Positions 1 to 64,000 of a stretch of 64,000 nucleotides of DNA are shown in pieces (within the stretch, counting starts at the first letter, position 1; each line of letters opens with the position of its first letter). Source of the DNA: Candidatus Multivorans sp. (GTDB taxonomy: Bacteria > Acidobacteriota > Thermoanaerobaculia > Multivoradales > Multivoraceae). The notes beneath the pieces are model-generated. The model ran no database searches and was not told the origin of the DNA. It saw nothing but the letters and a program-made list of their open reading frames with translations. The DNA lies in NCBI GenBank assembly GCA_965247095.1, contig OZ251997.1, positions 4,387,689-4,451,688 of the forward strand, written 5' to 3'. A program made the position numbers and the translations under genes.

Positions 1-2188
1 GGTAGCGCTCCATCTCGGCTGCCGCCTCTTCGTCCCGGCCGAGGCGTCTCAGTACCTGCGCCAGCCCGTAGGCGGCCTCGCTGTGCTCGGGCGCCAGGCC
101 AACCGCTCGGCGGTAAACGGCTTCAGCCCGCGTGAGGCGGTCTCGTCCTTCGGAGGCTGTTGCCTCGCCGGCGGCGCCGCCCCAGGCGCGGCCCAGTTCG
201 GTCAGCAGGGCTGCGTCCGGCTCGGTCAGCGTCGCCGCGAGCTCCAGGGACTCAGCCGCCTCCAGGTGTGCGCCGCGCCAGAGGAGCAGACCGCCGAGCA
301 GCCGGTGCGCTGCCGCGGACGAGGGCAGGAGAGCAGCCGCCTCGCGGGCCTGTAGCTCGGCTTCTGCCGGCTTGTTGTTCTCCCAGAGCGTGGACGCGAG
401 GTCGAGGCGCAGGGAGGCGTCAAGGGGATCATGAGAAACGGCGCGGAGGAGCGGCTCTTCCGCCGCCTGGAAGTTGCGGCTGCGCATCTGCTCGCGCCCG
501 ATCCGCGCCCAGGCGCGTTCCTCGTTCGCCTCAGCCTCCTCCGCGTTCGGAGCGCCGCCGATTCGTTCGAGATGGCCTCGCGCCGGCGCGTCGTCGGGCC
601 GGACCTCGAGCAACCTTTCGAGGAGTCCACGTGCTTCCTCGTTGCGGTCGATGCTCATCAGCAGGACGGCGTAGTCGGCCAGCACCGCGGGATGGCCGGG
701 TTGATCTTCGAGGGCTTGACGGAACATCTCCTCGGCCTCGACCAGACGCTCGAGTGACATCAGCACGGCCCCCCGCTGGTAGAGACCGTCGGCACGCCCC
801 GGCGCCGCGACGAGCGCCTGGTCGGCGGCGGTCAGCGCCTCTTCGCCGCGGCCGGCGCCCAGCAGAATGGAGGATGCGGCATAGGCGGGCCGGGGGTCGG
901 TCGGCGCCAACTGCGCCTCCCGGGCGAGGATGCCGAGCGCCGCCTCGACATCGCCGGCGGTGGCCAGTTCCAGGGCCTCCCGCACCTCGCGGCCGGTCGG
1001 GTCGGCGATGTCGCGCCGCATCCGGTTGACCGAGGCGACCTCGTTGCCTGCTGCCCGCGACAGCGTCTGGAATCGCTCCAGGACCTCCCTTGCCTCCTCG
1101 CGCTCGTCGCTGGCGGCAAGCGCCTGTCCGAGCGCCTGGTAGGCGTCCGGAGTGTCCGGCTCGAGTTCGGTGGCCAGACGCAGGAACGGCACCGCACGCT
1201 CGGCCTCGCCGGCCGAATGGAGGAAGCGACCGTACTCGAGCACGACGTCCCGGGCCACGGGAGGCGGATTCTCCGGCGGCGGGCTGTTGGGCAGCGGCTC
1301 GGCGAACGGCGCCAGCGTCTTGATCGCTTCCTGCAGGCGGCCTGCCTGAAAGTAGGCGCTCGCGAGCAGGACCGCATCCTCGGGGCCGCTGGTCGGGGCG
1401 GCCTCGATTTGGCCGAGAGCGGCATCTGCGTCGCCGACCACCAGGTAGGCGCGGGCGAGAGTGCGCCGGATGGCGCCGTCGATGCCGGGAGGCGGCTCGT
1501 CGGCCAGAAGGCGCAGTTCGTTGATCGCGCCCCGGGGGTCCGCTTGTTGGAGCAGGACCTGCGCTCGGAGCATCTTGAGGCCGGGATCGTCGCCGCTCAG
1601 TCCTTCGAGCAACGTCTCGGCTTCGGGCGTTCGCTCGAGGACGATTGCGCCTGCCGCCGCCGCCATCCGGGCTTCGTGGTCCTGCGGGTTGGCCGCGGTC
1701 CAGGGTCGCAGGAACGCGTAGGCCTCGGCCGGTTGTCCGACTCGCCCCAGCAGCATGCCGAGCGAGCGCAGCGCCGGCGAGCGGGGCTGGATCGCCAGGG
1801 AGCGCCGATAGTAGACACCCGCCGCCTGGCGCCGTCCGAGCGCTTCGGCGGCGCGGCCGGCGTTGTAGAGCACGCCCGGATCGGCCGGTTCGGGGGCCGC
1901 CAGCGGCGCCAGGATCTCGATCGCCCTCTCCATGTTGCCCGCCTCGACGTGCAGACTGCCGAGCAGGGCGAACGCCGCGTCCGGTGCGTCGTCCTCGGCG
2001 CAGAGCGCCTCCGCCAAGGCGATGGCGCCGGCCAGATCTCCGGCGCCGGCGCGCTCCAGAACCTCGGCCATGGCGGCAGGGAGTTCCGGGACGGGGGCGA
2101 TCTGCTGAGCAGGACGTGGCGCCGCTGTCCCCATCGCGGAGTGTGCCGCCAAAACCACAAAGGTGGCGACAAGGACCGGAGGGTTCAT
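1..2188 (-). CDS. Secreted TPR-repeat protein; N-terminus inside window, C-terminus runs off the window start
   Basis: Absent from the ORF list because there is no in-window stop. The reverse-complement frame with ATG at 2186-2188 gives MNPPVLVATFVVLAAHSAMG... (signal peptide) followed by repeated TPR-like 34-aa units (e.g. ...AEAAYGLAQVLRRLGRDEEAAAEMERY near the window start). The listed 531..2462 Arg-rich ORF is the wrong frame of this gene. Confidence 0.6.
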   Translation of the reverse strand, partial: MNPPVLVATFVVLAAHSAMGTAAPRPAQQIAPVPELPAAMAEVLERAGAGDLAGAIALAEALCAEDDAPDAAFALLGSLHVEAGNMERAIEILAPLAAPEPADPGVLYNAGRAAEALGRRQAAGVYYRRSLAIQPRSPALRSLGMLLGRVGQPAEAYAFLRPWTAANPQDHEARMAAAAGAIVLERTPEAETLLEGLSGDDPGLKMLRAQVLLQQADPRGAINELRLLADEPPPGIDGAIRRTLARAYLVVGDADAALGQIEAAPTSGPEDAVLLASAYFQAGRLQEAIKTLAPFAEPLPNSPPPENPPPVARDVVLEYGRFLHSAGEAERAVPFLRLATELEPDTPDAYQALGQALAASDEREEAREVLERFQTLSRAAGNEVASVNRMRRDIADPTGREVREALELATAGDVEAALGILAREAQLAPTDPRPAYAASSILLGAGRGEEALTAADQALVAAPGRADGLYQRGAVLMSLERLVEAEEMFRQALEDQPGHPAVLADYAVLLMSIDRNEEARGLLERLLEVRPDDAPARGHLERIGGAPNAEEAEANEERAWARIGREQMRSRNFQAAEEPLLRAVSHDPLDASLRLDLASTLWENNKPAEAELQAREAAALLPSSAAAHRLLGGLLLWRGAHLEAAESLELAATLTEPDAALLTELGRAWGGAAGEATASEGRDRLTRAEAVYRRAVGLAPEHSEAAYGLAQVLRRLGRDEEAAAEMERY

Positions 2189-2197
2189 GCGGCGATG

Positions 2198-3901
2198 CTA
2201 TCTCCGCAGCCGGACGCGCCGGTTGGCCGGCAGGTCGCGCAGCACGAGGGCTTTCTCCGCGGGAGGTTGGCGCACGGTCAGGCGTTCGACCCGTTCCTCG
2301 TCCCCGAGTCCGAAGAAGAGGGTCTGGGTGCTCTGAGACAGGTAGGACGAGCCCGCCCGCACTTCTCGAATCTGCGTCCCTCCACCTGTCGTGAGCACCA
2401 CTCGGGCGCCGATCGTTCCAGGGCCGCTCCCGTTGTGCGAAGAGAAGCCGAACGCAAGCCACCTCCCGGAAGTCCGGTTCTCGTACGTTTCGGATAGCTG
2501 GTTCGAGTTGACGACCACCACGTCGAGGTCGCCGTCGAGATCGAGGTCGGCGACCGCCGAGCCGCGGCTGGTGCGCACGGCGTCGAGACCGACATCGCGC
2601 CGCTCCCGGAAGCGCCCACCGCCCAGGTTCTCGAACAGTTGGTTGGGTTGCTCGTACGTTCCGACTTCGCCGATACGCGCCGCGTTCGGCTGGATGTGGC
2701 CGTTGGCCACGAACAGGTCGAGATCACCGTCGAGGTCGGCGTCCAGGGCATTGACACCGAAAGCCAGGCGCTGCAGCGAAGGCTGGGCCAGCCCCGACGG
2801 GAAGCGCTGGTCGAGGAAGACACCGCCGCCGGCGCTGCGGTAGAAGGCGTTCGTCTCGAGCGCGAAGTTGGTCACCACCAGGTCCTGTAGACCGTCGCCG
2901 TCGAGGTCGGCCAGTTCGACCCCCATCCCGGCCTCCGCGTTGCCGCTTCGGTCATAGGCGGCGCCGGAGAGCAGCGACTCGTCCTCGAACCGGCCGCCGC
3001 CGAGACCGCGGAAAAGCAGGTTCGGATCCTTGTCGTTGGCCACGTACAGATCGGGCCAGCGGTCACCGTCGAGATCGCCGATCACCACGCCGAGGCCTGC
3101 CTCGGCGACGGTGTCGAGGCCGCTGGCGGCGGTCGCGTCGACGAAGTACCCGTTGCCGTCGTTGAGGTAGAGGCGGTCCGGCACGCCGTTGTACATGTCG
3201 GGGTGGCAGTAGCCGCGTTCGGGCTTGCCGGTGTCGCCGTCCGACCTCTTGTTTGAGGCGCCAAGGCCGCAGAACTTGTTGTTCGTGACCGAGAAGTCGG
3301 TGTAGTTCGCCACGTAGAGGTCGAGGTCGCCGTCCAGGTCGATGTCGCCGAAGGCGGCCGAGGCGCTCCAGCGGGGATCGTCGACGCCTCGCTCCGTGCC
3401 GGCGGCCCGGAAGCTGCCGTCGCCCAGGTTCAGAAAGAGCTCGTTGTTGCCGAATGCAGTGACGTAGAGGTCGAAGTCGCCGTCGCCGTCGATGTCGCCC
3501 GCGGCGCCGCCGATGCCGTAGCCGCCGATGTCGATGCCGGCTGGGCCCGTCACATCGGCGAAACGCGGGGAACCGGCGCCCGTGTCGTTGCGCAACAGCC
3601 GGGATCGCGGCGGCGGACCGTCGTATCCGGGGAGGATCCCGCCGTCGACGAAGAAGACGTCGTCGTCGCCGTCGCCGTCGTAGTCGAAGAGCACGACCCC
3701 GCCTGCCATCGTCTCGACCATGTACATCCGGCCCGAGACTCCGGCGTTGTGCTTGAAGTCGAGTCCCCAGGCAACGCTGACCTCTCGGAAGGTGACTTCG
3801 CCGCCGGCAGCGGAAGTCGCCAGAGCTGCAATGCCGGACAGGCCGGCCGCTGCCAGACGCGCTATGCAGGCGCCCCGCTTGCTTTCGGCCGGCGTGTTCA
3901 T
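2198..3901 (-). CDS. ASPIC/UnbV-domain protein (CRTAC1-like), secreted, FG-GAP/VCBS repeats
   Basis: 567-aa ORF with an N-terminal signal-like segment, repeated Ca-binding DxDxDG loops (DYDGDGDDDVFFVDGG, DIDGDGDFDLYVTAFG, DLDGDLDLYVAN) and a C-terminal UnbV/ASPIC segment (...IREVRAGSSYLSQSTQTLFFGLGD...). Overlaps the next gene by 4 nt. Confidence 0.85.
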   Translation of the reverse strand: MNTPAESKRGACIARLAAAGLSGIAALATSAAGGEVTFREVSVAWGLDFKHNAGVSGRMYMVETMAGGVVLFDYDGDGDDDVFFVDGGILPGYDGPPPRSRLLRNDTGAGSPRFADVTGPAGIDIGGYGIGGAAGDIDGDGDFDLYVTAFGNNELFLNLGDGSFRAAGTERGVDDPRWSASAAFGDIDLDGDLDLYVANYTDFSVTNNKFCGLGASNKRSDGDTGKPERGYCHPDMYNGVPDRLYLNDGNGYFVDATAASGLDTVAEAGLGVVIGDLDGDRWPDLYVANDKDPNLLFRGLGGGRFEDESLLSGAAYDRSGNAEAGMGVELADLDGDGLQDLVVTNFALETNAFYRSAGGGVFLDQRFPSGLAQPSLQRLAFGVNALDADLDGDLDLFVANGHIQPNAARIGEVGTYEQPNQLFENLGGGRFRERRDVGLDAVRTSRGSAVADLDLDGDLDVVVVNSNQLSETYENRTSGRWLAFGFSSHNGSGPGTIGARVVLTTGGGTQIREVRAGSSYLSQSTQTLFFGLGDEERVERLTVRQPPAEKALVLRDLPANRRVRLRR

Positions 3902-5607
3902 CGGACCACCCGCACACGCTGCCCGAGCGCCAGTCCCGGCAGCCGCAGGCTGCCCTGCCTGGGCCAGCGAATCCTGAGCTCGACGACTCCGGCGGGCGCC
4001 TCGGCATCGCCGGCCTCGTCTGCGTTGCCGGAGACTGGCACACCGAAGGTCTGGGTCAGCGGATTCTGGGACAGGTAGGACGAGCCGGCCCGGATCTCGC
4101 GCCGCTGGTTCCCGCCCCGCGACCGAAGCTCAAGCAACGCGCCGATTGCACGCCGGTTGGGTGTCCCGGTGTCGAGCAGGTCCACCTGGATCGCCTCGCC
4201 TCGAAGGTCGCTCTCGTTGCGGTAGGCCTCCGCGTGGTCATTGCTGTTCGCGATGACGAGATCGAGATCGCCGTCGAGATCGAAATCGGCGGTGGCCAGC
4301 CCGCGGCTGACGCGAACGGCTGAGATGCCGCTATCCTGGATTTCTACGAACCGGCCGCCGAGGTTCTCGAGGAGTTGGTTGGGCTGCTTGTAGGCCGCGC
4401 CGCCGAAACCTTCGTGTTCGGTGATGTTGTGGATCACGTGGCCGTTCGCGACCGCGAGGTCGAGGTCGCCATCGAGATCGAAGTCGGCCAGGTCGGTTCC
4501 GAAACCGACCCAGGGCATGGACGGTTCGGCGATGCCGGCGATGAACCGTCGCTCGAGGAACAGCCCGTCGCCCCGGTTCGCGTAGAGGGCGTTGGTCTGC
4601 CGGTCGAGGTGGGTGATGATCAGGTCCTCGAAACCGTTGCCGTCGATGTCGCCGACGGCAATGCCCATGCCGGCCTCGGGCTCGCCGCGGTCCGACAGCG
4701 CGGTGCCGGCGAGAAGAGCATCGTCCTCGAAACGAAGACCCTCCGCAGTGGCCCGGTTCAGGAAGTGCAGGTTGGGGTCCATGTCGTTTGCGACGTAGAT
4801 GTCGGGCCTCCGGTCGTCGTCGAAGTCCGTGATGACGACGCCCAGGCCGGCGCCGCGAGCTTCACCGAAGCCGAACTCCGCCGTCGCGTCTACGAAGGAG
4901 GTCCGGCCCTGTTCGCGGTAGTCGTTGCGGTAGAAGCGGTCCGGCAGAGGGTCGTAGGCATCCGGGTGGCAGTAGGAGCGGATGCCGCGTTCCGGTTGGC
5001 CGCAGAGCTGGTTGTTGTCGTAGCTGAAGTCGACGTAGTTCGTGACGTAGAGGTCGAGATCGCCGTCCAGATCCACATCGCCGAACGCTGCCGAGGCGCT
5101 CCAGGAAGGGTCGGCGGCGGCGTTGTCCGGCGGTGCGGCACGGAAGGCGCCGTCGCCGTCGTTCAGCCATAGCCGATTCGGCCCGAAGGCGGTCAGGTAG
5201 AGATCGGGATCGCCGTCCCCGTCGACATCGCCGGCCACGGCGCCCATGCCGTAACTGTCGAGGAGGATGCCCGACGGGTCCGTTACGTCGACGAAACGGC
5301 CACCTTCGTTGGCCAGGTCATTGCGCAGCAGGGTCGTCCGGCCAGGCTTGCCGCCGTAGGGCGCTGGCTCGCCGCTGTCCACGAACAGCAGGTCGTCGTC
5401 GCCGTCGCCGTCGTAGTCGAACGCGACCACGCCGCTGCCCACCGTCTCGACCATGTAGTAGTCGCCCCGCCCGCCATGGTGGTGACGGAAATCGATGCCC
5501 CAGACTTCGGCGGCGTCCACGAAACGGAGGGCCCGGTCGCCTGCCGCTTCGTCGGCCGCGGTCATCGCGAGCGCGGCCGCGAGGGTTGGGATCAGGGCGA
5601 GAACCAC
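3898..5607 (-). CDS. ASPIC/UnbV-domain protein (paralog 2)
   Basis: 569 aa with the same architecture (DYDGDGDDDLLFVDSG, DVDGDGDPDLYLTAFG ... EIRAGSSYLSQNPLTQTFGV), clearly paralogous to 2198..3901. Confidence 0.85.
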   Translation of the reverse strand: MVLALIPTLAAALAMTAADEAAGDRALRFVDAAEVWGIDFRHHHGGRGDYYMVETVGSGVVAFDYDGDGDDDLLFVDSGEPAPYGGKPGRTTLLRNDLANEGGRFVDVTDPSGILLDSYGMGAVAGDVDGDGDPDLYLTAFGPNRLWLNDGDGAFRAAPPDNAAADPSWSASAAFGDVDLDGDLDLYVTNYVDFSYDNNQLCGQPERGIRSYCHPDAYDPLPDRFYRNDYREQGRTSFVDATAEFGFGEARGAGLGVVITDFDDDRRPDIYVANDMDPNLHFLNRATAEGLRFEDDALLAGTALSDRGEPEAGMGIAVGDIDGNGFEDLIITHLDRQTNALYANRGDGLFLERRFIAGIAEPSMPWVGFGTDLADFDLDGDLDLAVANGHVIHNITEHEGFGGAAYKQPNQLLENLGGRFVEIQDSGISAVRVSRGLATADFDLDGDLDLVIANSNDHAEAYRNESDLRGEAIQVDLLDTGTPNRRAIGALLELRSRGGNQRREIRAGSSYLSQNPLTQTFGVPVSGNADEAGDAEAPAGVVELRIRWPRQGSLRLPGLALGQRVRVVR

Positions 5608-7550
5608 GGTTCGCGCACCGGTTCGTTGTTCTGGTAGGAGCGGAGACGGAACTCCTGGCCCGGAGTCGGCGAGCCGCCGCGATTCCTGACCTCCTCGAGC
5701 ACTTGCCTCTGCAGGGCCGCGGCGCGCTCGAAATCGCCGACTTCGGCGAGCGCCATCGCGAGCGTCTCGCCGTGCTCCAGCGTCGGCCGCTCCGACATCA
5801 GGCGCTGGGCGATGGCCAGCGCCTCGCGGCCGTTGCGAACGCTCGGGTCGGAACTCGCTGCCAGCAGCCGCGCCAGCAGGGTGTCCAGGTGGTCCATCGC
5901 GCCGGCAGCCCGATCCTCGGTGCTCAGCAGCGCCTGGCGACCGCTGGCCAGGGCCCCGCGGGCCGACGCGTAGCGCTTGCCGAGAATGAGGGCCATGGCG
6001 CGGGCGCCGTGCCAGGCCCCGTTCGCTGGATCGCGGGTCAGCGCTCGAGCGAAGTGGCCGGCGGCTTCCGGGTAGCGCTCCTGTTGCGCCAAGAGGCGTC
6101 CGAGCAGGGCGTGGGCCTCAGCGAAGTCGGGATCGAGCTCAACTGCCTCTTGGAGGTGGAAGGCGGGGTTGCCGGTGTCCTCGTGGGCCGGCTCTTCGTT
6201 GGGCAGCGCGCCGCCTCTTTCCGCCTCGGCGAGAACCGCCAGACGGTAGTGGGCTTCGGCGCGTTCCCGCGGTGCGCCCGGGGCGGCCTCGAGCACATCG
6301 AACAGGGCGGTCCGGGCCGCCTCCGGATCCCCCGCGGCCTGGTGTGCGGCGCCCAGGGCCAACTGGGCTATCGGCATCGCCGCGTCCTTTTCCAGCACGT
6401 CACCCAGCAGCGCGATCGCCTCCGGCGCCCCGCCAAGTCGAGTCAGTACTTCGGCGTGACGGACCCGCGCCTCGAGGTCGTCGGGATCGATCTCGACCGC
6501 CCGCCGGAGGTGGCGTTCGGCACCCTCCAGGTCGCCCCGCTCGGCCAGGATGAGCGCAAGGTTGTAGTGCGGTTCGCGGTAGCTGTCGTCTATGTCGACC
6601 GCGCGGCGCATGTGCACTTCGGCGCCTGCCTTGTCGCCGAGTTCGATCAGCGCCATGCCGACGTTGAACAACGTGACGGGGTCGTCGGGGAGGGCCTCCA
6701 GTGCGGCTTCAAAGGCGCTTAGCGCGGCCTGAGCGTCGCCTCGGCGCATCGCGTCGGTGCCGCGCTTGAAGTGCGCCTCGCGACTGGCGTTCAGCCGCTG
6801 CAGGGCCGCGAACAGCGGGTCGGGAAAGCCGACGCGAATGTGCTGATTCCGTTCCAGGTGGAGCGCCGCCTCCTCGCGCCGGCCCAGCCGTCGGAGCGCC
6901 AACCCGATGTGGTGGTGAATGGCGGACCCGTCGGGTTGTCCCCTGAGCGCGGTCTCGAAGCGTTCGGCCGCGCGCTCGAACTCTCCGCGTTCGTAGTCGA
7001 TCCGGCCGAGGCCGAAGCGGGCGGCGGAGTACTGCTGATCGAGTTCCAGGATTCGCACATAGTCGCGCTCGGCGTCGTCGACGCGGCCGAGTTCGAGCAG
7101 GGCGTCGCCGCGGCGGGTTCGTGCCGCGAGGTCGCGGGGCGCCAGTGCAAGAACCCGGTCGAGTGCAGCGACCGTACTTTCGATGTTGCCTTCGAACGTC
7201 TCGTGAACGGCCAGAAAGTAGGGCCAGCGTGGATCGGCGGGAGCGAGCGTTTCGGCGTTGCGGAGAGCGGCGGCGGCGGGCCCCATGAAGTCGTACAGGA
7301 GGTAGAGCTGACCGAGATGGCCGAAGGCGGCTGCCAACTCGGCGTCGTCGGACTCGGGCGCTTCGAGCAGGCTGTCGACGCGGGTTCGCGCTGCCGTCAG
7401 TTGAGCCTGCACGGACTGCTCGTAGTGGTCGATCCGTGGCTGATCGAGGGACTCGAGGGCGGGCTGCGCGAGGGCCTGCAGAGGGTTCAGAGTCAAGAGC
7501 GCGACGAGCGTGGCCAGCGTGGCCGCCCCTGTTGACGGTACGGGGTTCAC
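5592..7550 (-). CDS. TPR-repeat protein, probably secreted
   Basis: Listed as 5592..7754, but the first ~68 codons overlap the upstream ASPIC gene and are Arg-rich. A GTG at ~7548-7550 gives (M)NPVPSTGAATLATLVALLTLNPLQALAQP (signal-peptide-like), followed by many TPR-like repeats (AEAHYRLAVLAEAERG..., AEVHMRRAVDIDDSYREPHYNLALILAERGDLEGAERHLRRAVEIDPDD). The start is uncertain. Confidence 0.65.
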   Translation of the reverse strand: MNPVPSTGAATLATLVALLTLNPLQALAQPALESLDQPRIDHYEQSVQAQLTAARTRVDSLLEAPESDDAELAAAFGHLGQLYLLYDFMGPAAAALRNAETLAPADPRWPYFLAVHETFEGNIESTVAALDRVLALAPRDLAARTRRGDALLELGRVDDAERDYVRILELDQQYSAARFGLGRIDYERGEFERAAERFETALRGQPDGSAIHHHIGLALRRLGRREEAALHLERNQHIRVGFPDPLFAALQRLNASREAHFKRGTDAMRRGDAQAALSAFEAALEALPDDPVTLFNVGMALIELGDKAGAEVHMRRAVDIDDSYREPHYNLALILAERGDLEGAERHLRRAVEIDPDDLEARVRHAEVLTRLGGAPEAIALLGDVLEKDAAMPIAQLALGAAHQAAGDPEAARTALFDVLEAAPGAPRERAEAHYRLAVLAEAERGGALPNEEPAHEDTGNPAFHLQEAVELDPDFAEAHALLGRLLAQQERYPEAAGHFARALTRDPANGAWHGARAMALILGKRYASARGALASGRQALLSTEDRAAGAMDHLDTLLARLLAASSDPSVRNGREALAIAQRLMSERPTLEHGETLAMALAEVGDFERAAALQRQVLEEVRNRGGSPTPGQEFRLRSYQNNEPVREPWFSP

Positions 7551-9331
7551 CGCGATGCACCTGTTGCCGCGGCGTCGGGCTCGCCGAGGCCGCGGACCAG
7601 GGTGAAGTACCGGCCCAGGCCGCCGGGAGTGAAGACCTCGCGACCACCGCCGGGCCAGGAGACGACGACGGTCGGGGCTGCGCCGGCAGCGACGAAGGCG
7701 ATGCGGGGATCGTTGGACGCCGCATAGGAACCGTCGGTGTGGAAGCGTCGCCAACGGCGTACGGTGTCATTCCCGGCGTCGCGTACGCCGACCCAGGCGC
7801 CGAGAGCGCGGCGTCCGGGTGTGCTCTCGTCTTTGCCCGCGAGTCGCAGATCGACTCCGGCCCAGGCTTGCGACGCCGGCCGGAGTTGGTTGACGAGAAC
7901 GCGCGCCGGGCCGTTGTTGGTCGCGACCACGAGATCCGGGTCGCCGTCGTTGTCCAGATCACCCGCGGCCAGCCCCCGGCTCACTTCGGAGACGATGGGG
8001 CTCTCGAAGTCCAGGATCTCCTCGAAGCGGCCGTTGCCGAGCCCGCGGAACAGTTGATCCGTCTGCCGCAGCGGCAGCGATTCACCCGCCCGGAATTGCT
8101 CCTCGATCCGCTTGACGGCGCCGTTGGCAACGTAGATGTCGAGTTCGCCGTCCAGGTCGTAGTCGAGCGCCGCAGTGCCGAAGCCGGTGTAGGAGAAGCT
8201 GGGGCGTCCCAGACCGCTGGCGCGTGTGACGTCGTCCCAGATGCCGTCGCCAAGGTTCAGATAGAGCGTGTTTGTTTCCCGGCGGAGATGGGTCATGAAG
8301 AGGTCGACCAGGCCGTCGCCGTTGAAGTCCTCCGCCAGCACGCCCATGCTCGCCTGCGGTTGGCCCGACGCGCTGACGGACGTACCGGCCATGACCGCGT
8401 CGTCGACGAAGGTGGCGCCATCGCGATTGAGCAGCAGGGCGTTGGCCTCCTGGTCGTTGGCGACGTAGATGTCGATCAGGCCGTCGCCGTCGAAGTCGGA
8501 TGCGATCGTTCCCAGGGTTGGCCGGGCGAGGTCGGCCAGACCGAGGCGTGCGGTCCAGTCCTCGAACACGCCGCTGCCGCGATTCCTCAGCACGCGGTTC
8601 GCCTCGGCCCGATAGGCCTTCGGCCCGCAGTAGTCCAGCACGCCCTCGGCTGAGGCGCACTGCTTGTGGATGGCGACCCGGAACTCGACGTAGTTACCCA
8701 CGAAGAGGTCGAGGAGACCGTCGGCGTCGAAGTCGAAGAAACTGGCAGCGGCGCTCCAACGCGGATCGGCGGTGCTGCCTTGGGTGATGTTGGTGAACCG
8801 AGCCGCGCCAGGCCCCGATTCGTTGCGCCAGAGCTCGTTCGGCCCCAGGTTCAGAATGTAGAGGTCGGGGTCGCCGTCGTTGTCGATGTCGCCGGCGGTG
8901 ACGCCCATGGCGTAGCCACGGGCGTCGAGCCCGCTTTCGGCGGTGATGTCCGTGAAGCGGAGACCGTCGCTGTCCAGGTCGTTGCGATACAGGCGGTCGC
9001 GCAGGATTGAGTCGCTGGCGTTTCCGGATGCGGGCGAGACGCCCGCGTTCCCAGGCGGCGCCAGCGGGTGCCCCTGGCCGAGGTAGAGGTCGAGGTCGCC
9101 GTCGCCGTCGATGTCGAGCAGCGCGACGGCGCCCCCCATGTGCTCGGCAAAGTAGAGCTTGTCCGTCATTCCGTTCGCGTGTGTGAAATCAACGCCGAGG
9201 TCGGCGGCGCGGTCGACGAAGACCGGCTTCGGATCCTCGGCAGCGAGAGGCTCAGCTATCGCGGCCGCGGCCAGGGCCAGGGCTAGGGCGACCGCTGGTG
9301 ACGGGCAGTTCCCGGACACGATGGACGGCAT
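7547..9331 (-). CDS. ASPIC/UnbV-domain protein (paralog 3) with an in-frame REP-like insertion
   Basis: 594 aa with a signal peptide (MPSIVSGNCPSPAVALALALAAAAIA), FG-GAP loops (DIDGDGDLDLYLGQG, DIDNDGDPDLYILNLG) and a UnbV tail. Relative to the two paralogs it carries an extra ~12 aa (APPGNAGVSPASGNASDS) encoded by a copy of the 32-nt palindromic repeat at 9024-9055. Confidence 0.85.
   Translation of the reverse strand: MPSIVSGNCPSPAVALALALAAAAIAEPLAAEDPKPVFVDRAADLGVDFTHANGMTDKLYFAEHMGGAVALLDIDGDGDLDLYLGQGHPLAPPGNAGVSPASGNASDSILRDRLYRNDLDSDGLRFTDITAESGLDARGYAMGVTAGDIDNDGDPDLYILNLGPNELWRNESGPGAARFTNITQGSTADPRWSAAASFFDFDADGLLDLFVGNYVEFRVAIHKQCASAEGVLDYCGPKAYRAEANRVLRNRGSGVFEDWTARLGLADLARPTLGTIASDFDGDGLIDIYVANDQEANALLLNRDGATFVDDAVMAGTSVSASGQPQASMGVLAEDFNGDGLVDLFMTHLRRETNTLYLNLGDGIWDDVTRASGLGRPSFSYTGFGTAALDYDLDGELDIYVANGAVKRIEEQFRAGESLPLRQTDQLFRGLGNGRFEEILDFESPIVSEVSRGLAAGDLDNDGDPDLVVATNNGPARVLVNQLRPASQAWAGVDLRLAGKDESTPGRRALGAWVGVRDAGNDTVRRWRRFHTDGSYAASNDPRIAFVAAGAAPTVVVSWPGGGREVFTPGGLGRYFTLVRGLGEPDAAATGASR
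9024..9055. repeat. REP-like palindromic element, type A copy, inside a CDS
   Basis: ccggatgcgggcgagacgcccgcgttcccagg: stem GCGGGCG/CGCCCGC. Same family as 16491-16524, 17927-17960, 40470-40501 and 52018-52050. Confidence 0.7.
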
Positions 9332-10884
9332 CAGGCCAGCGGCACCGGCGCGGCGGTCAGCGGCGGGCCGACGCGTGCCGTTCGCCCGTAGCCCAGGTTG
9401 TGGAGCACGTCCTCGGTCGTATGCCCCGGCACGATGTCGCAGAGGAAGCCGCCGTTGTCGTCGTCGTCGATCAGGAGTTCGGTCGCTTCAGGGAGGACGC
9501 AGTGTTTGCTGCCGCGCACGCCGCCGAGCATCTCCTGGTAGGCGCCGACCGAGAAGAAGCCCACATGCAGCGGCGTCTCGCGTAGTTCGGAAGAGGTCAG
9601 GTCCGGGAGGAAGAGTGACACCGTGCTGCCGCGGGGTGGGTAGACGTCGTCGCGGTCGCAGGTGATGCCGCCCAGGCGCACACGGTGGAAGGGCCGGTCG
9701 AGGTGGTTGAGAGGCAGGCAGATGAAATGCTCGCCCAGGGCCCACGTGTCCGGGAAGGAGGTCATGATCGAGCCGTCGACCAGGTACCAGGGAAGCTCGG
9801 GGCTGTTCGGCTTGACCGAGATGACCCGGAACAGGTGGGCCGCGTGCTCGGACACGGTGTAGCGCCCGAACTCGCCGATCAGCGCCGGCGGCCTGGAGCC
9901 GTGGGCGGCGCAGCGTGCGGTCGCGGTCTCGAGCAGCCGGCGGGCGAAGAGGTCGTAGTCGAAGCTGCCGTCGAGTGTGGTCCTTCCGGGCACCCCGCCG
10001 CCGAAGTCGAAGAAGCGGAGTTCCCGGTGGTGGCGGCCGAGGCGAGCGTAGAGATCGAGCGCCGGTTCGAGAGCCGTGACGAACTCCTCCTCGTCGCTGC
10101 TTGCCGAACCGAACATCGCGTGCAGGAGGACGAAGCGCGTTGCGGGCGTCCGGTCGATCTCGGTTGCGAGGCGCTCGGCCTCGGCGGCATCGACGCCGAA
10201 ACGCGAGTCGCGATCGGCCAGCCGCGTACCGTCGAGCCGGGCGGCGGCGCCGGCCCTTGGGCCCCGCAGCCTGAGGCGGACTCCGATCTCGAAGGTCAGG
10301 CCGCTGCCGGCGAAGGTTTGAAGCTCGGAGGCGTCCTCGAGGATGGGGATCGTGCCGCGGTGTTCGCTCCGGAGCGCGACCAGGTTCTGCGCGTAGTCGC
10401 TGCCCGGGCCCTTGAACCCGTTCGCGAGCACGAGCCGATCTTCGGGCAGTTGGCCGGATCGGATCATGCGCCGGGCGATCTCGACGTCGACGTTCGACGA
10501 CATCTCGTGGTGAGCGCCGGCCGCCAGAGTCGAGCGGACGATCTCCTCGGCGGTGTTCGCCTTCGAGGCGAAGGCGAAGTGGAACGGGGCGGGGTAGCCG
10601 ACCAGGTCGATCGCACGGTCGAAGCAGCGTTCCATCGCCGTCACCTGGGCGCGGATGTTGGGCAGGAAGGCGATCTCGAGCGGACTGGGCATGGGAGTCG
10701 AGGGCAGGCCGGATGCCGGGACGCGTCCCGGCTCGAAGAAGGCAGCGAAGTCCAGCCCGTGCGCTCTCAGGCGGCCGCCCGCCGCTTCGAGGAAGTGGTT
10801 GAAGCGGTACCCGTCCGGAACCGGCGCCGGCGACTGCCAGCCGATCCTGCAAGGTACGGAAGGCGGCGCTTGACTGGAATCCAT
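9331..10884 (-). CDS. PLP-dependent decarboxylase, Orn/DAP/Arg decarboxylase fold (arginine-decarboxylase-like)
   Basis: 517-aa ORF. FAFASKANTAEEIV resembles the PLP-Lys region (the conserved K-A-N). The C-terminal GGITCDRDDVY resembles the substrate-binding C-D-x-x-D motif of this family. Its stop overlaps the ASPIC3 start by 1 nt. The family call is from motif memory only. Confidence 0.55.
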   Translation of the reverse strand: MDSSQAPPSVPCRIGWQSPAPVPDGYRFNHFLEAAGGRLRAHGLDFAAFFEPGRVPASGLPSTPMPSPLEIAFLPNIRAQVTAMERCFDRAIDLVGYPAPFHFAFASKANTAEEIVRSTLAAGAHHEMSSNVDVEIARRMIRSGQLPEDRLVLANGFKGPGSDYAQNLVALRSEHRGTIPILEDASELQTFAGSGLTFEIGVRLRLRGPRAGAAARLDGTRLADRDSRFGVDAAEAERLATEIDRTPATRFVLLHAMFGSASSDEEEFVTALEPALDLYARLGRHHRELRFFDFGGGVPGRTTLDGSFDYDLFARRLLETATARCAAHGSRPPALIGEFGRYTVSEHAAHLFRVISVKPNSPELPWYLVDGSIMTSFPDTWALGEHFICLPLNHLDRPFHRVRLGGITCDRDDVYPPRGSTVSLFLPDLTSSELRETPLHVGFFSVGAYQEMLGGVRGSKHCVLPEATELLIDDDDNGGFLCDIVPGHTTEDVLHNLGYGRTARVGPPLTAAPVPLA

Positions 10885-10972
10885 GGCGGCACCCGTGTCG
10901 GGTTGTTCATTCTACCGGCGGGTTGGGTGGTTCCCGAACGGCCGTCTCAGCGGCATGAGGCCCGCAGCCGCT

Positions 10973-11404
10973 TCAGCGCAGCCGTTGGTCGAACCGGAAC
11001 GTCCGAATCTCGCCGGGCTCTACCGCGCCGAACCTTCGGTGCAGCGGGTTGATCACGATGTTCCGCTCCAGCGGATTCACCACGCTGGGCACGGCGAAGG
11101 CGAGATGTTCCTTCAGTGCTGCCGCGCCGGCTTTCTGGCCGTTTCGAGCGCCTTCGCCAACGGGCAGTTCGACTACGTCGTCGTCCGGGATCGTCACGTC
11201 CAGGATCCCGAAGGTGGGGGAGTCCGAGATGTCCTCGATACGCGCCAGCATCTCGAGCATGGCCAGGGAGGACGTCTCACTGCAGTAGACGACGGGCATC
11301 CCAAGCGGGTTCCAACGGCCTCCGCTGAGGGCGGCGCCCATGCCGCTCAACATGGTGGGCGGGTCGGTTGCATGGGCGGTCTTGGCGACTCTCCAAACCC
11401 TCAT
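10973..11404 (-). CDS. RES-domain toxin (RES-Xre type II TA)
   Basis: 143 aa with the R...E...S signature spread through GGRWN ... YCSETSSLAMLE. Confidence 0.75.
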   Translation of the reverse strand: MRVWRVAKTAHATDPPTMLSGMGAALSGGRWNPLGMPVVYCSETSSLAMLEMLARIEDISDSPTFGILDVTIPDDDVVELPVGEGARNGQKAGAAALKEHLAFAVPSVVNPLERNIVINPLHRRFGAVEPGEIRTFRFDQRLR

Positions 11405-11412
11405 CGACGACG

Positions 11413-11814
11413 TCAGAGCGGGATGCCGTGCTCGATGCGGTGCAGGAGCACGACGACATCGTTGGCGCCGGTGACGGTATCGGCGCGTTCCAGGGGTGTT
11501 TCTCCGTCAAGCCCGATGTTGGGGCGCTTCATCCACCGCAGAGCCGCTTGGTGCTTGCCGTCGAAGAAATCCAGCGCCTTGTTGTACGCCTTGGCGACCG
11601 CGACGACCCGGTCGGCTTCGTGGCGTTTCAGTGCTCCGCTCTGCAGTCGGCGCAGCATGGTCTGGCGCGGGATGCCGACGATGCCCGCCAGTTCGATGTC
11701 CGATACTTCCAGCGCGGTCTTCAGTTCGCGCAGCAGGCCTGCGGAGCACGATCCCCCCCGAATCTCGTCGATGGCGGGGAGACTAAGCTCCTCACGAGTG
11801 TCTCGACTGTTCAT
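11413..11814 (-). CDS. Xre-like antitoxin with DUF2384 (MbcA/ParS-like), partner of the RES toxin
   Basis: The real start is the internal ATG at ~11812-11814 (MNSRDTREELSLPAIDEIRG...). The listed ORF extends upstream into an Arg/Ala-rich stretch that overlaps the divergent glycerate kinase gene. The C-terminal ...LDGETPLERADTVTGANDVVVLLHRIEHGIPL is typical of RES-antitoxin partners. It sits 9 nt upstream of the RES gene. Confidence 0.75.
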   Translation of the reverse strand: MNSRDTREELSLPAIDEIRGGSCSAGLLRELKTALEVSDIELAGIVGIPRQTMLRRLQSGALKRHEADRVVAVAKAYNKALDFFDGKHQAALRWMKRPNIGLDGETPLERADTVTGANDVVVLLHRIEHGIPL

Positions 11815-11911
11815 TCGGTGTCTCCGGCAAGTCCGATCTGGTGCAATGGAAAGTACCAAATGAGTAGTCGGCGCGCAAGGACTTTGGCGGCTCTCGCCGT
11901 ATCCTTGGCGC

Positions 11912-13198
11912 GTGATCGAGGCATTCCGACAGCGTGCGGAGGAGATCTTCCTCGCGGGCGTGGCGGCGGCCGACCCGGTGGCGTCGACCGCTTCGGCGCT
12001 CGGCGCACTCGATCTGCGCGTGGCGGCGGGTGGCCGCACAGCCGTGCTGGCGGTCGGAAAGGCCGCGTTCGGCATGGCGGAGGCGGCGGTGCAGGCCCTC
12101 GGGGACAGGGTCCGGCCGTCCGACGTGCTGCTCGTGACGCACGACGAGGCAGTGGGGCCGGCGGGGTTCGGGGCGCTCCGTTCGGGACACCCGCTGCCGG
12201 ACGAGCGCGGTTTTGCCGCGGCAAGGGAGTTCGAGCGGCGCGCCGCGGCGCTCGGCGAGGAAGACCTGGCGCTGGTGCTGATCTCGGGCGGAGCTTCGGC
12301 TCTGCTGCCGGCGCCCGCACCGGGTATCGGGCTTGAAGAGAAGCTGGAGGTGACCCGTCAGTTGCTCCGCGGCGGCGCCACGATCCACGAACTGAACGCG
12401 GTGCGCAAGCATCTTTCAACGACCAAGGGCGGTGGTCTGTTGCGCCAACTGCGGCCGGCGCGGGTGATCACACTCGCCCTCTCGGACGTGATCGACGACG
12501 ACCCGTCGGTGATCGGCAGCGGGCCGACGGCGCCCGATCCGAGCACCTTCGCGGATGCATACGGCGTGCTTGAGCGTTGCGGCGTGGCGCGGTCGTGCCC
12601 GGCGGCGGTTCGAACCCGGTTCGAGGCGGGAATCAGCGGCGACCTCGAAGAGACGCCCAAGCCCCGAGACCCCGTCTTCGACGGCGCGATCTACCGGATC
12701 GTCGGCGGCAACCGGACCAGCGTCCGGGCGATGGCCGCGGCGAGCGGTTCGGCCGTCGAGATCGAACCGGCGCCCCTGGAGGGCGAAGCGCGCGAGGTCG
12801 GTGCGGCGCTCGCGAAACGCTTTGCCGCGTGTCCTCCGCCCGTCTACATCGCCGGCGGCGAGACGACGGTCACTGTCCGAGGCGGCGGCAGGGGCGGCCG
12901 CAACCAGGAGCTTGCGCTGGCCTTCGCCCTCGAGACAGCCAAGGGTTCGCTGGCCGACCGTGACGACTGGGTGTTCCTCGTCGCCGGCACCGATGGCCGC
13001 GACGGCCCCACTGACGCCGCCGGCGGCATCGTGGACGCCTCGACCGCGGCCCGCATCCAAAGGGCCGGCGTCGACCCGATCGCCGCGATCGACGACAACG
13101 ACTCCTACCGTGCCCTCGATGCTGCCAACGCGTTGCTTCGCACCGGCGCGACGGGCACCAACGTCGCCGATGTGGTTGTGTTCTTGTCAGGTCTGTGA
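11912..13198 (+). CDS. Glycerate 2-kinase (MOFRL family, GckA/TtuD-like)
   Basis: 428 aa with an N-terminal DUF4147-like region and a C-terminal MOFRL motif (GGETTVTVRGGGRGGRNQELALAFA). Confidence 0.85.
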   Translation: MIEAFRQRAEEIFLAGVAAADPVASTASALGALDLRVAAGGRTAVLAVGKAAFGMAEAAVQALGDRVRPSDVLLVTHDEAVGPAGFGALRSGHPLPDERGFAAAREFERRAAALGEEDLALVLISGGASALLPAPAPGIGLEEKLEVTRQLLRGGATIHELNAVRKHLSTTKGGGLLRQLRPARVITLALSDVIDDDPSVIGSGPTAPDPSTFADAYGVLERCGVARSCPAAVRTRFEAGISGDLEETPKPRDPVFDGAIYRIVGGNRTSVRAMAAASGSAVEIEPAPLEGEAREVGAALAKRFAACPPPVYIAGGETTVTVRGGGRGGRNQELALAFALETAKGSLADRDDWVFLVAGTDGRDGPTDAAGGIVDASTAARIQRAGVDPIAAIDDNDSYRALDAANALLRTGATGTNVADVVVFLSGL

Positions 13199-13241
13199 CA
13201 TACGCTGGGTGCTTTGAGGGCACGTTCTGGAGGGCACTGAA

Positions 13242-16200
13242 GTGGAGAGTAGGAACGTGGCGGGCTGTGCCGGTTCGGATTCGAGAGGGCCTTTCGCCCC
13301 TCTCCTCTGGTTGGGGCTTGTCGGCTGTTCGTTGGCGATGTTCCTACCGGTGGCGCCCGCGGGCGGCATCGTCTACGTCGCGCCCGGTGACGACGTGATG
13401 GTGGACCGGACACCGATCATCGTGTTCGGTGAAGTGCGGTCCGTGATGGCGGCCCCCGGGGCGTGGCGACCCTCCACGGACGCTTTCTTCGAGGTGGAGG
13501 AAGTGTTGAAGGGGAACGTCGCCGGCGGCACGATCGTTGTCCGGCAACCCGGGGGTGTCAGCGCGGACGGCGTGGTCTCGGGCATCTTCGGCCTGCCGAT
13601 GATGGCGGCTGGCGACCGGATGCTGCTCTTCCTCGAGGAGATTCCGGATACCGGCGCCGTCGCCGCCTACCGCACGGTGGATTTGTCTCTGGGCATGTTC
13701 TTCGAGGTACGGTCGGCCGCGGGCAATCTGCTTGTGCGCGAGGCGGCGCTTCATGAGGCGGCGCCGGCGTCGAACGGTGAGGCGGATTCCGAGCCGGTGA
13801 GCCGGCAATTCCGGAGTAGCGATGACTTTCGCCGCTGGATCGGTGACCGCGTGGGCGGCGTGGAGCGAGAGGTGGACTACTTCACCGCGGCCGTTCCAGC
13901 CGACGGGCCGGTCTCCCGGATCTCGCCCTACCGGTTGATCAAGTCTCCCTCTGTATGCGACGCATCCAACCTGCCGCTTCGGTGGCAGCAGTTCGATCGT
14001 GGACGGAGCGTCGGGTTCACGATCCAGGCCGAAGGGCAGGTCGGTGTCCCGGGCAGAGGAATCGCCGAGGTAGCGCGCGCGATGCGTGCCTGGAACGACG
14101 ATCCGGAGAGCCGCGTTCAGCTCGTGAATCTGGGCACCACGAACAAGAAGGCCGAGATCGCCCGAAGCGACGGTGTCAACTCGATCCTCTTCGAGGATCC
14201 GCACGACGAGATTCGGGGCTACTTTCCCTCGACCTCAGGCATCCTGGCCATCACCCGTTACCGCTTCTTGTGCTCGGAGACGAACCGCCACAAGATCCCC
14301 GGCAACAGGTGGCAGGAGGCGTTGCCGCTCCTTGAGACCGACATCCTGACCCAGGACGGTTACGGCCAGGGCTGGGCGGCCCGGACCCTCAACGCCGGCA
14401 AGGTGCATGAGTACGTGATGGCTCATGAGTTGGGCCATGCCATCGGCCTCGCTCATTCCTGCGCCCAGGGGTTTGCCGATACATGCAGCGCCCTGACCGC
14501 CGATTCCCTGATGCAAGCGATCGCGAGCGGCAAGCGGATCTACCGCGGTGGCGCGCCCAACGCCGACGATCTGGCGGCCGTGCGCTTTCTCTACCCAGCG
14601 CATGGCGGACCTGCCAGTCCGTCCGATCTGACTGCCAAGACGGTCGATCAGCACAGCGTAGAACTTGCCTGGAAGGACAACTCGAACGACGAAACGGCGT
14701 TCGACATCTTCGAGCGTCCCATCAACGAGAAGGACTTCAAGCTGATCGCCAGTGTCGGGAGCAACACGACCTCCTTTGTCGTCGAAGGACTGCCGGCGGC
14801 GACCTATCGCTCCTACCGGGTGGCCTCCAGCAATGCCGGTGGACGGTCCTCGGCTACCAACGAAGCCAGCGCGGTGACGCTCGGCGAGGTGCGGGCATGC
14901 GCCGAGGATGACCAGACTCTGTGCCTGAACGAAGGCAGGTTCCAGGTCACCGCGGAGTGGGCGACCGCGGGCGGCGGCGCCGGCGGGGGCGTCGCCGTGC
15001 CGCTGACCGCGGACACCGGCGCCTTCTGGTTCTTCGATTCAGCCAACGTGGAGATGGTCGTCAAGGTGCTCGACGGCTGCGGTCTGAACGACCACTTCTG
15101 GGTGTTCGCCGGTGGCTTGACCGACACCCAGACCGGCGCGACGCGCACCTACGCCAACCGCCTCGGTAGCCCGTTTCGGCCCGTGAAGGACACCACCTCC
15201 TTCTCGTGTACTGCCACGGATGACCACGGCGATTCCCGTGCGGAGGCGACCGACATTCCGCTGGAAGACTCGTGGGCCGGCTTCCTGGGGGCCGGCGACA
15301 CCGACTTCTTCATCTTCCGGGTTCCCCGCGCCGGCAGGGTGCAACTCCGCACAACGGGTACGACCGATACCGAAGGTGTGCTGATGAACGCTGCCGGATC
15401 GGTCCTGGCCAGCGACTCGGACTCCGGCGCCGAGAAGAACTTCCGATTGACCGTCCCGGTGGGGCCGGGGACGTACTACGCACGCGTGACCGCCGCGGAT
15501 GTCGAAACGACCGGCGTCTACACGTTGCACACGGGGTTCTCGGCCACGACCGTCATCTCCAGGCGGGACCGCGACGCGCTGATCGCGCTCTATCGGGCGA
15601 CCGATGGCGACAACTGGACCGACAAGGAGAACTGGCTGAGCAACCGCCCGCTCGACGAGTGGTACGGCGTGACCATCAGCTCGGGCGGCCGCGTGACCTG
15701 GGTCGACCTGAGCGAGAACGGGCTCAGAGGTGAGGTTCCGGCGGCGCTCGGCGATCTGGATCGACTCCGGGTGCTCGTACTGAGCGGGAACCAGTTGACT
15801 GGGGCCGATCCCCCGCGAGGTCGGCAATCTCCGCGACCTTGTGTGGCTGTTCGTGCAGTCGAACGAGTTGACAGGCGAGCTTCCGCGGGAGCTGGGCCGC
15901 CTCTCCAACCTGGTCTACCTGTACGTGTACTCGAACCGACTGACCGGCGAGATTCCAGCGGAGCTGGGGCGCCTCCCCAACCTGGCGTACCTGCGACTGG
16001 GCTTCAATGAACTGACCGGCGGCATTCCCGGCTCGTTCCGCAACTTGAGCAGGCTGAACCTGCTGGGGGTGCGAGGCAATCGGTTGACCGGCGAGATCCC
16101 TTCCTGGCTGGGCGAACTGAGGGACATGAGGCGGCTCTGGCTCGGGGACAACGAGTTCTCTGGCGGCATTCCGCCGGCGCTCGGCAATCTGACCGACCTG

Positions 16201-16449
16201 GTGGCGCTGCGTTTGTGGTTCAACAACTTGACCGGTCCGGTGCCGCCCGAGCTCGGTCGTCTCACGGCGTTGACGGAAATCTACATCCACGGCACAGAGC
16301 TCTCGGGCCCCCTCCCGGACGAACTGCTCGACATCGGTGAACTCGCGGCGTTCTGGTTCCATGGCAGCAGCCTGTGCGCTCCGGCAACCGCCGAGTTCGA
16401 CGAGTGGCTCGACGGCATCGAAGACTGGCGGGGCGACCGCTGCGAGTAG
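13242..16449 (+). CDS. Secreted metzincin-type zinc metalloprotease + fibronectin-III domain + C-terminal plant-type leucine-rich repeats; +1 frameshift near 15801-15804
   Basis: ORF 13242..16010 contains HELGHAIGLAHS (HExxHxxGxxH zinc site), an FN3-like segment (PSDLTAKTVDQHSVELAWKDNSND...YRSYRVASSNAGG) and the start of the LRRs (LSENGLRGEVPAALGDLDRLRVLVLSGNQLTG). ORF 15841..16449 continues with ~10 more LxxLxxLxLxxNxLTGxIPxxLG repeats in another frame. The G-run gggg at 15801-15804 has one extra G relative to the frame that would read ...TGPIPREVGNLRDLVWLFVQSNELTG. Confidence 0.7.
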
Positions 16450-16490
16450 GAGCTTGCGCGGCGGAAACCCGCGTCGTGCCGAGTTCCGGC

Positions 16491-16524
16491 CCCCTGGGAA
16501 CGCGGGCATCCTGCCCGCATCTGG
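16491..16524. repeat. REP-like palindromic element, type A copy, plus orientation
   Basis: cccctgggaacgcgggcatcctgcccgcatctgg, immediately downstream of the eno stop. Stem GCGGGCA/TGCCCGC. Confidence 0.7.
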
Positions 16525-16534
16525 CGCTCAGGGG

Positions 16535-17920
<1,386 letters not shown>

Positions 17921-17926
17921 CTACTA

Positions 17927-17960
17927 CCGGATGCGGGCAGGATGCCCGCGTTCCCAGGGG
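17927..17960. repeat. REP-like palindromic element, type A copy, inverted relative to 16491-16524
   Basis: ccggatgcgggcaggatgcccgcgttcccagggg, in the eno upstream region. Confidence 0.7.
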
Positions 17961-18014
17961 TGTCGCGGCCGCCGGCGCAGTAAGATGCGCCGGTTCCAAG
18001 AGAGGGGATTGCGC

Positions 18015-20036
18015 ATGTCCAGGGCGGCGAATGGTCTTGTTCTTGTGCTGTTCGTGTCCGTCGCCGTGCCGGCGACAGCCCAACGCGGCACGGAAGGCGG
18101 GGAGTGGCCGCACTACGCCGGCGACAGCGGCGCCACGAAGTACTCGCCCCTGGATCAGATCGACGCCGAGAACTTCGCGCAGTTGGAGATCGCCTGGAGC
18201 TGGGAGTCGGCCGACGCCCTGCTGAAGGACAAGACCGACCTGGTGCCGGGGCACTACCGGGGCACGCCGCTGATGATCGAGGGCGTCGTCTACATGTCGA
18301 CCGGCCTGGGTCAGGTGGCGGCGCTCGATCCGGCCACCGGCGAGACGCTGTGGCGGCACGATCCCCGGGACTGGGAGGTCGATCAACGACGCGGGCTGAT
18401 GCAGAACCGGGGCCTCGAGTACTGGAGCGACGGCGAGGCGGCACGCATCCTGGTCGCGGCCCGAGGCGGGCGGCTGGTCTCGATCGATACGAAGACGGGC
18501 AAGCCCGACGCGGATTTCGGCGAGGAGGGCGTCGTCGACCTGATGCAGGGTCTACTGCCCGGACGCGCGAACCGAAACATGAACTGGACCGCGCCGGTGA
18601 CCGTGGTTGCCGACACCATCGTCGTCGGCGGGACGATCTTCGACTTCCCGCTGCGCAACACGAATCCGCCGGGGGACATCCGCGGCTTCGACATCAGGAC
18701 CGGCGAGCTGAAGTGGACGTTCCACAGCGTGCCCCGGGAGGGCGAGCCCTACATCGAGACCTGGGAGAACGAGTCCTGGAGGAAGATGGGCAACACGAAC
18801 GTCTGGTCGATGATGAGCGCCGACCAGGAACTCGGCTACGTCTACATGCCCTTCGGCACGCCGACCAACGACTACTACGGCGGCGAGCGGCACGGCGACA
18901 ACGTGTACGCCGAGTCGGTCGTCTGCCTCGATGCGCGCACCGGCGAGGTCGTCTGGCACTTCCAGACCATCCACCACGGCGTCTGGGACTACGACCTGGC
19001 TTCGGCGCCGAACCTGATCGACATCACGGTCGACGGCAAGGACATCAAGGCGGTCGCGGTGGTCTCCAAGGCCGGCATGACCTACGTCTTCGACCGGGCC
19101 ACGGGGGAACACGTCTGGCCGATCGTCGAAGCGCCGGTCAACTACCACTCCCAGGTGCCGGGCGAGAAGCTGTCGCGCACCCAGCCGTTCACCACCCGGC
19201 CGCGGCCGTTCGAGACCCTCGGCATCGACTACGAGGACCTGATCGACTTCACGCCGGAGCTGCGGGCCGAGGCGCTGAAGGTGATCCGGGACTACGTGAT
19301 CGGCCCGCTCTTCACGCCGCCGATCATCCACGGCGAGGACGGCAAGCGCGCCTACCTCCAGAACCCGGGCCCCGGCGGCGGCGCGAACTGGACCGGCGCG
19401 TCCTACGACCCGGAGACCGACATCCTCTACGTGCCTTCGCTGACCCGGCCCGGGGCGATCTCGCTCTCGGCGCCCGACGCGGCGCGCTCGGACTGGCGGT
19501 ACGTCATCAACCGTCGCGCCATGCCCCTGGTGCAGGGCCTGCCCCTGCTCAAGCCGCCGTACCGCCGGATCACCGCGATCGACATGAACCGCGGCGAGAT
19601 CGTGTGGCAGGCGCCGCTCGGGGACGGCCCGCGCAACCACCCGGCGATCAGGCATCTGAACCTGGGCCGCCTGGGCACGCCGCCGCAGGACGGGGTCGTC
19701 ACCGAGGGCGGCGTGCTGGTGACCAGGACGCTGGTCGTCTCCATTGAGCCGATCCTCGACGAACTGGGCGACCGGGCGGCCACCGGCAGCTACCTCGACG
19801 CCTTCGACAAGGCGACCGGGGCACTGCTGGCCCAGGTCGAGGTCGACCGCGCCCTCCACAGCTCGCCGATGACCTACATGCACGAGGGCCGCCAGTACAT
19901 CCTCGTCGCCAGCGGCGGCGAGAGCCCGGGCCCCGGCGTACCCGTCGAAGCCACGGCCGCCGTCGACGCAGCGCCGCGGCCCAAGCGCCAGCCCCCACGC
20001 AAATCCGAACTGCTCGCCTTCGCGTTGCCTGAATAG
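18015..20036 (+). CDS. PQQ-dependent (quinoprotein) dehydrogenase, 8-bladed beta-propeller, secreted
   Basis: The listed ORF starts at 17706, but the upstream part is Arg-rich and overlaps the REP. The ATG at 18015 gives MSRAANGLVLVLFVSVAVPATAQ (signal peptide) then EWPHYAGDSGATKYSPLDQI, repeated W-containing propeller motifs and GGGANW. Paralog of 59411..61480. Confidence 0.75.
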   Translation: MSRAANGLVLVLFVSVAVPATAQRGTEGGEWPHYAGDSGATKYSPLDQIDAENFAQLEIAWSWESADALLKDKTDLVPGHYRGTPLMIEGVVYMSTGLGQVAALDPATGETLWRHDPRDWEVDQRRGLMQNRGLEYWSDGEAARILVAARGGRLVSIDTKTGKPDADFGEEGVVDLMQGLLPGRANRNMNWTAPVTVVADTIVVGGTIFDFPLRNTNPPGDIRGFDIRTGELKWTFHSVPREGEPYIETWENESWRKMGNTNVWSMMSADQELGYVYMPFGTPTNDYYGGERHGDNVYAESVVCLDARTGEVVWHFQTIHHGVWDYDLASAPNLIDITVDGKDIKAVAVVSKAGMTYVFDRATGEHVWPIVEAPVNYHSQVPGEKLSRTQPFTTRPRPFETLGIDYEDLIDFTPELRAEALKVIRDYVIGPLFTPPIIHGEDGKRAYLQNPGPGGGANWTGASYDPETDILYVPSLTRPGAISLSAPDAARSDWRYVINRRAMPLVQGLPLLKPPYRRITAIDMNRGEIVWQAPLGDGPRNHPAIRHLNLGRLGTPPQDGVVTEGGVLVTRTLVVSIEPILDELGDRAATGSYLDAFDKATGALLAQVEVDRALHSSPMTYMHEGRQYILVASGGESPGPGVPVEATAAVDAAPRPKRQPPRKSELLAFALPE

Positions 20037-20090
20037 CGTCGCCGGAGTCGGAGTCGACGACGGCGGCGTGGCGCGGTTGTGCCGCCGGCG

Positions 20091-21494
20091 CTACGCGGTG
20101 AGGCCGGCCAGCGGGCCGACGAGGTCGATGTAGTCGCCGCGCTGGCCGTAGGTGTGGCTGAGGCCGACGCGGTCGATGTCGAGGCCCATGGCGCGGGCGA
20201 CGCTGACGAGGAGTCGCTGGTGGGGGATGCCGGCGAACTTCGTTGTGCCGCCCGGCAGGAGCTGGATCGGAACCCGCATCTCGGCGGGCGTGTTGTGGGG
20301 CCAGTACATGTAGCGGCCGCCCTTGAAGGCCCAGGCGCCGCCGATGAGCACGGGGCAGTAGTGGCGGTAGCCGTGCCAGCCGTCTCCAAGTTCGGAGCCC
20401 CAGACGATCAGGGTGTTGTCCATCAGTGAGCCGCCGCCGGCATCCGGGATCGCCTCGAGCGTGCTGACGAGCCGCGCGACCTGCTCGGCGTGGAACTCGA
20501 CGTAGTCCGTCATCGCGGCGTGCTTGCGCGCGTCGTCGTGGATGTAGTGGGCGATGCCCTTGTGCACCTTGTCGCTGATGTGGTCGGCCCCGAACTCGGC
20601 GGTCGGCATCTCGCCGAGCGAGAACGAGACGACGCGGGTGATGTCGCAACTGAAGGCCGCGGCGATGGTGTCGACGAAGGCGTCGAACTGCAGGTCGTAG
20701 CGGTCGAACGAGGCGGCCGGCCGCGGCGGCGCCTCGCAGGAGAGAGTCGCGAGACCCTCGAGCCGTCGCCCAAGCCGATCGACGAGCCCGAAGTGGGACT
20801 CGAGCCGGGCGCGGTCGTTGGCGTCGAAGCGCGCGGCCACGGCACGGTACTCCTGGTAGGCGAAGTCGAGCGTGCTGCGGCGATAGGCGCCGACCTTGTC
20901 GCCGGATGAGGCCGGCCCGAACACCCGGTTCCAGGCCCGCAGCGGCGTGTTCTCAGCCGGCAGGCGAACGCCGCCGCTGTTGTAGCTGATGGGCCGACCC
21001 GCCTCGAGCGCCGCATCGACGCTGACTTCCAGCGAAGGCAGCCGGTCGGGCCGCGCGATGTGCACCGCGACGAGCTGGTCAAGCGAAGCGGAGGTGGAGC
21101 GCGTGTCGCGGGAGGAGAAGTCGGCGGTGTTGCCGGTCCAGGCGTGAACCCAGCCGCGGTCGTGCCGGTTGCCGCCGACGTCGAGCTCGGCGGTCGCCAG
21201 GGAGAGGCCGTCGAGCGCGAGCACGCGGCGCCGGTGCTCGTAGAGCGGCGCCAGCGGCTTGCTGAACGCGGACTTGGGCAACGGTTCCAGGTCGAGCGCC
21301 CAGGGCGCCGCTTCGGAGGCGCCCTCCGGACGCATCCTCCAGGTGGCGTAGGGCCAGCCGTGGCAGTGGCTGATCAGGATCAGCCGCCGCGTCTGTTCGG
21401 GGCTCTGGGCCAGGGCGCGCAGCGCGCCGCCGGGCCATCCGGCGCCAAGCGCGGTGAGCCCTCCGAGCTGAAGGAGGTGGCGTCGCGTGATCAT
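20091..21494 (-). CDS. DUF1552-family protein with a Tat-type signal (RRHLLQLGGLTALGA)
   Basis: 467 aa. Family recognition from memory (HxxGxxY-type sulfatase-like fold partner of DUF1592 proteins). Twin-arginine motif at the N-terminus. Confidence 0.75.
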   Translation of the reverse strand: MITRRHLLQLGGLTALGAGWPGGALRALAQSPEQTRRLILISHCHGWPYATWRMRPEGASEAAPWALDLEPLPKSAFSKPLAPLYEHRRRVLALDGLSLATAELDVGGNRHDRGWVHAWTGNTADFSSRDTRSTSASLDQLVAVHIARPDRLPSLEVSVDAALEAGRPISYNSGGVRLPAENTPLRAWNRVFGPASSGDKVGAYRRSTLDFAYQEYRAVAARFDANDRARLESHFGLVDRLGRRLEGLATLSCEAPPRPAASFDRYDLQFDAFVDTIAAAFSCDITRVVSFSLGEMPTAEFGADHISDKVHKGIAHYIHDDARKHAAMTDYVEFHAEQVARLVSTLEAIPDAGGGSLMDNTLIVWGSELGDGWHGYRHYCPVLIGGAWAFKGGRYMYWPHNTPAEMRVPIQLLPGGTTKFAGIPHQRLLVSVARAMGLDIDRVGLSHTYGQRGDYIDLVGPLAGLTA

Positions 21495-21542
21495 CGGCCT
21501 TCTCTTCGTCAGTTCCCGTGGGCTGTCGGCGTGGCGGTCATC

Positions 21543-23990
21543 TCAGCGCGGCGTAATGCCAAGCTCGTCGCGGATGATCGAGAAGTCGAAGGGCGCGGCC
21601 CCGCCGGCGCGTTGCTCCATGTTCTCCATGTGCTTGAGCAGCAGATCGACCTCTCTGCGTCCGGCGGCTGTCCGCGCGAATTCTCGCGGCGTCTCCTGGC
21701 CCAGGGCCGGCAGCGGCAGGTCGGGCCACTCCGCGTAGTGGCGCGCCTTGTGCTCCGCGGCAAATCGCTCGTCCTCGGGTGAGGGCGCCGGCAGCGACGG
21801 CGCTTCTCCGACGGCTGAGCCGAACGCGAACGGATTGGTCTGCTCTCGCGCGCGGTGTCGGATGCGGGCGCCGCATGCCGCCTCGAGGCGCTCCCGCAGC
21901 GCGTCGGCCCGCGCTTCGGAGTTCGTCTCGGTCCGCAGCGCCGTCGGTTCGAGCCGGGTGATACCGAGGACCGTCCTCTGGCCTTCTGGCAGCGTTCCGT
22001 CATAGGCGCCTAGGAAGACGTAGGTCGCCGCCCCGTCTTCGGCGCCTTCCTCGATGAAGCCCTCAAGTTGCGCGATGATCCGGCCAATTTCGGTCATCGT
22101 TCCGGGCAGGACCTCGAATCGGTCCACCGTCTGCGTCAGCAGGTCGCCGTCCCGGTTGCGCAGTTCCCGCGGCAGCGATCGCCGTATGCGGAGTTCTTCG
22201 AGGGCGTCGATCCAGTAGCGGATGAGGGCGCGGCCAAAGGCCGCGTCCCGGAGTCGCTCGACCGGCACGTCCCGCTTGCGGCGTAGCCGGCGCCGAGCAC
22301 GATCGACCACGTCGTGCGCCTCGAACGGGTTCAGCACGCCGCTGTGGATGCCGGCGAGCAGCGAGAGACCGTCGTGGTCCACGACTCGGGCCAGCAGCGC
22401 GTCACGCACCACGACGATCTTGGAAGCACTCCTTTCCAACACCGTGCGCCGTTCGCCCGAGAGTAGATCGCGCAGGGTCAGCGACCTTCCCGCCTCGACG
22501 GCCTCCACTTCCCATACCGAGAGCCACGCGGCGCGTTGCGCCTCCAGCCAGTCTCGTTCCGCCGCCGTGCAACGGCGGCCATGCGCCGTGAGGTAGGCAT
22601 CGACCACCGTGGTTCCGTTGGCCTCGAAAGAAAAGACCGACAAGGGGTAGGTGAGAAAGACGGAGTCGCTTTCGGCGGCCAGGTCGTCCTGGAATCTCCA
22701 CCACTCTTCGCCGAATTCCCGCGTCGCGAAGTTCCGTAGATCGCCGAGGAGCCGTGCGTCCATCTCGTGCGTCGCGGTCGCGCGCCGACCCTCGGCATGC
22801 TCGGCCTCATCGGTCCGCAGGTGGCACTTCTTGTACTTGCGGCCGCTGCCGCAGGGACACGGTTCGTTGCGCTCCGCCCGCGGGCGGAACGGCTCGTTCG
22901 GCAGCGCCCATGCGATTCGGTCGACGAACTCATCTCCGACGAACTCCTCGTTCTCGGAACCGGCCGGCTCGAAGTCCGGCAAGCGGTCGCAGGCCGCGGA
23001 GAGCACCACCTCCCGTTCCTTGTCGTCGAAGTGCGACACGCGGACGGGGGCGAACGTCTCGGCGCTGAGAATCGCCGCGTGCTTTCCGAGGAACGCCGTG
23101 AGAACCTGCGCGCAGGCTGTGGCGATCTCCACGTCGCGCGCCGCGAGCGGCCGGGAAACGCTGTCCGGGCCGCGACGTTGCACCAGCGGATAGGCGTTCG
23201 CGCTGTGCGCGCGCCATCCGTGTTCCATCGCCTCGCGTCGCATCGACCGCGGCAGAGCGGCGACGGATTCGAAGGTGAGGGAGAGCACATCGGAACCCAG
23301 GAAGCCGTCTTCGTAGGCGCGCGCTTTGGAGGCGTCGAGGAACGCATAGAAGTCGTCGAGGGAGGGGAAGATCAGTATGCCGTTCACGTCGCCGAGCTGG
23401 CCGATGATCGACACGCAGGCGCCGTCGACGCCGAGGGCAGGGATGTCCAAACGCAGGATGGGCGGTTCGTCGCCGAGCGCCCACGGCTCGAGCGCGTACA
23501 GTGCGTTGCCGGCCGAGAACAGCGCCTCAACCGCTACGGCCGGCACCCGACCTTCCGCCAGGTAGCTTCCTTCGATGTCCCTGTCATCCGCCTCCATTGC
23601 TTCGCACAGCTCCTCGAAGAGATCGTCGAGTTCCGGCGTGGGAGCGACCGTTACCGGAATGTCGCCGGCTGTCTCCGCCCGCACTTCGTCGACGATCGAG
23701 GCGTTGGCGACACGAATGGCGTCGGGCCGCCGGGGCGGTCCGACCGCCGGTTGGGCGACGGCGGCGCGCAGCGTGCGCGCAACGGCGCCGTCGCCTTCCC
23801 CGGGCGCGACGAGCCCTTGGCCGACGATCAGGCCCTCCGGCAGTTCGAGCCAGAGAACGAAATCGGGACGGTACGGCTCGGAGTGATCATCGACGAAAAA
23901 GGGCGCCGTGAAGACGCCGCCGACCCACTCGTTTCCGTTTGGGGCGCCCGCGCGGCGAGACCGCCGGGCTGTGGCGCGTCGAAGCGTCAC
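21543..23990 (-). CDS. SEC-C metal-binding-motif protein, function unknown
   Basis: C-terminal ~815 codons of the listed 21543..25004 ORF. The N-terminal third of that ORF is Arg-rich and overlaps the DUF1592 gene in another frame. A candidate GTG start lies at ~23988-23990 and the first ATG is much later (MEADDRD), so the start is unsure. Contains NEPCPCGSGRKYKKCH (SecA-C-terminal-type zinc motif). Confidence 0.45.
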   Translation of the reverse strand: MTLRRATARRSRRAGAPNGNEWVGGVFTAPFFVDDHSEPYRPDFVLWLELPEGLIVGQGLVAPGEGDGAVARTLRAAVAQPAVGPPRRPDAIRVANASIVDEVRAETAGDIPVTVAPTPELDDLFEELCEAMEADDRDIEGSYLAEGRVPAVAVEALFSAGNALYALEPWALGDEPPILRLDIPALGVDGACVSIIGQLGDVNGILIFPSLDDFYAFLDASKARAYEDGFLGSDVLSLTFESVAALPRSMRREAMEHGWRAHSANAYPLVQRRGPDSVSRPLAARDVEIATACAQVLTAFLGKHAAILSAETFAPVRVSHFDDKEREVVLSAACDRLPDFEPAGSENEEFVGDEFVDRIAWALPNEPFRPRAERNEPCPCGSGRKYKKCHLRTDEAEHAEGRRATATHEMDARLLGDLRNFATREFGEEWWRFQDDLAAESDSVFLTYPLSVFSFEANGTTVVDAYLTAHGRRCTAAERDWLEAQRAAWLSVWEVEAVEAGRSLTLRDLLSGERRTVLERSASKIVVVRDALLARVVDHDGLSLLAGIHSGVLNPFEAHDVVDRARRRLRRKRDVPVERLRDAAFGRALIRYWIDALEELRIRRSLPRELRNRDGDLLTQTVDRFEVLPGTMTEIGRIIAQLEGFIEEGAEDGAATYVFLGAYDGTLPEGQRTVLGITRLEPTALRTETNSEARADALRERLEAACGARIRHRAREQTNPFAFGSAVGEAPSLPAPSPEDERFAAEHKARHYAEWPDLPLPALGQETPREFARTAAGRREVDLLLKHMENMEQRAGGAAPFDFSIIRDELGITPR

Positions 23991-24043
23991 GCGGCTGAAC
24001 TGCCGAAGTTTGATCGAGAGATCATGGTTTGCGGTTCCTGAGA

Positions 24044-25864
24044 TTATCCCGGCCTGGTGCGGAAGATGTCGCTGGCGGCGATCGAGACCAGCAGCTCCTT
24101 GATGGAGTCGTCCTCGCGGAAGCTCTGCTGGATCGACTCGATGCCGGGCGCTGTGCGCTCCAGTTGGTTGCCGAGAGCGTAGCGCGTCCAGTGGAGCGCG
24201 TAGCAGTCCCGCACGCGATTGCTGGCTGCGAGCTGGTGTGCGAAATCGACGCCGTCGGTGAAGACGAGCTTCTCGGCGCCGGGCAGTCGAAGGGCGCCGC
24301 TGCCGTCGACCGGTTGCCCGTTGTCCTCGGCTCGCCAGGCGCCCATCGCGTCGTAGTGCTCGAAAGCGAATCCGGCCGGATTGATCCGCCGGTGGCAGGA
24401 GTTGCAGGTCCGCGGCTTGGTGGCGGCCGCGGTCCGCTCGCGATTCGTGCTCTCGGCGCTTAAGGTGTCCGGCGGCAGTGCGGTTTCGGCGCCTTCCGTG
24501 GGCTCGCCCAGTTCCATGCAGGCGATGCGTTCCAGGATGCGGACGCCTCTGGGAATCGGCCCCGGCTGCACCGCGTAGGCGCCGATCGCGAGTACCGAAG
24601 GCAGCGTCAGGAGCCCGGCGCGGCGGTCGGAGTCGAACTCGGCCGGATAGAGCGTGAGCGGCGCCTTGCGTCCGATCGATGCGGAGACGTATTCGATCTG
24701 CCGCGTCACGCTGGGGCGGCCTTCGCTGCGCGTTGCGCTGGCGCCGTAGATCGGCGCCGTGGCGTCCGACACATAGCCGTGGTTGCCGGTCATGAGCGCG
24801 GTGAACGTCCCATCGCCGTCGAAGATCGCCTCTTCGACGAAGAGTTCCGTCTCCAGCTTCATCGAGTGGCGGATCGGACCCATGATCGCCGGCCACTTCG
24901 TGTCGTCGTCGCGCGCGTTCTTGAGCGCCCGCGAGATTCCGAACCGTGGTCCGAAGGCGCGCCGCGCGGGTGCGATCAGGAGGACCTGGTCGGTGCCCAA
25001 CCACTGGTGATGGAAATGAACGAGGGCGGACCGGGCCCTGTCGTCGTCGAGCATCCGGCGGGCCTGGCGCTCGACGCCTTCGGAACCGGTGAGGTCGCCG
25101 GAACGGGCCGCTGCGAAGAGCTCCTCGTCGGGCATCGAGTCCCAGAGAAAGTAGGAAAGCCGGGTCGCGAGTTCCCAGGGGTCGAGTTCGGGTTTCGCGT
25201 CCGTCGACGAAGTGTCAGGTACCAGCTTGAAGTGAAACGCCGGCGCCTGCAGGATGCCGGCGACGGTGAGCGCGACCGCCTCGTCCGGAGGTCCGTTCTT
25301 GAGGTTCGCCTGCCAGAACGCTTCGATGCGGTCGGTCTCCTCGGCGGGTAGCGGCCGGCGGTAGGCACGCTCGGCGAAACGGAGAAGACTCGAGGTGGCG
25401 CACGCCTCCTTCTCTTCGGCCGGTAGTCCAGCCCAGTCGGAGCAGGTGAAGAAGGTCGGGGAGAGCAGGGCGAAGGGACCGAAGTGCATGGCCGCGAGGT
25501 GGAGTTCCTCGACCTGGTAGGAAGACGGACTCTGGCCCTGGACGATGCCCTCGAAGCCGTCGGAGCCGGGCTCGGCCGGGAAGTGCCATGGCCACGGGTC
25601 AGGCGGCGGCGGCGGCGCGAAGACACCCTTGCTCGCCGTGCGGCGAGGGCTCAACCGGTCGGCGATGGGCGGGCGCTTGGGCCACTTCTCGCCGTCTCTC
25701 GGGAAGCCGAGCAGGTCGGCGATCGTGTTGTTGTACTCGGTCGGCGTCAGCGCCAGGGGGGCCGTCCCGTGGGCTTCGCCCGGTTCCCCCGACTCTGCCG
25801 CTGCCGGAAGGGCGAAGCCGGCGGCGCAGAGCAGCACCAGGACCGTGCTGAGGTCGAACTTCAT
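24044..25864 (-). CDS. DUF1592/DUF1588-family protein (PSD1-like) with signal peptide
   Basis: 606 aa: MKFDLSTVLVLLCAAGFALPAAA...; conserved ...TCNSCHRRINPAGFAFEHYDAMGAWR... block typical of the DUF1588 region (from memory). Confidence 0.8.
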   Translation of the reverse strand: MKFDLSTVLVLLCAAGFALPAAAESGEPGEAHGTAPLALTPTEYNNTIADLLGFPRDGEKWPKRPPIADRLSPRRTASKGVFAPPPPPDPWPWHFPAEPGSDGFEGIVQGQSPSSYQVEELHLAAMHFGPFALLSPTFFTCSDWAGLPAEEKEACATSSLLRFAERAYRRPLPAEETDRIEAFWQANLKNGPPDEAVALTVAGILQAPAFHFKLVPDTSSTDAKPELDPWELATRLSYFLWDSMPDEELFAAARSGDLTGSEGVERQARRMLDDDRARSALVHFHHQWLGTDQVLLIAPARRAFGPRFGISRALKNARDDDTKWPAIMGPIRHSMKLETELFVEEAIFDGDGTFTALMTGNHGYVSDATAPIYGASATRSEGRPSVTRQIEYVSASIGRKAPLTLYPAEFDSDRRAGLLTLPSVLAIGAYAVQPGPIPRGVRILERIACMELGEPTEGAETALPPDTLSAESTNRERTAAATKPRTCNSCHRRINPAGFAFEHYDAMGAWRAEDNGQPVDGSGALRLPGAEKLVFTDGVDFAHQLAASNRVRDCYALHWTRYALGNQLERTAPGIESIQQSFREDDSIKELLVSIAASDIFRTRPG

Positions 25865-25967
25865 GGTTGATGGCGTAGGTTAGCGGCTCCGGTGCACCTG
25901 AAGTTGTAACACTGTATCAGGCTGCCCCTTCGGTACGCAGCCGCGGCGTTTCGCTAGAGGTGAGTTG

Positions 25968-27545
25968 CTACTTGGGGTCTCGCGCGGCGCTGCCCGAGGT
26001 GCGCAGGATGAAGCCGTCGAGCGTTTCCTTCCACTGCGGCAGCAGAGACTGCTCCACGTACATCATGTGCCCGGCGGCGAAGTCCTCACGCTGGATGTTG
26101 GCCCTAAGCTCCGGCGGCAGACCCATGTGGTCGAGCGTCCAGACAGCCGCGAAGTAGGGCGTCGCCAGGTCGTACAGGCCGTTGATCAAGAGCACTTCGA
26201 GTTCTGGATTCCGGCGCATTGCGGCGGCAAGGTCGGGGGCGACGTTCGGTGTACCGTCGCCGCGCGAGAAGCGGCCTGCGTTCACCCGCCCCCAGTTCCA
26301 GTCGCGGACGACGCCGCTCGGAACATACTCGCGGTCGCCGTCGTAGCCGAGCTCGCTCCGCAGGTAGCTGTTGAACGCCGACGTGTAGGCCGAGCTGATC
26401 GCCGTGGACTGCGGATCGTGGGAAGGCCGGGCCTCCAGCGCGTCCCCCGCCGGGCCGGTGAAGCGCGCGTCCAGGCGGCCGACGATCTTCCCTTCGTCGC
26501 GCAGCAACTCGGCCTCGAAGGCCGGAGCAGTCACCCGCAGGTCCGACTTGTCGAGGAAGTCGCGCGAGAGCCCGGTGTAGCGGTGCAGGCGGTCGACCAC
26601 CCGGGCGCGAGTGTCCGGGCCGAGCGTGCTGCCCCGAAGCAACGCGGTGGCGTACTCGGTGAGCGCCCATTCCTCGACGTCGGCCATCAGGGTCTCGAGG
26701 TCCGCCGGGGCTCCCTCCGGCAGCGCGTCCAGGTAGCGGGCGGCAATGGCGTAGGACGGCAGGTTGACGATGTAGGGGAGGTCTTCGCCGGGCGCGAACT
26801 GGATCGTGTTGAACTGCAGGACCGCCGAGACCAGGACGATGCCATTCAGGTCGATGTTCGCGCGCTGCAGGTGGGCGGCGAGCACCGCCGATCGGGTCGT
26901 GCCGTAGCTCTCGCCGAGCAGGTACCGGGGCGAGTTCCAGCGGTCGTGCGCGCTGAGAAACCGCTGGATGAACTGGGCCAGCGACTTTGCGTCCTCGTCG
27001 ATGCCCCAGTAATCGGATCCCGGAGTCTCGCCCAGGGTATGGCTGAAGCCGGTGCCGATGGGGTCGACCATGACGATGTCGGCGATGTCGAGAAGCGTCC
27101 AGGCGTTGTCCTCGAGAGGGTAGGGCGGCGCTCCCTGCGGGCCGACATCGGGGGTCACGACCCGCCGCGGCCCCATGATCCCCATGTGCAGCCAGAAGGA
27201 CGCGGAGCCGGGGCCTCCGTTGTAGGAGAACACCAGGGGGCGCTCCTGCGGCGCCGCGCCGTTCGTCCGGAAGTACGCCGTGTACCAGAGATGTGCGGCC
27301 GGGACGCCGTCGTCGTTGTCGAGTTCGATTCCGGTGACGACAGCGTCGTACTCAACCGTGTCGCCGCCGACATCGATCGAGTGGCTCGTCTCCCAGCGGC
27401 CGGGCGGAGGGGGCGTTTCGCCGACCGCCGATGCGCCGTCGCCTTCCTCCGCGAGCGCCGGGGCCGTCGCGGCCGCAACGGCGACGCAGATCAGGGCGAG
27501 GGCCGGTCTGGCTGCCGCGAGCCGCGGGAGGACGGAGAACGCCAT
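25968..27545 (-). CDS. Peptidase S10-like serine carboxypeptidase, secreted
   Basis: The real start is the ATG at ~27543-27545 (MAFSVLPRLAAARPALALICVAVAAATAPALA). LLGESYGTT matches the S10 GESYAG nucleophile motif. The upstream part of the listed ORF overlaps a divergent gene. Confidence 0.7.
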   Translation of the reverse strand: MAFSVLPRLAAARPALALICVAVAAATAPALAEEGDGASAVGETPPPPGRWETSHSIDVGGDTVEYDAVVTGIELDNDDGVPAAHLWYTAYFRTNGAAPQERPLVFSYNGGPGSASFWLHMGIMGPRRVVTPDVGPQGAPPYPLEDNAWTLLDIADIVMVDPIGTGFSHTLGETPGSDYWGIDEDAKSLAQFIQRFLSAHDRWNSPRYLLGESYGTTRSAVLAAHLQRANIDLNGIVLVSAVLQFNTIQFAPGEDLPYIVNLPSYAIAARYLDALPEGAPADLETLMADVEEWALTEYATALLRGSTLGPDTRARVVDRLHRYTGLSRDFLDKSDLRVTAPAFEAELLRDEGKIVGRLDARFTGPAGDALEARPSHDPQSTAISSAYTSAFNSYLRSELGYDGDREYVPSGVVRDWNWGRVNAGRFSRGDGTPNVAPDLAAAMRRNPELEVLLINGLYDLATPYFAAVWTLDHMGLPPELRANIQREDFAAGHMMYVEQSLLPQWKETLDGFILRTSGSAARDPK

Positions 27546-27603
27546 CGGGTTGGCGTATTGTAGCGCCCTGCCGGAAGTCGGCGGACCACGAGAGGGAGGA
27601 TCC

Positions 27604-28626
27604 ATGAGACACGTTGGACTGACGATTCGTGCCGCGCTCGCCGCGGCCACAATGTTTGCGGCGGGTTCGCTGTGGGCGCAGGAGTGGACCACGACGACGG
27701 ATACCCACCGGTTCATGGAGGTCCGGAACGGCATCTACCTTACCCAGACCACGGCGCAGGTGTTCAACAGCAACTCGCTCGTGATCGTCAATGATGAGGA
27801 TGTCGTCATCGTCGATTCGCACGTCACACCGGCGAAGGCGCGCGACCTGATCGCTTCGATCCCGGCCATTACCGACAAGCCCGTGACGGCGCTGATCAAC
27901 TCCCACTACCACTGGGACCACGCCCACGGCAACCAGGAGTTCGCCGACATCCCGATCATCGGCCACGAGTACACGCGGATGAAGCTGGCGATCGCCGCTC
28001 ACGAGGAGCCGACCTACCTGAGTGGGCTGGCCGGGAACGCGGCGAGGCTGGCGCAGCTCGCGGAGCAGATCGAGGCGGCCGAGGACGACGAGGAGCGCGA
28101 GGGGCTCGAGACCTATCGCGCGATGTTCGCCGCCCACGCCGCGGACTTCGACGAGATCACTCCGCTGCCGCCCGACGTGACGCTGCACGAGCGGATGACC
28201 CTGTTCCGGGGCAGCCGCGAGATCCAGATCATCTTCCTGGGCCGCGCCCATACCGGTGGCGACGTGGCGGTCTACTTCCCGCAGGACCGTCTCGTCTTCA
28301 CGGGCGACATGCTGTTCGGTGGGCCGTCGTTCCTCGGCGACGGCTACGTCGACGAGTGGCCCGAGACGCTGCAGAATCTGAAGGCGCTGGACTTCGACAT
28401 CGCCGTTCCCGGGCATGGCGAGCCGCTCACCGATCTGAGTTCGATCGAGAAGTCGCAGGAGTACTACCGCGTTCTGTGGGAGCGAACGGCGGAGAAGCAT
28501 GCGGCGGGGGTTTCTGCCGAGGAGGTGCCTGGGACGATCGACCTCTCCGATACCGCGTTTCCAGACCGCAAGCCTTCTCTGGTCGAGGTACATCGGATGT
28601 ACCACCGCCTCGAGAACCCCGACTGA
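27604..28626 (+). CDS. MBL-fold metallo-hydrolase with signal peptide
   Basis: ATG at 27604 (MRHVGLTIRAALAAATMFAAGSLWAQ). Zinc motif HYHWDHAHG. The listed ORF start at 27280 lies in the divergent upstream region. Confidence 0.8.
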   Translation: MRHVGLTIRAALAAATMFAAGSLWAQEWTTTTDTHRFMEVRNGIYLTQTTAQVFNSNSLVIVNDEDVVIVDSHVTPAKARDLIASIPAITDKPVTALINSHYHWDHAHGNQEFADIPIIGHEYTRMKLAIAAHEEPTYLSGLAGNAARLAQLAEQIEAAEDDEEREGLETYRAMFAAHAADFDEITPLPPDVTLHERMTLFRGSREIQIIFLGRAHTGGDVAVYFPQDRLVFTGDMLFGGPSFLGDGYVDEWPETLQNLKALDFDIAVPGHGEPLTDLSSIEKSQEYYRVLWERTAEKHAAGVSAEEVPGTIDLSDTAFPDRKPSLVEVHRMYHRLENPD

Positions 28627-28628
28627 GC

Positions 28629-28731
28629 GCCCCTGGGCACCCGGGTGGCGCGATCCGCGCCACCCGCGAACCACTCCGTGCGCCCGTCATCGGACCCACG
28701 GATGGCACGCGGGCGTCTCGCCCGCATCCGG
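28629..28731. repeat. Composite MITE/REP-like element (type B + type A halves) between the MBL hydrolase gene and pfkA
   Basis: cccctgggcacccgggtggcgcgatccgcgccacccgcgaaccactccgtgcgcccgtcatcgg... followed by ...cacgcgggcgtctcgcccgcatccgg. Internal 10-bp inverted repeat GGGTGGCGCG/CGCGCCACCC. Its reverse strand encodes the recurring MTGARSGSRVAR... pseudo-peptide. Confidence 0.7.
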
Positions 28732-28791
28732 CGCGGAGCGCCGGCTCGCGGTAGACGCCAACCGCGCGACTGTGCGAACCTCCATAGTCCG

Positions 28792-29874
28792 ATGAAGCGG
28801 ATCGGCATCAGCACCGGCGGCGGCGACGCGCCCGGACTCAACGCCGTGATCCGGGCCGTGACCCTGGCCTCCATTCGCCGCGGCTGGGAGGTCGTCGGCC
28901 TTCTGCGCGGTTACGGTGCCTTCTTCGACCCCAGCCAGATCCGCATCCTCGATCGCGACGCGGTGCGCGGCACGACCCATCTCGGCGGCACGATCCTGGG
29001 CACGCGTAGCGGCGGAAACCCGTTCGAGCGGCGGGTCGAGCAGGACGACGGCGCCGTCGTCGTGGAGGACGTAACCGAGGAGGCCGTGGCGGGCTTCCAT
29101 CGTCTTGACCTCGACGCCCTGGTGGCAGTCGGGGGCGATGGTTCCATGCGGCTCGCGCTCAAGTTGCACGGGCTCGGCGTGCCGGTGGTCGGCGTGCCGA
29201 AGACGATCGACAACGACCTCGCAGGCACCAACGTCACGTTCGGCTTCCACACCGCCGTCGACGTGGCGACGGCGGCGATCGAACGTCTGCACTCGACCGC
29301 AGAAGCCCACGACCGCATCTTCGTGGTCGAGCTGATGGGCCGTTACGCCGGTTGGATCGCCCTGTTCGCGGGCGTCGCGGCGACGGCCCAGGTCATCCTG
29401 ATCCCCGAGATCCTGTACGACATGGACCACGTCTGCGATCACCTGATGGCGCGTGAGGGACGCGGCCGGCACTCGGCGGTGGTCGTGGCGGCCGAAGGCG
29501 CCCGACCGGTAGGCGGCGACTTCACGTGGTCGAAGGGCGTCGGAGGCGGCCCGGCCGAGCGCCTGGGCGGCGTCGCCGAGCGGGTAGCAGCCGAGATCCA
29601 CGAACGGACCGGCAAGGAGACGCGGACCGTGACCCTGGGCCACCTCCAGCGTGGCGGCCAACCGATTCCCTACGACCGCCTGATCGCGTTGCGCTTCGGC
29701 GCCGCCGCCGTCCGTCAGATCGAAGCGGGGAAGTTCGGCGTCATGGTCGCCCTCTACCCGCCCACGGTGCGCGCCGTGCCCCTCGAACGCGCCGTGGGCC
29801 GCATGAAGAGCGTCCCGCTCGAAGCCGACGTCGTCGCCACCGCCCGCGACCTCGGCATCTGCCTCGGCGAGTAG
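28792..29874 (+). CDS. pfkA: 6-phosphofructokinase
   Basis: MKRIGISTGGGDAPGLNAVIRAV ... VAVGGDGS ... PKTIDNDL ... MGRYAGW: canonical PFK motifs. The upstream part of the listed ORF (28645-28791) is repeat-derived. Confidence 0.9.
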   Translation: MKRIGISTGGGDAPGLNAVIRAVTLASIRRGWEVVGLLRGYGAFFDPSQIRILDRDAVRGTTHLGGTILGTRSGGNPFERRVEQDDGAVVVEDVTEEAVAGFHRLDLDALVAVGGDGSMRLALKLHGLGVPVVGVPKTIDNDLAGTNVTFGFHTAVDVATAAIERLHSTAEAHDRIFVVELMGRYAGWIALFAGVAATAQVILIPEILYDMDHVCDHLMAREGRGRHSAVVVAAEGARPVGGDFTWSKGVGGGPAERLGGVAERVAAEIHERTGKETRTVTLGHLQRGGQPIPYDRLIALRFGAAAVRQIEAGKFGVMVALYPPTVRAVPLERAVGRMKSVPLEADVVATARDLGICLGE

Positions 29875-29995
29875 CCCCTGGGAACCCGGGTGGCGCGGTC
29901 CGCGCCACCCTCGAACCACTCCTCGCGCCCGTCATCGGGCACGCGCACCGGCGTCGCGTAGACTGCGTCCCTTCGGGCCAGCCGCGGATGCCGGT
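29874..29995. repeat. Composite MITE/REP-like element (type B) starting at the pfkA stop codon
   Basis: tagcccctgggaacccgggtggcgcggtccgcgccaccctcgaaccactcctcgcgcccgtcatcgggcacgcg... Near-identical to 28629-28693. Its 3' part is degenerate. Confidence 0.65.
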
Positions 29996-30015
29996 GAGGA
30001 CGGGCGCCGGAGGAT

Positions 30016-31512
30016 GTGGTGGCGAAGAAGAGCGGACTGAACACTGCGACCCTGGTCTTGCTGGGGGCTCGACGCCTCGCGGAGCTGCTCATCGACGCGA
30101 CGTCCCACGACGCGGCTGCCCAGCGGGTCCTCAGGCTGGAAATCGCCGCGGCGGAGAGTCCGAAGGCGGCGGCCATCGAGATACGCAAGCGGTTGACTGC
30201 GCTAGCGCACTCCAGGACGTTCGTCCGCCGCTCGCGCGCTGGCCGGTTGGCCCGGGAGCTGGACACGCAACGGGAAGCGATCGAGACGTTTGTGGCCGGG
30301 TGCGACCCAAAGCTGGCTGTGGACGTGCTCTGGCGGTTCATGAGCGTGGCGGATCGGGTCCTTCAACGGTGCGACGACAGCGATGGCCTCATCGGCGATG
30401 TGTTCCGGCGTGCCCGGGCGGACCTCGGACGTGCCACGGAGGCGGCCCGACCCGACCCGGTGAAGCTCTCCGGAAAGGTCTTCGAGGCACTGTTGAGCAA
30501 CACCCTGGGTCAGTACGACGGCCTGATCGGCGAGCTGGCGTCCGCACTGGGCGAGACGGGCCTGGACCACTTGCGGCGGAAGGTGCTCGCATTCCGGGAC
30601 AGCAGGGGTGGCGCCGCGTCCGACGCTGCGCCGAGCAACGTCGTTGCCGGCCCTTGGGCCGCAGGCGACGCGGACAACGGCGGAAGGCGCGATGTCTCGT
30701 ATCTGCTGAAGTACACCGTCCCTCAGGCTCTAACGGAAATCGCCGACGCGCAGGGAGACGTGGACGCCTTCGTGGCCCAGTTCGACCAGCAACGGCGGAC
30801 GATCCCGGTCTTCGCGGCTGAGATCGCGCAGCGGCTCCTCGCTGCAAATCGGGCGGAGGAGGCGCTGGAGATTCTCCAGGAGGCCGATCATGCAACGGAC
30901 AGCGGCCCACACCTCAGGAGGGAATGGAGCGATGCCAGAATCGCCGTTCTGGATGCGCTCGGTCGGAGCGCCGAGGCCCAGGCCAATCGGTGGATGGACT
31001 TCGAGAGCAGACTCGACTCGGAGCGCCTGAGCGCATACCTGAAACGATTGCCGGCTTCCGAGAAGGAGGCGGCAACGGAAACCGCCCTGGCCTGCGCCGC
31101 CGACTACCACGACGTGCACGAGGCGCTCGCCTTTCTGCTCGCTTGGCCCGATCTGCCAGGCGCCGCCGCTCTCATCGTGCGAAGAGCGAGGGAACTGAAT
31201 GGCGGTCTCTACGGCACCTTGAATGCTGCGGTCTCCTCACTGACCTCTGACCATCCCCTCGCGGCGACCCTGGCGCTGCGGGCGCTGATGGACTTCACCC
31301 TGGGCAACGCGCGTTCCACCCGCTACGGGCACGCGGCGAGGCAACTTCTGGAATGCACCGGGCTGGCGCAGAGGATCAGCGACTACCGCGGCTTCCACTC
31401 CCACGACGAGTACTTGGCGAATCTGCTGGAGACGCATGACAGGAAGACGAAGTTCTGGGGACTGGTGGGGGACTTGGTCGGCGACGGCACGGATGTCTCC
31501 CGCTCCCGATAG
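30016..31512 (+). CDS. Hypothetical alpha-helical protein
   Basis: 498-aa ORF, non-repetitive, reasonable composition, probable GTG start. No family assigned (faint recollection of a DUF with ...RYGHAARQLLEC...FHSHDEYLANLLETHDRKTKFW). Confidence 0.5.
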   Translation: MVAKKSGLNTATLVLLGARRLAELLIDATSHDAAAQRVLRLEIAAAESPKAAAIEIRKRLTALAHSRTFVRRSRAGRLARELDTQREAIETFVAGCDPKLAVDVLWRFMSVADRVLQRCDDSDGLIGDVFRRARADLGRATEAARPDPVKLSGKVFEALLSNTLGQYDGLIGELASALGETGLDHLRRKVLAFRDSRGGAASDAAPSNVVAGPWAAGDADNGGRRDVSYLLKYTVPQALTEIADAQGDVDAFVAQFDQQRRTIPVFAAEIAQRLLAANRAEEALEILQEADHATDSGPHLRREWSDARIAVLDALGRSAEAQANRWMDFESRLDSERLSAYLKRLPASEKEAATETALACAADYHDVHEALAFLLAWPDLPGAAALIVRRARELNGGLYGTLNAAVSSLTSDHPLAATLALRALMDFTLGNARSTRYGHAARQLLECTGLAQRISDYRGFHSHDEYLANLLETHDRKTKFWGLVGDLVGDGTDVSRSR

Positions 31513-31590
31513 CGCCGGGCCTGCGGCGGTTGACCGTTACGTCCTTCGGGATCGATGGGCCGGAGCAGCCACGTGCCTCCGGACTTCGGG

Positions 31591-31610
31591 TGCGGGCATC
31601 GTTGCCCGCA
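31591..31610 (+). terminator. GC-rich hairpin (REP type A variant) downstream of 30016..31512; possible intrinsic terminator or stabiliser
   Basis: cttcgggtgcgggcatcgttgcccgcatccgaag forms a ~15-bp stem with one mismatch. No U-tract follows, which is common in high-GC genomes. Confidence 0.3.
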
Positions 31611-31702
31611 TCCGAAGCCAATCGTCGGCCTCGGGTAGTGGTCCTGTCGATGGCGAGTCACGAGGCCCGTGCCGCTGTGGGATTTTGCTAGCCTAGACCG
31701 TC

Positions 31703-31933
31703 ATGGCCACGGCAACGTTCGACACCTTGGCAACGGCCCGCAAGTTGGCGGAGTCCGGTTTGGAAGCCGCTCAGGCGGAGGCTGTCACCGAAGCGATCCG
31801 GGCCGCGGTAACGGTAGGCGTGGCGACAAAATCGGACTTGGAGACGCTTCGCGCCGATTTGACTTGGCGCATGGTCCTCGTCGTAGGCGCCCTGCTCGCG
31901 TTGGCGACGGCGGTCGACCGTCTGCTTGGCTGA
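31703..31933 (+). CDS. Small protein, DUF1640-like (helical N-terminus plus C-terminal TM helix)
   Basis: 76 aa: MATATFDTLATARKLAESGLEAAQAEAVTEAIRAAV...DLETLRADLTWRMVLVVGALLALATAV. Confidence 0.45.
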   Translation: MATATFDTLATARKLAESGLEAAQAEAVTEAIRAAVTVGVATKSDLETLRADLTWRMVLVVGALLALATAVDRLLG

Positions 31934-31951
31934 CCAGGGTGAAGAACCGCG

Positions 31952-32176
31952 ATGGCGGACCAGATCAGGGGCTCCGTCGATTCAGACGTCGCCGAACTCT
32001 GCCGAGCCTCTTCCGCTGGTGAGCGTCGCAAACTCGACCTGCTTGTCAGCCTGCGTCTTCGCGACGTTGCCGAATCCGGGAGATCGTTGGAGGACGTCGT
32101 GCGGAAGGTCAGCCGCAACGCCCAGCGCCGGGGTCTGACCGAGGAGATTCTGCAGTCGTTACTGGCTGAAGAGTGA
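31952..32176 (+). CDS. Putative type II antitoxin (partner of the truncated PIN remnant)
   Basis: 74 aa ending ...RGLTEEILQSLLAEE. Its stop overlaps a GTG by 4 nt (GTGA), as in TA operons. Confidence 0.45.
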   Translation: MADQIRGSVDSDVAELCRASSAGERRKLDLLVSLRLRDVAESGRSLEDVVRKVSRNAQRRGLTEEILQSLLAEE

Positions 32177-32319
32177 CGCGAGTCGTCTTCGACACGAGCG
32201 TCATCGTCAGCGCGGCGCTGTTTCACCGATCCGTGCCGGGGCGCGCGTTTCTGTGGGCCCTGCGTCATGGCACGGTTTGGTTTCTTTTGGCTAGGGGATT
32301 GGGCGCGGGGTTGAGGTGA
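32173..32319 (+). pseudogene. Truncated PIN-domain (VapC-like) toxin remnant, ~48 codons
   Basis: Found by reading the frame after the GTGA overlap: VTRVVFDTSVIVSAALFHRSVPGRAFLWALRHGTVWFLLARGLGAGLR*. VVFDTSVIV is the classic PIN N-terminal strand with the first catalytic Asp. It is not in the ORF list because it is under 60 aa. It ends 26 nt before the convergent pntB. Confidence 0.45.
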
Positions 32320-32344
32320 TGCGAGGCCTTCCCAGTGGGCCCCG

Positions 32345-33748
32345 CTACGACAACGCCTCCACAACCTTCATCAACGTGTCCTTCGCGTCCCCGAAGGTCA
32401 GCACGGTGTTCGGGGCGAAGAACAGCTCGTTCTCGATGCCGGCGAACCCCGGTCGCATGGACCGCTTGAGCACGATGCAGGAACGGGCGAGGTCGGCGTT
32501 CAAGACCGGCATGCCGTAGATGGAGCTCGACGGGTTGTGCTTCGCCGCCGGGTTGACGACGTCGTTGGCGCCGACGACGAGGGCGACGTCGGTGTTCTTG
32601 AAGTCGTCGTTGATCTCCTCGAGTTCGCAGAGCGACGTGTAGGGGATCTTCGCTTCGGCCAGCAGCACGTTCATGTGGCCGGGCATGCGGCCCGCGACCG
32701 GGTGGATCGCGTAGCGGACCTGGGTGCCGTTCGCCTCCAGGATCTCGGCCAGTTCGCTGACGACGTGCTGGGCCTGGGCAACCGCCATGCCGTAGCCGGG
32801 GCAGACGATGACGGAATTGGCGCCGGACAGGAGCATCGCGGCGTCGCCGACCGAGGCCTCCTGGACCCGGTCGCCTCCGGCCGCGGCCTTTGCGGCGTCC
32901 CCCTCGTCGACCTTGCCGAAGGCGCCGAACAGGACGTTTCGGAAGGACCGGTTCATCGCCTTGCTCATGACCACCGACAAGATGAAGCCTGAGGCGCCGT
33001 CCAGCGCCCCGGCGATGATCAGGACGTTGTTGTCGAGCGCGAAGCCGGTCGCCGCTGCGGCCAGACCGGCGTAGGAGTTCAGCAGGGTAATGACGACCGG
33101 CATGTCGGCGCCGCCGATGGGCGCCACGAACAGGATGCCCAGGAGCAGGGGCATCGCCGCCATGGCGTAGAACAGGACCTGGTTCGAGGGGTCGATCGTG
33201 ACCAGCACCAGGAGCAGGAAGGTGCCGCCGAACATCAGGATGTTGCTTACGTTCTGCAGCGGCCAGGTGATGCTACGGCCGGGAATCAGGCCGGAGAGCT
33301 TGCCGAAGGCCATGAGTGAGCCGGTGAAGGTGAGGCCGCCGAACAGCACCTCGAAGCCGATCGCCCCCATCGTCGTGGGGTCGATGTGCTCGCTGTGGCG
33401 GTAGTACTCGGAGACGCCGACCAGGGCGGCGGCGAGACCGCCGAAGGCGTGGGAGAGGGCAATCCGCTCGGGCATCCGGGTCATCGGGATGAGCGCCGAG
33501 ATGGCGATGCCGACCGCGCTGCCGATGAAGACGGTGAGCAGGATCCACTTGTAGGTCTGGAAGAAGCCGACGAGCTCGTAGCGCGCGCCGATGTCCGGGT
33601 GCAGCAGGGTGCCCCAGACAGCGAAGACCATGCCGAGTTCGGCGAGGATCAGGCCCCGGCGGGCGGTATGTGCGGCGGTCAAACCGCGCAGCCCGAGGAT
33701 GAACAGGAACGACGCGATGAGGTAGAGCGTCTCGACCTGGTTGATCAC
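32345..33748 (-). CDS. pntB: NAD(P) transhydrogenase subunit beta
   Basis: 467 aa, multi-TM N-terminal half plus the NADP(H)-binding C-terminal domain (...GYGMAVAQAQH...VLLAEA...). Confidence 0.9.
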   Translation of the reverse strand: MINQVETLYLIASFLFILGLRGLTAAHTARRGLILAELGMVFAVWGTLLHPDIGARYELVGFFQTYKWILLTVFIGSAVGIAISALIPMTRMPERIALSHAFGGLAAALVGVSEYYRHSEHIDPTTMGAIGFEVLFGGLTFTGSLMAFGKLSGLIPGRSITWPLQNVSNILMFGGTFLLLVLVTIDPSNQVLFYAMAAMPLLLGILFVAPIGGADMPVVITLLNSYAGLAAAATGFALDNNVLIIAGALDGASGFILSVVMSKAMNRSFRNVLFGAFGKVDEGDAAKAAAGGDRVQEASVGDAAMLLSGANSVIVCPGYGMAVAQAQHVVSELAEILEANGTQVRYAIHPVAGRMPGHMNVLLAEAKIPYTSLCELEEINDDFKNTDVALVVGANDVVNPAAKHNPSSSIYGMPVLNADLARSCIVLKRSMRPGFAGIENELFFAPNTVLTFGDAKDTLMKVVEALS

Positions 33749-34059
33749 GACTTGGCGTCTCCCGCCGGTTCAGCCTTCGGGTCCTGCCTCTTGAACATCC
33801 GCAGCATGCGGTCCGTGATCCAGAAGCCGCCGACGACGTTGATCGTCGCGCAGAGCACGGCGACCGCGCCGAGCACGGTGCTCACGTCGTTGTAGTGAGC
33901 GCCGGCGGCAACCAGCGAGCCGACCAGGGAGATGCCGGAGATGGCGTTGGTGAATGCCATCAGCGGGGTGTGGAGCAGGGCCGGTACACCCTTGATCACG
34001 CCGTAGCCGACGAAGGCCGCGAGCATGAAGATGTACAGCCCAAGGAAGATCTCGAGCAT
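33745..34059 (-). CDS. pntAB: NAD(P) transhydrogenase subunit alpha part 2 (membrane)
   Basis: 104 aa, three TM helices. 4-nt overlap with pntB. Confidence 0.85.
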   Translation of the reverse strand: MLEIFLGLYIFMLAAFVGYGVIKGVPALLHTPLMAFTNAISGISLVGSLVAAGAHYNDVSTVLGAVAVLCATINVVGGFWITDRMLRMFKRQDPKAEPAGDAKS

Positions 34060-34101
34060 TAGTGTGCTCCTCCTTGCGCGGGTTCAGGCTGGCCGGTGGG
34101 C

Positions 34102-35229
34102 TCAGGCCAGCGCTTCAGCGACCTGTGTGTCGACGATCTCGCCGCCGTGGGTGACGACGCAACCCTTGACGATCTCGTTGTCGAAGTCGAAGCTCAGCTC
34201 GCCGTCGGTCAGCAGATAGAGCACCAGCTTCTCGGCGTTGCGCGAGAACATGCGGCTGGCGTCGGCGGCCAGATCACTGGCCAGATTGAGCGGTCCGAGC
34301 ACGGTGACGCCGTTGACCTTGACTTCCTCGCCCGGCCGCGTCAGCTCGCAGTTGCCGCCCTGTTCGGCGGCCAGGTCGACGACGAGCGAACCGTTCGGCA
34401 TCCCCGCGACCATCTCGGCCGTGATCAGGCGCGGCGCCGGCCGGCCGGGAATGAGCGCCGTCGTGATGCAGGCGTCGGTCGAGCGCAGACGCTCAGCGAT
34501 CACCTCGTTCGCCCGGCGCTGGCTCTCCTCGGGGACCTCGCGGGCGTAGCCGCCCTCGGTCTCGGCGTCCTCGATCGCCGGGACCTCGACGAAGCTGGCG
34601 CCCAGGCTTTCGACCTGCTCCTTGACCACGGCGCGCACGTCGTAGGCCTCGACCACGGCGCCCAGCCGGTGGGCGGTGGCGATCGCCTGCAGTCCGGCCA
34701 CGCCGGCGCCGAGGACGAGAACGCGGGCCGGGTTGATGCGCCCCGCGGCCGTCATCAGCAGCGGGAAGAACTGGGGCAGGCGATAGGCCGCGAGCACGGC
34801 GGCGCGGTAGCCGGCGACGGTGCTCTGGGAACTCAGGACGTCCATCGATTGCGCCAGGGTGACACGGGGAATCCGGTCGAGCGCGATGGCGGTGAGCCGG
34901 GCAGAGCACAGCTGCCGCACGAGCGGTCCGGCGGAGAGGGGAAAGAGCAGGCCGACGACCGCCGCGCCCGCCTTGGACGCTTCGATCTCGGCAGCGCCGG
35001 GCGCCTGGACGCGGACGACGAGGTCGGCGGCGCCCAGGACCTCGCCGGCCGTCGCCGCGATCTCGGCGCCGGCTTCGCGGTAGGCGTCGTCGTCGAATCC
35101 GGCCTCAGCGCCGGCGCCTGCTTCGACCAGGAAGTCGACACCCTTGGCGTGAATTCGGGCGACGCTCTCGGGGACCAGGGCGACCCGGCGCTCTCCCGGA
35201 TGCGTTTCGCGTACGACTCCGGCTTTCAT
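34102..35229 (-). CDS. pntAA: NAD(P) transhydrogenase subunit alpha part 1 (alanine-dehydrogenase-like)
   Basis: 375 aa with the Rossmann motif VLVLGAGVAGLQAIATA. Confidence 0.9.
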   Translation of the reverse strand: MKAGVVRETHPGERRVALVPESVARIHAKGVDFLVEAGAGAEAGFDDDAYREAGAEIAATAGEVLGAADLVVRVQAPGAAEIEASKAGAAVVGLLFPLSAGPLVRQLCSARLTAIALDRIPRVTLAQSMDVLSSQSTVAGYRAAVLAAYRLPQFFPLLMTAAGRINPARVLVLGAGVAGLQAIATAHRLGAVVEAYDVRAVVKEQVESLGASFVEVPAIEDAETEGGYAREVPEESQRRANEVIAERLRSTDACITTALIPGRPAPRLITAEMVAGMPNGSLVVDLAAEQGGNCELTRPGEEVKVNGVTVLGPLNLASDLAADASRMFSRNAEKLVLYLLTDGELSFDFDNEIVKGCVVTHGGEIVDTQVAEALA

Positions 35230-35304
35230 GTTCGCGCGCGAAGGTTATGCCTGCCGGGCGGCGGGAGCAAACGGATGCGGAGTTCCGGCGCTCGGACTGA
35301 GGCG

Positions 35305-36579
35305 TCAGGAGACCTGGAAGCCGGCGCTCTGGACGGCTGTCTTGAGAGCGCTCAGAGGTGCTATGCCCCAGACGGTAGCGCTGCCGCGGTTGAGGTCGAC
35401 GTGGGCCATCTCCACGCCCGGCGCGGCGAGCAGGGCGCTCTCCACCGCTTCCGCGCAGTTTCCGCAGGTCATGCCGCCGACGGCGATCTCGACTGCCGCG
35501 CCGGCGTCGCCCGAGGCTTCCGAGGCCCTCTTCAACCTTCGATCAACGGCCGCCTGCCGCTGCCAGCGCCGGAACTCCTGCAGGCCGAACCAGCCGAACA
35601 TCAGCACCAGCAGGATTGCGGACGTGGCGCCCCACCACGGCACTCCGTGCTCGTGGGCGTGCCCAACCTGCAGTGCGGCGCCGCCGACCAGAGTCTCGAA
35701 CAGCATGGCGAAGCCGACGCTGCCGACGATGACGGTCGTCAGGTACACCACGGTCACCTGCCGGCCGAACGCCCGGTAGACGGTGCCGACGGTGGCGACG
35801 TTGGTGGCCGGGCCGGCCATCAGAAAGACCAGGGCGGCGCCCAGCGGCAGGCCGTTGGCAACCAGGGCCGCGGCGATCGGCACCGAGGCTGTCGCGCAAA
35901 CGTAGAGCGGCAGAGAGATGACGAGCGCGGCGGCCGCCGCGCCGAAGGTGCCGAGCGCCGCCAGATCGAGCCAGGCCTGCTGCGGCAGGAGCACTTCGAT
36001 CGCGGCGGAGACCAGAATCCCGACCGCGACCCAGCGCCAGATGCTGCGCAGGAGCTCGGCGCCGTGGTCGACCATGTCGGCGATCTTCGGAAACACCGTT
36101 CCGCCGATAAGGTGCCCGCTATTCGGCTCGCCGCCGGCCCCTTCGACCGTGGCTTCTTCCTCCGCTATGGAGACGTCGATCTTCATCCGCTCGATCCACC
36201 AGCCGCCGGCCACTCCGGTCACCGCGGCGGCCGCGACCTTGAAGAGGGCGAATGGCCAGCCGAGGAAGGTCGCGCTGACCAGGATCGAGTCGACGCCGGT
36301 CTGCGGCGTGCTGATCAGAAAGCCCATCGCGGAGCCGTTGCTGGCCCCGGTGCGCTTGAGGCCGATGCCGGCCGGGATCACGCCGCACGAGCAGAGCGGC
36401 AGCGGCACGCCCAGGACCACGGCCTTGATCACGCCGCTGTAGCCGCTGAGCTGGCGCCGGATCAGGTTGCGTGGCAGCAGGACGTGGAGCAGGGCGGCGA
36501 GCAGGGCGCCGAACAGCAGCCAGGGTGCGAGCTCAGCGAGCACGCTCCAGGTTGCCTGTAGAAAGCCGGTCTCCGTCAT
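35305..36579 (-). CDS. Permease (DUF318/YraQ-like, SO_0444-type) with a C-terminal heavy-metal-associated (HMA) domain
   Basis: 424 aa, polytopic, CxxC pair in TM region (LPLCSCGVIPAG). The C-terminal ~70 aa contain GMTCGNCAEAVESAL (the MxCxxC HMA motif). Confidence 0.7.
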   Translation of the reverse strand: MTETGFLQATWSVLAELAPWLLFGALLAALLHVLLPRNLIRRQLSGYSGVIKAVVLGVPLPLCSCGVIPAGIGLKRTGASNGSAMGFLISTPQTGVDSILVSATFLGWPFALFKVAAAAVTGVAGGWWIERMKIDVSIAEEEATVEGAGGEPNSGHLIGGTVFPKIADMVDHGAELLRSIWRWVAVGILVSAAIEVLLPQQAWLDLAALGTFGAAAAALVISLPLYVCATASVPIAAALVANGLPLGAALVFLMAGPATNVATVGTVYRAFGRQVTVVYLTTVIVGSVGFAMLFETLVGGAALQVGHAHEHGVPWWGATSAILLVLMFGWFGLQEFRRWQRQAAVDRRLKRASEASGDAGAAVEIAVGGMTCGNCAEAVESALLAAPGVEMAHVDLNRGSATVWGIAPLSALKTAVQSAGFQVS

Positions 36580-36701
36580 GGCAGAACCACTCTATCGTCG
36601 CAGAACGCTCCAGCGCTCGGGCCGATTCCAACTCTCCGAAGAATAGCGCCCTTGGCTCCAAGGCTGTTTCGCTCGGGAGCTGACTCGGGCGCCGACGAGA
36701 C

Positions 36702-36715
36702 TTAGTGTAGACTAA
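36702..36715. promoter_or_regulatory. Candidate DtxR/IdeR-type operator (iron-box-like palindrome) in the divergent promoter region
   Basis: TTAGTGTAGACTAA is 12/14 self-complementary and resembles the TTAGGTTAGCCTAACCTAA iron box. It lies 26 nt upstream of the DtxR-FeoA gene start. Confidence 0.35.
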
Positions 36716-36740
36716 ACTTCTGATTCGCGGTAACGAATAC

Positions 36741-37787
36741 ATGAACCCTCTCCTCGCACTCGTCGTTCTCGCTGCGGTCATCGCCCTGGCCGCCCTGGTG
36801 GCATGGCCGGACCGCGGCTGGCTGTGGCGCTGGCGCTCCGGCGGGCGCGCCCTGCACCGCACGCGCACCGAGGACGCGCTCAAGCACCTGTTCGACTGCG
36901 AGTACCAGGGGCGCCAGGCGACCCACCAGAGCCTGGTCGGCGTACTGCGGCTCGGGGGCCGGCGGAGCACCGAACTCCTCGCCCGCATGGAGCGGCTGGG
37001 GCTCATCGTGTCGGCGGCGGGGGGCTTCCGGCTGACCGCCGAGGGACGCAGCGAGGCGCTGCGTGTGATCCGCATCCACCGGTTGTGGGAGCGCTACCTG
37101 GCGGACGAGACGGGGCTGGAGCCGGAGCGCTGGCACCCGGAAGCCGAGCGCCGGGAGCATGTGACTTCGCCCGAGCAGGCGGAGGAGCTGTCCGTGCGAC
37201 TCGGTCATCCGCCGTTCGACCCGCACGGCGACCCGATCCCGACGCGGGAAGGCGACCTGCCGCCGCAAGCCGGCCGGGCGCTGACGGACTTCGCTGTCGG
37301 CGAGGTAGTCGAGGTGGTCCACGTAGAGGATGAGCCCGCCGCGGTCTATGCGCAGTTGGTCGCCGAAGGTGTCCATCCCGGCATGAAGTTGCGCATCTCG
37401 TCCGTGGCGCCCGAGCGCATCCGCTTCGAGGCCGACCTGGACGAGGTCGTGCTGGCGCCGGTCATCGCCGCCAACATCTTCGCCATACCGGCCGCGGAGG
37501 CGGCTTCCGACGAGAGACCGGTATCCGCCGGCGCCACCGGATCGCTGTCGGGCGTGGCCGTCGGCGAGCAGGCGCTGGTGGTCGGCTTCTCGCGCTTCTG
37601 CCGTGGAATGGAGCGTCGCCGACTGCTCGACCTGGGGCTGCTTCCGGGCACCTTGGTGGAAGCGAAGATGGCCAGTCCGTCGGGCGACCCGGTGGCCTAC
37701 CGGGTGCGCGGCGCCGTGATCGCCCTGCGTCGCTCGCAGGCGGATCAGATCCAGGTTCAACGACCCCAGCAGGCGGCTTCAGCATGA
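36741..37787 (+). CDS. DtxR/MntR-family metal-dependent regulator fused to two FeoA (SH3-like) domains, with a predicted N-terminal TM helix
   Basis: 348 aa: [22 protein letters not shown] (hydrophobic), then the DtxR HTH/dimerisation region (...[12 protein letters not shown]...[15 protein letters not shown]...), then two FeoA-like segments ([15 protein letters not shown]...; [13 protein letters not shown]...[14 protein letters not shown]...). Confidence 0.7.
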
Positions 37788-40075
37788 CGCAACCGGCACG
37801 CGCGCACGACTGCACCAGTTGCCCGGCGCATCACCTCGGCAATTTGGTCCGGCTCGGCGTCGACATGAGCAACTGGGACTACGTCGTCGCCCTGGCCGGC
37901 AATCCGAACACCGGCAAGAGCACGGTGTTCAACGCGCTCACCGGCCTGCGCCAGCACACCGGCAACTGGCCCGGCAAGACCGTGACCCGCGCCGAGGGCG
38001 GTTTCGAGTACGGCGGCGACCGCTACAAGCTGGTCGACCTGCCCGGGACCTACTCGCTGCTCTCGTCGAGTCTCGACGAGGAGGCGGCCCGCGACTTCAT
38101 CCTCTTCGCGCGCCCGGACGTGACCGTGGTCGTCGTCGATGCGACGTGCCTGGAGCGGAACCTGAACCTGGCGCTCCAGGTACTGGAGATCACGGACCGC
38201 GCCGTCGTGTGCCTCAACGTGATGGACGAGGCGCGTCGCAAGGGGTTGACCGTCGATGCGCGGCGCCTGGCGCGGGATCTGGGCGTGCCGGTGGTGGCGA
38301 CGGCGGCTCGCTCGGGCGAGGGGCTTGAGGAACTGAACCGGGTCGTCGCGGAAGTGGCAACGGGCGCCTATCGTTGCCGCCCGCGCCGGGTGGGCGGCCG
38401 ATCTCCAGTGCTGAGCGAGGCGACCCGGCGGTTGTCCGGAGCGATTCAGGACGCGTTCCCCCTGCTGCCGAATCCGCAGTGGGTCGCGCTTCGGCTGCTC
38501 GACGGCGACCGCACCCTTGCCGCCGCCGTGGAGAGTGGTTCCTTGGCCGAGCTGGTCGATCTGGGAGTGCGGGAGGAGGGCGGCGTTCCGGAGGTCGCCG
38601 AACCGGAGGCGACCCAGGCGGCTGCCGTCGAGTTGGCGGAACCCTCAATCGACGCCGAACCCGTCGCCCGCGCGGCGGTACTCGAACTGGCCGGCAAACT
38701 GCGCTGGCGCGTAGGCCGGAACTTCCACCAGGCGCTGACCGAGGCGGTCTACGCCGAGGCCGCCCGCATCGCCGACCGCGCCGTCTCGCGCGACGGTGAA
38801 CGCCGGCACTTCGACTTCGACGCCAGTTTCGACCGGGTGGTGACCAGCCGGGTGTTCGGCTTCCCGCTCATGCTGCTCATGCTGACGGTCGTCTTCTGGC
38901 TCACGATCGCGGGCGCCAACGTGCCGTCGTCGATGCTCGCCTCGCTCCTGATCGACACCGTGCATCCGCTGCTCAAGCAGGTGGCCGCCGCCTTCGGGCT
39001 GGTCTGGTGGCTCGACGGCCTGCTGATCGACGGCGTCTATCTGGCGACAGCCTGGGTGGTCGCCGTGATGCTGCCGCCGATGGCGATCTTCTTCCCGCTG
39101 TTCACGCTGCTCGAGGACTTCGGCTACCTGCCGCGCGTGGCGTTCAACCTCGACCGCATGTTCCACCGCGTCGGCGCTCACGGCAAGCAGTCGCTGACGA
39201 TGGCCATGGGTTGGGGCTGCAACGCGGCGGCGATCATCTCGACGCGGATCATCGACAGTCCGCGCGAGCGCCTGATCGCGATCATCACGAACAACTTCTC
39301 GCTCTGTAACGGCCGCTGGCCGACCCAGATCCTGATCGCCTCGATCTTCATCGGCGGTCTCGTGCCGGCGCACATCGCGGGCGCCGTGTCCGCGCTGTCG
39401 GTGGTCGCGATCGCTGTGCTGGGCGTGCTCTTGACCTTCGCCGTGTCCTGGTTCCTGTCGCGCACCGTGCTGCGGGGCGAGGCGTCCGCGTTCTCCCTCG
39501 AACTGCCGCCGTACCGCCCGCCGCGGGTGCTGCAGACGATCTACACCTCGATCATCGACCGCACGCTGATCGTGCTCTGGCGGGCGGTCGTGTTCGCGGC
39601 GCCGGCCGGTGCGGTCATCTGGCTGCTCAGCAACATCCGCGCCGGCGATGCGTCGCTGGCCGAGAACCTGATCGGCGCCCTGGACCCGTTCGGCTTCGCG
39701 CTCGGCCTGTCCGGGATCATCCTCGTCGCCTACATCATCGCGATACCCGCGAACGAGATCGTGATCCCGACCATCCTCATGCTGGCCGTGCTCGTCGCCG
39801 GCGTTCCGGGGGTCGGCGCAGGCGCCGGCGTCATGTTCGAGCTCGACTCCGAGGCCGCCACGGCCGGCGTCCTCAAGGCCGGCGGCTTCACGCTGCTGAC
39901 CGCCGTCTGCCTGATGCTCTTCTCCCTCGTCCACAACCCCTGCTCGACCACCCTCTACACCATCTGGAGGGAGACCCGCAGCGTCCGCTGGACCGCGGTT
40001 TCAGCCCTGCTGCCCGTGGCCATGGGCTTCGTGCTCTGCTTCGCCGTTGCCCAGGTCTGGCGGGCGCTGAGCTAG
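37784..40075 (+). CDS. feoB: Ferrous iron transporter FeoB
   Basis: G-protein domain ([19 protein letters not shown]) plus a polytopic membrane domain. The ATG at 37784 overlaps the upstream stop (ATGA). An alternative start at [15 protein letters not shown] (~37865) fits the canonical FeoB N-terminus better. Confidence 0.9.
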
Positions 40076-40102
40076 CTGCGTCGCGCGGCGTCGAACAGGA
40101 CG

Positions 40103-40345
40103 CTACTTGCGCCCGTACCTGCGCTGGAACTTCTCGATCTGGCCGGCGCTGTCGACGAAGTGCTGGCGTCCCGTGTAGAAGGGGTGGGACGCGGACGAGA
40201 TCTCAAGCCGGATCTCGTAGTGCTCGACGCCGTCGATATCCCGGGTGTTCTCGCTGGTCATCGTCGACTGGGAGATGAACTCGGCGTCGGCCGAGGGGTC
40301 GATGAACACGACCGGGTGGAGCTTCGGGTGGATATCGCTCTTCAT
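40103..40345 (-). CDS. rpmE2: 50S ribosomal protein L31 type B (no zinc ribbon)
   Basis: 80-aa core [23 protein letters not shown]...[27 protein letters not shown] with no Cys residues. The listed ORF (to 40528) is extended 5' through a REP copy. Start coordinate is within 1-2 nt. Confidence 0.8.
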
Positions 40346-40469
40346 GATGATCTCGCTCGGGTTGGGATCGGGCGGATGCGTCTTCGCGCAGAAACGCCTC
40401 CGGCGGCGGGCGATCATAGCCGATTCGCGAGCCCGAGTGGCCTGTGGCCGCCCATGCCGGCGCTTCGCG

Positions 40470-40501
40470 CCGGATGCGGGCAGGATGCCCGCGTTCCCAG
40501 G
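40470..40501. repeat. REP-like palindromic element, type A copy
   Basis: ccggatgcgggcaggatgcccgcgttcccagg, in the leuS-rpmE2 intergenic region, preceded by a second small hairpin ggcgcttcgcgcc. Confidence 0.7.
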
Positions 40502-40534
40502 ATCGGAGCGACAGGTGGTTCCCCACATAGGAGG

Positions 40535-43126
40535 TCAGACGACGATGTTGACCAGCCGGCCCGGCACCACGATGACCTTGCGCGGCGCCCTGCCGTCCAT
40601 GAAGCGCCGGGCCTTGGGGGAGGCCAGAGCGAGTTCCTCCAGGGTCGCCCTGTCGGCGTCGGCGGCGACCTGGAGCACGTCGCGCTTCTTGCCCATGACC
40701 TGCACGACGATGTTGATCGTCTCGTCGACCACCAGGGCCGGATCGTAGGCCGGCCAGTCCTGGTGGCAGATCAGGCCCTCGCAACCCAGCCGCGACCACA
40801 ATTCCTCGGCGAGGTGTGGAGCGAAGGGCGAGAGCACGCACAGGAAGGTCATCAGCGCCTCGCGCGGTACGCGGTCGGCGGCGGTCGCCGCGTTGACCCA
40901 GATCATCATCTGCGAGATCGCGGTGTTCATGTCGAGCGTGTCGATGTCCTCGCCGACCTTGCGTACGGTCTTGTGGAGCAGGCGATTCAGTTCGCCGGCG
41001 ACTTCGGCTGCGTCGCTGCTGACCCGGGTGGCGCCGCCGCCGGTCCGCTCGTCCACGACCAGGCGCCAGGTCCGTTGCAGGAAGCGGTGTACGCCGTCGA
41101 CGTCCTTGGTCTGCCAGGGTTTCTGCTGGTCGAGCGGCCCCATGAACAACTCGTGCAGCCGCAGCGTGTCGGCGCCCCAGCGCTCGATCACGTCGTCCGG
41201 GTTGGCGACGTTCAGCTTCGACTTGGACATCTTCTCGACCCGGGCTTCGAGCGCCTCGTCCGTGCCGGCGAGGAACACACGTTCGCCACGCCAGTCCACC
41301 GTGTCGGGGTGGTGGTACTTGCCGCCCTGGTCGCGGTAGCTGTAGGCCAGGATCATCCCCTGGTTGAACAGCCGGGCGAACGGTTCGGACGTCGAGACCA
41401 GCCCCGCGTCGTAGAGCACCTTCTGCCAGAAGCGGGCGTAGAGCAGGTGGAGGACCGCGTGCTCGACGCCGCCGATGTAGAGGTCGACGGGCATCCAGTA
41501 TCGCTCCAGCTCGCGTGACCAGGGCGCCTCCGTGTTGTGAGGATCGATGTAGCGCAGGAAGTACCAGCAGGAGCCTGCCCACTGCGGCATCGTGTTCGTT
41601 TCGCGCCTTGCTTTGCGGCCATCCGGCAGGGTCACGACGAGCCAGTCGTCGCCGGCTCGGGCCAGCGGTGGACGCCCGTCGGCGGTGGGCTTGAACTCGT
41701 CCACTTCGGGCAGCTCGACCGGCAGGTCGTCCTGCGGCACGGGCAGGATCTCGCCGGTGGGCTCGCCGTCGTCGCCGAGCACGTGCAGCACCGGGAAGGG
41801 CTCGCCCCAGTAGCGTTGGCGCGAGAAGAGCCAGTCGCGCAGCCGGTACTCGACGCGCCGGGTGCCGTGGCCCTCAGAGGCGAGCCACTCGATCATCCGT
41901 TCCTTCGCCGCGTCGACCAGGAGGCCGTCGAGGAAGCCGCTGTTGATGGCCGGGCCGTCCTCCAGGTAGGCGTCGCCTTCCCAGCCGGCGGGCGGCGCCA
42001 CCGTGCGGACGATGGGCAGGTCGTACTCCACGGCAAAGTCCCAGTCACGCTGATCCTGGCCGGGAACGCCCATGATCGCGCCGGAGCCGTAGCTCATCAG
42101 CACGTAGTCGGCGACCCAGATCGGGATCGGCTGGCCGGTGGCGGGGTTCGTGGCGTAGGCGCCGGTGAACACGCCGGTCTTGCTCTTGGCCAGGTCGGTG
42201 CGCTGCAACTCGCTCTTGTTCGTCGCCTCGTGCACGTAGGCGTCGACCGCGGCCCGCTGATCGGCGACCGTGATCCTGGCGACCAGGGGATGTTCGGGCG
42301 CCAGCACGCAATAGGTGGCGCCGAACAAGGTGTCGGGACGGGTCGTGAACACGGGGAAGCTGTCGTCGCTATCCGCAATCGGCATGAGGATCTCAGCGCC
42401 GTGCGACTTGCCGATCCAGTTGCGCTGCATCTCCTTGACGTACTCCGGCCAGTCGACCTGGTCGAGGTCTTCCAGCAGACGCTCGGCGTAGGCGGTGATC
42501 CGGAGCATCCACTGCCGCATCGTCCGCCGCTCAACGGGATCGCCGGTGTCGACGTAGGCGCCGTCCTTGATCTCCTCGTTGGCGAGTACGGTGCCCAGCG
42601 CCGGGCACCACCAGACCGGCACGTCCTCCAGGTAGGCGAGGCCGCGCTTGTGGAGCTCCAGGAAGATCCACTGCGTCCAGCGGTAGTAGTCGACCGAGGA
42701 CGTGTCGACTTCGCGCTCCCAGTCGTACGAGAAACCGAGGCGCTCGATCTGCCGCCTGAAGTTGGCGATGTTGCGCTGCGTGATCAGCCGCGGGTGCTCG
42801 TTCTCGCGCACCGCGGCACGCTCCGCCGGCAGGCCGAAGGCGTCCCAACCCATCGGATGGAGGACGTTGAAGCCCTCCATGCGCCGCTTGCGCGCCACCA
42901 CGTCGGTCGCCGTGTAGCCCTCCGGGTGGCCGATGTGCAGCCCCGCCCCGGAGGGGTAGGGGAACATGTCGAGTACGTAGTACTTGGGCCGGCTCGCGAG
43001 GAGCTCGGGGTCGTCCGGGGTCCGGAACGCGCTCTGCTCTCGCCAGATCTGCTGCCACCTGGGCTCGATCTCGGCGGCGTCGTAGACGTGCCGGCGGGGC
43101 CTGGATTCGGGATCCTGCGTCGTCAT
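40535..43126 (-). CDS. leuS: Leucyl-tRNA synthetase
   Basis: 863 aa. HIGH motif (PYPSGAGLHIGHPEGY) and KMSKS (VEKMSKSKLN). Confidence 0.95.
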   Translation of the reverse strand: MTTQDPESRPRRHVYDAAEIEPRWQQIWREQSAFRTPDDPELLASRPKYYVLDMFPYPSGAGLHIGHPEGYTATDVVARKRRMEGFNVLHPMGWDAFGLPAERAAVRENEHPRLITQRNIANFRRQIERLGFSYDWEREVDTSSVDYYRWTQWIFLELHKRGLAYLEDVPVWWCPALGTVLANEEIKDGAYVDTGDPVERRTMRQWMLRITAYAERLLEDLDQVDWPEYVKEMQRNWIGKSHGAEILMPIADSDDSFPVFTTRPDTLFGATYCVLAPEHPLVARITVADQRAAVDAYVHEATNKSELQRTDLAKSKTGVFTGAYATNPATGQPIPIWVADYVLMSYGSGAIMGVPGQDQRDWDFAVEYDLPIVRTVAPPAGWEGDAYLEDGPAINSGFLDGLLVDAAKERMIEWLASEGHGTRRVEYRLRDWLFSRQRYWGEPFPVLHVLGDDGEPTGEILPVPQDDLPVELPEVDEFKPTADGRPPLARAGDDWLVVTLPDGRKARRETNTMPQWAGSCWYFLRYIDPHNTEAPWSRELERYWMPVDLYIGGVEHAVLHLLYARFWQKVLYDAGLVSTSEPFARLFNQGMILAYSYRDQGGKYHHPDTVDWRGERVFLAGTDEALEARVEKMSKSKLNVANPDDVIERWGADTLRLHELFMGPLDQQKPWQTKDVDGVHRFLQRTWRLVVDERTGGGATRVSSDAAEVAGELNRLLHKTVRKVGEDIDTLDMNTAISQMMIWVNAATAADRVPREALMTFLCVLSPFAPHLAEELWSRLGCEGLICHQDWPAYDPALVVDETINIVVQVMGKKRDVLQVAADADRATLEELALASPKARRFMDGRAPRKVIVVPGRLVNIVV

Positions 43127-43242
43127 CTCGGTGGCGCCACCCGGCAGCGGCGCGGGCGGGAAGGGCCGGAAACGCCGGCCCGGCAGCGGAGTGTACCGTC
43201 AGGCGGACCATCTCCGGCCGCTGTCCGCTACCATCCAAGCTC

Positions 43243-44379
43243 ATGGATCCATTGCACGAACAGATGACGTCCTGGCGCCGGGACTTCCACCGCCATCCCG
43301 AACTCGCGTTCGAGGAGGAAGTGACCAGCCGCAAGGTGGCCGAACTGCTCGGGTCCTTCGGCGGCATCGAGGTCCATCGCGGCCTCGCCGGTACCGGCGT
43401 GGTCGGCGTGCTCAAGTCCGGTTCGTCCGAGCGCAGCATCGCGCTCCGGGCGGACATGGACGCGCTGCCGATCGAGGAGGAGAACGAGTTCGAGCACCGC
43501 TCGCAGAACCCCGGCACGATGCACGCCTGCGGCCACGACGGCCACACCGCGATGCTGCTCGGCGCCGCGAAGTACCTCTCCTTGAACCGGTCCTTCGACG
43601 GCACCGTCTACTTCTTCTTCCAACCCGCGGAGGAGAAGGACGGGGGCGCCCGCGTGATGATCGAGGAAGGGCTGTTCGAGCAGTTTCCGGCCGAGGAGGT
43701 CTACGGCGTCCACAACTATCCGGGCATGTCGGTAGGCAACTTCGGCCTCTGCGCCGGGCCGCTGATGGCGGCCATCGACGTGTTCGAGTTCGCCGTAACC
43801 AGCGCCGGCGGCCATGCCGCCTTCCCCCACGGCACGGTGGATCCGATCCCGGTCGCTGCCGAGATCGTGCTCGCCCTGCAGACGATCGTGGCCCGCAACG
43901 TCGACCCGCTGAAGAACGCGGTGGTGTCCGTGACCCGCGTCCACGGCGGTCACGCGGACAACGTGATCCCGAGCCGCGTCGTCCACGGCGGCTGCGTCCG
44001 TACCTTCGCGCCCGAGGTGCAGAAGTTGATCGAACGGCGCATGCGCCAGATCGGCCGCGGCATCTGCAGCGCCCACGGCGCCGGCTTCGAACTCGAGTAC
44101 CGCCGCTACTACCCGGCCACCGTGAACGCCGTCGAACAGACCGAGAAGGCCGCCAACGCCGCCCGCGAGGTCGGCCGCGACGTGATCACCGACATGACCC
44201 CGGTCATGGGCTCCGAAGACTTCGCCTTCATGCTCCAGCAACGCCCCGGCGCCTTCATGTTCCTCGGCAACGGCGACAGCGCCGGCCTCCACACCCCCCG
44301 CTACGACTTCAACGACGAAATCCTCCCACTCGGCCTCCGCTACTGGACCACCTTGGTCGAGACCCAACTCTCGGCCTGA
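43243..44379 (+). CDS. M20-family amidohydrolase (hippurate hydrolase / N-acyl-amino-acid amidohydrolase-like)
   Basis: 378 aa with MHACGHDGHTAMLLGAA and the typical metal-binding His/Glu pattern. Confidence 0.85.
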   Translation: MDPLHEQMTSWRRDFHRHPELAFEEEVTSRKVAELLGSFGGIEVHRGLAGTGVVGVLKSGSSERSIALRADMDALPIEEENEFEHRSQNPGTMHACGHDGHTAMLLGAAKYLSLNRSFDGTVYFFFQPAEEKDGGARVMIEEGLFEQFPAEEVYGVHNYPGMSVGNFGLCAGPLMAAIDVFEFAVTSAGGHAAFPHGTVDPIPVAAEIVLALQTIVARNVDPLKNAVVSVTRVHGGHADNVIPSRVVHGGCVRTFAPEVQKLIERRMRQIGRGICSAHGAGFELEYRRYYPATVNAVEQTEKAANAAREVGRDVITDMTPVMGSEDFAFMLQQRPGAFMFLGNGDSAGLHTPRYDFNDEILPLGLRYWTTLVETQLSA

Positions 44380-44441
44380 TTGCGGCTGTGCGGCTGACGC
44401 ACGCCCGGCGGCTTTGCGGGTTCCACCCGCCGCCGGCGCCG

Positions 44442-45359
44442 CTACGCGCAGTTGCAGAGTTCGATGAAGAAGGCGCGGACGGTGTCGATGAACTCGGGGG
44501 AGGTCAGGGTGTTGAGGTGGTTCGCGCCTTCGATGACGTGGAGGCGGTGCTCCTGCATGACGCCGACCAGGGCGTCGGCGTTGGGCTTCAGGGGATCGTC
44601 GCTGCCGATGATGTTGAGGGTGGGGACCTGGTTGATGCGCAGGAGTTCGGCGCTCAGGTCGAGCGCGGGCATGCCGCGCACCACGGCGGCCAGGGCCAGC
44701 GGGTCGTTCGAGGCGACCATCGCCTGACCGATCGCCTGAACCTGCTCTGATGTCGGCGGTTCGTCCCCGGGCCACAGGAACTCGATCAGCGGACCTCCGC
44801 CCTTGCCCGCCTCGAGCGACGAGGCCAGCGCCCCGTACAGATCGTCGTCGCGCAGTTCGGCGCTCGGCCACCCGGCGCCGCCGACCACCGCGGAGAGCAG
44901 CCGATCGGGCGCCAGGGCGATGAGCTTCATCGTGATGAAACCGCCCATCGAGTAACCGACGACGTTCGCCTGCTGCAGCCTCATGTGGTCGAGCAGATCG
45001 ACGACATCCAGGGCCATGCGCTCGCCGTAGTTCGTCGGGTCGTGCGGCTTGTCGCTCTTGCCGTGGCCGCGCTGGTCGACGGCGATGACCTGAAACTCCT
45101 CGGCCAGGCGGTCGATGATGCCGGCGGCGCCCCAATTCGAGGCGGCGGTGCCGGTGATGCCGTGCAGCAGCACCACCGGGTCGCCGCGGCCCTGGACCTG
45201 GTAGTGGATGGCGACGCCGTCGCTGGCCGTGAAGGTCTGGGTTGTCGCCTCGCTCTGGGCGTAGGCGGCGGTGAACGCGGCGAGCGCGAGCAGCGTTGCC
45301 AGGACGGCGCGGCACATCGGCCGGAACATCGGCCGGAGATTCGTCGTACTCGTATTCAT
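44442..45359 (-). CDS. Alpha/beta-fold hydrolase with signal peptide
   Basis: The ATG at ~45357-45359 is preceded by GGAGG (MNTSTTNLRPMFRPMCRAVLATLLALAAFTAAYAQ). Nucleophile elbow GYSMGG and HGxxG (LLHGITG). Confidence 0.8.
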   Translation of the reverse strand: MNTSTTNLRPMFRPMCRAVLATLLALAAFTAAYAQSEATTQTFTASDGVAIHYQVQGRGDPVVLLHGITGTAASNWGAAGIIDRLAEEFQVIAVDQRGHGKSDKPHDPTNYGERMALDVVDLLDHMRLQQANVVGYSMGGFITMKLIALAPDRLLSAVVGGAGWPSAELRDDDLYGALASSLEAGKGGGPLIEFLWPGDEPPTSEQVQAIGQAMVASNDPLALAAVVRGMPALDLSAELLRINQVPTLNIIGSDDPLKPNADALVGVMQEHRLHVIEGANHLNTLTSPEFIDTVRAFFIELCNCA

Positions 45360-45466
45360 GGAGGTCCTCCGAGGTTGGCGAAGGCTAGCAAGCCACCGGT
45401 GGAAGCGCTCGCTCCGATAGGCTCGTTTCCGTCGAGCCCCTGTGACCAACGCCGGAGGAGTCGCTG

Positions 45467-45931
45467 ATGAGCGCAACGAACACGGAACAGACGGAGCAGG
45501 AGTCGAAGTCCCGGTCGCTGGTGGACTCGGCCGTGGAGACGGCGCACAAGGTCGCGCTCGCCGGCGTCGGTGTCGCGGGCGAGGCGGCCGATGCGGGGGT
45601 CAAGGTCTTCGACCGGCTGGTCGAGCGCGGCGAGAAGATCGAGGCGCAGGGGAAGGTGTCTCTCGATGCACTACGGGTCAAGGCCGAGGAGCGCGTCGGG
45701 CAGGTGCGCACCGTGGCCGGAGAGCGGTTCGAGAAGACCCGGGCCCGGGCCAGGTCCGGGATTGACGAGCAGTTGGAGCGCCGGCTGGAGAAGATCGGGG
45801 TGCCCGGCAAGGCTGACTTCCAAGCGGTGGTCGAGCGGCTGAGCGCGATCGAGGCGCGCCTCGAGGCGCTGGAGAAGAAGCCGAAGCCGCGGCGGCGGAC
45901 GGCGAAGAAGGCGCCGGCGAAGGCCGAGTAG
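45467..45931 (+). CDS. Phasin-family protein (PHA-granule-associated protein)
   Basis: 154 aa, coiled-coil, Ala/Glu/Lys-rich with a basic C-terminus (KKPKPRRRTAKKAPAKAE). Confidence 0.6.
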   Translation: MSATNTEQTEQESKSRSLVDSAVETAHKVALAGVGVAGEAADAGVKVFDRLVERGEKIEAQGKVSLDALRVKAEERVGQVRTVAGERFEKTRARARSGIDEQLERRLEKIGVPGKADFQAVVERLSAIEARLEALEKKPKPRRRTAKKAPAKAE

Positions 45932-46003
45932 CCGGTCCGTCTTCGATCTCAGCGTCCACTCAGGTTGACGCTGCACACTCAAAGCTCGCTTCGAGGAGGC
46001 TGA

Positions 46004-46663
46004 GTGACGATGAAGACAGTGAGGAGTTCCCGGGCTTGGATTCCGGCAATGCTGATCGTAGTGTGGTCTCACGCGGCCCCGGGCCTGGCAGAAGACGGCA
46101 GGTTCGATCTGGGCTTCCGTACGGACATTGGTCTGGGTACCGGCCATCCTTCCAACGACATTCCGGGGTACAGCCTGTTCGGTCACTACGGGCTCAACGA
46201 GCGCTGGAACATCGGCTTCGGCCTGGATCACTCGCCGGCATTCGACTTTGAACGAACACCCGGCGTTCTGGGACTGGAGACGCCGGAAGTGATCGACGCC
46301 AAGGGTGCGTCCACGACGTTCTCAGGCTGGCTGGAACGCGTCTACGCGCGCCCTGAAGGTCGCATCGAGTGGTTCTGGAATGTCGGCCTGGGGTTCAGTT
46401 CGGTCGACATGAAGGACGTGGCGGGACCCGTAGTGGGAGGAGGCGCCTTCGACATCGCGACAGACGCCGGAAGCGAGTTTCTGGCCATGGTCGGCGTGGG
46501 TGTGAGGTTCTGGTTCGGCGACAGTTGGGGGTTCGAGTTCGCGATTCACCATGATCGGCATTTTGCGGACTGGAAGCTGACGGATCGAGTCTCAGGCAGG
46601 ACCGGAACGGTCTCCGACTACGAAGTGAACACGATCAACGTAGGTTTCCTGAAGAGGTTCTGA
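46004..46663 (+). CDS. Outer-membrane beta-barrel protein (OmpW/OmpA-like small porin)
   Basis: 219 aa with a signal peptide, alternating hydrophobic beta-strand pattern and a C-terminal aromatic residue (GFLKRF). Confidence 0.6.
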   Translation: MTMKTVRSSRAWIPAMLIVVWSHAAPGLAEDGRFDLGFRTDIGLGTGHPSNDIPGYSLFGHYGLNERWNIGFGLDHSPAFDFERTPGVLGLETPEVIDAKGASTTFSGWLERVYARPEGRIEWFWNVGLGFSSVDMKDVAGPVVGGGAFDIATDAGSEFLAMVGVGVRFWFGDSWGFEFAIHHDRHFADWKLTDRVSGRTGTVSDYEVNTINVGFLKRF

Positions 46664-46700
46664 ACCCGGGCTCTTGGGGCCACGCGGACGACCTGCCGGG

Positions 46701-49340
46701 TTAGGTCGTCCGATGGCGGGCCCTTCGCGGGCTTCGCAGCGCGCGGACGAACTCGCGCACGGTCGCCGGTCGGGCGCCGGCCCGAATCCGTTCCTCCGCC
46801 AGGTCGAACGCCATCTTCCACTGCCGGCGCAGAATGCCGTGGGCGGCGAAGAATCCATAGCGGCGGTCGTACATGTGGGTGGCCTCCGAAGTGACGCCGT
46901 TCACTTCGAGTACGCGGATGCCCTCGCCGCGCTGGAGCGCTTCGCCGCTCGGGACCCGTACGTCGAAGCGGCCGAAGTCGAAGCCGTCGTAGGCGGTGCT
47001 GATCGCGTTCATCGCCTGTTCGAGTTCCTGAGTGTGGAGGTGGTTCGCGTCGAGGAAGATCGTGCCGCGGGAGTGCGCGCCGACCTCGGTCAGTTCGACG
47101 ATTTCGCCGGCTGCCGGCGTTCGCGTCGCGGCATCGGGATGCTCCTTCGCGTAGATGGGTGCGATCGCAACGGCGCGGCGGTCCAGGAGGATCAGCCGCT
47201 CCAGGGTGCTCCGGCCGTCGCCGGTCACGGTCGGCCGCAACTTGTGGGTGATCGAGAAAACGTGCCCGTCCGACCGGCCGGGATGCCGGGCCCAGAAGAC
47301 GCCGTACTCCTCGCCCGCGACGTACTCCTGTACGAGTGCCGGTCCGGGCGTCGCCTCGAAGAACCCGGCCGCGTCGGCTTCTGAGTGCGCTACGGCGATG
47401 CCGCGTCCCCGCTCGCCGGTGTCGGGCTTGAGGACGGCGGGGTAGTCCAGGTCTTGGTCCGCCAGGAACCGCCGGAGCGCGTGGAATCGCTCCTCGCTGT
47501 CTCCCGGCGCTAGCCGCCGCCAGACCGGCAGGGCGTCGCCAATGCCGGCCAGGCCGTCCAGGATGTCGCTCTTCGACTCCCCGAGCAGGCCGCCCAGGGG
47601 CATGGCCGGGTTGATCGCGGTGAAGAAGGCAGGTCGGCCGCGGCGCAGGCCCTGCCACAGGATGAAGAGAGCCAGGGGCGGGTAGAAGGCCCACATGGGC
47701 CAGAACTCCCAGTGCCGGATTCGCAGCAACCGGCCGCGCCAGAGCCGGCGGCCGCGCCAGGTGAGGAGCGGCAGGACGAACGTGCGCACGCCGAAGATCA
47801 GGAGCGCCAGCGCCAGCGCCGCCGCGAGCAGGCCGCCGGGCAGGCGGCCGCCGAACCGCTCGACGGCCTCGCGGCCCAGCAGCGCGTTCATGCCCACGAA
47901 CGCGGGCGTCCAGATCGCCACGGCCAGGGCGAAGTACATGCAGAAGCGGAGCAGGCTGGTGCGCAGGATGCCGGCGGCGAGGCAGGTCGGCAGCCGCGAA
48001 CCGGGCAGGAAGCGGCTGATCAGGACGACCACCAGGGCACGTCGCCGCAGCCATGCGGAGGCCTCCTCGATCGCGGCCTCGCTGACCCACCACTTGAACG
48101 GCGGCAGCTTGAGCGCGGGCCGCCCGAGGATCCGGGCCAGCCAGGCGAGTCCCAGGTCGCTGCTCAGGATGCCGATGTAGCAGGCGGCTACGGCGACGGG
48201 GAAGTCGAGCCGTCCCTGGGCGATGAGCAGACCGGCCGTGATGCAGGTCAGATCCTCACTCAGATAGGCGGCGAACACGAGGAGCAGGAAGACGATGAGC
48301 AGGGCCGGGCCGGTGAACGGCGGCAGGTCCGTGTCGTCGAACGGCATCGCTGCCCGCCGCAGTCGCTCCGGTTCGGCGTCGGCGCGTGTCGGCGCCTCGC
48401 CGGCTTCGACGCGGCCGAGGAACTCCTCGATTCGTTCCGCCAAGTCGTCGCCGCCCCGGAACAGGAAGAAGTGACTGTCGGGGCGCATCCACAGCTCGCT
48501 GTGGGGCACGATGCGGTGGTGTTCCAGGGCCGCCGCGGCCGGCACCAGCGGATCCTGTTCGCCGTGGACGATGAACACCGGCGCTTCGAGCGCCTCGAGG
48601 ATCCCGCGCATCGGGCGCTGGTCCGTGTCGTAGAAGTTGCGGGCGTAGGAGCGGGCGACCGGACTGTCGAAGGCGCCGAAGTGCGGGACCAGATTGCGCA
48701 GTCCCCAGAACAGGCCGAGCTGGAGACCGTGCAGGCCGTGGTTCACGGTGTAGTCGCCGAGCAGTTCGAGTTCCTGGACGCCGATCGAGGCGACGAGAAC
48801 GAGCGACGCCACCCGATCGGGGGAGTCGTCCGCCATGTGCAGTGCCGGGCCGCCGCCCATGCTGAAGCCGAGGGCATGGAAACGTTCGACTCCCAACTCG
48901 TCGAGCAGGACGACAGCCGCTTCGGCGTGGGCGCGGATCGAGTAGTCGTTCACCCTGCGCTCGGAGGCGCCGAAGCCGGGAAGGTCGGGGGCGAGGACGC
49001 GGCGCCGTTCCGCGAGCCGGGGCGCCAGACGCCGGAAATCGTCCGCGCTGCCAGGTGAACCGTGGAGAAGTACGAGGGGCAGGGGCTCGTTCTCCGATTC
49101 GGCGCCGGCCGGCGCCGGCCACTCGCGCCACGCCAACCGGACCGGCCGGGAATCGCTCCCGGGAAGCGGCGCCTCGACGGTTTCTCGGCCCGGCGGCAGC
49201 GGCGCCGGGTCGGCCGTGACGCGCGCCAGAGTCGAGGCCAGCAGCAGCGCGGCGTAGACCCCGAGCAGGACCTTCAGCCAGATCCGGCGTCGTCGCGGGC
49301 GCCGATCGTCAGTCCGCTTCGGGAATGCCGATGGGACCAT
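46701..49340 (-). CDS. Three-domain fusion: alpha/beta hydrolase + DedA/VTT membrane domain + ATP-grasp ligase-like domain
   Basis: 879 aa. N-terminal hydrolase (LVLLHGSPGS...GFSMGGG...). Middle DedA signature (...LISRFLPGSRLP... with ~6 TM helices). C-terminal ATP-grasp-like region (...YPAVLKPDTGERGRGIAV...LVQEYVAGEEYGVFW...RVLEVNGV...). Overlaps olsA by 32 nt. Confidence 0.7.
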   Translation of the reverse strand: MVPSAFPKRTDDRRPRRRRIWLKVLLGVYAALLLASTLARVTADPAPLPPGRETVEAPLPGSDSRPVRLAWREWPAPAGAESENEPLPLVLLHGSPGSADDFRRLAPRLAERRRVLAPDLPGFGASERRVNDYSIRAHAEAAVVLLDELGVERFHALGFSMGGGPALHMADDSPDRVASLVLVASIGVQELELLGDYTVNHGLHGLQLGLFWGLRNLVPHFGAFDSPVARSYARNFYDTDQRPMRGILEALEAPVFIVHGEQDPLVPAAAALEHHRIVPHSELWMRPDSHFFLFRGGDDLAERIEEFLGRVEAGEAPTRADAEPERLRRAAMPFDDTDLPPFTGPALLIVFLLLVFAAYLSEDLTCITAGLLIAQGRLDFPVAVAACYIGILSSDLGLAWLARILGRPALKLPPFKWWVSEAAIEEASAWLRRRALVVVLISRFLPGSRLPTCLAAGILRTSLLRFCMYFALAVAIWTPAFVGMNALLGREAVERFGGRLPGGLLAAALALALLIFGVRTFVLPLLTWRGRRLWRGRLLRIRHWEFWPMWAFYPPLALFILWQGLRRGRPAFFTAINPAMPLGGLLGESKSDILDGLAGIGDALPVWRRLAPGDSEERFHALRRFLADQDLDYPAVLKPDTGERGRGIAVAHSEADAAGFFEATPGPALVQEYVAGEEYGVFWARHPGRSDGHVFSITHKLRPTVTGDGRSTLERLILLDRRAVAIAPIYAKEHPDAATRTPAAGEIVELTEVGAHSRGTIFLDANHLHTQELEQAMNAISTAYDGFDFGRFDVRVPSGEALQRGEGIRVLEVNGVTSEATHMYDRRYGFFAAHGILRRQWKMAFDLAEERIRAGARPATVREFVRALRSPRRARHRTT

Positions 49341-50157
49341 GAACGTCGCCGAGTGCCGCCAGTTCTTCGTTCGAGACCATCGGCCGGAAGCTACCTTCCA
49401 TCGTCTCCCGCAGTTGGCGGGCCAGCACCTTCCGATCCGCGCTCTGGAGCGGCTCGTTGCCGAAGGCCACTTCCGCTTCGATGCGGCGAAGCTGCAGGAG
49501 CTCAGGAGCGTGGGGGGTCATCGCCATGTAGCCCCACCAGGCGACGCTCAGGAACGCCGGCGTCTCGTCGGGCGGCGTCTCGTAGCGGACGACGGCCCAG
49601 TGGACCGGCAGTTCCTGCCCGGCCGCGGGCGCGAGCAGGGAGGGCTTCAGCGGGGCGATTTCGTTGCCGGGTGTCGACGTGCCTTCCGGGAACAGGATCA
49701 CCGGGTCGCCCGCCGCGAGCGCTTCGGCAATCTGTTCGCCAACCTTCGTGACGTCGCGCCGCCGGCCGCGGTCGACGAAGATGGTGTCGGCGGTGCGGCA
49801 CATGGCGCCGACGACCGGCCAGTCCCGGATCTCCGCCTTGGAGACGAAGCGCCCCGGGGCCAGCGCGGAGAGCAGGAAGACGTCGATATAGGAGAGGTGG
49901 TTCGAGATCAGCAGGAAGGGCTCCTTCGGCGGTTCGCCGCGCACCGTGACCCGGCAGCCGAGGATGGCCAGACTGGCGCGTCCCCACCGGCGCAGCACCG
50001 AGCGCCGGACGGCTCGCCAGGCCAGGGGAGCGCGCCGGGCCAGGAAGGGCCGCAGGATGAGTAGCGGGAACCAGGCGGCCAGTGCCGCCAGGAGGACAGC
50101 CGGCCCCCGCCAGATCATCCGCCAGATCCGGAGAGGACTTCTGCTCTTGGGCCGCAT
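49309..50157 (-). CDS. olsA: Lyso-ornithine-lipid O-acyltransferase / PlsC-family 1-acylglycerol-3-phosphate acyltransferase
   Basis: 282 aa with PlsC motifs (SNHLSYIDVFLL and VILFPEGTS). Follows the olsB-like gene with a 4-nt gap. Confidence 0.7.
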   Translation of the reverse strand: MRPKSRSPLRIWRMIWRGPAVLLAALAAWFPLLILRPFLARRAPLAWRAVRRSVLRRWGRASLAILGCRVTVRGEPPKEPFLLISNHLSYIDVFLLSALAPGRFVSKAEIRDWPVVGAMCRTADTIFVDRGRRRDVTKVGEQIAEALAAGDPVILFPEGTSTPGNEIAPLKPSLLAPAAGQELPVHWAVVRYETPPDETPAFLSVAWWGYMAMTPHAPELLQLRRIEAEVAFGNEPLQSADRKVLARQLRETMEGSFRPMVSNEELAALGDVHGPIGIPEAD

Positions 50158-50159
50158 CC

Positions 50160-51017
50160 TCAGCGCGGCGCTGGCGGCACTTCGGGTGCCGGTGGCGCCT
50201 CGTCCAGCCCGAAGATCAGCCGGGTCCTGCGGCTGAGAGCGGTCGTGTCCATCAGGACCAGGTAGTCGATCGTTTTGAACTCGCGGTCGATCGCGGGGCG
50301 GCTGCAGACCAGGGCGCCGTAGCGCAGGTAGGTGGCGAAGAGGGGCGGGATCTTGATGTCAGGCAGTGCGGCCACGCGATCGTCGGGCGCCTCGCAGAGG
50401 GTGTGGGGGAGGGGAGGTACGTCGAACTCGGGGTGGACCTTGCCCGCCGCCTGCAGTTGCCGGTAGAGCCGGATGCCGGCCGCCTGATCCTGACTGGTCA
50501 ATGAACAGCAGCCGAACAGGTAGCGGCACTGGCTGTGGACCAGGTACCGGGCCAGACCCTTCCAGAGCAGGAACAGTACGGTCCGCTTGCGGTGGTTGCG
50601 TTGAATGCAGGCGCGGCCGATCTCGACCGACTGATCGAGAACGCTTCCGGGCAGGACGTCCAGCTCGTACTCACCGGCCGAGTAGAAGCCGCAGCCGCGG
50701 GCGGCCATCGCCGCCGTCTGCATGCGGTAGGTCCCAATGAGGTGGCCGCCCACGTCGTCGACCAGCATGTGGTGGCAACTCGCGTCGAAACGGTCGGTGT
50801 CGCGGCCGGTGGCGAAGGACTCCTCGAGGCCCTCGCCCAGTTCCAGGTTGAAGACCTCGAAGCGCAGCGCAAGGAGCCGGTCGAGGTCCTGGGCGGTGCG
50901 CGCGAAACGGAGCCGGTAGCTGCCGACTTCGATCTCGCCGTCGGGGAGAAGCTCCGGGTTGGGAAGAGTGCCCGGCGGCTCGACAGGTCGGGACGGGAGA
51001 CTCGCCGACTCGGTCAT
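50160..51017 (-). CDS. olsB: GNAT-type N-acyltransferase, ornithine-lipid OlsB-like (hemolysin-like family)
   Basis: The real start is the ATG at ~51015-51017 (MTESASLPSRPVEP...). The listed ORF extends upstream through Arg-rich sequence. The core ...YRLRFARTAQDLDRLLALRFEVFNLELGEG... fits the OlsB/N-acyl-amino-acid synthase family (from memory). Confidence 0.65.
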   Translation of the reverse strand: MTESASLPSRPVEPPGTLPNPELLPDGEIEVGSYRLRFARTAQDLDRLLALRFEVFNLELGEGLEESFATGRDTDRFDASCHHMLVDDVGGHLIGTYRMQTAAMAARGCGFYSAGEYELDVLPGSVLDQSVEIGRACIQRNHRKRTVLFLLWKGLARYLVHSQCRYLFGCCSLTSQDQAAGIRLYRQLQAAGKVHPEFDVPPLPHTLCEAPDDRVAALPDIKIPPLFATYLRYGALVCSRPAIDREFKTIDYLVLMDTTALSRRTRLIFGLDEAPPAPEVPPAPR

Positions 51018-51895
51018 GAGCCCGCCCCGGTCGCGGCGCGTATCCACTCGGTAGTGGGCACCGTCAGGAAGAGGCGGTCGTCCTTGCGCCTCAGGATGCC
51101 GGAAACCGCGACCGGCTGGCCCACCCAGTCGAGCACCTCGGTCCCCATCGGCTGGCCGCGTTCGTCCAACAGATGGACCAGACGGCGTTCGTCGTTCTCC
51201 GTTCGGACCAGCAGTGCCGCCGGGATGCCGCCGCGGATGCAGAGGGAGGCGCAGTCCCGGTGGGGCTTGCCGCGGCCCGGCTTCATGGCGCCGAGGTAGC
51301 ACTTCGTGTCGACGATTTCGCCGACGAGGGTATGGGCGCGCAGGTAGAGGCGGTCGACCTCTGCGCCCGGTGGCGGAACCACTCCAGCCGCCGCGTCTTC
51401 GCTCTCACGAGCGGGGGGCAAGCCACCGGTTCCGAGGCCGCTTGGAGAGTCCGGTTCCGCCGGAGATCCTCCGTCGACGCCTCCTTCGGTGAGTTCCAGG
51501 GAATGCACTTCGAGCATCGCCGCTTCCGGGTTCCGGATCAGCGTGCCGGAGAGCTGGATTTCTCTGGATGGTGCGGCCGACCAAGGCGCGTTGGGAGGCT
51601 CATTCGCGTCGAGCCCGTGCTTTCCTTCCGCGACCAGAAGGTAACCCGCGGCAGGTCCGTCCGCCGTGAGCAGGCGGGGATGGGGATCGATGAGCAGTTC
51701 GCCGCTGTAGTCCCGCAGCGTGCCGTACTCGAACACTCCTTCGTCGAAGCGTTCCAGCAGCAGGGCCAGGCCGGCGCCGAGCGCCGCGGCCAGCAGCAGG
51801 AGCCCGATCACGGCGCGGCGGGCGAACCGGGAGATCCCGGGCGGCGTCTCATCGAGGTAGCCGACGTAGAACTCGGGTGGCGCGACCCGCGCCAC
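51014..51895 (-). CDS. Hypothetical membrane-anchored protein with Cys-containing C-terminal domain
   Basis: There is no ATG near the N-terminal hydrophobic anchor (...ISRFARRAVIGLLLLAAALGAGLALLL...). A candidate GTG at ~51893-51895 lies inside the type-B repeat. 4-nt overlap with olsB. Start is uncertain. Confidence 0.45.
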   Translation of the reverse strand: MARVAPPEFYVGYLDETPPGISRFARRAVIGLLLLAAALGAGLALLLERFDEGVFEYGTLRDYSGELLIDPHPRLLTADGPAAGYLLVAEGKHGLDANEPPNAPWSAAPSREIQLSGTLIRNPEAAMLEVHSLELTEGGVDGGSPAEPDSPSGLGTGGLPPARESEDAAAGVVPPPGAEVDRLYLRAHTLVGEIVDTKCYLGAMKPGRGKPHRDCASLCIRGGIPAALLVRTENDERRLVHLLDERGQPMGTEVLDWVGQPVAVSGILRRKDDRLFLTVPTTEWIRAATGAGS

Positions 51896-52050
51896 CCGTG
51901 AACCAGTCCGTGCGCCCGTCAATCGGGCGCACGGATGGCACTCGTCGCGGCGTTCGCCGGTCACGAGGGCTCCTCGGGCGTGTCGGGGGGCGCTGTGCAG
52001 TCGTCGTTCCCGGGCCCCGGATGCGGGCGAGACGCCCGCGGTCCCAGGGC
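51868..52050. repeat. Composite MITE/REP-like element (type B half ... type A half)
   Basis: gaactcgggtggcgcgacccgcgccacccgtgaaccagtccgtgcgcccgtcaatcgggcgcacggatggcac...ccggatgcgggcgagacgcccgcggtcccaggg. Overlaps the 3' end of the Rieske gene and the 5' end of the next gene. Confidence 0.65.
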
Positions 52051-53079
52051 CGGCTCGGCGTGCGTACCCGGCGGGTTCGGCCTCGGGTCGACGAGTACCC
52101 GGCCACCCTCGACGCGGACGTTGAAGGTCGGGATCGTCTCGGTGAAGGGCGGCGGCGAGCATCCGTCCTCAGGGCGGTACTGGTAGCCGTGCCAGGGGCA
52201 GGTGATGCAGCCGTCGATCACGCGGCCCTCGCCGAGCGGCCCGTTCTGGTGCTGGCAGACGTTCGATACGGCAGCGATCTTCTCGCCGCCATCCGTCCGG
52301 TAGCGGAAGACGGCTACCCGCTCGCCGCTGAGCACGAAGATGCGGGCGCGGTCGAGGGGGATGTCCGAGACCGCGCAGACATCGACCGCGGCGTCATCGG
52401 TGGTCGCCGCCGGGGACGACGCGCGCCCCCGCCAGCCCGCAACCAGGTGCAGCGAGGCGATGCCGACGAACCCCACGCCGAGCAGCCCCGCGAGCTGGGC
52501 AGGCCGTTCGGCCGCCTGCAAACTGCCCAGCGCCACGTGGACGAGGATCAGCCCGTAGGCGACGTAGACCAGCATGTGCAGCGACTTCCACACCGGCGCC
52601 GTCAGGTTCGCGAGCCAGAAGTCGTGCGAGGTCGCCGCCATCAGGAACAGGATGACGAGCGCCGTGAGGCCGAGCGCCTGGAAGGGGAACTGGGTCAGGC
52701 TGTCGTAGTTGCCGTTGCTCGCCAGCACGCTGACCAGGGGATTCAGGACCCCGAGACCGTGGAACTGGACGACAGCGAACCCGCCGTGGGCGGCCGCGAG
52801 CAGGAACATGCAGACGCCGAGGTGGCGGCGGTTGTAGAGCAGGGGCAGGAAGCGCCGGTCGAGCCGGCACAGCGGACCGATGGCGAGCACCACGTGAAGC
52901 AGCAGCAGGGCGCCCGCGCCCAACGCCCGGATGAGCAGGGTCTCGATCGTTGCCTGGGGCCGCGTCGAGATGCCGATGCCGACGAACAGGCCCAGGAAGA
53001 CCACCACGCCTACGGCGACGCCCAAGTCGTAGAGCCTCTTGTTGCGGTTCCAGAGAACCGCCTGGTACCCGGCGCTCAT
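51961..53079 (-). CDS. Ferric-reductase-like (heme b) transmembrane domain fused to a Rieske [2Fe-2S] domain
   Basis: The real start is the ATG at ~53077-53079 (MSAGYQAVLWNRNKRLYDLGVAVGVVVFLG...). The TM region has paired His (LLLHVVLA, AAAHGGF, TSHDFW, KSLHMLVY). The C-terminal Rieske motif is CQHQNGPLGEGRVIDGCITCPWHGYQY (CxH...CxxH). The last ~30 aa (...GPRASRPHPGPGNDD...) are repeat-encoded. Confidence 0.7.
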   Translation of the reverse strand: MSAGYQAVLWNRNKRLYDLGVAVGVVVFLGLFVGIGISTRPQATIETLLIRALGAGALLLLHVVLAIGPLCRLDRRFLPLLYNRRHLGVCMFLLAAAHGGFAVVQFHGLGVLNPLVSVLASNGNYDSLTQFPFQALGLTALVILFLMAATSHDFWLANLTAPVWKSLHMLVYVAYGLILVHVALGSLQAAERPAQLAGLLGVGFVGIASLHLVAGWRGRASSPAATTDDAAVDVCAVSDIPLDRARIFVLSGERVAVFRYRTDGGEKIAAVSNVCQHQNGPLGEGRVIDGCITCPWHGYQYRPEDGCSPPPFTETIPTFNVRVEGGRVLVDPRPNPPGTHAEPALGPRASRPHPGPGNDDCTAPPDTPEEPS

Positions 53080-53282
53080 GGTTGCGCTTCCGCGTCCGGA
53101 TCGTCTTCGCTCGGTTCGGGCGCGTCTGGGGGTTCTACCCAGGGCGCGTCGATGGCGGTGGGCAACTTGTCCACGAGCGGCGGTTCGGGGCGCAAGAGGA
53201 GCGCGGCGGTTAGCAGCCCCGCCACGATCGGGGCCAGCACCGCCCAGACCAGACGGTGACGCCGTCGCAAACCGCGGATCAC
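53076..53282 (-). CDS. Small hydrophobic protein (68 aa), translationally coupled
   Basis: MIRGLRRRHRLVWAVLAPIVAGLLTAALLLRPEPP... 4-nt overlaps at both ends with its neighbours. Confidence 0.4.
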   Translation of the reverse strand: MIRGLRRRHRLVWAVLAPIVAGLLTAALLLRPEPPLVDKLPTAIDAPWVEPPDAPEPSEDDPDAEAQP

Positions 53283-53557
53283 GGGGAAACCCGCCTCTGC
53301 CGACCGGCGGCCGCGTCACGGTGAGCGTTGCGCTCCGTCGGAGGCTGCCGGCCGGTGAGCCACCTCAGTAGGACCACCGGCCACAACGCGGCAACGCCGG
53401 GCAGGATGATGAGCCGAAAGCCAAGGCCGGTTGCCTTGGCGGCAGGATCGACGCGGCCCACGCCGCGCCAGACGAAGAACGGGGCGAAGGCCAGTCCACA
53501 GGCGATGTACACGGCGCAGAGCAGCACCACGACCTCGGCGGCGCGCTCGATGGACAT
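53279..53557 (-). CDS. Small membrane protein (92 aa, two TM helices)
   Basis: MSIERAAEVVVLLCAVYIACGLAFAPFFVW...LIILPGVAALWPVVLLRWL. Confidence 0.45.
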   Translation of the reverse strand: MSIERAAEVVVLLCAVYIACGLAFAPFFVWRGVGRVDPAAKATGLGFRLIILPGVAALWPVVLLRWLTGRQPPTERNAHRDAAAGRQRRVSP

Positions 53558-53652
53558 CGCGGGGAGTATACGCGCGCAGCGTGGCGAACCTGCCGTAGAC
53601 TCCGCACCGGTCTTGCCTTGGACAAGTCAACCTGGACGTAGAGGAAGAGAAC

Positions 53653-54795
53653 ATGCGGGTACCGTTTCGCTGCACGGCGACGATCCACGGAGGAGGCCTG
53701 AGATCGCTGCTGCTTGCGAGCCTGATGGCGGCACTGGCGTTCCCGGTCCTTGGCCAGGGAGGCACGCAGGACGTGACCGTCGAGGCCTACGAGCCGCGCT
53801 CGACGCTGAAGGTCGCGGGTGGCTCGGTCACGCGGGCGAAGTTCCCCTTCGTCGACGCCCACGCGCACTTGCGCGGCAGCGACCCGGCGCGGATCGACCA
53901 GATGGTCCGCGAGATGGACGAGATGAACATGGCCGTGTTCGTGAACCTGAGCGGCGGCAGCGGAGAGGGACTGAAGGCGAACATCGCCGCCACCAAGGGC
54001 CGCTACCCGGGACGGTTCGTCGTCTTCGCAAACGTCAACCTCTCGGGATTGGACCAGCCCGGTTGGGGGGAAGAGGCCGCCGCGCAGCTTGAGGCGGATG
54101 TTGCGGCCGGCGCCCAGGGCCTCAAGATCTACAAGAACCTCGGCATGTTCCTGACCGACAGCACCGGCGAGCGGGTGCCGGCCGACGATCCGCGCATCGA
54201 TCCGGTGTGGGCCAAGGCGGGCGAGTTGGGCATCCCGGTCCTGATTCACGTCGGTGAACCGTCGCCGTTCTGGGCGCCCTGGGACGAGCACAACGAGCGC
54301 TGGCTGGAGCTGAAGCAGTTTCCGAACCGCCGCCGCGATGACCCCTTGCGCTTCGCCTCGTTCGAGCAGACGATGACCGAACAGCACAACCTGTTCCGCC
54401 GTCATCCGGACACGATCTTCATCAACGCCCATCTTGGCTGGCTGGGCAACGACCTGGGGCGGCTCGGGGACCTGCTCGACGAACTGCCGAACATGTACAC
54501 CGAGATCGGCGCCGTGGTAGCGGAACTCGGCCGCCAGCCGCATACGGCGGCGGCGTTTCTCACCAAGTACCAGGACCGCGTCCTGATGGGCAAGGACGCC
54601 TACGCGCCGAGCGAGTACCACGTCTACTTCCGCGTGCTCGAGACCGCCGACGAGTACTTCGACTACTACCGCAAGCGCCACGCGCACTGGAAGATGTACG
54701 GGCTCGACCTGTCGGACGAGGTGCTCGAGAAGATCTACTTCCGCAACGCGCTGAAGATCATCCCCGGCCTCGACCGGCGCCTGTTCCCGGAGTGA
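53653..54795 (+). CDS. Amidohydrolase-2 (TIM-barrel metal-dependent hydrolase) family protein, secreted
   Basis: 380 aa with a signal peptide, VDAHAHL metal-binding start and later His/Asp positions (IHVGEP, INAHLGW). Confidence 0.75.
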   Translation: MRVPFRCTATIHGGGLRSLLLASLMAALAFPVLGQGGTQDVTVEAYEPRSTLKVAGGSVTRAKFPFVDAHAHLRGSDPARIDQMVREMDEMNMAVFVNLSGGSGEGLKANIAATKGRYPGRFVVFANVNLSGLDQPGWGEEAAAQLEADVAAGAQGLKIYKNLGMFLTDSTGERVPADDPRIDPVWAKAGELGIPVLIHVGEPSPFWAPWDEHNERWLELKQFPNRRRDDPLRFASFEQTMTEQHNLFRRHPDTIFINAHLGWLGNDLGRLGDLLDELPNMYTEIGAVVAELGRQPHTAAAFLTKYQDRVLMGKDAYAPSEYHVYFRVLETADEYFDYYRKRHAHWKMYGLDLSDEVLEKIYFRNALKIIPGLDRRLFPE

Positions 54796-55256
54796 GTTCC
54801 CGGCTGGCCCGGGGAGAGGCGACCCGGCGCGAGGAGGGCCAGGAGACCCTGCCCGCCCAGGGCCTCTTCCGCGGCCGGACGGTGGCGCGGCGGTTCGAGT
54901 CGCCGGACGGCTTCATCGTCCTGGTGGGGAAGACCGCCGCCGACAACGACGATCTGAGCCTGCGGCTTGCCCGTCCCGCCGACTTCTGGCTGCACGCGCC
55001 GTCCGGCGCCGGGTCGCATGTGCTGGTGCTCAACGACTCTGGCGTCGACCGGCTGCCACGGGCCACGCGGGACTTCGCTGCGGCGCTGGCCGCGCGCTAC
55101 TCCAAGTCCCGCGCCGGCGGCAGGGTGGCCGTGCATCTCGCCCGCGGCCGGGACCTGAGCAAGCCGCGCGGGGCGCCGCCCGGACGGGTCGCGCTACGAC
55201 GGTACGAGAGCGTCTTCGCCCGCCCGGCGGCCTTCGGCCGGGTCGACGACGCTTGA
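54792..55256 (+). CDS. NFACT-R / DUF814-domain protein
   Basis: 154 aa: ...FIVLVGKTAADNDDLSLRLARPADFWLHAPSGAGSHVLVLN... The start overlaps the previous stop (ATGA). Confidence 0.65.
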   Translation: MSSRLARGEATRREEGQETLPAQGLFRGRTVARRFESPDGFIVLVGKTAADNDDLSLRLARPADFWLHAPSGAGSHVLVLNDSGVDRLPRATRDFAAALAARYSKSRAGGRVAVHLARGRDLSKPRGAPPGRVALRRYESVFARPAAFGRVDDA

Positions 55257-55280
55257 CGAACCGCTGCCTTTCGCGAGAGC

Positions 55281-55538
55281 CTATGGACGCCCATCGCTTC
55301 GGAGCCGCGCTTCGACTTCTTCCATGATGGAAGGTACCGTCCTCTCACTCGGGCCGCTGTCCAGGCCTTCCTGTACGGCAGCCTGAAGGATCTCGAAATC
55401 GACCCGCCGCTCCCGATCGCGCCGAATCAGATCCCGGATGTACTCGCTGTCATTGGTGAAGTGGCCCGCGGCGATCCGCGCCTTGACCCACTGATCCTGC
55501 AGGTCCGTCAGGGTGATCGTCTTTCGAATAGTCCTCAT
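55281..55538 (-). CDS. ParD-family (RHH, COG3609) antitoxin, apparently orphan
   Basis: 85 aa: MRTIRKTITLTDLQDQWVKARIAAGHFTNDSEYIRDLIRRDRERR... No ParE/RelE-like ORF follows; the convergent DUF814 gene ends 25 nt away. Confidence 0.7.
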   Translation of the reverse strand: MRTIRKTITLTDLQDQWVKARIAAGHFTNDSEYIRDLIRRDRERRVDFEILQAAVQEGLDSGPSERTVPSIMEEVEARLRSDGRP

Positions 55539-55653
55539 CTTGTCTCCAAGAGAATGCTCTCAGTCATACTATTGGTGCAGAGTAGCATGGTACAGCCATG
55601 CGGGAACGCCGCCGTCTTCCTGAGCACGACGTCAGGCGGACCTGTCTGGGAAC

Positions 55654-56859
55654 TCAACCGCCGCCGGTGGCTTCGGCGCCTTCGGCGGCTGCGGCCTCAG
55701 GTTCTGGCAAACCGGTGCAGTCGCCGCAGTGGACATCGGCGACCGCCTCGCCCGCGGCGAGCTGTGCCACCCAGTCGCGCACGGTGACGCCGTCCGACTC
55801 GAAGCTGTAAAACTGCGGCCGCAGAATGATCGTGTGCAGCTCGCCCGGCGCGATGTAGCTCCGGTAGTTGTCCTGGTCTTCGAGCGCGGCGTCGATGTCC
55901 GCCTCGTTCGCGTCGAGCAGCGGCTGCAGGCCGTCCTCGGGGTTCGCGCCGGCGAGCATCAGGAAGCGCAGTTGGACATCGTCCTCGGCGGTGTCGTAGC
56001 GCGCGAACATGACCTCTGGGTGGGCCTTGGCAGCCTGGACGTACAGCGCCTCGAAGGAGAAGTCCTCGTTGGTGACGTCGCTCATGTTCTCGAAGTGGGA
56101 GAGCGCCTCGAGCGTTCCCCAGGCCTCGTGCGGCCGGCTGTCGCCGATCTGCCGGTAGCCCCCGGCGCCGTCGCCGAGCGCGGTGATCCGCGCGTCGGCG
56201 TAGTGCTCCGCGAAGTGGCGCGCGTAGACCGGCGAGGGAATCGAGCCGGCGCTCGAGCCGGTGATGAAGACCGTCTCGGGTCCCAGGAAGTACTCGTAGG
56301 TCCAGTCGAGAGCGGCCTTGCCGTTCGTGTAGCCCCGGTGGTGGACGGTGACCTCGCGCGCCGGCGCCTCTTCCGTCGCCTCCACTTGGTAGACCGCGTC
56401 GCGGTCGCCGATGTGGACATCGCCGGTGCAGTAGGGCACAAAGACGAAGCTGTGGTCGGCGAACGGGTTCTCGGGGTGGTTGAACGCGGCAATGCCGTGG
56501 GCCGCTTGCTCTTCGGGCTCGGTGCCGCTGGCGGACCGCATCTCTTCGAGCGCGGTCATCGTGTAGCTGGACTGCCCGTGCGGGTCGCAGGTCTGCGCGT
56601 TCCAGCAACCGCCGCCGCCCTGCAGGTAGAAGACGAGCTGGGTCGGATCGCCGGAGCGGACGAAGAAGCGGAAGGGCGAGCCGTCGGAGCAGGTCGTGTC
56701 TCCGCCGGGCGTGATCGTGTTCCAGCCCTCCTGCAGATCGGCGAGGGGCGCCTCGAGATCGACCGGTTCGGGTGCTTCCTCGCCCGCGGTGCAGGCGAGG
56801 GCGGCGACGGCGAAGAGGGAGGCGACCGCGAGTTGGCGGGTGAGTTGTCGGTGCATCAT
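55654..56859 (-). CDS. Pectin-acetylesterase/Notum-like family hydrolase, secreted
   Basis: The ATG-ATG at ~56854-56859 is preceded by AAGGA (MMHRQLTRQLAVASLFAVAALACTAG). Motifs LQGGGGCWNAQTC and ITGSSAGS. The N-terminal half of the listed ORF is Thr/Arg-rich. Confidence 0.65.
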   Translation of the reverse strand: MMHRQLTRQLAVASLFAVAALACTAGEEAPEPVDLEAPLADLQEGWNTITPGGDTTCSDGSPFRFFVRSGDPTQLVFYLQGGGGCWNAQTCDPHGQSSYTMTALEEMRSASGTEPEEQAAHGIAAFNHPENPFADHSFVFVPYCTGDVHIGDRDAVYQVEATEEAPAREVTVHHRGYTNGKAALDWTYEYFLGPETVFITGSSAGSIPSPVYARHFAEHYADARITALGDGAGGYRQIGDSRPHEAWGTLEALSHFENMSDVTNEDFSFEALYVQAAKAHPEVMFARYDTAEDDVQLRFLMLAGANPEDGLQPLLDANEADIDAALEDQDNYRSYIAPGELHTIILRPQFYSFESDGVTVRDWVAQLAAGEAVADVHCGDCTGLPEPEAAAAEGAEATGGG

Positions 56860-56887
56860 TGTGGTTTTTCCTTGAATGGTGTGGAGG

Positions 56888-57781
56888 TCAACGGCCGGGC
56901 GCCAGGGCGGCCAGCGCCTCGAGGTCCGTGCCCGGCTTGCCGTCGGGCCGGAACGGTTGGATGCAGACGTGGTCGGCGCCGGCGTCCCAGTGGGCCTGGA
57001 TCCGTTCGCGGAGCTGATCCTCGGCGCCCCAGGCGACGAGAGCGTCGACCAGGCGGTCGCTGGCCTGGAAGTCCTTCCAGTCGTCCTCGTTGAAGCCGAG
57101 TTCGAGCAGGCTGTTCCGGTAGTTCGGCGCCCGCAGGTAGACGTACAGGTTGGCGCGGCCGATCTTGCGGGCGGCATCGGCGTCCGTGGTCAGGATCACC
57201 TTCTGCTCGGGGCACAGGAGCGGTCCTTCGCCGAGGATCTCGCGCGCCCTGCGGGTGTGCTCCGGAGTGACCAGGTAGGGATGGGCGCCGTCGGCGCCTG
57301 TTGCGGCCAGCTTCAGCATCAGGGGTCTCAAAGCGGCGATCACGATCGGCGCTTCCTGCTCGGGTTCGGGTCCGCGATAGAACGCCTTGCCGACCGCTTC
57401 GAGGTACTCGCGCATCTTCGGCACCGGCGGTTTGTACTCGTGGCCTCGCAGATGGGTGACCAGGTGCGGATGGGAGACGCCGAGCCCGAGAACGAAACGC
57501 CCGGGCAGCATCTCGGACAGGGTCTTGTGCACAGCCCGCGTGGTCATCGCGTCGCGGGCGTAGATGTTCGCGATGCCGGTGGCGAGCGTCAGGCGCTCGG
57601 TGCGGCCGGCGAGATAGCCGATCAGCGCGAACGGGTCGCGGCCGATCGCCTCCGGAATCCACAGCGCTCCATATCCCTGCGCTTCGATTCCGTTGGCGAA
57701 GTCGGCCGCCTGCGGCGCCGAGAGGCCGTCGAGCCCGGCCCATACGCCGAGCCTGCCGAGAATGGTTGCTGAATCCGCCAT
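56888..57781 (-). CDS. LLM-class (luciferase-like) F420/flavin-dependent oxidoreductase
   Basis: The ATG at ~57779-57781 is preceded by GGAGG (MADSATILGRLGVWAGLDGL...). TIM-barrel LLM features. Confidence 0.75.
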   Translation of the reverse strand: MADSATILGRLGVWAGLDGLSAPQAADFANGIEAQGYGALWIPEAIGRDPFALIGYLAGRTERLTLATGIANIYARDAMTTRAVHKTLSEMLPGRFVLGLGVSHPHLVTHLRGHEYKPPVPKMREYLEAVGKAFYRGPEPEQEAPIVIAALRPLMLKLAATGADGAHPYLVTPEHTRRAREILGEGPLLCPEQKVILTTDADAARKIGRANLYVYLRAPNYRNSLLELGFNEDDWKDFQASDRLVDALVAWGAEDQLRERIQAHWDAGADHVCIQPFRPDGKPGTDLEALAALAPGR

Positions 57782-57873
57782 CGCGCAAGGTTCCTCCGGT
57801 CGTGGAATGGTCGCCGACGGTATCAAGAGAGCGCCGGTCCTCGAGGAGTCGGCGGTGCTAACGTCCCCGCCCG

Positions 57874-58590
57874 ATGACGATGGCAAATGCGAGACGCGGC
57901 TGGGCCTGGGAGCACTGGTTCGGCCTGGTGGGGCTCGCCGTGTTGATCGCGGGCGTCTACATCGGCCTGTTCGTGGCGCCCAGAGAGCGCAACATGGGCG
58001 ATGTCTATCGCATCCTCTACGTCCACGTGCCGTTGCAGTGGAATGCGCTGGTCTGCTTCTTCGGCGCCGGCTTCGTGGGCGCCGCCTCGCTGTGGACGCG
58101 CAAGGCCTGGGTCGACGGCATGCTGGCCGGGGTGATCGAGGTCGGCGTCGTGCTCGAGACGGCGGGCCTGCTCTCCGGCATCGTCTGGGCCAAGCCGACC
58201 TGGGGCGTCTACTGGGTCTGGGATCCGCGGCTGACCTTCACCTTCGTGATGTGGCTTACCTTCCTCGGTGTGATGGCTTTGCGGCGCTTCGCCGAAGAGC
58301 ACCGGCGGGCGCCCTGGACGGCGGCGGCGAGCATCGTCGCCTCGGTCAACGCGCCCCTGGTCTACTACTCGGTCAACTGGTGGCGCAGCATCCACCAGAT
58401 GCAGTCATCGCCCGAGACCGTCCACACGACGATGATCCTGCCGCTGCGGATCAACGCGATCGCTCTGCTCCTGGTCTGCGTGTGGTTCGTCGCCCGTCGC
58501 TCCCGCATCTCCCTGGCGCGGCGGCAGGCCGAGGCGACGCCGATGCCAGCTCGGATCGGACGGACGCCTTCAGGGCTGCTCGACAGTTAG
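57874..58590 (+). CDS. ccmC: Heme exporter protein C (cytochrome c maturation CcmC)
   Basis: 238 aa, 6 TM helices, with the Trp-rich WWD motif AKPTWGVYWVWDPRLTF. Confidence 0.8.
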   Translation: MTMANARRGWAWEHWFGLVGLAVLIAGVYIGLFVAPRERNMGDVYRILYVHVPLQWNALVCFFGAGFVGAASLWTRKAWVDGMLAGVIEVGVVLETAGLLSGIVWAKPTWGVYWVWDPRLTFTFVMWLTFLGVMALRRFAEEHRRAPWTAAASIVASVNAPLVYYSVNWWRSIHQMQSSPETVHTTMILPLRINAIALLLVCVWFVARRSRISLARRQAEATPMPARIGRTPSGLLDS

Positions 58591-59295
58591 GCGACACAGC
58601 AGCGTATTGTGCGTTTCGAGGTCGGCTGACCAGATCAGACGCGCTCCGTCCCGCCACTGAATGTCCTCGTAGCCATCCTTCGGTCTCACCGCGGCTGCGC
58701 TGTGCTCCACCGCTGACGGCCATTCGGCGTGGTCGAATCCAAGCATGCGCCAGCCGTCAGGCTCTGCCGTCGCTGCGAACTGGCATGGGCCGACGCCGGG
58801 CACCGGTTCGGTCTCGTCTTCGCAAGCGCGGTCGAGCGGCGCCTCATGGATCACCAGGCATCGCCAACCAGCATTCGTGACTGCGATCGTCGCTCCCGTG
58901 GCGGTATCCGTGAACTGTGCAATGAGTCCGCCATCGCCCATCTGCTGGTTACGGCGACCGATGTACTCCAGACCTGTACCGTCCTCCTTGAAGTCCTTGG
59001 CGACGACGTTCAATTGCAAGGGGTACTCCGCGTTGAAGACGAATGTCTCGGCATTGAAGGACCGCTCCGTCGTGATCGGCGTCGAATCCTCGATGATCAG
59101 GCGTTCGCCCAGATAGAAGGCGAACCAGTTGTCGGCCCAGACCTCGCCCTTGATGGACAGGGCGCCCGGACTGTTGACAACGGTGACGTTGGGCGGATCG
59201 TCGCAACCGGCCAGCAAGGCCGCCAAGATCGCCAACCCGAGCGGCGCGATCCGCGCCGCTCGTGAACCGGTCCATGTGCCCGTCATCGGGCGCAT
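58570..59295 (-). CDS. Lipoprotein (lipobox LLAGC)
   Basis: Start at the ATG at ~59293-59295 or ~59284-59286 (MRPMTGTWTGSRAARIAPLGLAILAALLAGC). The n-region is encoded by a type-B repeat copy. Its 3' end overlaps the ccmC 3' end by ~21 nt (convergent). Confidence 0.5.
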   Translation of the reverse strand: MRPMTGTWTGSRAARIAPLGLAILAALLAGCDDPPNVTVVNSPGALSIKGEVWADNWFAFYLGERLIIEDSTPITTERSFNAETFVFNAEYPLQLNVVAKDFKEDGTGLEYIGRRNQQMGDGGLIAQFTDTATGATIAVTNAGWRCLVIHEAPLDRACEDETEPVPGVGPCQFAATAEPDGWRMLGFDHAEWPSAVEHSAAAVRPKDGYEDIQWRDGARLIWSADLETHNTLLCRLTVEQP

Positions 59296-59305
59296 GGATG
59301 ACAGG
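59238..59305. repeat. Type-B MITE/REP-like element copy (variant), followed by a (CAAGGT)x3 tandem at 59305-59325
   Basis: gagcggcgcgatccgcgccgctcgtgaaccggtccatgtgcccgtcatcgggcgcatgg (hairpin GAGCGGCGCG/CGCGCCGCTC), then ggtcaaggtcaaggtcaaggtc. Confidence 0.6.
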
Positions 59306-59410
59306 TCAAGGTCAAGGTCAAGGTCTTTCGCATAGTGGGTCTCATCTAAGTGCATACGTGGAACGGTGGGTTCTGTTTCCGCGATCCAAGAGTAACCGCT
59401 GGCTAGATGG

Positions 59411-61480
59411 TCAAGGCAGCGCGAACGCCAGCAGCTCCGGCACAAAGTCGGTCTCCGCGCGCCCGGCCACGGTCAGTGCGATGTACTGCCGGCCCTCGTA
59501 CACATACGTCATCGGCGTGCCGAGGCCGCGCGCGGGCAGCGGCACCTCGGCGATCACGTCGCCGGTGCGCTTGTCCCGCGCCACCAGGCGGTTGCCGCCG
59601 TCGTCGTCGTCGGCGTGCTGGCCGTGGATCAGCAGGGTCTTGGTCAAGAGCGGCCCGGTGTAGGTGTCGCCGCCGAGGGGCGGCAGGTCGAGGTGCTCCA
59701 GGCGCGGGTGCCGGCGCAGCCGGCCGTTGTTGCCGAGCGGCTTCATCCACACGTGCTCGCCGGTGTTCAGATCGATCGCGGTCATGCGCGTATAGGGCGG
59801 CTTGAACAACGGCAGACCCTCGGGCATCTCGGGCCGCCGGCCGCGGCCGCCGTGGGTGTAGCGGAGAGTGCCGCCCTCCAGCGGATCCGGCGTGTAGAAC
59901 GTGACCATGCTGAACACGTTCCTCGACGGCACGTAGAGCCAGCCGGTCTCCGGGTCGACCGCGGCGCCGTACCAGTTCGCGCCGCCGCCGGCCGAGGGCC
60001 GGAAGATCGTGCCCAGCTTGCCGCCGCGCACCGGCAGCGACGGCGGCGTGAACAGGGGGCCGATCTCGAAGTCCTTGATCACGTCGAGCGCCATCTGGCG
60101 GATCTCGGGCGTGAAGTCGGCCAGATCGTCTTCGGTCACTCCCTGGTACTCGAAGGGCACCGGCTTGGTCGGAAACGGTTGGGTGGGGGATGCCGTGTCG
60201 CCGGGCATCGTCGCCGGCGGCACCGGACGCTCTTCGATCGGCCACACCGCCTCGCCGGTGACGCGGTCGAAGACGTAGAGGAAGCCCTGCTTGCTGACCT
60301 GGGCGACGATCTGCCGGGGTTCGGCGCCGTCTCTGCCCGGAAGGTCGATCAGCGTCGGCGCGGCCGGGAAGTCGTAGTCCCAGAGGCCGTGGTGGACGGC
60401 CTGGAAGTGCCAGAGCTTGTCGCCGGTCTCGACGTCGACCGCGACCAGGCTCTCCGAGTACAGGTTGTCGCCCGGCCGGTGGCCGCCGTAGTAGTCGTTC
60501 GTCGCGGTGCCGATGGGCAGGTAGACGATCCCGTGCTCGTTGTCGCCGGAGAGCATCGTCCACACGTTCGCGTTGCCGGAGTAGCGCCAGGACTCGTCGC
60601 CCCAGGTCTCGACCCCTTCGTCGCCCTCCTGCGGCACGGTACGGAACACCCAGCGCAACTCGCCGGTGCGCGCGTCCCAGCCGCGCACCCAGCCCGGGAT
60701 CGACTCCTTGGTGACCCGTCGGTCGGCGATCGAAGCGCCGGTGACGACGACGTCGCGGACCACGACCGGAGGCGACTGCATCGAGTAGAGGAGGGCGTTC
60801 AGGTAGTCCCGCTCGCCGCGGTTGGCGCGCGGCAGACCCTCCATCAGGTCGACGCGGCCTCCGTCCCCGAACTCCTCGATCGGCCGCCCCGTCCGGGCAT
60901 CGACCGAGATCAGGTAGCCGTCCCCCGTGCCCCAGTAGACGCGGCTGTCCGCCTTGTCGCCCTCCTCGCCGTTGGTCCAGTAGGCGACGCCGCGCTGGTT
61001 CCAGACCACGGTCATCGTGGTGGTGCCCTTCTCGTAGCTCTTCGGGTTGTAGGCCCAGACCGTCTCGCCGGTCGCCGGGTGAACCGCGGCGCCTATCGAG
61101 ATCGGCGTGTTCAGCAGCAGCAGACCGTCCTGCATCAGAGGCGTCGCCTTCAGGTTGCGGATGAAGGGGGCGCGCCCCGCACGCCAGAGCAGCGGATCCT
61201 CGTCGAGCAACTGGTCGAAGATCAGGTCGCGGTTGGCGTACCACTCGCCGCCCGACTCCGTCTTGCTGAGAAATCCGTCGACCGAACGCCAGCGCCAGAC
61301 GTTCTCCAACTGGCCGAAGTTGCCGGCGTCGATCTGGTCGAGCGGCGAGTACTTCGTCGATCCCACGTCGCCGCCGTAGCTCGGCCACTCGCCGGCCGGC
61401 GCGCCGTGTTGGCCGCCTGACGGCGCGGCCAGGAGACCGGCGCAGACGGCGGCGGCAGCGGCGATGCGGATCCTCGGCAT
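59411..61480 (-). CDS. PQQ-dependent (quinoprotein) dehydrogenase, paralog of 18015..20036
   Basis: 689 aa with signal peptide [54 protein letters not shown] matches [34 protein letters not shown] of the paralog. GGGANW and IGPLFTPP are conserved. The listed 59403..62462 1019-aa Arg-rich ORF is a frame artefact. Confidence 0.8.
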   Translation of the reverse strand: [689 protein letters not shown]

Positions 61481-61610
61481 GTTCCTGTCTCGGGTGTGGG
61501 CGGAAGGCGGTCGCCAATCGTACCTTCCGGCCCACTGGGTCCTGTGCCGGAGACGGGTTGAAGCCGGCGCCCGGCGCTAAGCTCGCCGGGGAACCGCACA
61601 GAGAGGACCG

Positions 61611-62810
61611 ATGGGGAAATCGCAGCAGTTGCGTGTGGGCATCGTCGGCGCCGGATTCCTGGCCGAGACCAGGGCGCGCTGCTGGAGGCAGGTGCGTTCC
61701 GCCGATGTCGCCGGCGTCGTCGCCCGACGCCGCGAACGAGCCGAGGCCTACGCGCAACGCTTCGACGTGCCGGCCGTGTTCGACGATCTCGACGCGATGC
61801 TCGAGAGCCCCTCGATCGATGTCGTCGACCTGTGCGTGCCGAACAGCCTTCACCGGGAGATGACCGAGGCCGCCGCGGCGGCCGGAAAGCACGTCATCTG
61901 CACCAAACCCCTGACCGCCTACACCGGCCAGGATCTGCCGGAGTCGGCCAGCGACGACGAAGTCGCCGGCCGGGATCGAGGCGAGATGCTGCGGGTTGCG
62001 GAGCGGGACGCGCGCGCGATGGTCGACGCCGCAAGGCAGGCGGGTGTGCAGCTCCTCTACGGCGAGAACTGGATCTACGCGCCGGCCTTCCGCCGCGCTC
62101 AGGCGTTGCTGGAACAGGCCGACGGCGTGCTCCTCGAGATGCGCGGCGGCGAGTGCCACAGCGGCTCCCACTCGCCCTACTCGCGGATTTGGCGCCACAC
62201 CGGCGGCGGCGCCCTGATCCGGCTTGCCGCGCATCCGGTCGGCGCCATGCTGCACCTGAAGCGGGTCGAGGGCCTGCGCCGGCGCGGCAAGCCGGTGCGG
62301 CCGGCGTGGGTCAACGCCGAGACCGCCGATCTCAGCGCAGTCGCCGGTGTACCCAAAGAGGAATTGCGGATCGCGGGGGAATGGGGCGAGGTCGAGAACT
62401 GGGGCTGCGCTGTGATCGGCTTCGACGACGGTTCGCGCGCCGTCGCCTGGGGCGGCGACCACGTCCTCGGCGGCATGGAGAGCGGCCTCGACTTGTTCGC
62501 AAGCAATTGCCGGCTACGCCTCAACCTGAGCCCGAACGACATGCTCCGGGCCTACACGCCCGACGGCAGCGTCTTCGGCGACGCTTACATCATGGAGAAG
62601 ATCGACTCGGGCGCCGGTTGGACTACGCCCATGCCGGACGAGGACTGGACCTCCGGCCAACTCGGCATGTGCCAGGCATTCGCTGCCGCGCTCCTGAACG
62701 GCGAGCCCGCCGAGTCCGACGGCGAACTGGGCCTGGAGGTCGTGCGGGTGCTGTATGCGGCCTACGTGGCGGCGGCGGAGGGGCGGAGGGTTGACTGTCG
62801 CGAAACCTAG
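61611..62810 (+). CDS. Gfo/Idh/MocA-family NAD(P)-dependent oxidoreductase
   Basis: RVGIVGAGFLAETRARCW Rossmann start. Family-typical EKP-like segment (ICTKPL). Confidence 0.8.
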   Translation: MGKSQQLRVGIVGAGFLAETRARCWRQVRSADVAGVVARRRERAEAYAQRFDVPAVFDDLDAMLESPSIDVVDLCVPNSLHREMTEAAAAAGKHVICTKPLTAYTGQDLPESASDDEVAGRDRGEMLRVAERDARAMVDAARQAGVQLLYGENWIYAPAFRRAQALLEQADGVLLEMRGGECHSGSHSPYSRIWRHTGGGALIRLAAHPVGAMLHLKRVEGLRRRGKPVRPAWVNAETADLSAVAGVPKEELRIAGEWGEVENWGCAVIGFDDGSRAVAWGGDHVLGGMESGLDLFASNCRLRLNLSPNDMLRAYTPDGSVFGDAYIMEKIDSGAGWTTPMPDEDWTSGQLGMCQAFAAALLNGEPAESDGELGLEVVRVLYAAYVAAAEGRRVDCRET

Positions 62811-62906
62811 CCATATGGTTAGCTAGATTCGTTGGGTCGGGGGCGACGTCACTACAGCGCGACTTGAATCCGGTTCGAGCGCCCCTGCCACACCAGGAGC
62901 TATGCC

Positions 62907-63140
62907 ATGCACGTTGTCAACGTCCATCAAGCCAAGACTCAACTCTCGCGACTGCTGGCGCAGGTCGAGGCAGGTGAGGATGTTGTCATCGCCCGCCGGG
63001 GTGAGCCCGTGGCGCGGCTCGTCGGCTGCAAGCCCGTAACCAAGCGCCAGCCGGATGTCCTCAAGGGCCGGGTTGTCGTTCCGGACAGCTTCTTCGACCC
63101 GTTGCCGGATGAGGAACTGGCAGCGTGGGAAGGCAAGTAA
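62907..63140 (+). CDS. Phd/YefM-family antitoxin
   Basis: 77 aa: MHVVNVHQAKTQLSRLLAQVEAGEDVVIARRGEPVARLV. Confidence 0.8.
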   Translation: MHVVNVHQAKTQLSRLLAQVEAGEDVVIARRGEPVARLVGCKPVTKRQPDVLKGRVVVPDSFFDPLPDEELAAWEGK

Positions 63141-63143
63141 GCA

Positions 63144-63530
63144 GTGCATGCCCTGTTGGACACCCATGCGTTGCTCTGGTGGGTTGCCGACAGCGGGCGC
63201 CTTTCCGAGACCGCGCGTCTCGTGATCGCGGACGACGCGAACGACATTTCCGTCAGTGCCGCTTCGGCCTGGGAGATCGCCACCAAGTACCGGCTGGGCA
63301 AGCTACCGGGAGGCGAGCGCGTTGCGGCTGATGTTGTCGGCTGCATAGGCAGCCAGGGCTTCAGGGAACTGGCGATCAGTGTCGCGGATGCTGAACGCGC
63401 CGGACGGTTGGCCGGACACCATCGTGATCCCTTTGATCGAATGCTCATAGCCCAGGCGTTGGCGCGCGACCTTCCGGTCGTCTCCATTGACCGGGCGTTT
63501 GACGCTTACGCTGTCGACCGTCTGTGGTGA
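63144..63530 (+). CDS. vapC: PIN-domain toxin VapC
   Basis: 128 aa: MHALLDTHALLWWVAD... with the conserved acidic residues. Lies 3 nt after the antitoxin. Confidence 0.85.
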   Translation: MHALLDTHALLWWVADSGRLSETARLVIADDANDISVSAASAWEIATKYRLGKLPGGERVAADVVGCIGSQGFRELAISVADAERAGRLAGHHRDPFDRMLIAQALARDLPVVSIDRAFDAYAVDRLW

Positions 63531-63540
63531 GGGACTTGAG

Positions 63541-64000
63541 ATGAGGAGAAACGACGTGACAAGGATGATCTGTTGGTTGGCAGTGCTGCTCATGAGCGCC
63601 GGCCCCGGCGTTGTCGGCGCCGAGGAGACGGTGGGCAAGAACCCGGGAAAGTTCAAGGGGCGGTGGCTGAAGGTCTACGACCGCGAGGCTCTCAAGTCAT
63701 TCGAAGTGGTCGTCATTGGTGAGACGACGACGGATATCGCCTGGAAGAAGGCCAGCAATGAAGCGCCGTTGCAGGAGCGGGAACTGGATTCCCAGTTGCG
63801 GGAGCAACTCCTTGAGCGACTGAGCAACTTCGGGCTGTACCGGACGGTGCACTCTGAGCCGCAGGCGACGAACGAAGACAACTACATGCGGGTCGACTGT
63901 GAACTGGAAGTCGAGCCGGGCAGCCAGATGCTCCGGTACGCCGTGGGTGGAGGCGCCGGAAAGTCCAGATCTCTTCTCGAGTGTGAGTTCGTCGACCAGG
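63541..64000 (+). CDS. Hypothetical secreted protein (partial; continues past the window end)
   Basis: MRRNDVTRMICWLAVLLMSAGPGVVGAEE... signal peptide. No stop before the window end. Confidence 0.4.
   Translation, partial: MRRNDVTRMICWLAVLLMSAGPGVVGAEETVGKNPGKFKGRWLKVYDREALKSFEVVVIGETTTDIAWKKASNEAPLQERELDSQLREQLLERLSNFGLYRTVHSEPQATNEDNYMRVDCELEVEPGSQMLRYAVGGGAGKSRSLLECEFVDQ

Follow-up and report, generated by a model that had tools for sequence, protein, structure and literature searches.

A 32-nt palindromic repeat lies in frame inside a protein-coding gene of Candidatus Multivorans sp., and further copies of it occur elsewhere in the same DNA. How did such an element enter the gene, how long has it been there, and how does the protein bear it? 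We addressed these questions in the window, i.e. the whole stretch of 64,000 nt that was analysed, and in related loci of other genomes (L001, L002 and so on).

The embedded repeat and its hairpin

The features around the embedded repeat are the following.

9024-9055, minus strand: REP element, GTCTC loop variant, minus-strand reading 5'-CCTGGGAACGCGGGCGTCTCGCCCGCATCCGG-3'
8994-9023, minus strand: 30-nt 'tail' on the 3' side of the REP in the gene sense, AAACGCCAGCGACTCAATCCTGCGCGAC..., nucleotide-conserved together with the REP in six ortholog lineages
7547-9331, minus strand: host gene of the CRTAC1/ASPIC family, 594 aa, with signal peptide, FG-GAP/VCBS beta-propeller and UnbV_ASPIC domain
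8996-9070, minus strand: segment of the host gene coding for a hypervariable loop, aa 88-112, flanked by strands 81-84 and 113-117
3898-5607, minus strand: CRTAC1/ASPIC paralog ('ASPIC2') without the element
2198-3901, minus strand: CRTAC1/ASPIC paralog ('ASPIC1') without the element

The 32-mer found at 9024-9055 of the window, CCGGATGCGGGCGAGACGCCCGCGTTCCCAGG, forms a hairpin with a 7-bp stem (9030-9036 pairing with 9040-9046), a loop of 3 nt (9037-9039) and an outer stem of 3 bp. Its DNA fold has -11.3 kcal/mol and z = -3.1, and the fold energies of the family range from -10.6 to -11.3 kcal/mol with z of about -3. The stem-closing pair 16-20 covaries among the 161 unique copies that we collected, being G:C in 101 and A:T in 56 and paired in 159, and both positions were left free in the search pattern by which these copies were obtained. 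Moreover, one orthologous copy at the 3' end of a gene has as its sole change a compensatory replacement of A:T by G:C. The hairpin of the window could be lengthened by an outer stem of 8 bp (CGCUGGCG with CGCCAGCG), which was dropped because it is broken in the orthologs L007 and L004. Searching the whole window with the Rfam covariance models gave no match at gathering score. The 30-nt tail lies outside the repeat family; it was considered as a degenerate second REP copy and rejected, since the local alignment reached only P of about 0.05-0.11 and 10% of the windows of the gene score equally.

In the host gene the REP makes up codons 93-103 and is translated as PGNAGVSPASG, within ...APPGNAGVSPASGNASDS.... 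An in-frame translation inside ORF 7547-9331 had been reported in a preliminary description of this locus, and the ORF is indeed a genuine gene, matching FG-GAP_3 at 7.6e-43 and UnbV_ASPIC at 22.5 bits, the latter just below the cutoff of 23.4 that the orthologs pass. It is intact and under purifying selection, with dN/dS of about 0.2. The length of the element had also been thought to keep the reading frame, which is not so: 32 is not a multiple of 3, and hence the length of the REP alone cannot preserve the frame.

The loop that received the element

The AF2 model of the host protein had a pLDDT of 87 and a pTM of 0.89, and its best match in the PDB was murine CRTAC1 (9etn_A, E = 5e-26, TM 0.66-0.70). 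The preliminary description had raised the question whether the segment falls in a surface loop of the beta-propeller, and this is where the model puts the REP-encoded residues 96-103, with pLDDT below 50; the REP-derived segment is thus predicted to be a floppy surface loop, modelled at low confidence. None of the six frames of the 32-nt REP contains a stop codon, and the PGNAGVSPASG peptide is small, uncharged and flexible. Because of this peptide, the host protein tolerates the REP as a disordered surface loop.

Both paralogs in the window show a gap of 13 residues where the REP sits, and to this extent the insertion of about 12 aa that had been deduced from the paralogs is borne out. However, homologs at 50-58% identity, which are nearer to the host protein than the paralogs of its own genome, have a loop of nearly equal length (22 versus 24 residues), so that the element cannot be said to have added a loop. 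The sequence of this loop in distant homologs is unrelated to the REP peptide. Since the loop already had about the same length in these homologs, the REP would have landed in, or partly replaced, an existing hypervariable loop. For the same reason, together with the hypervariability of the loop and the lack of a clean empty site, the footprint of the insertion cannot be reconstructed in the host gene. Filled and empty sites of the enolase region were also compared for a footprint, and their flanks were too diverged for the junctions to be read.

A RAYT-linked REP family

Beyond 9024-9055, five more REP copies are present in the window, one of them inside the last gene listed.

16493-16524, plus strand: REP, ATCCT variant with ATCTGG end, 11 nt past the enolase stop codon, in opposite orientation
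17927-17958, minus strand: REP, ATCCT variant, in the spacer of the divergent enolase and PQQ-propeller genes
28700-28731, plus strand: partial REP; stem, loop and right end intact, left end diverged, 5 mismatches
40470-40501, minus strand: REP, ATCCT variant, in the spacer of the convergent FeoB and LeuRS genes
52017-52048, minus strand: REP, GGGACC variant, in the C-terminal tail of a gene, peptide LGPRASRPHP
51961-53319, minus strand: Ferric_reduct + Rieske gene, with the 52017 REP within its last ~30 codons

With up to three mismatches allowed, the copies at 17927, 40470 and 52017 were found against 0 expected in 100 shuffles, which is clearly better than the chance level for a G+C-rich palindrome that had been a concern at the outset. 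The core GCGGGC-N5-GCCCGC occurs six times in the window against 0.12 expected, and searching for it added a match at 16502, belonging to the full copy 16493-16524, and the partial copy 28700-28731. The repeat family of the preliminary description, with the 9024 copy as a member, is therefore real, with two starts moved (52018 to 52017 and 16491 to 16493); the term 'intergenic' does not fit the copy at 52017, which lies in a gene tail. This copy is identical to the orthologous copy of L066 at 32 of 32 positions, the site of the 17927 copy is empty in L001 and L002, and the 40470 copy carries a second hairpin, CCGGCGCGAAGCGCCGG, at its 3' end. Intergenic REP copies in general turn over between close genomes, and the sequence immediately beside conserved REPs is unusually divergent.

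Exact matches to the pattern were present in at least 101 blocks of 8 kb, nearly all of them from Ca. Multivorans MAGs, and about nine Candidatus Multivorans genomes are represented among the matches listed. Because the 161 unique copies were collected by an exact stem pattern, they overstate the homogeneity of the family. The great majority (143/161) lie outside coding-like frames and 18/161 overlap coding sequence; 27% of the family are of the ATCCT variant, and a second small hairpin overlaps the 3' end in 41/161. The borders are sharp at 32 nt and the flanks are unrelated across the 161 sites, with flank logos of at most 0.6 bit per position and CCGC, CTGA and CGCG as the commonest flank 4-mers. 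Some copies stand alone, and others form inverted pairs or tandem arrays.

We searched the ORFs by phmmer with E. coli RayT as query, and found a REP-associated tyrosine transposase (RAYT) in L077 (OZ242222.1), a related Candidatus Multivorans genome. This ORF fragment of 114 aa reaches 87.4 bits with NCBIfam NF047646 REP_Tyr_transpos, whose cutoff is 80, gives 30.2 bits with Pfam Y1_Tnp and has an E of 6e-10 to E. coli RayT. Four tandem REP copies directly adjoin its 3' end, on the one flank that is visible in this cut locus. There is no RAYT within the 64-kb window, and the inverted REP pairs of L020 and L038 enclose a TRAP-type solute receptor and otherwise unrelated ORFs, with no RAYT among them. 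Direct repeats of 2-6 nt at the borders are no commoner than in shuffled pairings, giving no sign of a target-site duplication, and the terminal tags GTAG and CGTC are absent from the flanks of the sampled copies. By its structure and its RAYT linkage, the 32-nt family is a true REP family, and it belongs to neither of the tagged superfamilies.

MITEs such as ERIC, Correia and Nezha measure 70-500 bp, carry terminal inverted repeats and show target-site duplications, none of which holds for the present family. It resembles them in being made of small non-autonomous repeats that form transcript hairpins and occasionally lie in frame within genes, and was not assigned to them because of its 32-nt length, its sharp borders and the absent target-site duplication.

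Other genes hit and the frame of coding copies

Several other genes carry the element. In a GlcE-like FAD-binding gene, a clean in-frame REP insertion of 14 aa is found in one subclade only, which includes the genome of the window, and is missing in all outgroups. A second CRTAC1 paralog has a REP in the same loop as the host gene, and here the GTCTC variant (PGNAGVSPASG) is present in one subclade and the ATCCT variant in another. In-frame copies are also found in a helicase gene, a HisA/HisF gene, a DsbA-like gene and the gene of a Reg_prop protein, and C-terminal tails hold eight more copies. Coding hits are confined to loops, linkers and C-terminal tails. The PGNAG frame is used by 10 of 13 independent coding copies, and the binomial probability that at least 10 of 13 share one of the six frames was estimated by hand at about 3e-6. 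This enrichment presumably reflects selection that filters the surviving insertions.

Age and conservation of the embedded copy

The REP is present at the same site, in the same frame and in the same orientation in L001, L002, L004, L006, L007 and L011, with 0-3 mismatches; these genes are 75-90% identical in nucleotides to that of the window (dS 0.26-0.85; synteny conserved). Homologous copies in L010, L009 and L003 have decayed, so that alignment of the orthologs, which had been expected to show the segment as present or absent, gave a mixed answer. A segment shared with divergent nucleotides, which the preliminary description would have taken as ancestral, is seen in some lineages; elsewhere the pattern is reversed, and diverged alleles carry identical nucleotides. 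The idea of a captured mobile repeat holds in so far as a member of a RAYT-linked family sits in an intact gene, but the capture is not recent, for at least six other lineages share it at the same codon. Judged from these alignments, the embedded REP appears to be old and shared by several species-level lineages of the genus, the event being either old or recurring.

The seven intact copies of the host gene are all of one variant and have an identical left junction. Intact and decayed copies are interleaved across the gene tree, and they alternate even between sister alleles whose identity beyond the block is 87-90%. Because the intact copies are scattered, a single ancient insertion requires many independent decays together with long-term maintenance of the element.

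Conservation is also visible at the nucleotide level. Among seven lineages, 7 of the 9 amino-acid-invariant codons of the REP are also codon-invariant, compared with 99 of 305 in the rest of the gene (Fisher p = 0.008, a modest strength for a region that was defined a priori). The block containing the REP is the longest identical run in those allele pairs that diverge most, and it runs 30 nt past the REP. Since this tail lies beyond the element, forces specific to REPs fail to account for the extension. The near-consensus synonymous sites of the intact copies suggest either that the hairpin is under selection or that it is corrected against other REP copies. It is conceivable, though not likely, that coding REPs are actively maintained and not just tolerated, either by selection on the hairpin as DNA or mRNA or by correction mediated by RAYT or recombination, and that they might be a focus of the mosaic, hyper-divergent evolution of the CRTAC1-TPR cluster. 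If this were true, active maintenance would produce the 'frozen or scrambled' dichotomy that sister alleles display.

Origin of the embedded copy

Probably, 9024-9055 is a copy of the RAYT-associated REP family of Candidatus Multivorans that was inserted long ago in a loop of a CRTAC1-family protein and has been tolerated there. We infer that REP hairpins would be mobilised in single-stranded form by the putative HUH/Y1 transposase, with no target-site duplication left behind. One REP copy entered the gene of the secreted CRTAC1-family propeller, inside a hypervariable loop that was already long, and a few additional bases alongside the REP restored the reading frame.

Recurrent acquisition, with the loop as a preferred landing site, or repeated overwriting of a decayed copy by conversion from the genomic REP pool, with young intact copies in either case, is unlikely, yet it has to be weighed. 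It would explain the alternation of intact and decayed REPs in sister alleles, the distribution of GTCTC and ATCCT variants by subclade at one loop of the second CRTAC1 paralog, the 3'-end copy that differs from its ortholog by one A:T to G:C pair, the divergent direct flanks of conserved REPs and the turnover of intergenic copies. Against it, all seven host-gene copies are of one variant, although ATCCT makes up 27% of the family, and they have one left junction. Moreover, the REP pool cannot provide the non-REP tail that is co-conserved in six lineages, and 32 nt lies at the lower limit for homologous conversion.

We consider it improbable that the 62-nt block of REP and tail was spread by short exchanges between alleles of a mosaic CRTAC1-TPR cluster, its identity then reflecting recent transfer. 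The backbone genes (enolase, decarboxylase) do have a dS of only 0.17-0.45 to the window, against 0.6-1.1 for the host gene ('ASPIC3'), TPR and ASPIC2, and further long identical tracts occur in divergent pairs, e.g. tracts of 88 and 49 nt that the window shares with L011. However, the boundaries of the block are constant in all pairs and start exactly at the left end of the REP, and the neighbouring flanks differ, so that a homology anchor for exchange is missing; the block would need to have been transferred independently six or seven times, with the same endpoints each time.

There is very little to be said for an ancestral coding segment that resembles the repeat by chance, or for the gene segment as the source of the family. 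Distant homologs do have loops of similar length, and a genome of 68.6% G+C has many G+C-rich palindromes; chance resemblance is nevertheless ruled out by agreement with the family consensus at 32/32 positions, against an expectation of 0 from shuffles, and both versions are opposed by the sharp 32-nt borders amid unrelated flanks at 161 sites, the association with RAYT, the same frame in unrelated genes and the unrelated loop sequence of distant homologs. Were the gene the source, the dispersed copies should carry bases from its flanks, and they carry none. An assembly artefact or a pseudogene deserves practically no credence, given that independent long-read assemblies from different samples repeat the structure, that the ORF is intact and under purifying selection and that the predicted fold is confident, and no point in its favour was found.

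Relation to known systems

An old, tolerated REP insertion is of a kind already known, as both intragenic REPs and Rickettsia palindromic elements (RPEs) have been published. The family shares with the REP/RAYT systems of Proteobacteria (REPtrons, REPINs) an imperfect G+C-rich palindrome of 20-40 nt that is dispersed and mostly extragenic, frequent location between convergent genes, occurrence alone, in inverted pairs or in tandem arrays, a Y1/HUH RAYT gene beside REP copies and the absence of target-site duplications. Its 3' arm, CGCCCGCATCCGGC, nearly matches the REP arm CGCCGCATCCGGC beside rayT of E. coli K-12. It differs in lacking a terminal GTAG or CGTC tag, in its host, an acidobacterial genus (Thermoanaerobaculia), and in that 18/161 sampled copies overlap coding sequence and 41/161 have the second 3'-end hairpin. 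A literature search for Candidatus Multivorans returned no papers, and the present data document a RAYT-linked REP family in this uncultured acidobacterial genus.

Di Nocera et al. (2013) described REP units lying wholly inside ORFs of known proteins, e.g. in Opitutus terrae and Rickettsia conorii, and proposed that such intragenic REPs are neutral because of their position in flexible linkers or loops (PMC3733652). Their REP classes are tagged on one side by the tetranucleotide GTAG or CGTC (PMC3733652), whereas the Multivorans REP has neither. The marked single-frame bias, the retention of one copy in several species and the depressed synonymous change go beyond that study.

As summarised in later papers, RPEs (Ogata et al. 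2000) are selfish palindromic repeats found in frame in many unrelated functional genes, RPE-1 being about 100-150 bp long and encoding a module of 30-50 aa (PMC10969869, PMC3733652). The Multivorans unit is alike in being a palindromic repeat that lies in frame in unrelated, functional genes and adds a peptide, and differs in its 32 nt (11 aa), its RAYT association and its free-living host. Membership in the RPE family was rejected, as length, host and sequence all differ and only the in-frame intragenic behaviour is common to both.

The coding copies offer a fairly clean natural experiment on the entry of selfish hairpin repeats into proteins, in which the one part that may open new ground is how the embedded copy is conserved at the nucleotide level. 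In practice, PGNAG(V/I)(S/L)PASG marks REP-derived segments in Ca. Multivorans proteins, and neither annotation nor structure prediction needs to take it for a functional motif.

The REP is translated within a genuine CRTAC1-family gene

The ORF at 7547-9331 (minus strand) matches FG-GAP_3 at 7.6e-43 plus UnbV_ASPIC, the homologs of its product that are annotated as CRTAC1 family number in the thousands, and its dN/dS against orthologs is ~0.2. The AlphaFold model of the protein (pLDDT 87, pTM 0.89) has murine CRTAC1 (9etn_A) as its best PDB match (E = 5e-26). Inside this gene, the 32-nt palindromic repeat (REP) is read through the codons CCT GGG AAC GCG GGC GTC TCG CCC GCA TCC GG(A) as PGNAGVSPASG, residues 93-103. 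Further copies of CCGGATGCGGGCGAGACGCCCGCGTTCCCAGG with ≤3 mismatches are present in the window at 17927, 40470 and 52017, where 100 dinucleotide shuffles gave an expectation of 0, which speaks against a chance match, and the core GCGGGC-N5-GCCCGC occurs six times against 0.12 expected.

REP copies in the window
9024-9055, coding (minus) strand of ORF 7547-9331: genic copy, exact sequence CCGGATGCGGGCGAGACGCCCGCGTTCCCAGG
16493-16524, reverse orientation: full copy with the core GCGGGC-N5-GCCCGC
28700-28731: partial copy with the same core
52017-52048, in the Ferric_reduct plus Rieske ORF 51961-53319 (minus strand): copy in a C-terminal tail, read LGPRASRPHP, last ~30 codons

Because the gene is real, the family recurs and a 13-residue gap is present in both window paralogs, the preliminary description of an in-frame, translated REP in an ASPIC coding sequence is confirmed as an observation, and its interpretation was right in part. 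The element was said to keep the frame by its length, but 32 nt is not divisible by three. Moreover, the insertion of about 12 residues deduced from the paralogs does correspond to the gap, but that comparison is misleading, because the loop of distant homologs is about equally long. The copy at 52017, previously taken as intergenic, sits within a gene.

The REP-encoded residues sit within the link between strands 81-84 and 113-117 in the first propeller blade, residues 96-103 have pLDDT <50, and the segment is the most variable part of the family alignment. These features are consistent with a tolerated, disordered peptide in a surface loop. The gene starts with an ATG at 9331 (minus strand) that overlaps the last bases of the Orn/Arg-decarboxylase ORF upstream of it (9331-10884; overlap region 9328-9334), an arrangement which suggests that the two genes are translationally coupled in one operon.

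A RAYT-associated REP family in Candidatus Multivorans

Candidatus Multivorans is a genus of Thermoanaerobaculia, Acidobacteriota. We scanned one genome per species with the pattern CCTGGGAMCGCGGGCNNNNNGCCCGCATCYGG, leaving the five loop positions free, and found matches in at least 101 8-kb blocks, of which nearly all those listed came from MAGs labelled Candidatus Multivorans. The 161 unique copies sampled have sharp borders at 32 nt with unrelated flanks, and their homogeneity is overstated because they were ascertained by the exact stem pattern. The free loop positions fall into the variants GTCTC (87), ATCCT (43), GTCCC (14) and ATCTT (12), so that the seventh stem pair is G:C in 101 copies, A:T in 56 and paired in 159/161. 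The REP folds into a 7-bp stem, a 3-nt loop and a 3-bp outer stem (z about -3); no target-site duplication was detectable at its borders, and Rfam gave no match to it. In 41 of the 161 copies (about a quarter) a second small hairpin, CCGGCGCGAAGCGCCGG, overlaps the 3' ATCCGG end and gives a bipartite form of ~46 nt, as is also seen in the window at 40470-40515.

A search with E. coli RayT against all ORFs of the collected sequence gave a single match to a REP-associated tyrosine transposase (RAYT), located in a locus of another genome (L077, OZ242222.1). The match, a fragment of 114 aa because the locus end cuts the gene and leaves one flank visible, carries an HUH motif; its score against NCBIfam REP_Tyr_transpos is 87.4 bits (cutoff 80), and it also matches Pfam Y1_Tnp. 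The 3' end of the gene directly adjoins a tandem array of four REP copies (period 34 nt), which makes this a genuine RAYT-associated REP family.

L077:7521-8000 (OZ242222.1, 2471521-2472000), gene on minus strand: RAYT gene and tandem REPs

Published REP superfamilies carry a GTAG or CGTC end tag, whereas the Multivorans REP has neither. Its 3' arm CGCCCGCATCCGGC is a near match to the REP arm CGCCGCATCCGGC flanking rayT in E. coli K-12 (L113, 244000-252000), a likeness that spans different phyla, the acidobacterial REP being without the GTAG tag. Both the family and its phylum-level setting are new. Exact pattern matches also occur in four loci (L068, L070, L104 and L084) of MAGs labelled Victivallales, Gemmataceae and Gammaproteobacteria; these are of the GTCCC variant, mostly with GGGACC, have a different G+C (0.61-0.74) and gave no BLAST match with the Multivorans loci. 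They may stem from a wider REP type, from horizontal transfer or from mis-binning.

The genic copy is shared by diverged orthologs

A variable loop is present at the REP position in all 74 orthologs (67-100% identity) and in more distant homologs (50-58%), where its length is about that of the host and its sequence is unrelated. Eleven loci with conserved synteny (decarboxylase, host gene, TPR and two further CRTAC1 genes) were compared. The REP is intact in six of them (L001, L002, L004, L006, L007 and L011), where its codon position, orientation and GTCTC variant all agree with those in the window and it has 0-3 mismatches, although these genes share 75-90% nucleotide identity with the window gene (dS 0.26-0.85). 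L010 holds a decayed copy, homologous codon by codon (22/33 nt), L009 and L003 retain arm remnants, and in L005 and L008 the REP is unrecognisable. In a neighbour-joining tree with the loop masked, built on a gene that probably recombines, intact copies are spread over at least five positions with decayed ones between them, and the REP block differs by 27-48% plus indels between sister alleles whose identity elsewhere is 87-90%. Such same-site copies across diverged orthologs show that the genic REP is not a recent capture in the window genome. Either it is of old date, with some lineages keeping it intact and others letting it decay, or it is repeatedly renewed.

Conservation of the REP at the nucleotide level

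Among amino-acid-invariant codons of the seven intact lineages, 7/9 are codon-invariant in the REP compared with 99/305 in the rest of the gene (p = 0.008). The conserved run reaches 30 nt past the REP (gene nt 277-338), and the most divergent pairs have no longer stretch of identity; the window and L007 agree at 62/62 of its positions while the genes are 78% identical. This 30-nt tail is absent beside every other REP copy examined, and its resemblance to a degenerate second REP copy is not significant. The conservation may reflect selection on the hairpin, copy correction or short recombination tracts. The same variant in all intact copies, the constant left junction and the co-conservation of the tail speak for inheritance with constraint, and the switches of variant at one site in the second CRTAC1 paralog and in tail copies speak for correction.

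2198-9331: CRTAC1-TPR-CRTAC1-CRTAC1 cluster, dS 0.6-1.1 against related genomes
9331-10884 (decarboxylase) and 16535-17845 (enolase): neighbouring housekeeping genes, dS 0.17-0.45

Because its dS is far above that of the neighbours, we regard the cluster as a hyper-divergent, probably mosaic locus, apparently one for surface proteins. Long identical tracts are present within its otherwise divergent alleles. In most related loci an Xre-like antitoxin and RES-toxin pair lies between a MOFRL gene and the decarboxylase (upstream observations from L002, L004, L005, L006, L007, L008, L009 and L011), and DDE transposases are also found upstream of the decarboxylase in L004 and L007.

REP copies in other genes favour one reading frame

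Coding copies elsewhere were called from coding-like GC3 on both sides followed by Pfam searches, and not from gene annotation. In-frame hosts include the second CRTAC1 paralog, where the REP occupies the homologous loop, an SNF2-type helicase with a pair of copies 51 nt apart, a GlcE-like FAD-binding protein, genes of the HisA/HisF and DsbA-like types and, in opposite orientation, a Reg_prop propeller. The GlcE-like gene has a clean insertion, in which 42 nt consisting of the REP plus CCGGAAGGCC encode 14 residues, PGNAGVSPASGRKA. Only the closest subclade, to which the protein of the window's 4.6-Mb contig belongs, has these residues; the next subclade shows them in decayed form, and all other orthologs and outgroups lack them. 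The second CRTAC1 paralog has a short loop in outgroups, a GTCTC-type peptide in one ingroup subclade and an ATCCT-type peptide and its derivatives in another, and two of its proteins (P0266 and P0289) carry a doubled REP-derived segment, e.g. PGNAEGAQPGNAGVSPASG. Doubled or tandem REP-derived peptide segments were also noted at L030:1435-1517 and in L107.

The frame giving PGNAGVSPASG is used by 10/13 independent coding copies; our own binomial estimate puts the probability of ≥10/13 sharing one of the six frames at about 3e-6. The REP is free of stop codons in every frame, and the peptides of the remaining frames are charged or rich in Arg. The best reading of the bias is that selection decides which insertions persist. 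In 2013, Di Nocera et al. (PMC3733652) catalogued REP units within ORFs of known proteins and proposed that flexible linkers or loops are where they lie, and Rickettsia palindromic elements are the classic in-frame selfish repeats (PMC3733652, PMC10969869). The Multivorans genic REP behaves like both, and adds to these cases the single-frame bias, persistence across species and a deficit of synonymous change.

Eight further copies, among them the one at 52017, lie in C-terminal tails. For this tail copy, the ortholog in L066 (753-784) has a REP identical at 32/32 positions, followed by 19 nt that are scrambled, with about half mismatched. Similarly, the orthologous copies L013:2797-2828 and L081:2866-2897, both located at the 3' end of one gene, are distinguished solely by the covarying pair (A:T vs G:C), and their junction sequences are scrambled on both sides. 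At L080:1583-3316, His_biosynth domains of HisA-like and HisF-like type share one open frame, with a REP read as LGTRASRPHP in the region of the first domain and a degenerate one in the inter-domain linker; two genes may have fused here over a REP that was once intergenic.

Follow-up and report, generated by a model that had tools for sequence, protein, structure and literature searches.

Within the window, by which we mean the whole stretch of 64,000 nucleotides that was analyzed, positions 53557 to 46701 hold a six-gene operon on the minus strand (Table 1). A preliminary description of this DNA had presented the last three genes, here termed g1, g2, and g3, as a three-gene operon. Their ORFs were confirmed on the minus strand, but three more genes of the same operon lie upstream, encoding a small membrane protein (small92), a ferric-reductase/Rieske protein, and a protein without a family (g0). 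Of the 4-nt and 32-nt overlaps that had been described among g1, g2, and g3, the latter was found between g2 and g3, whereas the former (ATGA, 51014-51017) is shared by the stop of g0 and the start of g1; a 2-nt spacer lies between g1 and g2. With this ATGA overlap, short spacer, and 32-nt overlap, g1, g2, and g3 are translationally coupled.

Table 1 Genes of the operon and domains of g3.
Feature	Size or residues	Position	Strand	Evidence
small92, first gene of the operon, small membrane protein	92 aa	53279..53557	-	ORF
Membrane redox protein, Ferric_reduct and C-terminal Rieske [2Fe-2S]		51961..53079	-	PF01794 E=7e-13; PF00355 E=5e-15
g0, TM-anchored protein, conserved Cys motif CYLGAMKPGRGKPHRDCASLCIRGGIP	about 290 aa	51014..51895	-	start estimated; stop overlaps g1 start
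g1, OlsB-family N-acyltransferase (GNAT, Acetyltransf_5)	285 aa from ATG	50160-51017	-	PF13444 E=1.6e-26
g2, OlsA-family (PlsC-type) O-acyltransferase	282 aa	49309-50157	-	Acyltransferase/PF01553 E=2.5e-22
g3, fusion of TM anchor, α/β hydrolase, VTT/DedA, membrane hairpin, and ATP-grasp	879 aa	46701-49340	-	Pfam, profile search, AF2, Foldseek, alignment
g3, N-terminal transmembrane anchor	23-42	49215..49274	-	hydropathy, charge count; 8 Lys/Arg precede
g3, α/β-hydrolase	88-302	48435..49079	-	Abhydrolase_1 E=4.8e-33, GFSMGG; alignment
g3, VTT/DedA membrane domain	344-526	47763..48311	-	VTT_dom/PF09335, alignment
g3, aromatic hydrophobic segment HWEFWPMWAFYPPLALFILWQGL, Arg-rich flanks on both sides	543-566	47643..47714	-	conservation, charges
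g3, ATP-grasp ligase domain	567-879	46704..47642	-	PDB profile search, AF2, Foldseek, conservation

Pfam and NCBIfam searches gave no match for small92; at five other loci its homologs are found upstream of the Rieske gene. The N-terminal part of the redox protein is an MsrQ-like heme-b TM domain. Its ORF reaches 53319, but the ATG at 53079 is the likely start; identity to the homolog in locus L077 (63%) begins at residue 1. Genes for such redox proteins are co-located with genes for VTT plus ATP-grasp proteins in Verrucomicrobiota and Acidobacteriota. For g0, searches of Pfam, NCBIfam, and PDB gave no match; it is 35% identical to a 246-aa protein of L077, occurs in all Thermoanaerobaculia loci, and adjoins VTT plus ATP-grasp genes in Verrucomicrobia and Blastocatellia.

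The best NCBIfam matches of g1 are two OlsB equivalog models (126 and 124 bits; cut-offs 320 and 350), and those of g2, which contains the motifs NHLSYID (HX4D) and FPEGT, are two OlsA models (145 and 134 bits; cut-off 300). The ORF of g1 continues beyond its ATG into the upstream gene, as far as a GTG at 51302. These matches bear out the earlier view that both genes are of the OlsB/OlsA type; they do not establish the assignment to ornithine lipid. Since the equivalog cut-offs are not reached, ornithine is a possible but unproven head-group amino acid for these two family members. In the OlsB/OlsA pathway of Sinorhizobium, Brucella, and Rhodobacter, and in its GlsB/GluB relatives, the families are identical (PF13444 GNAT and PF01553 PlsC-type with HX4D/FPEGT), and the genes are ordered in the same way and likewise tightly coupled. 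However, g1 and g2 score only about 40-50% of the equivalog cut-offs, and proteins of their type form a cross-phylum group of their own (42-57% mutual identity), to which proteobacterial OlsB-like proteins are about 30% identical. The known ornithine-lipid modifiers (the OlsC/D/E hydroxylases and the OlsG methylase) are unrelated to g3.

The full-length AF2 model of g3 has a pLDDT of 88.9, and residues 14-42, which include the N-terminal anchor, form a long helix in it. More than 100 full-length homologs of 850-950 aa come from independent assemblies, closed chromosomes among them, so the fusion is real; this rules out an assembly chimera. All four domain calls of the preliminary description hold, the hydrolase and DedA/VTT by Pfam and the ATP-grasp by profile and fold. 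An alignment of 52 homologs shows no variation in Ser160 (GFSMGG), Asp263, His290, or the HGSPG oxyanion motif of the hydrolase, and hydropathy together with the positive-inside rule predicts that this domain probably faces the periplasm. Among solved structures, this domain is closest to generic esterases, PHB depolymerase, and chain 6i8w, which we take to be the phospholipase A1 PlaF. PlaF and g3 share a layout in which a TM anchor at the N-terminus precedes a Ser-Asp-His α/β hydrolase, and 6i8w is among the best PDB sequence matches (E=1e-14); this likeness is generic for the fold, as PHB depolymerase, esterases, and C-C hydrolases match equally well. That a protein of this fold can acylate lyso-ornithine lipid is known from OlsI, an ornithine-lipid O-acyltransferase (PMC12493201).

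PF09335 covers residues 368-484, including SRFLPGSR, with 44.6 bits against a cut-off of 33.9. The membrane-embedded acidic and basic residues of the DedA/VTT family (YqjA/YghB, UptA/PopT, and the TMEM41B/VMP1 scramblases) are kept, and E362, D363, R443, P446, G447, and R449 are invariant in the 52 homologs. In contrast to that family, the domain is placed between two enzymes, a fusion for which we found no describing paper, and its best NCBIfam match, the undecaprenyl-phosphate transporter UptA, is weak (54 bits against an equivalog cut-off of 250). A sequence search for solved homologs of the domain found none. In the hydrophobic segment that follows, there is little or no variation at W544, E545, F546, W547, P548, Y553, and P555.

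No Pfam ATP-grasp model passed with the g3 protein (the C-terminal third alone gave weak scores: ATP-grasp_3, E=0.025; RimK, E=0.076), and NCBIfam holds no family model for this domain. A 50-sequence profile searched against PDB retrieved GshAB (E=4e-8), cyanophycin synthetases (CphA1/CphA2, about 1e-7), a RimK-domain protein, and Ddl, the whole set ranging from 4e-8 to 7e-5. Foldseek, run with the AF2 model of the domain (pLDDT 87.4, pTM 0.86), placed CphA1, GshAB, Ddl, and LysX on top (E=5e-11 to 1e-7). K638 (VLKPD), Q671/E672 (QEY), R791/D793 (GRFD), and E812/N814 (LEVNG) are invariant, as is a family-specific GESK motif (587-590); the Lys that binds ATP and the E-x-N ligands of Mg are thereby preserved throughout the family alignments. 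By profile and predicted fold, then, g3 ends in a true ligase of the ATP-grasp type, whose nearest relatives are cyanophycin synthetase, GshAB, RimK, and Ddl. This settles a point that had earlier been named as a possible refutation.

ATP-grasp peptide ligases such as the cyanophycin synthetase G domain, the GshAB C-terminal domain, RimK, LysX, and D-Ala-D-Ala ligase phosphorylate an α-carboxylate, either that of an amino acid or that at the C-terminus of a peptide, and then add an amine. They have the fold and the ATP/Mg site in common with g3, at 17-23% sequence identity, but carry an N-terminal Rossmann-like subdomain where g3 has a module of helices that is anchored in the membrane and bears the motifs WEFWP and GESK; the g3 domain also differs in its fusion to DedA and hydrolase. 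The hydrophobic segment is a family-wide membrane anchor, directly ahead of the ligase domain in every member and with an equivalent helix in stand-alone proteobacterial proteins. This universal anchor and the helices in place of the Rossmann-like N-domain fit a membrane-borne substrate.

The ATP-grasp family comprises about 1,700 clusters at 50% identity, is covered by no Pfam or NCBIfam model and by no paper that we found, and occurs as the triple fusion, as VTT plus ATP-grasp, alone, or as separate adjacent genes. The hydrolase-DedA-ATP-grasp architecture had been thought undescribed, and our literature search likewise found no description. The parts of g3 are separate neighbors elsewhere: hydrolase and VTT plus ATP-grasp in the acidobacterial locus L076; VTT, TANGO2, and ATP-grasp, in that order, in L084; VTT and ATP-grasp in Salinivibrio; and ATP-grasp and hydrolase in Paracoccus, where the hydrolase has no N-terminal anchor. 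Such Rosetta-stone evidence suggests that the three domains of g3 work together.

OlsB/OlsA-type genes lie within 7 kb in seven of the eight homologs looked up with called genes, and near the ATP-grasp gene in 12 or more lineages, which belong to seven phyla. They are present in all Thermoanaerobaculia loci, in six loci of other Acidobacteriota (L076, L083, and L084 among them), in two of Opitutaceae and Verrucomicrobiota, and in one each of Gemmatimonadota, a Bacteroidota MAG, Blastocatellia, Chloroflexota, Planctomycetota, and Variovorax. The linkage of orthologs to these genes, on which the earlier proposal depended, is thus recurrent in distant phyla. Moreover, the identities of the OlsB-like protein and the ATP-grasp domain to those of the window fall in parallel, from 57/49% to 33/31%. 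One could still take g1 and g2, which miss the equivalog cut-offs, for generic GNAT and PlsC paralogs next to an unrelated membrane protein; given their specific best matches, the translational coupling to g3, and above all the conserved linkage over seven phyla, this reading is already close to refuted.

From these data we propose, with confidence about evenly balanced, that the operon makes and remodels an amino-acid acyloxyacyl membrane lipid, g3 being an ATP-dependent head-group ligase that also carries a flippase-like domain and a hydrolase, the latter probably periplasmic. The g1 protein would N-acylate an amino acid, possibly ornithine, with a 3-hydroxy fatty acid; g2 would esterify a second fatty acid to it. 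On this lipid g3 would then act, its cytoplasmic ATP-grasp domain held at the inner leaflet by the conserved aromatic hairpin. Working in the direction of ligation, it would phosphorylate a carboxylate, most likely the free α-carboxylate of the head group, which resembles the peptide C-termini used by its nearest relatives, the CphA G domain, GshAB, and RimK. Coupling of an amine (an amino acid, a taurine-like amine, or ammonia) would give a dipeptide-type or amidated aminolipid. The DedA/VTT domain could move the lipid between leaflets, and the N-terminal Ser-Asp-His hydrolase, periplasmic by prediction, might deacylate, trim, or pass on the product.

The ATP-grasp could also work upstream of, or parallel to, the lipid by making a dipeptide, as an L-amino-acid ligase does, that OlsB then acylates; by converting a fatty acid into an acyl phosphate that N-acylates an amine, such as an ornithine- or lysine-lipid side chain; or by coupling an acidic amino acid onto that side-chain amine. 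Ddl-type and L-amino-acid-ligase-type relatives are indeed among the fold matches, the ATP-grasp gene lies immediately upstream of OlsB-like gene(s) in Variovorax and L083, and a passage in one paper cites, for Legionella, N-acyl histidines made from fatty acids by ATP-grasp enzymes (PMC11631085). We nevertheless consider action away from the finished lipid quite unlikely, because the anchor present in every member and the DedA fusion point to a lipid rather than a soluble substrate, and the CphA G domain, GshAB, and RimK activate the α-carboxylate of an N-acylated residue, as presented by an aminolipid head group.

Outside the Thermoanaerobaculia lineage, DinB_2 and TANGO2/NRDE are the neighbors that accompany the ATP-grasp gene most constantly, and a DoxX-like protein and a YHS (seleno)protein are often there as well; to our knowledge, none of these is a lipid enzyme. 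DedA plus ATP-grasp, with or without the hydrolase, might form the center of a wider module for envelope stress or redox functions that includes these proteins and the Rieske/ferric-reductase protein and acts on another membrane substrate (phosphatidylserine or -ethanolamine, lipid II or another polyprenyl-linked carboxylate, or a lipid-anchored thiol), with olsBA adjacent only through a shared envelope regulon. In Chryseobacterium the order is ECF sigma, YHS, DoxX_2, DinB, TANGO2, ATP-grasp, without olsBA; Chitinophagaceae and most Verrucomicrobia loci resemble this arrangement, and L077 has the entire redox set, also without olsBA. In Azospirillum, Komagataeibacter, and archaea the ATP-grasp gene is found on its own, the YHS partner is a member of the (seleno)protein family NF041384, and the weak match of the g3 DedA domain to UptA is a counterpoint to the aminolipid reading. 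Against such a module, which we regard as unlikely, stand the adjacent, co-directional, and often overlapping olsB/olsA-type genes in many phyla, the parallel divergence of OlsB-like protein and ATP-grasp domain, and the window itself, where no DinB, TANGO2, DoxX, or YHS gene was found, yet olsBA is translationally coupled to g3.

TANGO2 genes abut or overlap the ATP-grasp gene in most non-Thermoanaerobaculia loci, and their products begin with MCT. By analogy, TANGO2/NRDE, as an Ntn-type protein beginning with Met-Cys, might act as a glutaminase. It might supply ammonia with which the ATP-grasp of these relatives amidates a lipid carboxylate, turning a zwitterionic aminolipid cationic; carbamoyl-phosphate synthetase, which works with a glutaminase, and MurT/GatD, which acts on lipid II, would be the precedents. 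For g3 the partner would have to be encoded elsewhere, as there is no TANGO2 within reach in the window or any close relative, and we judge this reading very improbable.

An aminolipid is the likely substrate at the window locus, as judged from the gene content. This claim does not extend to the whole family, because the ATP-grasp gene also occurs without olsBA (Proteobacteria, Chryseobacterium, archaea): no olsBA lies near it in Chryseobacterium, Chitinophagaceae, many Verrucomicrobia, Komagataeibacter, Azospirillum, or archaea, the last of which are said to be without aminolipids.

The proposed logic of synthase plus flippase plus hydrolase would match that of MprF, the aminoacyl-phosphatidylglycerol synthase and flippase, with its partner hydrolases: a cytoplasmic head-group adder, a lipid-translocating domain, and an extracytoplasmic α/β hydrolase that reverses or trims the modification (AhyD, AcvB/VirJ, PA0919). 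The analogy is without homology; a Pfam search detected no MprF or VirJ domains in g3. MprF works with aminoacyl-tRNA and has another kind of flippase domain, whereas g3 relies on ATP-grasp chemistry and DedA, with the three parts in one polypeptide. The ATP-dependent amide bond proposed here, at an aminolipid carboxylate, would resemble those of cerilipin, the ornithyl-taurine lipid of Gluconobacter cerinus (PMC12971839), and of the Ser-Gly and Orn-Ser-Gly lipids of Bacteroidota (PMC12746155). Taurine is transferred to the ornithine-lipid carboxyl in an ATP-dependent reaction whose gene has not been identified (PMC12971839); the Ser-ligating gene for Ser-Gly lipids (flavolipin) has not been identified either (PMC12746155). 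Members of the ATP-grasp family occur in Acetobacteraceae (Komagataeibacter, Gluconacetobacter, Novacetimonas) and Chryseobacterium. The general Ser ligase of flavolipin synthesis is unlikely to come from this family, because a Pfam-based search of Bacteroides dorei for the ATP-grasp and Ddl families gave nothing suitable (PMC12746155), and the link to cerilipin and flavolipin chemistry is only a lead.

In summary, this acidobacterial operon couples aminolipid acyltransferases to a large, widespread, and unstudied membrane protein, g3, which probably attaches an additional group to the head of the lipid, a type of reaction for which no gene is known.

Six co-directional ORFs, read directly from the window, occupy positions 46701-53557 on the minus strand. 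The three genes of the preliminary description are present as it had them: g1 (OlsB family), g2 (OlsA family) and g3, which encodes a three-domain fusion protein. The operon itself, thought to be limited to these three, contains six genes, and the conserved gene set is likewise larger than described. Upstream of g1 lie g0, for which no match was found in PDB, Pfam or NCBIfam, a Ferric_reduct + Rieske membrane fusion, and a 92-aa membrane protein as a further upstream member (all three within 51014-53557, minus strand). At the junctions, a 4-nt ATGA overlap joins g0 to g1, a gap of 2 nt separates g1 from g2, and g2 runs 32 nt into g3, an arrangement that indicates translational coupling. The 32-nt overlap had been placed correctly, but the 4-nt overlap had been assigned one junction off. 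A scan of positions 45400-54000 for promoters and terminators gave none exceeding the shuffled expectation. The G+C content is even (~0.68-0.70) throughout the window, and nothing suggests a foreign insert. The upstream trio, which may be an electron-transfer module, also adjoins VTT + ATP-grasp genes at five homologous loci in Verrucomicrobiota and other Acidobacteriota (L050, L054, L055, L077, and L085).

Positions of the operon genes, their neighbors, and related components at homologous loci
Feature	Position	Strand	Description
Leucyl-tRNA synthetase	40535-43126	-	ordinary operon neighbor
Second alpha/beta hydrolase	44442-45476	-	344 aa, PF00561 E=2e-28; ~1.2 kb downstream of g3
Phasin	45467-45931	+	PF05597; ordinary operon neighbor
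Outer-membrane beta-barrel protein	46004-46663	+	convergent with g3; ordinary operon neighbor
g3	46701-49340	-	879 aa; Abhydrolase_1 residues 88-302; VTT/DedA residues 368-484
g2	49309-50157	-	282 aa, PlsC-type acyltransferase, PF01553 E=2.5e-22; NHLSYID (HX4D) and FPEGT
g1	50160-51017	-	285 aa, GNAT Acetyltransf_5, PF13444 E=1.6e-26
g0	51014-51895	-	TM-anchored, no assigned family; motif C-x12-HRDCASLC-x-RGGIP; same operon
Ferric_reduct (MsrQ-like) + Rieske [2Fe-2S] membrane fusion	51961-53079	-	same operon, upstream of olsB
Amidohydro_2 gene	53653-54795		divergently transcribed; opposite side of operon
YHS/DoxX-like component entries	L077 5781-6737; L062 4034-4888; L083 6182-7032		

The second alpha/beta hydrolase has an N-terminal signal-like hydrophobic stretch, is 35% identical to the hydrolase-domain core of g3, and keeps its synteny in nearly all Thermoanaerobaculia loci.

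The top NCBIfam matches of g1 are OlsB equivalogs, at 126.2 bits (NF052555, cut-off 320) and 124.2 bits (NF052554, cut-off 350), and those of g2 are OlsA equivalogs, at 145.5 and 133.9 bits (cut-off 300); g2 also shows PF01553 and both of its motifs. Judged by sequence, g1 and g2 are enzymes of the OlsB/OlsA family. The earlier reading as ornithine-lipid genes is sound at the level of the family, by best NCBIfam matches, but ornithine is unproven, the equivalog cut-offs being missed. Homologues of the OlsB family use Gly, Gln, or Lys instead of ornithine (PMC12971839).

The C-terminal domain of g3, taken alone, falls under every Pfam cut-off (ATP-grasp_3 E=0.025 and RimK E=0.076; 15.1 and 13.0 bits on PF02655 and PF08443, whose cut-offs are 23.2 and 21) and reaches only E ~0.01 against PDB sequences, so that its place in the ATP-grasp superfamily rests on profile and fold. 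A Chryseobacterium homologue passes both PF02222 (28.5 against 27) and PF08443 (25.8 against 21). The profile of a 50-sequence ATP-grasp alignment (A1) matches the bifunctional glutathione synthetase GshAB (E=4e-8) and the cyanophycin synthetases CphA2/CphA1 (E=1e-7 to 6e-7), as well as a RimK-domain protein and D-Ala-D-Ala ligase at significance. An AF2 model of the domain (pLDDT 87.4, pTM 0.86) retrieves CphA1, GshAB, Ddl, and LysX from the PDB with Foldseek (probability 1.00, E down to 5e-11). The assignment made in the preliminary description is thus borne out, and a domain of another kind is ruled out by the homologue profile, the AF2 model, and Foldseek.

Across 52 full-length homologues, the ATP-binding K638 (VLKPD), the hinge residues Q671/E672 (QEY), R791/D793 (GRFD), and the Mg-binding E812/N814 (LEVNG) are invariant, and the profile alignment pairs K638, Q671/E672, D793, and E812/N814 with their counterparts in GshAB. 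Unlike usual ATP-grasp enzymes, the clade has short helices in place of the Rossmann-like N-subdomain in the AF2 model. An aromatic hydrophobic segment (HWEFWP...YPP) and a GESK motif always come before the domain, and both are kept even in stand-alone proteobacterial proteins. The Arg-rich stretches that border the segment on either side suggest a monotopic hairpin, which would keep the active site at the membrane on its cytoplasmic face. This ATP-grasp clade is covered by neither a Pfam nor an NCBIfam model.

The hydrolase domain of g3 belongs to PF00561 (115.3 bits, cut-off 25.8), and its Ser160 (GFSMGG), Asp263, His290, and HGSPG oxyanion motif (H93-G94) are invariant in the 52 homologues. 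Its best PDB matches are generic, comprising PHB depolymerase, esterases, C-C hydrolases, and chain 6i8w, which we take to be PlaF, a TM-anchored phospholipase A1. OlsI is an alpha/beta hydrolase serving as an ornithine-lipid O-acyltransferase (PMC12493201), a precedent for a possible transferase role of this domain in g3. The DedA domain belongs to PF09335 (44.6 bits, cut-off 33.9) and scores 54.2 bits on the UptA model NF052604, below its cut-off of 250; a sequence search found no solved relative. Residues E362, D363, R443, P446, G447, and R449 are invariant in the 52 homologues, with E362, D363, R443, and R449 as membrane-embedded acidic and basic residues. By residue conservation, both the hydrolase and the DedA domains look functional.

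More than 100 full-length g3 homologues of 850-950 aa, annotated solely as "alpha/beta fold hydrolase" or "DedA", occur in Acidobacteriota, Planctomycetota, Gemmatimonadota, and Bacteroidota; the closest, with up to 90% identity, are in genomes of Candidatus Multivorans and further Thermoanaerobaculia. Together with the architectures found by profile search, they rule out an assembly chimera. That search covered 1.84 billion cluster representatives and gave an ATP-grasp family of ~1,700 clusters at 50% identity (1,671 at E<=1e-30; 2,826 at E<=1e-10). Among the best 150 clusters, 74 have the hydrolase + VTT + ATP-grasp architecture, 50 VTT + ATP-grasp, 20 ATP-grasp alone, and 6 hydrolase + ATP-grasp. 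Elsewhere the parts are split over neighboring genes, in the forms hydrolase / VTT + ATP-grasp (L076), VTT / TANGO2 / ATP-grasp (L084), VTT / ATP-grasp / DinB-like / NRDE in Salinivibrio proteolyticus (L081), and ATP-grasp / hydrolase in Paracoccus ferrooxidans. The existence of fused and of split, adjacent versions is Rosetta-stone evidence that the three domains work together. Cultured carriers of the family are Variovorax sp. PDNC026, Acidobacteria bacterium Mor1, S. proteolyticus, P. ferrooxidans, Azospirillum spp., and Chryseobacterium daeguense. Variovorax carries an ATP-grasp-olsB pair, and the order in Mor1 is olsB-olsA-DinB-fusion. In the Mor1 genome (CP011806.1, L075), an 869-aa ORF with all three domains is unbroken at 6435-9044; the recorded gene call, ABI59_12020 (347 aa), covers the C-terminal ATP-grasp part only, and the OlsA-like and DinB-like genes upstream are also without a gene call on record.

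Whether the fusion lies beside olsBA (the OlsB/OlsA-type gene pair) in related genomes had been raised in the preliminary description; the linkage is strong and recurs in distant phyla. The order g0-olsB-olsA-fusion is present in all ~35 Thermoanaerobaculia/Holophagales loci. OlsB- and/or OlsA-type genes further adjoin the ATP-grasp gene in other Acidobacteriota (the distant genome of L034, and Mor1), Blastocatellia (L045, L087), Gemmatimonadota (L038), a Bacteroidota MAG (L043), Opitutaceae and Verrucomicrobiota (L047, L050), Chloroflexota (L052), Planctomycetota (L086), the cultured betaproteobacterium Variovorax sp. PDNC026 (L082), and four further loci (L076, L083, L084, L085). When 8 homologues were picked regardless of context from loci with called genes, 7 had OlsB/OlsA-type genes within 7 kb. 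Across these loci, the identities of the OlsB-like protein and of the ATP-grasp domain to those of the window fall together (57/49, 54/50, 50/45, 47/45, 42/37, and 33/31%), as expected of genes inherited as a unit.

Other lineages carry the ATP-grasp gene with no olsBA nearby: it stands alone in Azospirillum, Komagataeibacter, and two archaeal contigs, and Chryseobacterium (L062) has the order ECF sigma - YHS - DoxX - DinB - TANGO2 - ATP-grasp. These lineages are the main reason to keep a rival explanation alive. OlsB-type aminolipids are reported absent from archaea, and the archaeal members indicate that the substrate range of the family may be wider. Judging from gene neighborhoods, the aminolipid link of the ATP-grasp family is frequent and ancient, not universal. 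The archaeal stand-alone homologues (42% identity; L059 4294-5370, and L060) are on MAG contigs with archaeal Nre genes. Another partner recurs in two proteobacterial lineages: an "iron-containing redox enzyme" gene (Haem_oxygenas_2, PF14518) adjoins the ATP-grasp gene on plasmid pA of Komagataeibacter xylinus (L078 7074-7958) and in Variovorax (L082 10041-10937).

Outside the lineage of the window, the commonest order is olsB - olsA - DinB_2 - TANGO2/NRDE - (hydrolase) - VTT - ATP-grasp (L076, L087, L038, L045, L052, L086). Four extras are frequent: a YHS protein, a DoxX-like protein, a Ferric_reduct + Rieske protein, and a TM-anchored Cys-motif protein. The window carries the last two, the latter as g0, and DinB, TANGO2, DoxX, and YHS genes are absent from its entire 64 kb. 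DinB_2-like and TANGO2/NRDE genes are the most constant ATP-grasp neighbors across phyla (the same six loci, L081, and L062), usually directly upstream and overlapping, with none at the window or in close relatives. The TANGO2/NRDE products start with Met-Cys-Thr. This setting could give bacterial TANGO2 a biochemical context, in which it would be a glutaminase-like ammonia donor or an N-acyl amidase. Also often in the cluster are a periplasmic "YHS domain-containing (seleno)protein" (NF041384, motif GGYCAYG) and a DoxX-like membrane protein of four TM helices (45-58% identity across phyla); the presence of these two hints that the cluster has a redox component based on a thiol or selenol. At the Blastocatellia locus L087, the olsB-olsA-DinB-TANGO2-fusion operon is closely followed on its downstream side by three DsrE-like sulfur-relay genes (10309-11587) and, ~5 kb beyond, by a gene of the TauE/SafE sulfite-exporter family (14921-15817); these sulfur genes may be a coincidence and are mentioned for the taurine-lipid lead.

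What the locus shows directly is the identity of the domains, catalytic residues that are intact, the coupling of the operon genes, and a linkage that is conserved. Going beyond this, we infer a pathway in which g1 and g2 would produce an N-(acyloxyacyl) amino-acid lipid. The ATP-grasp domain, anchored in the membrane, would phosphorylate the free alpha-carboxylate of this lipid and then couple an amine to it; the DedA domain would translocate the lipid, and the hydrolase would work at the opposite face of the membrane. The alpha-carboxylate is proposed as the target given that the closest relatives (the CphA G domain, GshAB, and RimK) activate N-acylated residues whose carboxylate is free. 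From hydropathy and charge (8 K/R before TM 23-42, 7 K/R at residues 525-545, and an odd number of crossings in the DedA region), the predicted topology has the N-terminus in, the hydrolase out, and residues 525-545 and the ATP-grasp domain in. A cytoplasmic ATP-grasp domain would fit the ATP requirement. Unlike this predicted arrangement, the Paracoccus partner hydrolase is without an anchor. MprF and its partner hydrolases are alike in the proposed logic, not in homology; neither MprF synthase (DUF2156/LPG_synthase_C) nor flippase domains are among the Pfam matches of g3.

More tentatively, and with doubts that outweigh our confidence, g3 and its split-gene relatives might form a hitherto unrecognized, tRNA-independent machine for lipid head-group remodelling. 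An inner-leaflet ATP-grasp enzyme would build dipeptide-type, taurine-type, or amidated aminolipids, DedA would flip them, and a periplasmic hydrolase/transferase would remove the added group or pass it on, in most phyla together with DinB, TANGO2/NRDE, DoxX-like, YHS Cys/Sec, and Rieske/ferric-reductase proteins.

Aminolipids are major phosphorus-free membrane lipids that influence stress tolerance, resistance to antibiotics, and host signalling. The head-group modifiers known to us are all hydroxylases or a methylase, and we know of no identified enzyme that extends the head group by an amide bond, as for the taurine of cerilipin, the serine of flavolipin/lipid 654, or the ornithine of the tripeptide lipid. 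Taurine addition in cerilipin is ATP-dependent, as known since the 1970s. Members of the ATP-grasp family occur in Acetobacteraceae (Komagataeibacter, Gluconacetobacter, Novacetimonas) and Chryseobacterium; among the matches listed there was no homologue from Gluconobacter, Gluconobacter cerinus included. These occurrences, among them the Acetobacteraceae homologues behind the cerilipin link, are leads and not findings. According to two recent sources, a head-group amide-type reaction exists to which no gene is assigned (PMC12971839, PMC12746155). The published search of B. dorei for PF02222 and PF07478 gave no candidate (PMC12746155), which argues against a homologue in Bacteroides. A general flavolipin Ser ligase is considered unlikely, that search being empty whereas the Chryseobacterium member passes PF02222.

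In the literature searched, we found no paper that, in the sense meant here, joins ATP-grasp enzymes to aminolipids or ornithine lipids, none describing DedA fused to ATP-grasp, and nothing relevant on TANGO2 with DinB and ATP-grasp, on NRDE/TANGO2 neighborhoods, or on Candidatus Multivorans. Both the architecture and its linkage to aminolipid genes are real, and in that literature we find neither described. We regard g3 as representing a clade of ATP-grasp ligases whose architecture is new and whose substrate class is probably new as well.

In summary, a family of ~1,700 clusters, linked in different phyla to genes for aminolipid synthases, is a concrete and cheaply testable candidate for amide-bond head-group chemistry, and its cultured carriers make genetics possible. 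It would provide a rare case of a DedA domain with a defined lipid partner and give a functional context to bacterial TANGO2/NRDE and DinB-like proteins. If the remodelling proposal is true, the machine could serve the cell envelope as a lipid-anchored carrier or redox system, bacterial TANGO2 would gain its first biochemical role, and the family would supply the missing enzyme class behind cerilipin-like lipids.

Follow-up and report, generated by a model that had tools for sequence, protein, structure and literature searches.

A conserved four-gene module with a ferric-reductase–Rieske fusion protein and an undescribed membrane-anchored family in Candidatus Multivorans

Described ferric-reductase-domain systems and the layout of the locus

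In MsrPQ (E. coli YedYZ) the membrane flavocytochrome MsrQ, a ferric-reductase-domain (FRD) protein, is encoded alongside a dedicated periplasmic partner, the molybdoenzyme MsrP; MsrQ and STEAP contain one heme and a flavin, MsrQ binds quinone, and the roles of the MsrQ cofactor residues are known (PMC12525009). STEAP and FRE, both FRD relatives, are ferric/cupric reductases; NOX and the bacterial long-form FRE proteins receive electrons through a C-terminal cytoplasmic input domain (FAD_binding_8/NAD_binding_6) and transfer them outward (PMC3591440), as do all characterised FRD proteins (PMC3591440; PMC12525009). The combination of an FRD with a Rieske domain was catalogued as 'M4', among the six modular extensions recorded for bacterial FRDs, by Zhang et al. 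(2013), a survey that gave no function, partners or context for it and considered such FRD variants to be generally confined to close relatives (PMC3591440).

The locus analysed here lies in a 64-kb window, the whole stretch of Candidatus Multivorans DNA under study (64,000 nucleotides), where four genes designated A to D are followed by olsB- and olsA-like genes in a co-directional block of 6.9 kb (53557 to 46701, minus strand). An earlier note, made from the sequence alone, had described a block of roughly 7 kb from the Rieske gene through the lipid genes, and this extent holds, as do its coordinates and 4-nt overlaps for ORFs A, B and C. A and B overlap at a GTGA, B and C at an ATGA, and C and D at a GTGA in which the GTG of D (51964) lies over the stop of C; the stop of D shares an ATGA with the start of the olsB-like gene. 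Each overlap is 4 nt long. Translational coupling is therefore unbroken from A to the olsB-like gene once the start of D is moved to GTG 51964. An ORF check found no internal stops in the module genes, and no reductase gene linked to the module was found in the window. The FRD+Rieske architecture itself is already known as M4 (PMC3591440); here it belongs to A–B–C–D, a conserved module that is the real unit of the locus.

A fusion of an MsrQ-type ferric-reductase domain with a Rieske domain

Gene C (51961..53079, minus strand, ATG start) encodes a protein of 372 amino acids in which a six-TM MsrQ-type FRD precedes a C-terminal Rieske [2Fe-2S] ferredoxin-type domain, an assignment based on Pfam, NCBIfam, homologues and His/Cys conservation. 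The membrane part (residues about 19–214; 52438..53025, minus strand), delimited by Pfam, conservation, topology and MsrQ alignment, matches Ferric_reduct PF01794 at residues 55–178 (52546-52917) with 49.2 bits against a cut-off of 28 bits, which bears out the FRD assignment of the earlier note. Hydropathy and an AF2 model (pLDDT 74) give six hydrophobic helices, and the predicted topology, N-in with the Rieske domain inside, resembles the six-TM N-in arrangement of MsrQ. In a pairwise alignment this domain has 31% identity with E. coli MsrQ over 162 amino acids, with H98 and H181 matching the heme ligands H91 and H164, and R84, R85 and H168 matching the FMN-site residues R77, R78 and H151. 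H98 and H181 are thus the putative outer-heme pair and R84, R85 and H168 the likely equivalents of the MsrQ inner-site residues. By the same alignment the domain is of the MsrQ/STEAP type, with Arg replacing the first of the canonical heme His residues (H101 of NOX2), in which it differs from NOX and FRE. The His pairs noted earlier do belong to an FRD/MsrQ-type heme domain, but the term 'di-heme' is insecure because of this substitution (Arg84/Arg85). Eight TM His residues are conserved at 85–99% in 81 sequences, and five conserved His (62, 86, 107, 152 and 211) are family-specific additions to the MsrQ set. Together with its fused Rieske domain and a score of only 39 bits against the NCBIfam MsrQ cut-off of 130, these set C apart from MsrQ itself.

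The Rieske domain (residues about 232–331; 52087..52386, minus strand), recognised by Pfam, PDB sequence matches and Foldseek, is predicted to be cytoplasmic. PF00355 matches residues 232–319 with 55.5 bits (cut-off 20.3 bits), and the ligands C275/H277/C294/H297 (CxH-x16-CxxH) are invariant (100%) in 81 sequences. The best sequence and fold matches are the CarAc, BphF/BphA3 and NDO ferredoxins, which have the same CxH...CPxH pattern (BphF/CarAc, phmmer E 6e-6; Foldseek against CarAc, TM 0.8, rmsd 2.4 A, E about 2e-6). Like these dioxygenase ferredoxins, the domain would act as an electron shuttle rather than in catalysis; unlike them it is joined to a heme protein of the membrane, and the window has no linked oxygenase or ferredoxin reductase. 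Where NOX and FRE use a flavin- and nucleotide-binding input domain, C carries a Rieske [2Fe-2S] ferredoxin in the corresponding C-terminal cytoplasmic position.

PF01794 and PF00355 lie in one ORF, and the identical architecture was found in 120/120 homologues among the matches listed and in 80/80 genome loci. The direct fusion proposed in the earlier note is therefore genuine, and a separate Rieske ORF joined by misassembly is ruled out. It is not, however, the uncommon module that the note took it to be: it was catalogued in 2013, the homologue search returned at least 8000 matches and protein D forms 2759 clusters. The fusion is widespread across a dozen or more phyla, where it persists at 54–68% identity and has A, B and D as its constant partners, in contrast to the narrow range described for M4-like variants.

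Partner proteins and repeat elements

Gene A (53279..53557, minus strand) encodes a membrane protein of 92 amino acids with two hydrophobic helices, the conserved motif GFRLLILPGVAALWP and a basic, K/R-rich C-terminal tail; it has no Pfam or NCBIfam family match. Gene B (53076..53282, minus strand, GTG start) is present in a short form of 68 amino acids with a basic N-terminal stretch, one TM helix (predicted N-in, C-out) and an acidic tail. In other phyla B is about 150–190 amino acids long with a periplasmic domain, which has been lost in the Candidatus Multivorans lineage; the N-terminus MI.xLRxxHR is common to both forms. A tblastn search found B in 18/80 loci, and at least 43 loci have the long-form cluster. 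These two small membrane proteins are further additions by comparison with MsrPQ.

Gene D (51014..51964, minus strand, GTG start) encodes 316 amino acids: an N-tail on the cytoplasmic side, a single TM helix and, by structure model and fold comparison, two beta-barrel (OB-like) domains, which hydropathy and charge predict to be periplasmic (N-in, C-out). The earlier note had described a membrane-anchored Cys-rich protein at 51014-51895; the anchor and the overlap with the olsB-like gene stand, whereas the start and the Cys richness do not. The GTG at 51895 sits inside an inserted repeat and was rejected as the start, since relatives without the repeats have a native ATGA/GTGA overlap of 4 nt with the C stop; the closest homologues are gene-called as 316 amino acids. 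D contains only three Cys, all invariant together with one His, in the motif C-x12-H-x2-C-x3-C (KCYLGAMKPGRGKPHRDCASLC; 51239..51301, minus strand), which is inserted in the second beta-barrel and is a presumed metal or redox site. The motif occurs in 263/264 family members (median three Cys per protein) within a wider cluster, KCxxGxMxPGxxxxHxxCxxxC, of invariant C, M, H, C and C; alternatively, the site could have a structural role (Zn) or form a disulfide. It would be unusual for a Cys-ligated centre to lie in the periplasm without a Tat signal, and the RR ahead of the D helix is not invariant.

With 2759 clusters at 50% identity, D is an unannotated and undescribed family: searches of Pfam, NCBIfam and PDB sequences gave no match and no detectable relative of known function, and Foldseek gave nothing beyond weak matches to OB folds (E about 0.02, TM 0.2). 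Fusions of C with D (P0350/L082, P0285 and P0378; single ORFs at L016, L025, L055 and L056) place the N-tail of D on the Rieske side of the membrane.

Two REP-like hairpin elements lie at the C/D junction. The element at 52003..52048 (core GGATGCGGGCGAGACGCCCGCG) belongs to repeat family D10, which includes inverted copies and has six copies in the window against none expected; it is missing in congeners L001–L006 and present in L008 and P0001. It preserves the reading frame of C and sits in the C-terminal tail, which is not conserved. The earlier note correctly saw a repeat in this tail, but the net gain is 16 codons rather than 30 amino acids, and C still ends in its native ...PEEPS*. The second (51861..51932; family D8/D15, 3–4 copies in the window) consists of two hairpins including GGTGGCGCGACCCGCGCCACC, adds 23 codons in frame to the N-terminal tail of D and encloses GTG 51895; it is polymorphic among relatives (P0121 versus P0124). 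Because D overlaps the stop of C, the repeats are in-frame insertions in coding tails and not, as had been described, an intergenic break before the anchored protein. The junction folds into strong hairpins (-118.8 kcal/mol, z -4.3), no terminator-like site was found in these repeats, and the elements landed in dispensable tails without breaking C or D.

Neighbouring genes and possible functions

Synteny was counted at 80 loci in 80 genomes, with lipid genes scored within 6 kb. A was found in 77/80 (in each case directly upstream of C), C in 80/80 and D in 79/80; the order is always A-(B)-C-D. C always adjoins D; the two overlap by 4 nt and in several lineages form a single polypeptide. In this window D is followed by an OlsB-like N-acyltransferase (50160..51017, minus strand, 285 amino acids; PF13444, 93 bits), an OlsA-like O-acyltransferase (49309..50157, minus strand, 282 amino acids; PF01553) and, as last gene of the block, a fusion of an alpha/beta hydrolase with a DedA/VTT membrane domain (ABH-DedA; 46701..49340, minus strand, 879 amino acids), which has a faint C-terminal ATP-grasp signal (ATP-grasp_3, E=0.03) below threshold and is present in 41/80 loci. 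As in the OlsBA pathway, the best NCBIfam matches of the acyltransferases are the OlsB and OlsA models, but with 126/124 bits against equivalog cut-offs of 320/350, and 145/134 bits against 300, the scores are far too low to establish the amino acid of the head group. OlsB-like genes lie within 6 kb in 45/80 loci of many phyla; in 26/79 such a gene is the direct 3' neighbour of D and shares its strand, and in 9 it is convergent at a distance of up to 1 kb. The extended conserved set comprises OlsA, DinB-like, TANGO2/NRDE (Ntn-hydrolase-like) and ABH-DedA genes; L082 has a full overlapping operon including the lipid genes. The link with aminolipid genes thus goes beyond local accident; given this recurrent co-encoding, often with translational coupling, the function of the module probably has to do with remodelling of the envelope or membrane. 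Our literature search found no paper linking OlsB with a Rieske protein, nor one on an Ols operon with an FRD-Rieske module.

By analogy with MsrPQ, NOX and STEAP we lean, by a little, towards A–D being an envelope redox module that conducts electrons outward across the inner membrane. A cytoplasmic reductase would give electrons to the Rieske cluster of C, candidate donors in some genomes being FMN or TPP enzymes that carry a Rieske domain and are encoded beside the module (about 11/80 loci have Rieske+Glu_synthase(FMN) and Rieske+TPP enzymes; P0285 has a Rieske+FMN_red neighbour). The next carrier would be an inner cofactor, which may be a flavin, as it is in MsrQ and STEAP, or else a second heme that uses the additional H86. 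Outer heme b would follow, and then the Cys3-His site of D, where a periplasmic or outer-leaflet substrate would be reduced. A and B would serve as accessory membrane subunits. No MsrP or other molybdoenzyme was found in the window or at the 80 loci, and the place of MsrP would be taken by D, a membrane-anchored partner with its own Cys3-His motif. The outward direction is assumed from NOX, STEAP and MsrQ. Rieske ferredoxins typically have potentials of about -150 mV. The E. coli MsrQ heme lies at -256 mV (PMC12525009). A Rieske ferredoxin would by these values be an uphill donor to an MsrQ-like heme.

The same potentials make transfer from heme to Rieske downhill and would suit an inward flow, in which electrons from the quinol pool or from a donor in the periplasm reach cytoplasmic Rieske-dependent enzymes through heme and Rieske, with D as donor or sensor; MsrQ binds quinone (PMC12525009), and neighbouring enzymes in some genomes bear their own Rieske domains. 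Those neighbours are, however, dehydrogenase-like (FMN_red, TPP enzyme, Glu_synthase) and better seen as donors, and the characterised FRD proteins are all outward, so that we consider inward flow very unlikely. As for the substrate, the earlier note proposed electrons for a lipid or envelope redox reaction. The recurrent OlsB link, with its extended gene set and overlaps throughout the operon here and in L082, agrees with this, and the module might power hydroxylation, desaturation or head-group change of the OlsB/OlsA-like aminolipid, with D acting at the outer leaflet; the lipid role is pure inference, however, A–D resemble no known lipid hydroxylase, desaturase or methylase, and at 30/80 loci no lipid gene occurs within 6 kb. 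To our knowledge the ornithine-lipid hydroxylases OlsC, OlsD and OlsE are also unrelated to A–D, and we hold this specific reading to be unlikely.

It is likewise improbable that Fe(III) or Cu(II) on a Cys/His/Met site of D receives electrons from the outer heme for uptake, cofactor insertion or detoxification. The metal-reductase activity of STEAP and FRE, the soft-metal ligands of the D cluster, its CxxxC plus His reminiscent of Sco copper proteins and the secreted YHS-domain proteins in 15/80 loci would fit such a role; yet the surroundings of the 80 loci show no conserved metal transporter (Ftr1, P-type ATPase, TonB receptor), no metal-responsive regulator was seen, D and YHS are not related (hhalign probability 0.6%), and the tie to aminolipid genes would be left unexplained. 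The truncation of B and the two strongly folding insertions might also suggest a decaying or inert relic in this genome, which we find hard to credit: the insertions spare conserved sequence and keep the stop/start overlap, the reading frames are free of internal stops, C retains 83–91% identity in the seven closest loci and 74% in L007, and D 60–71%, with all ligands intact. The short B is common to the whole genus-level clade (L001–L008) and is thus old and stable.

Gene layout and conservation of the A-B-C-D module

Genes A (53279-53557; 92 aa), B (53076-53282; 68 aa, GTG start) and C (51961-53079; 372 aa) were confirmed as open reading frames on the minus strand of the window (G+C content approximately 69%), as proposed in the earlier note, with a GTGA overlap joining A to B (...CCGTGATC...) and an ATGA overlap joining B to C (...CCATGAGC...). 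Gene D, which that note had placed at 51014-51895 after a repeat element, proved to be longer (51014-51964, minus strand), with its GTGA start overlapping the stop codon of C. We aligned this junction with its counterparts in the closest genomes, which come from Candidatus Multivorans and further Thermoanaerobaculia MAGs, and saw a 4-nt overlap of the C stop and D start (..TCATGA.. or ..TCGTGA..) in six related loci (L001-L006), where the D N-terminus reads M-x-G-x-R-x-D-D/E-F-Y-V-G-Y. The GTGA at 51964-51961 is kept in the window, and no stop codon interrupts the frame between 51964 and the D stop; D was therefore assigned 316 aa, in agreement with the start chosen by gene callers in its closest relatives (P0121, 316 aa with the junction insert; P0124, 289 aa without).

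Downstream of D on the minus strand lie an OlsB-like gene (50160-51017; PF13444), an OlsA-like gene (49309-50157; PF01553) and a gene for an 879-aa alpha/beta-hydrolase and DedA/VTT protein (46701-49340). With the D start at 51964, every junction from A to the OlsB-like gene is a 4-nt overlap within a co-directional block of 6.9 kb. The minus strand showed no terminator-like site from 46000 to 54200; a sigma-70 promoter scan gave no match, such a scan being uninformative for the host's phylum. The downstream pair is termed 'OlsBA-like' because both Pfam domains were matched while scores against the NCBIfam equivalogs fell short (126/124 bits versus cut-offs of 320/350 for the OlsB models; 145/134 bits versus 300 for the OlsA models). 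The 879-aa protein carries its hydrolase and DedA/VTT domains and a C-terminal region of ~380 aa on a single polypeptide. Its gene accompanies the cluster in 41/80 loci and in most cases closes the aminolipid block; an ATP-grasp identity for the C-terminus of the protein was rejected, the signal being faint and sub-threshold (E 0.03). On the other side, an amidohydrolase gene (53653-54795, plus strand) diverges from gene A across a 95-nt spacer. Other flanking genes bear no relation to the module: those for an NFACT-R_1 domain protein (54792-55256, plus), a ParD-like antitoxin (55281-55538, minus), a phasin (45467-45931, plus) and an outer-membrane beta-barrel protein (46004-46663, plus).

When the window proteins were compared by tblastn with 80 related loci, C was matched in all 80, D in 79 and A in 77, with a constant gene order, A-(B)-C-D; the actual unit is a four-gene module. 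The OlsB-like protein was matched in 45 of these loci, the 879-aa protein in 41 and the OlsA-like protein in 26, and the short form of B in 18. Elsewhere B is usually ~150-190 aa long, beginning with the same MI.xLRxxHR sequence and TM helix and continuing into a periplasmic domain (L065, 5408-5986; L082, 1305-1754), whereas in the window's clade it is reduced to the 68-aa anchor. This domain has been lost across the whole Candidatus Multivorans-like clade and so is dispensable for the module there. Searches of Pfam, NCBIfam and PDB sequences returned no relatives of A or B.

Clustering of all open reading frames in the 80 loci identified recurrent companions: a DinB-like protein (30 loci), TANGO2/NRDE (23), a putative four-helix DoxX-like membrane protein with no Pfam match (20), a putative SDR (18), a secreted YHS-domain protein (15), a Rieske+Glu_synthase(FMN) protein (11) and a Rieske+TPP enzyme (~8). 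Neither these proteins nor the long form of B were detected in the window (E<=1e-5). A contig from JGI encoding homologue P0350 links, entirely by 4-nt overlaps, A, B, a C::D fusion, OlsB-like, OlsA-like, DinB-like, TANGO2, alpha/beta-hydrolase plus VTT and methyltransferase genes. In other phyla the module is flanked by cytoplasmic enzymes with their own N-terminal Rieske domain (L065, 1125-5137; L082; the P0285 contig), namely Rieske+Glu_synthase(FMN), a POX/ALS-like Rieske+TPP enzyme and Rieske+FMN_red, the last adjoining P0285. These Rieske-tagged neighbours suggest that electrons pass from one Rieske domain to another on their way into the membrane protein.

Protein C, a widespread ferric reductase-Rieske fusion

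Both domains attributed to C in the earlier note were borne out: the ferric reductase domain (FRD; PF01794) was matched at residues 55-178 with 49.2 bits (cut-off 28) and the Rieske domain (PF00355) at residues 232-319 with 55.5 bits (cut-off 20.3), the latter with CxH...CxxH ligands. The best partial NCBIfam matches (Rieske ferredoxins, NirD and MsrQ) were all below equivalog cut-offs. Hydropathy and charge analysis gave six hydrophobic segments, with K/R-rich stretches at the N-terminus, in loop 62-85 and after TM6, and an AF2 model (pLDDT 74) has six long helices ahead of a beta-rich domain. Given the even helix count and the charge distribution, C is predicted from sequence to have an N-in, six-helix, C-in topology with a cytoplasmic Rieske domain. 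The Rieske ligands (C275-x-H277-x16-C294-x2-H297) are invariant in 81 sequences and the domain is modelled at pLDDT ~71-93 in 10-residue blocks (mean ~86). By both sequence and fold it is closest to the dioxygenase ferredoxins CarAc, BphA3 and NDO ferredoxin (phmmer E-value 6e-6; Foldseek E ~2e-6, target TM 0.8, rmsd 2.3-2.7 A).

In a pairwise alignment with MsrQ of E. coli, 31% identical over 162 aa, H98 and H181 of C, both ~98% conserved, correspond to MsrQ H91 and H164, R84-R85 to R77-R78 and H168 to H151. MsrQ has one heme, on the periplasmic side, which is bound by H91/H164, and its FMN site is made up of R77, R78 and H151 (PMC12525009). The surface-proximal heme pair (NOX2 H115/H222; MsrQ H91/H164) is thus present in C; of the cytoplasm-proximal pair (NOX2 H101/H209), H209 has its equivalent in H168, while the H101 position is occupied by R84, as in MsrQ and STEAP. 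An arginine in place of the first canonical heme histidine defines the MsrQ/STEAP branch (PMC12525009; PMC3591440), which has a flavin instead of a second heme (PMC12525009). Based on this arginine and the matching MsrQ residues, C is of the MsrQ type. One outer heme, at H98/H181, is well supported by the alignment. A flavin may occupy the inner site, or else a second heme, should the family-specific H86, two residues beyond R84, pair with H168; the 'di-heme' assignment of the earlier note is not established, given Arg84 at the first canonical position. Five further membrane histidines (62, 86, 107, 152 and 211; window 52445-52896), 85-99% conserved in the family, are absent from E. coli MsrQ; four lie toward the cytoplasmic side, and the five could be ligands of an extra heme or metal.

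C scores 39.1 bits against the MsrQ equivalog NF003831 (cut-off 130), and tblastn with E. coli MsrP gave no match in the window or the 80 related loci; with its added Rieske domain and its new partners as well, the module probably works like MsrPQ but does not belong to that family. Nor is C a NOX or long-form bacterial FRE, as it lacks the FAD- and NAD(P)H-binding domains and has only Rieske domains C-terminal to the FRD. The membrane Rieske proteins inserted by dual Sec/Tat routes carry an RR motif ahead of their final TM helix, and their Rieske domain is extracytoplasmic (PMC5449189); C has no RR motif before TM6 and its Rieske domain is predicted to be cytoplasmic, so it was not assigned to this group.

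The earlier note regarded the fusion as an uncommon module; on the contrary, it is common. Homologue searches returned at least 8000 matches, PF01794 and PF00355 occurring together in 120/120 of the matches listed, and a relative was encoded in 566/599 pattern matches among species-representative genomes. The best 80 loci alone span a dozen or more phylum-level groups, at 54-68% identity beyond the clade of the window itself: Acidobacteriota (several classes), Gemmatimonadota, Planctomycetota, Verrucomicrobiota, Kiritimatiellae, Myxococcota, Bacteroidota, Calditrichia, KSB1, Krumholzibacteriota, Eisenbacteria, Spirochaetales, Acidimicrobiia and one gammaproteobacterium. This conserved architecture, in the listed homologues and in the loci, excludes misassembly as the origin of the fusion, a possibility that the note had raised. 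The two-domain architecture itself is already known: Zhang et al. 2013 (PMC3591440) catalogued it in their survey of FRDs, without giving a function, under the name of model M4. Such extensions were there described as usually confined to close relatives (PMC3591440), whereas the window-type fusion is not. Our literature searches found no study of the FRD+Rieske fusion, no link between OlsB and Rieske proteins and nothing on Candidatus Multivorans. Nor did we find in the searchable literature the four-gene module, the D family with its motif, fusions of C to D, Rieske-tagged neighbours or a linkage to aminolipid genes.

Protein D and possible roles of the module

D has no relatives in Pfam, NCBIfam or PDB sequences, including by profile search. 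An alignment of 27 sequences showed a conserved N-tail (EFYVGY), a conserved basic stretch followed by one TM helix, and an invariant block, GEIVDxKC-x2-G-x-M-x-PG-x4-H-x2-CA-x2-C-x2-GG-x-P. The C-x12-H-x2-C-x3-C motif is shared by 263/264 family members, with a median of exactly three cysteines per protein, and an exhaustive profile search placed the family at 2759 clusters at 50% identity (1282 at E<=1e-30). The AF2 model (pLDDT 76.6) comprises the TM helix and two beta-barrels, the second of which has the motif on an inserted loop and helix; Foldseek against the PDB gave only weak OB-fold matches (SSB/PriB/RPA; TM ~0.2), which we take as a sign of fold class, not homology. A relationship to YHS/TRASH proteins was rejected (hhalign probability against the YHS neighbours 0.6%; no Pfam match at E<=1), and D is unlikely to be a Tat substrate as its RR is not invariant.

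Several homologues of ~590-630 aa (P0285, P0350 and P0378) carry the FRD, Rieske and D regions in one chain, passing from the C tail straight into ...FYVGY..., and C and D form a single open reading frame in 4/80 genome loci. These fusions argue for a physical partnership of C and D. They also place the N-tail of D on the Rieske, predicted cytoplasmic, side and its barrels outside, and they need a further TM helix after the Rieske domain.

By analogy with MsrPQ, NOX and STEAP, we lean towards an electron-conduit architecture operating in the outward direction. A cytoplasmic reductase would reduce the Rieske cluster, the Rieske-tagged flavo- and TPP-enzymes being candidates where present; electrons would then pass to the inner flavin or heme, to the outer heme (H98/H181) and to the Cys3-His site of D, which would reduce an extracytoplasmic substrate, with A and B as accessory subunits. 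Electron flow in the inward direction we regard as very unlikely, and decay of the module in this genome as hardly credible.

Lipids and metals are candidate substrates of an outward conduit. Modification of lipids would account for the strong synteny with aminolipid genes, yet no protein from A to D resembles a known lipid-modifying enzyme and 30/80 loci have no lipid genes nearby, so that we think this role improbable. We give no better prospects to a metal reductase or hand-off system, which would suit the history of the FRD family and the soft-ligand motif of D, but no transporter is linked and D is not related to YHS proteins. A broader proposal, which we put forward tentatively and still think doubtful, sees A-B-C-D as an envelope redox system that spans phyla and has so far been overlooked. 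In it a Rieske-to-heme conduit would drive D, a new periplasmic enzyme with a Cys3-His site, and the physiological task of the system would be tied to the remodelling of membranes with aminolipids of the ornithine-lipid type. One example would be a redox reaction that modifies or repairs aminolipids, or other components of the envelope, on the outer face of the inner membrane.

If true, this would define a new class of extracytoplasmic reductase beside MsrP and a new way of delivering reducing power from the cytoplasm to the envelope; in the 2013 survey (PMC3591440) no bacterial FRD family other than MsrQ/YedZ had been characterised. In the module a fused Rieske cluster takes the place of the flavin or NAD(P)H input, and its partner is an unannotated, predicted periplasmic family carrying an invariant Cys3-His site. 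The module is strongly conserved across phyla and repeatedly shares one operon with aminolipid genes, and could explain a conserved, unnoticed companion of OlsBA-type lipid clusters. Some carriers can be cultured (Engelhardtia mirabilis Pla133 and Fibrisoma montanum HYT19), making the question directly testable.

Hairpin repeats at the C/D junction and other repeats in the window

The C/D junction contains two insertions specific to the window, locus L008 and homologue P0001, and absent from L001-L006. A REP-like hairpin element at 52003-52048 lengthens the non-conserved tail of C by a net 16 codons (372 aa, versus 356 aa in most homologues), the native end ...PEEPS* being kept, and a two-hairpin REP-like element at ~51871-51932 adds 23 codons to the predicted cytoplasmic N-tail of D. 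The first family is represented in the window by 6 copies and the second by 3-4, against 0-0.2 expected (0 for the first), the remaining copies of both lying at gene boundaries (9010-9059, 16489-16527, 17913-17960, 28629-28745, 29874-29945, 40456-40501 and 59225-59296). The two families adjoin at 28629-28745, each with one copy, and may therefore be halves of a composite element of ~120 nt. With multiple dispersed hairpin-forming copies and presence/absence polymorphism between close relatives, they behave like REP/MITE-type elements inserted in frame in dispensable tails; the in-frame landing reflects the lack of intergenic space at this junction. No Rfam family was matched between 46000 and 55000. 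The RNA of the junction has a strong fold (-118.8 kcal/mol, z = -4.3). A role as intrinsic terminator was rejected, as there is no U-tract (T-run) and no terminator-like site on this strand from 46000 to 54200.

The long inverted repeats I1-I5 (70-76%) of a repeat scan arise from two paralogous PQQ-dependent dehydrogenase genes in opposite orientation (17964-20036, plus; 59411-61576, minus; PF01011, ~600 bits each), and the direct-repeat families D1-D7 from the repeats of large FG-GAP proteins (PF13517/PF01839) encoded at ~2500-9500 on the minus strand.
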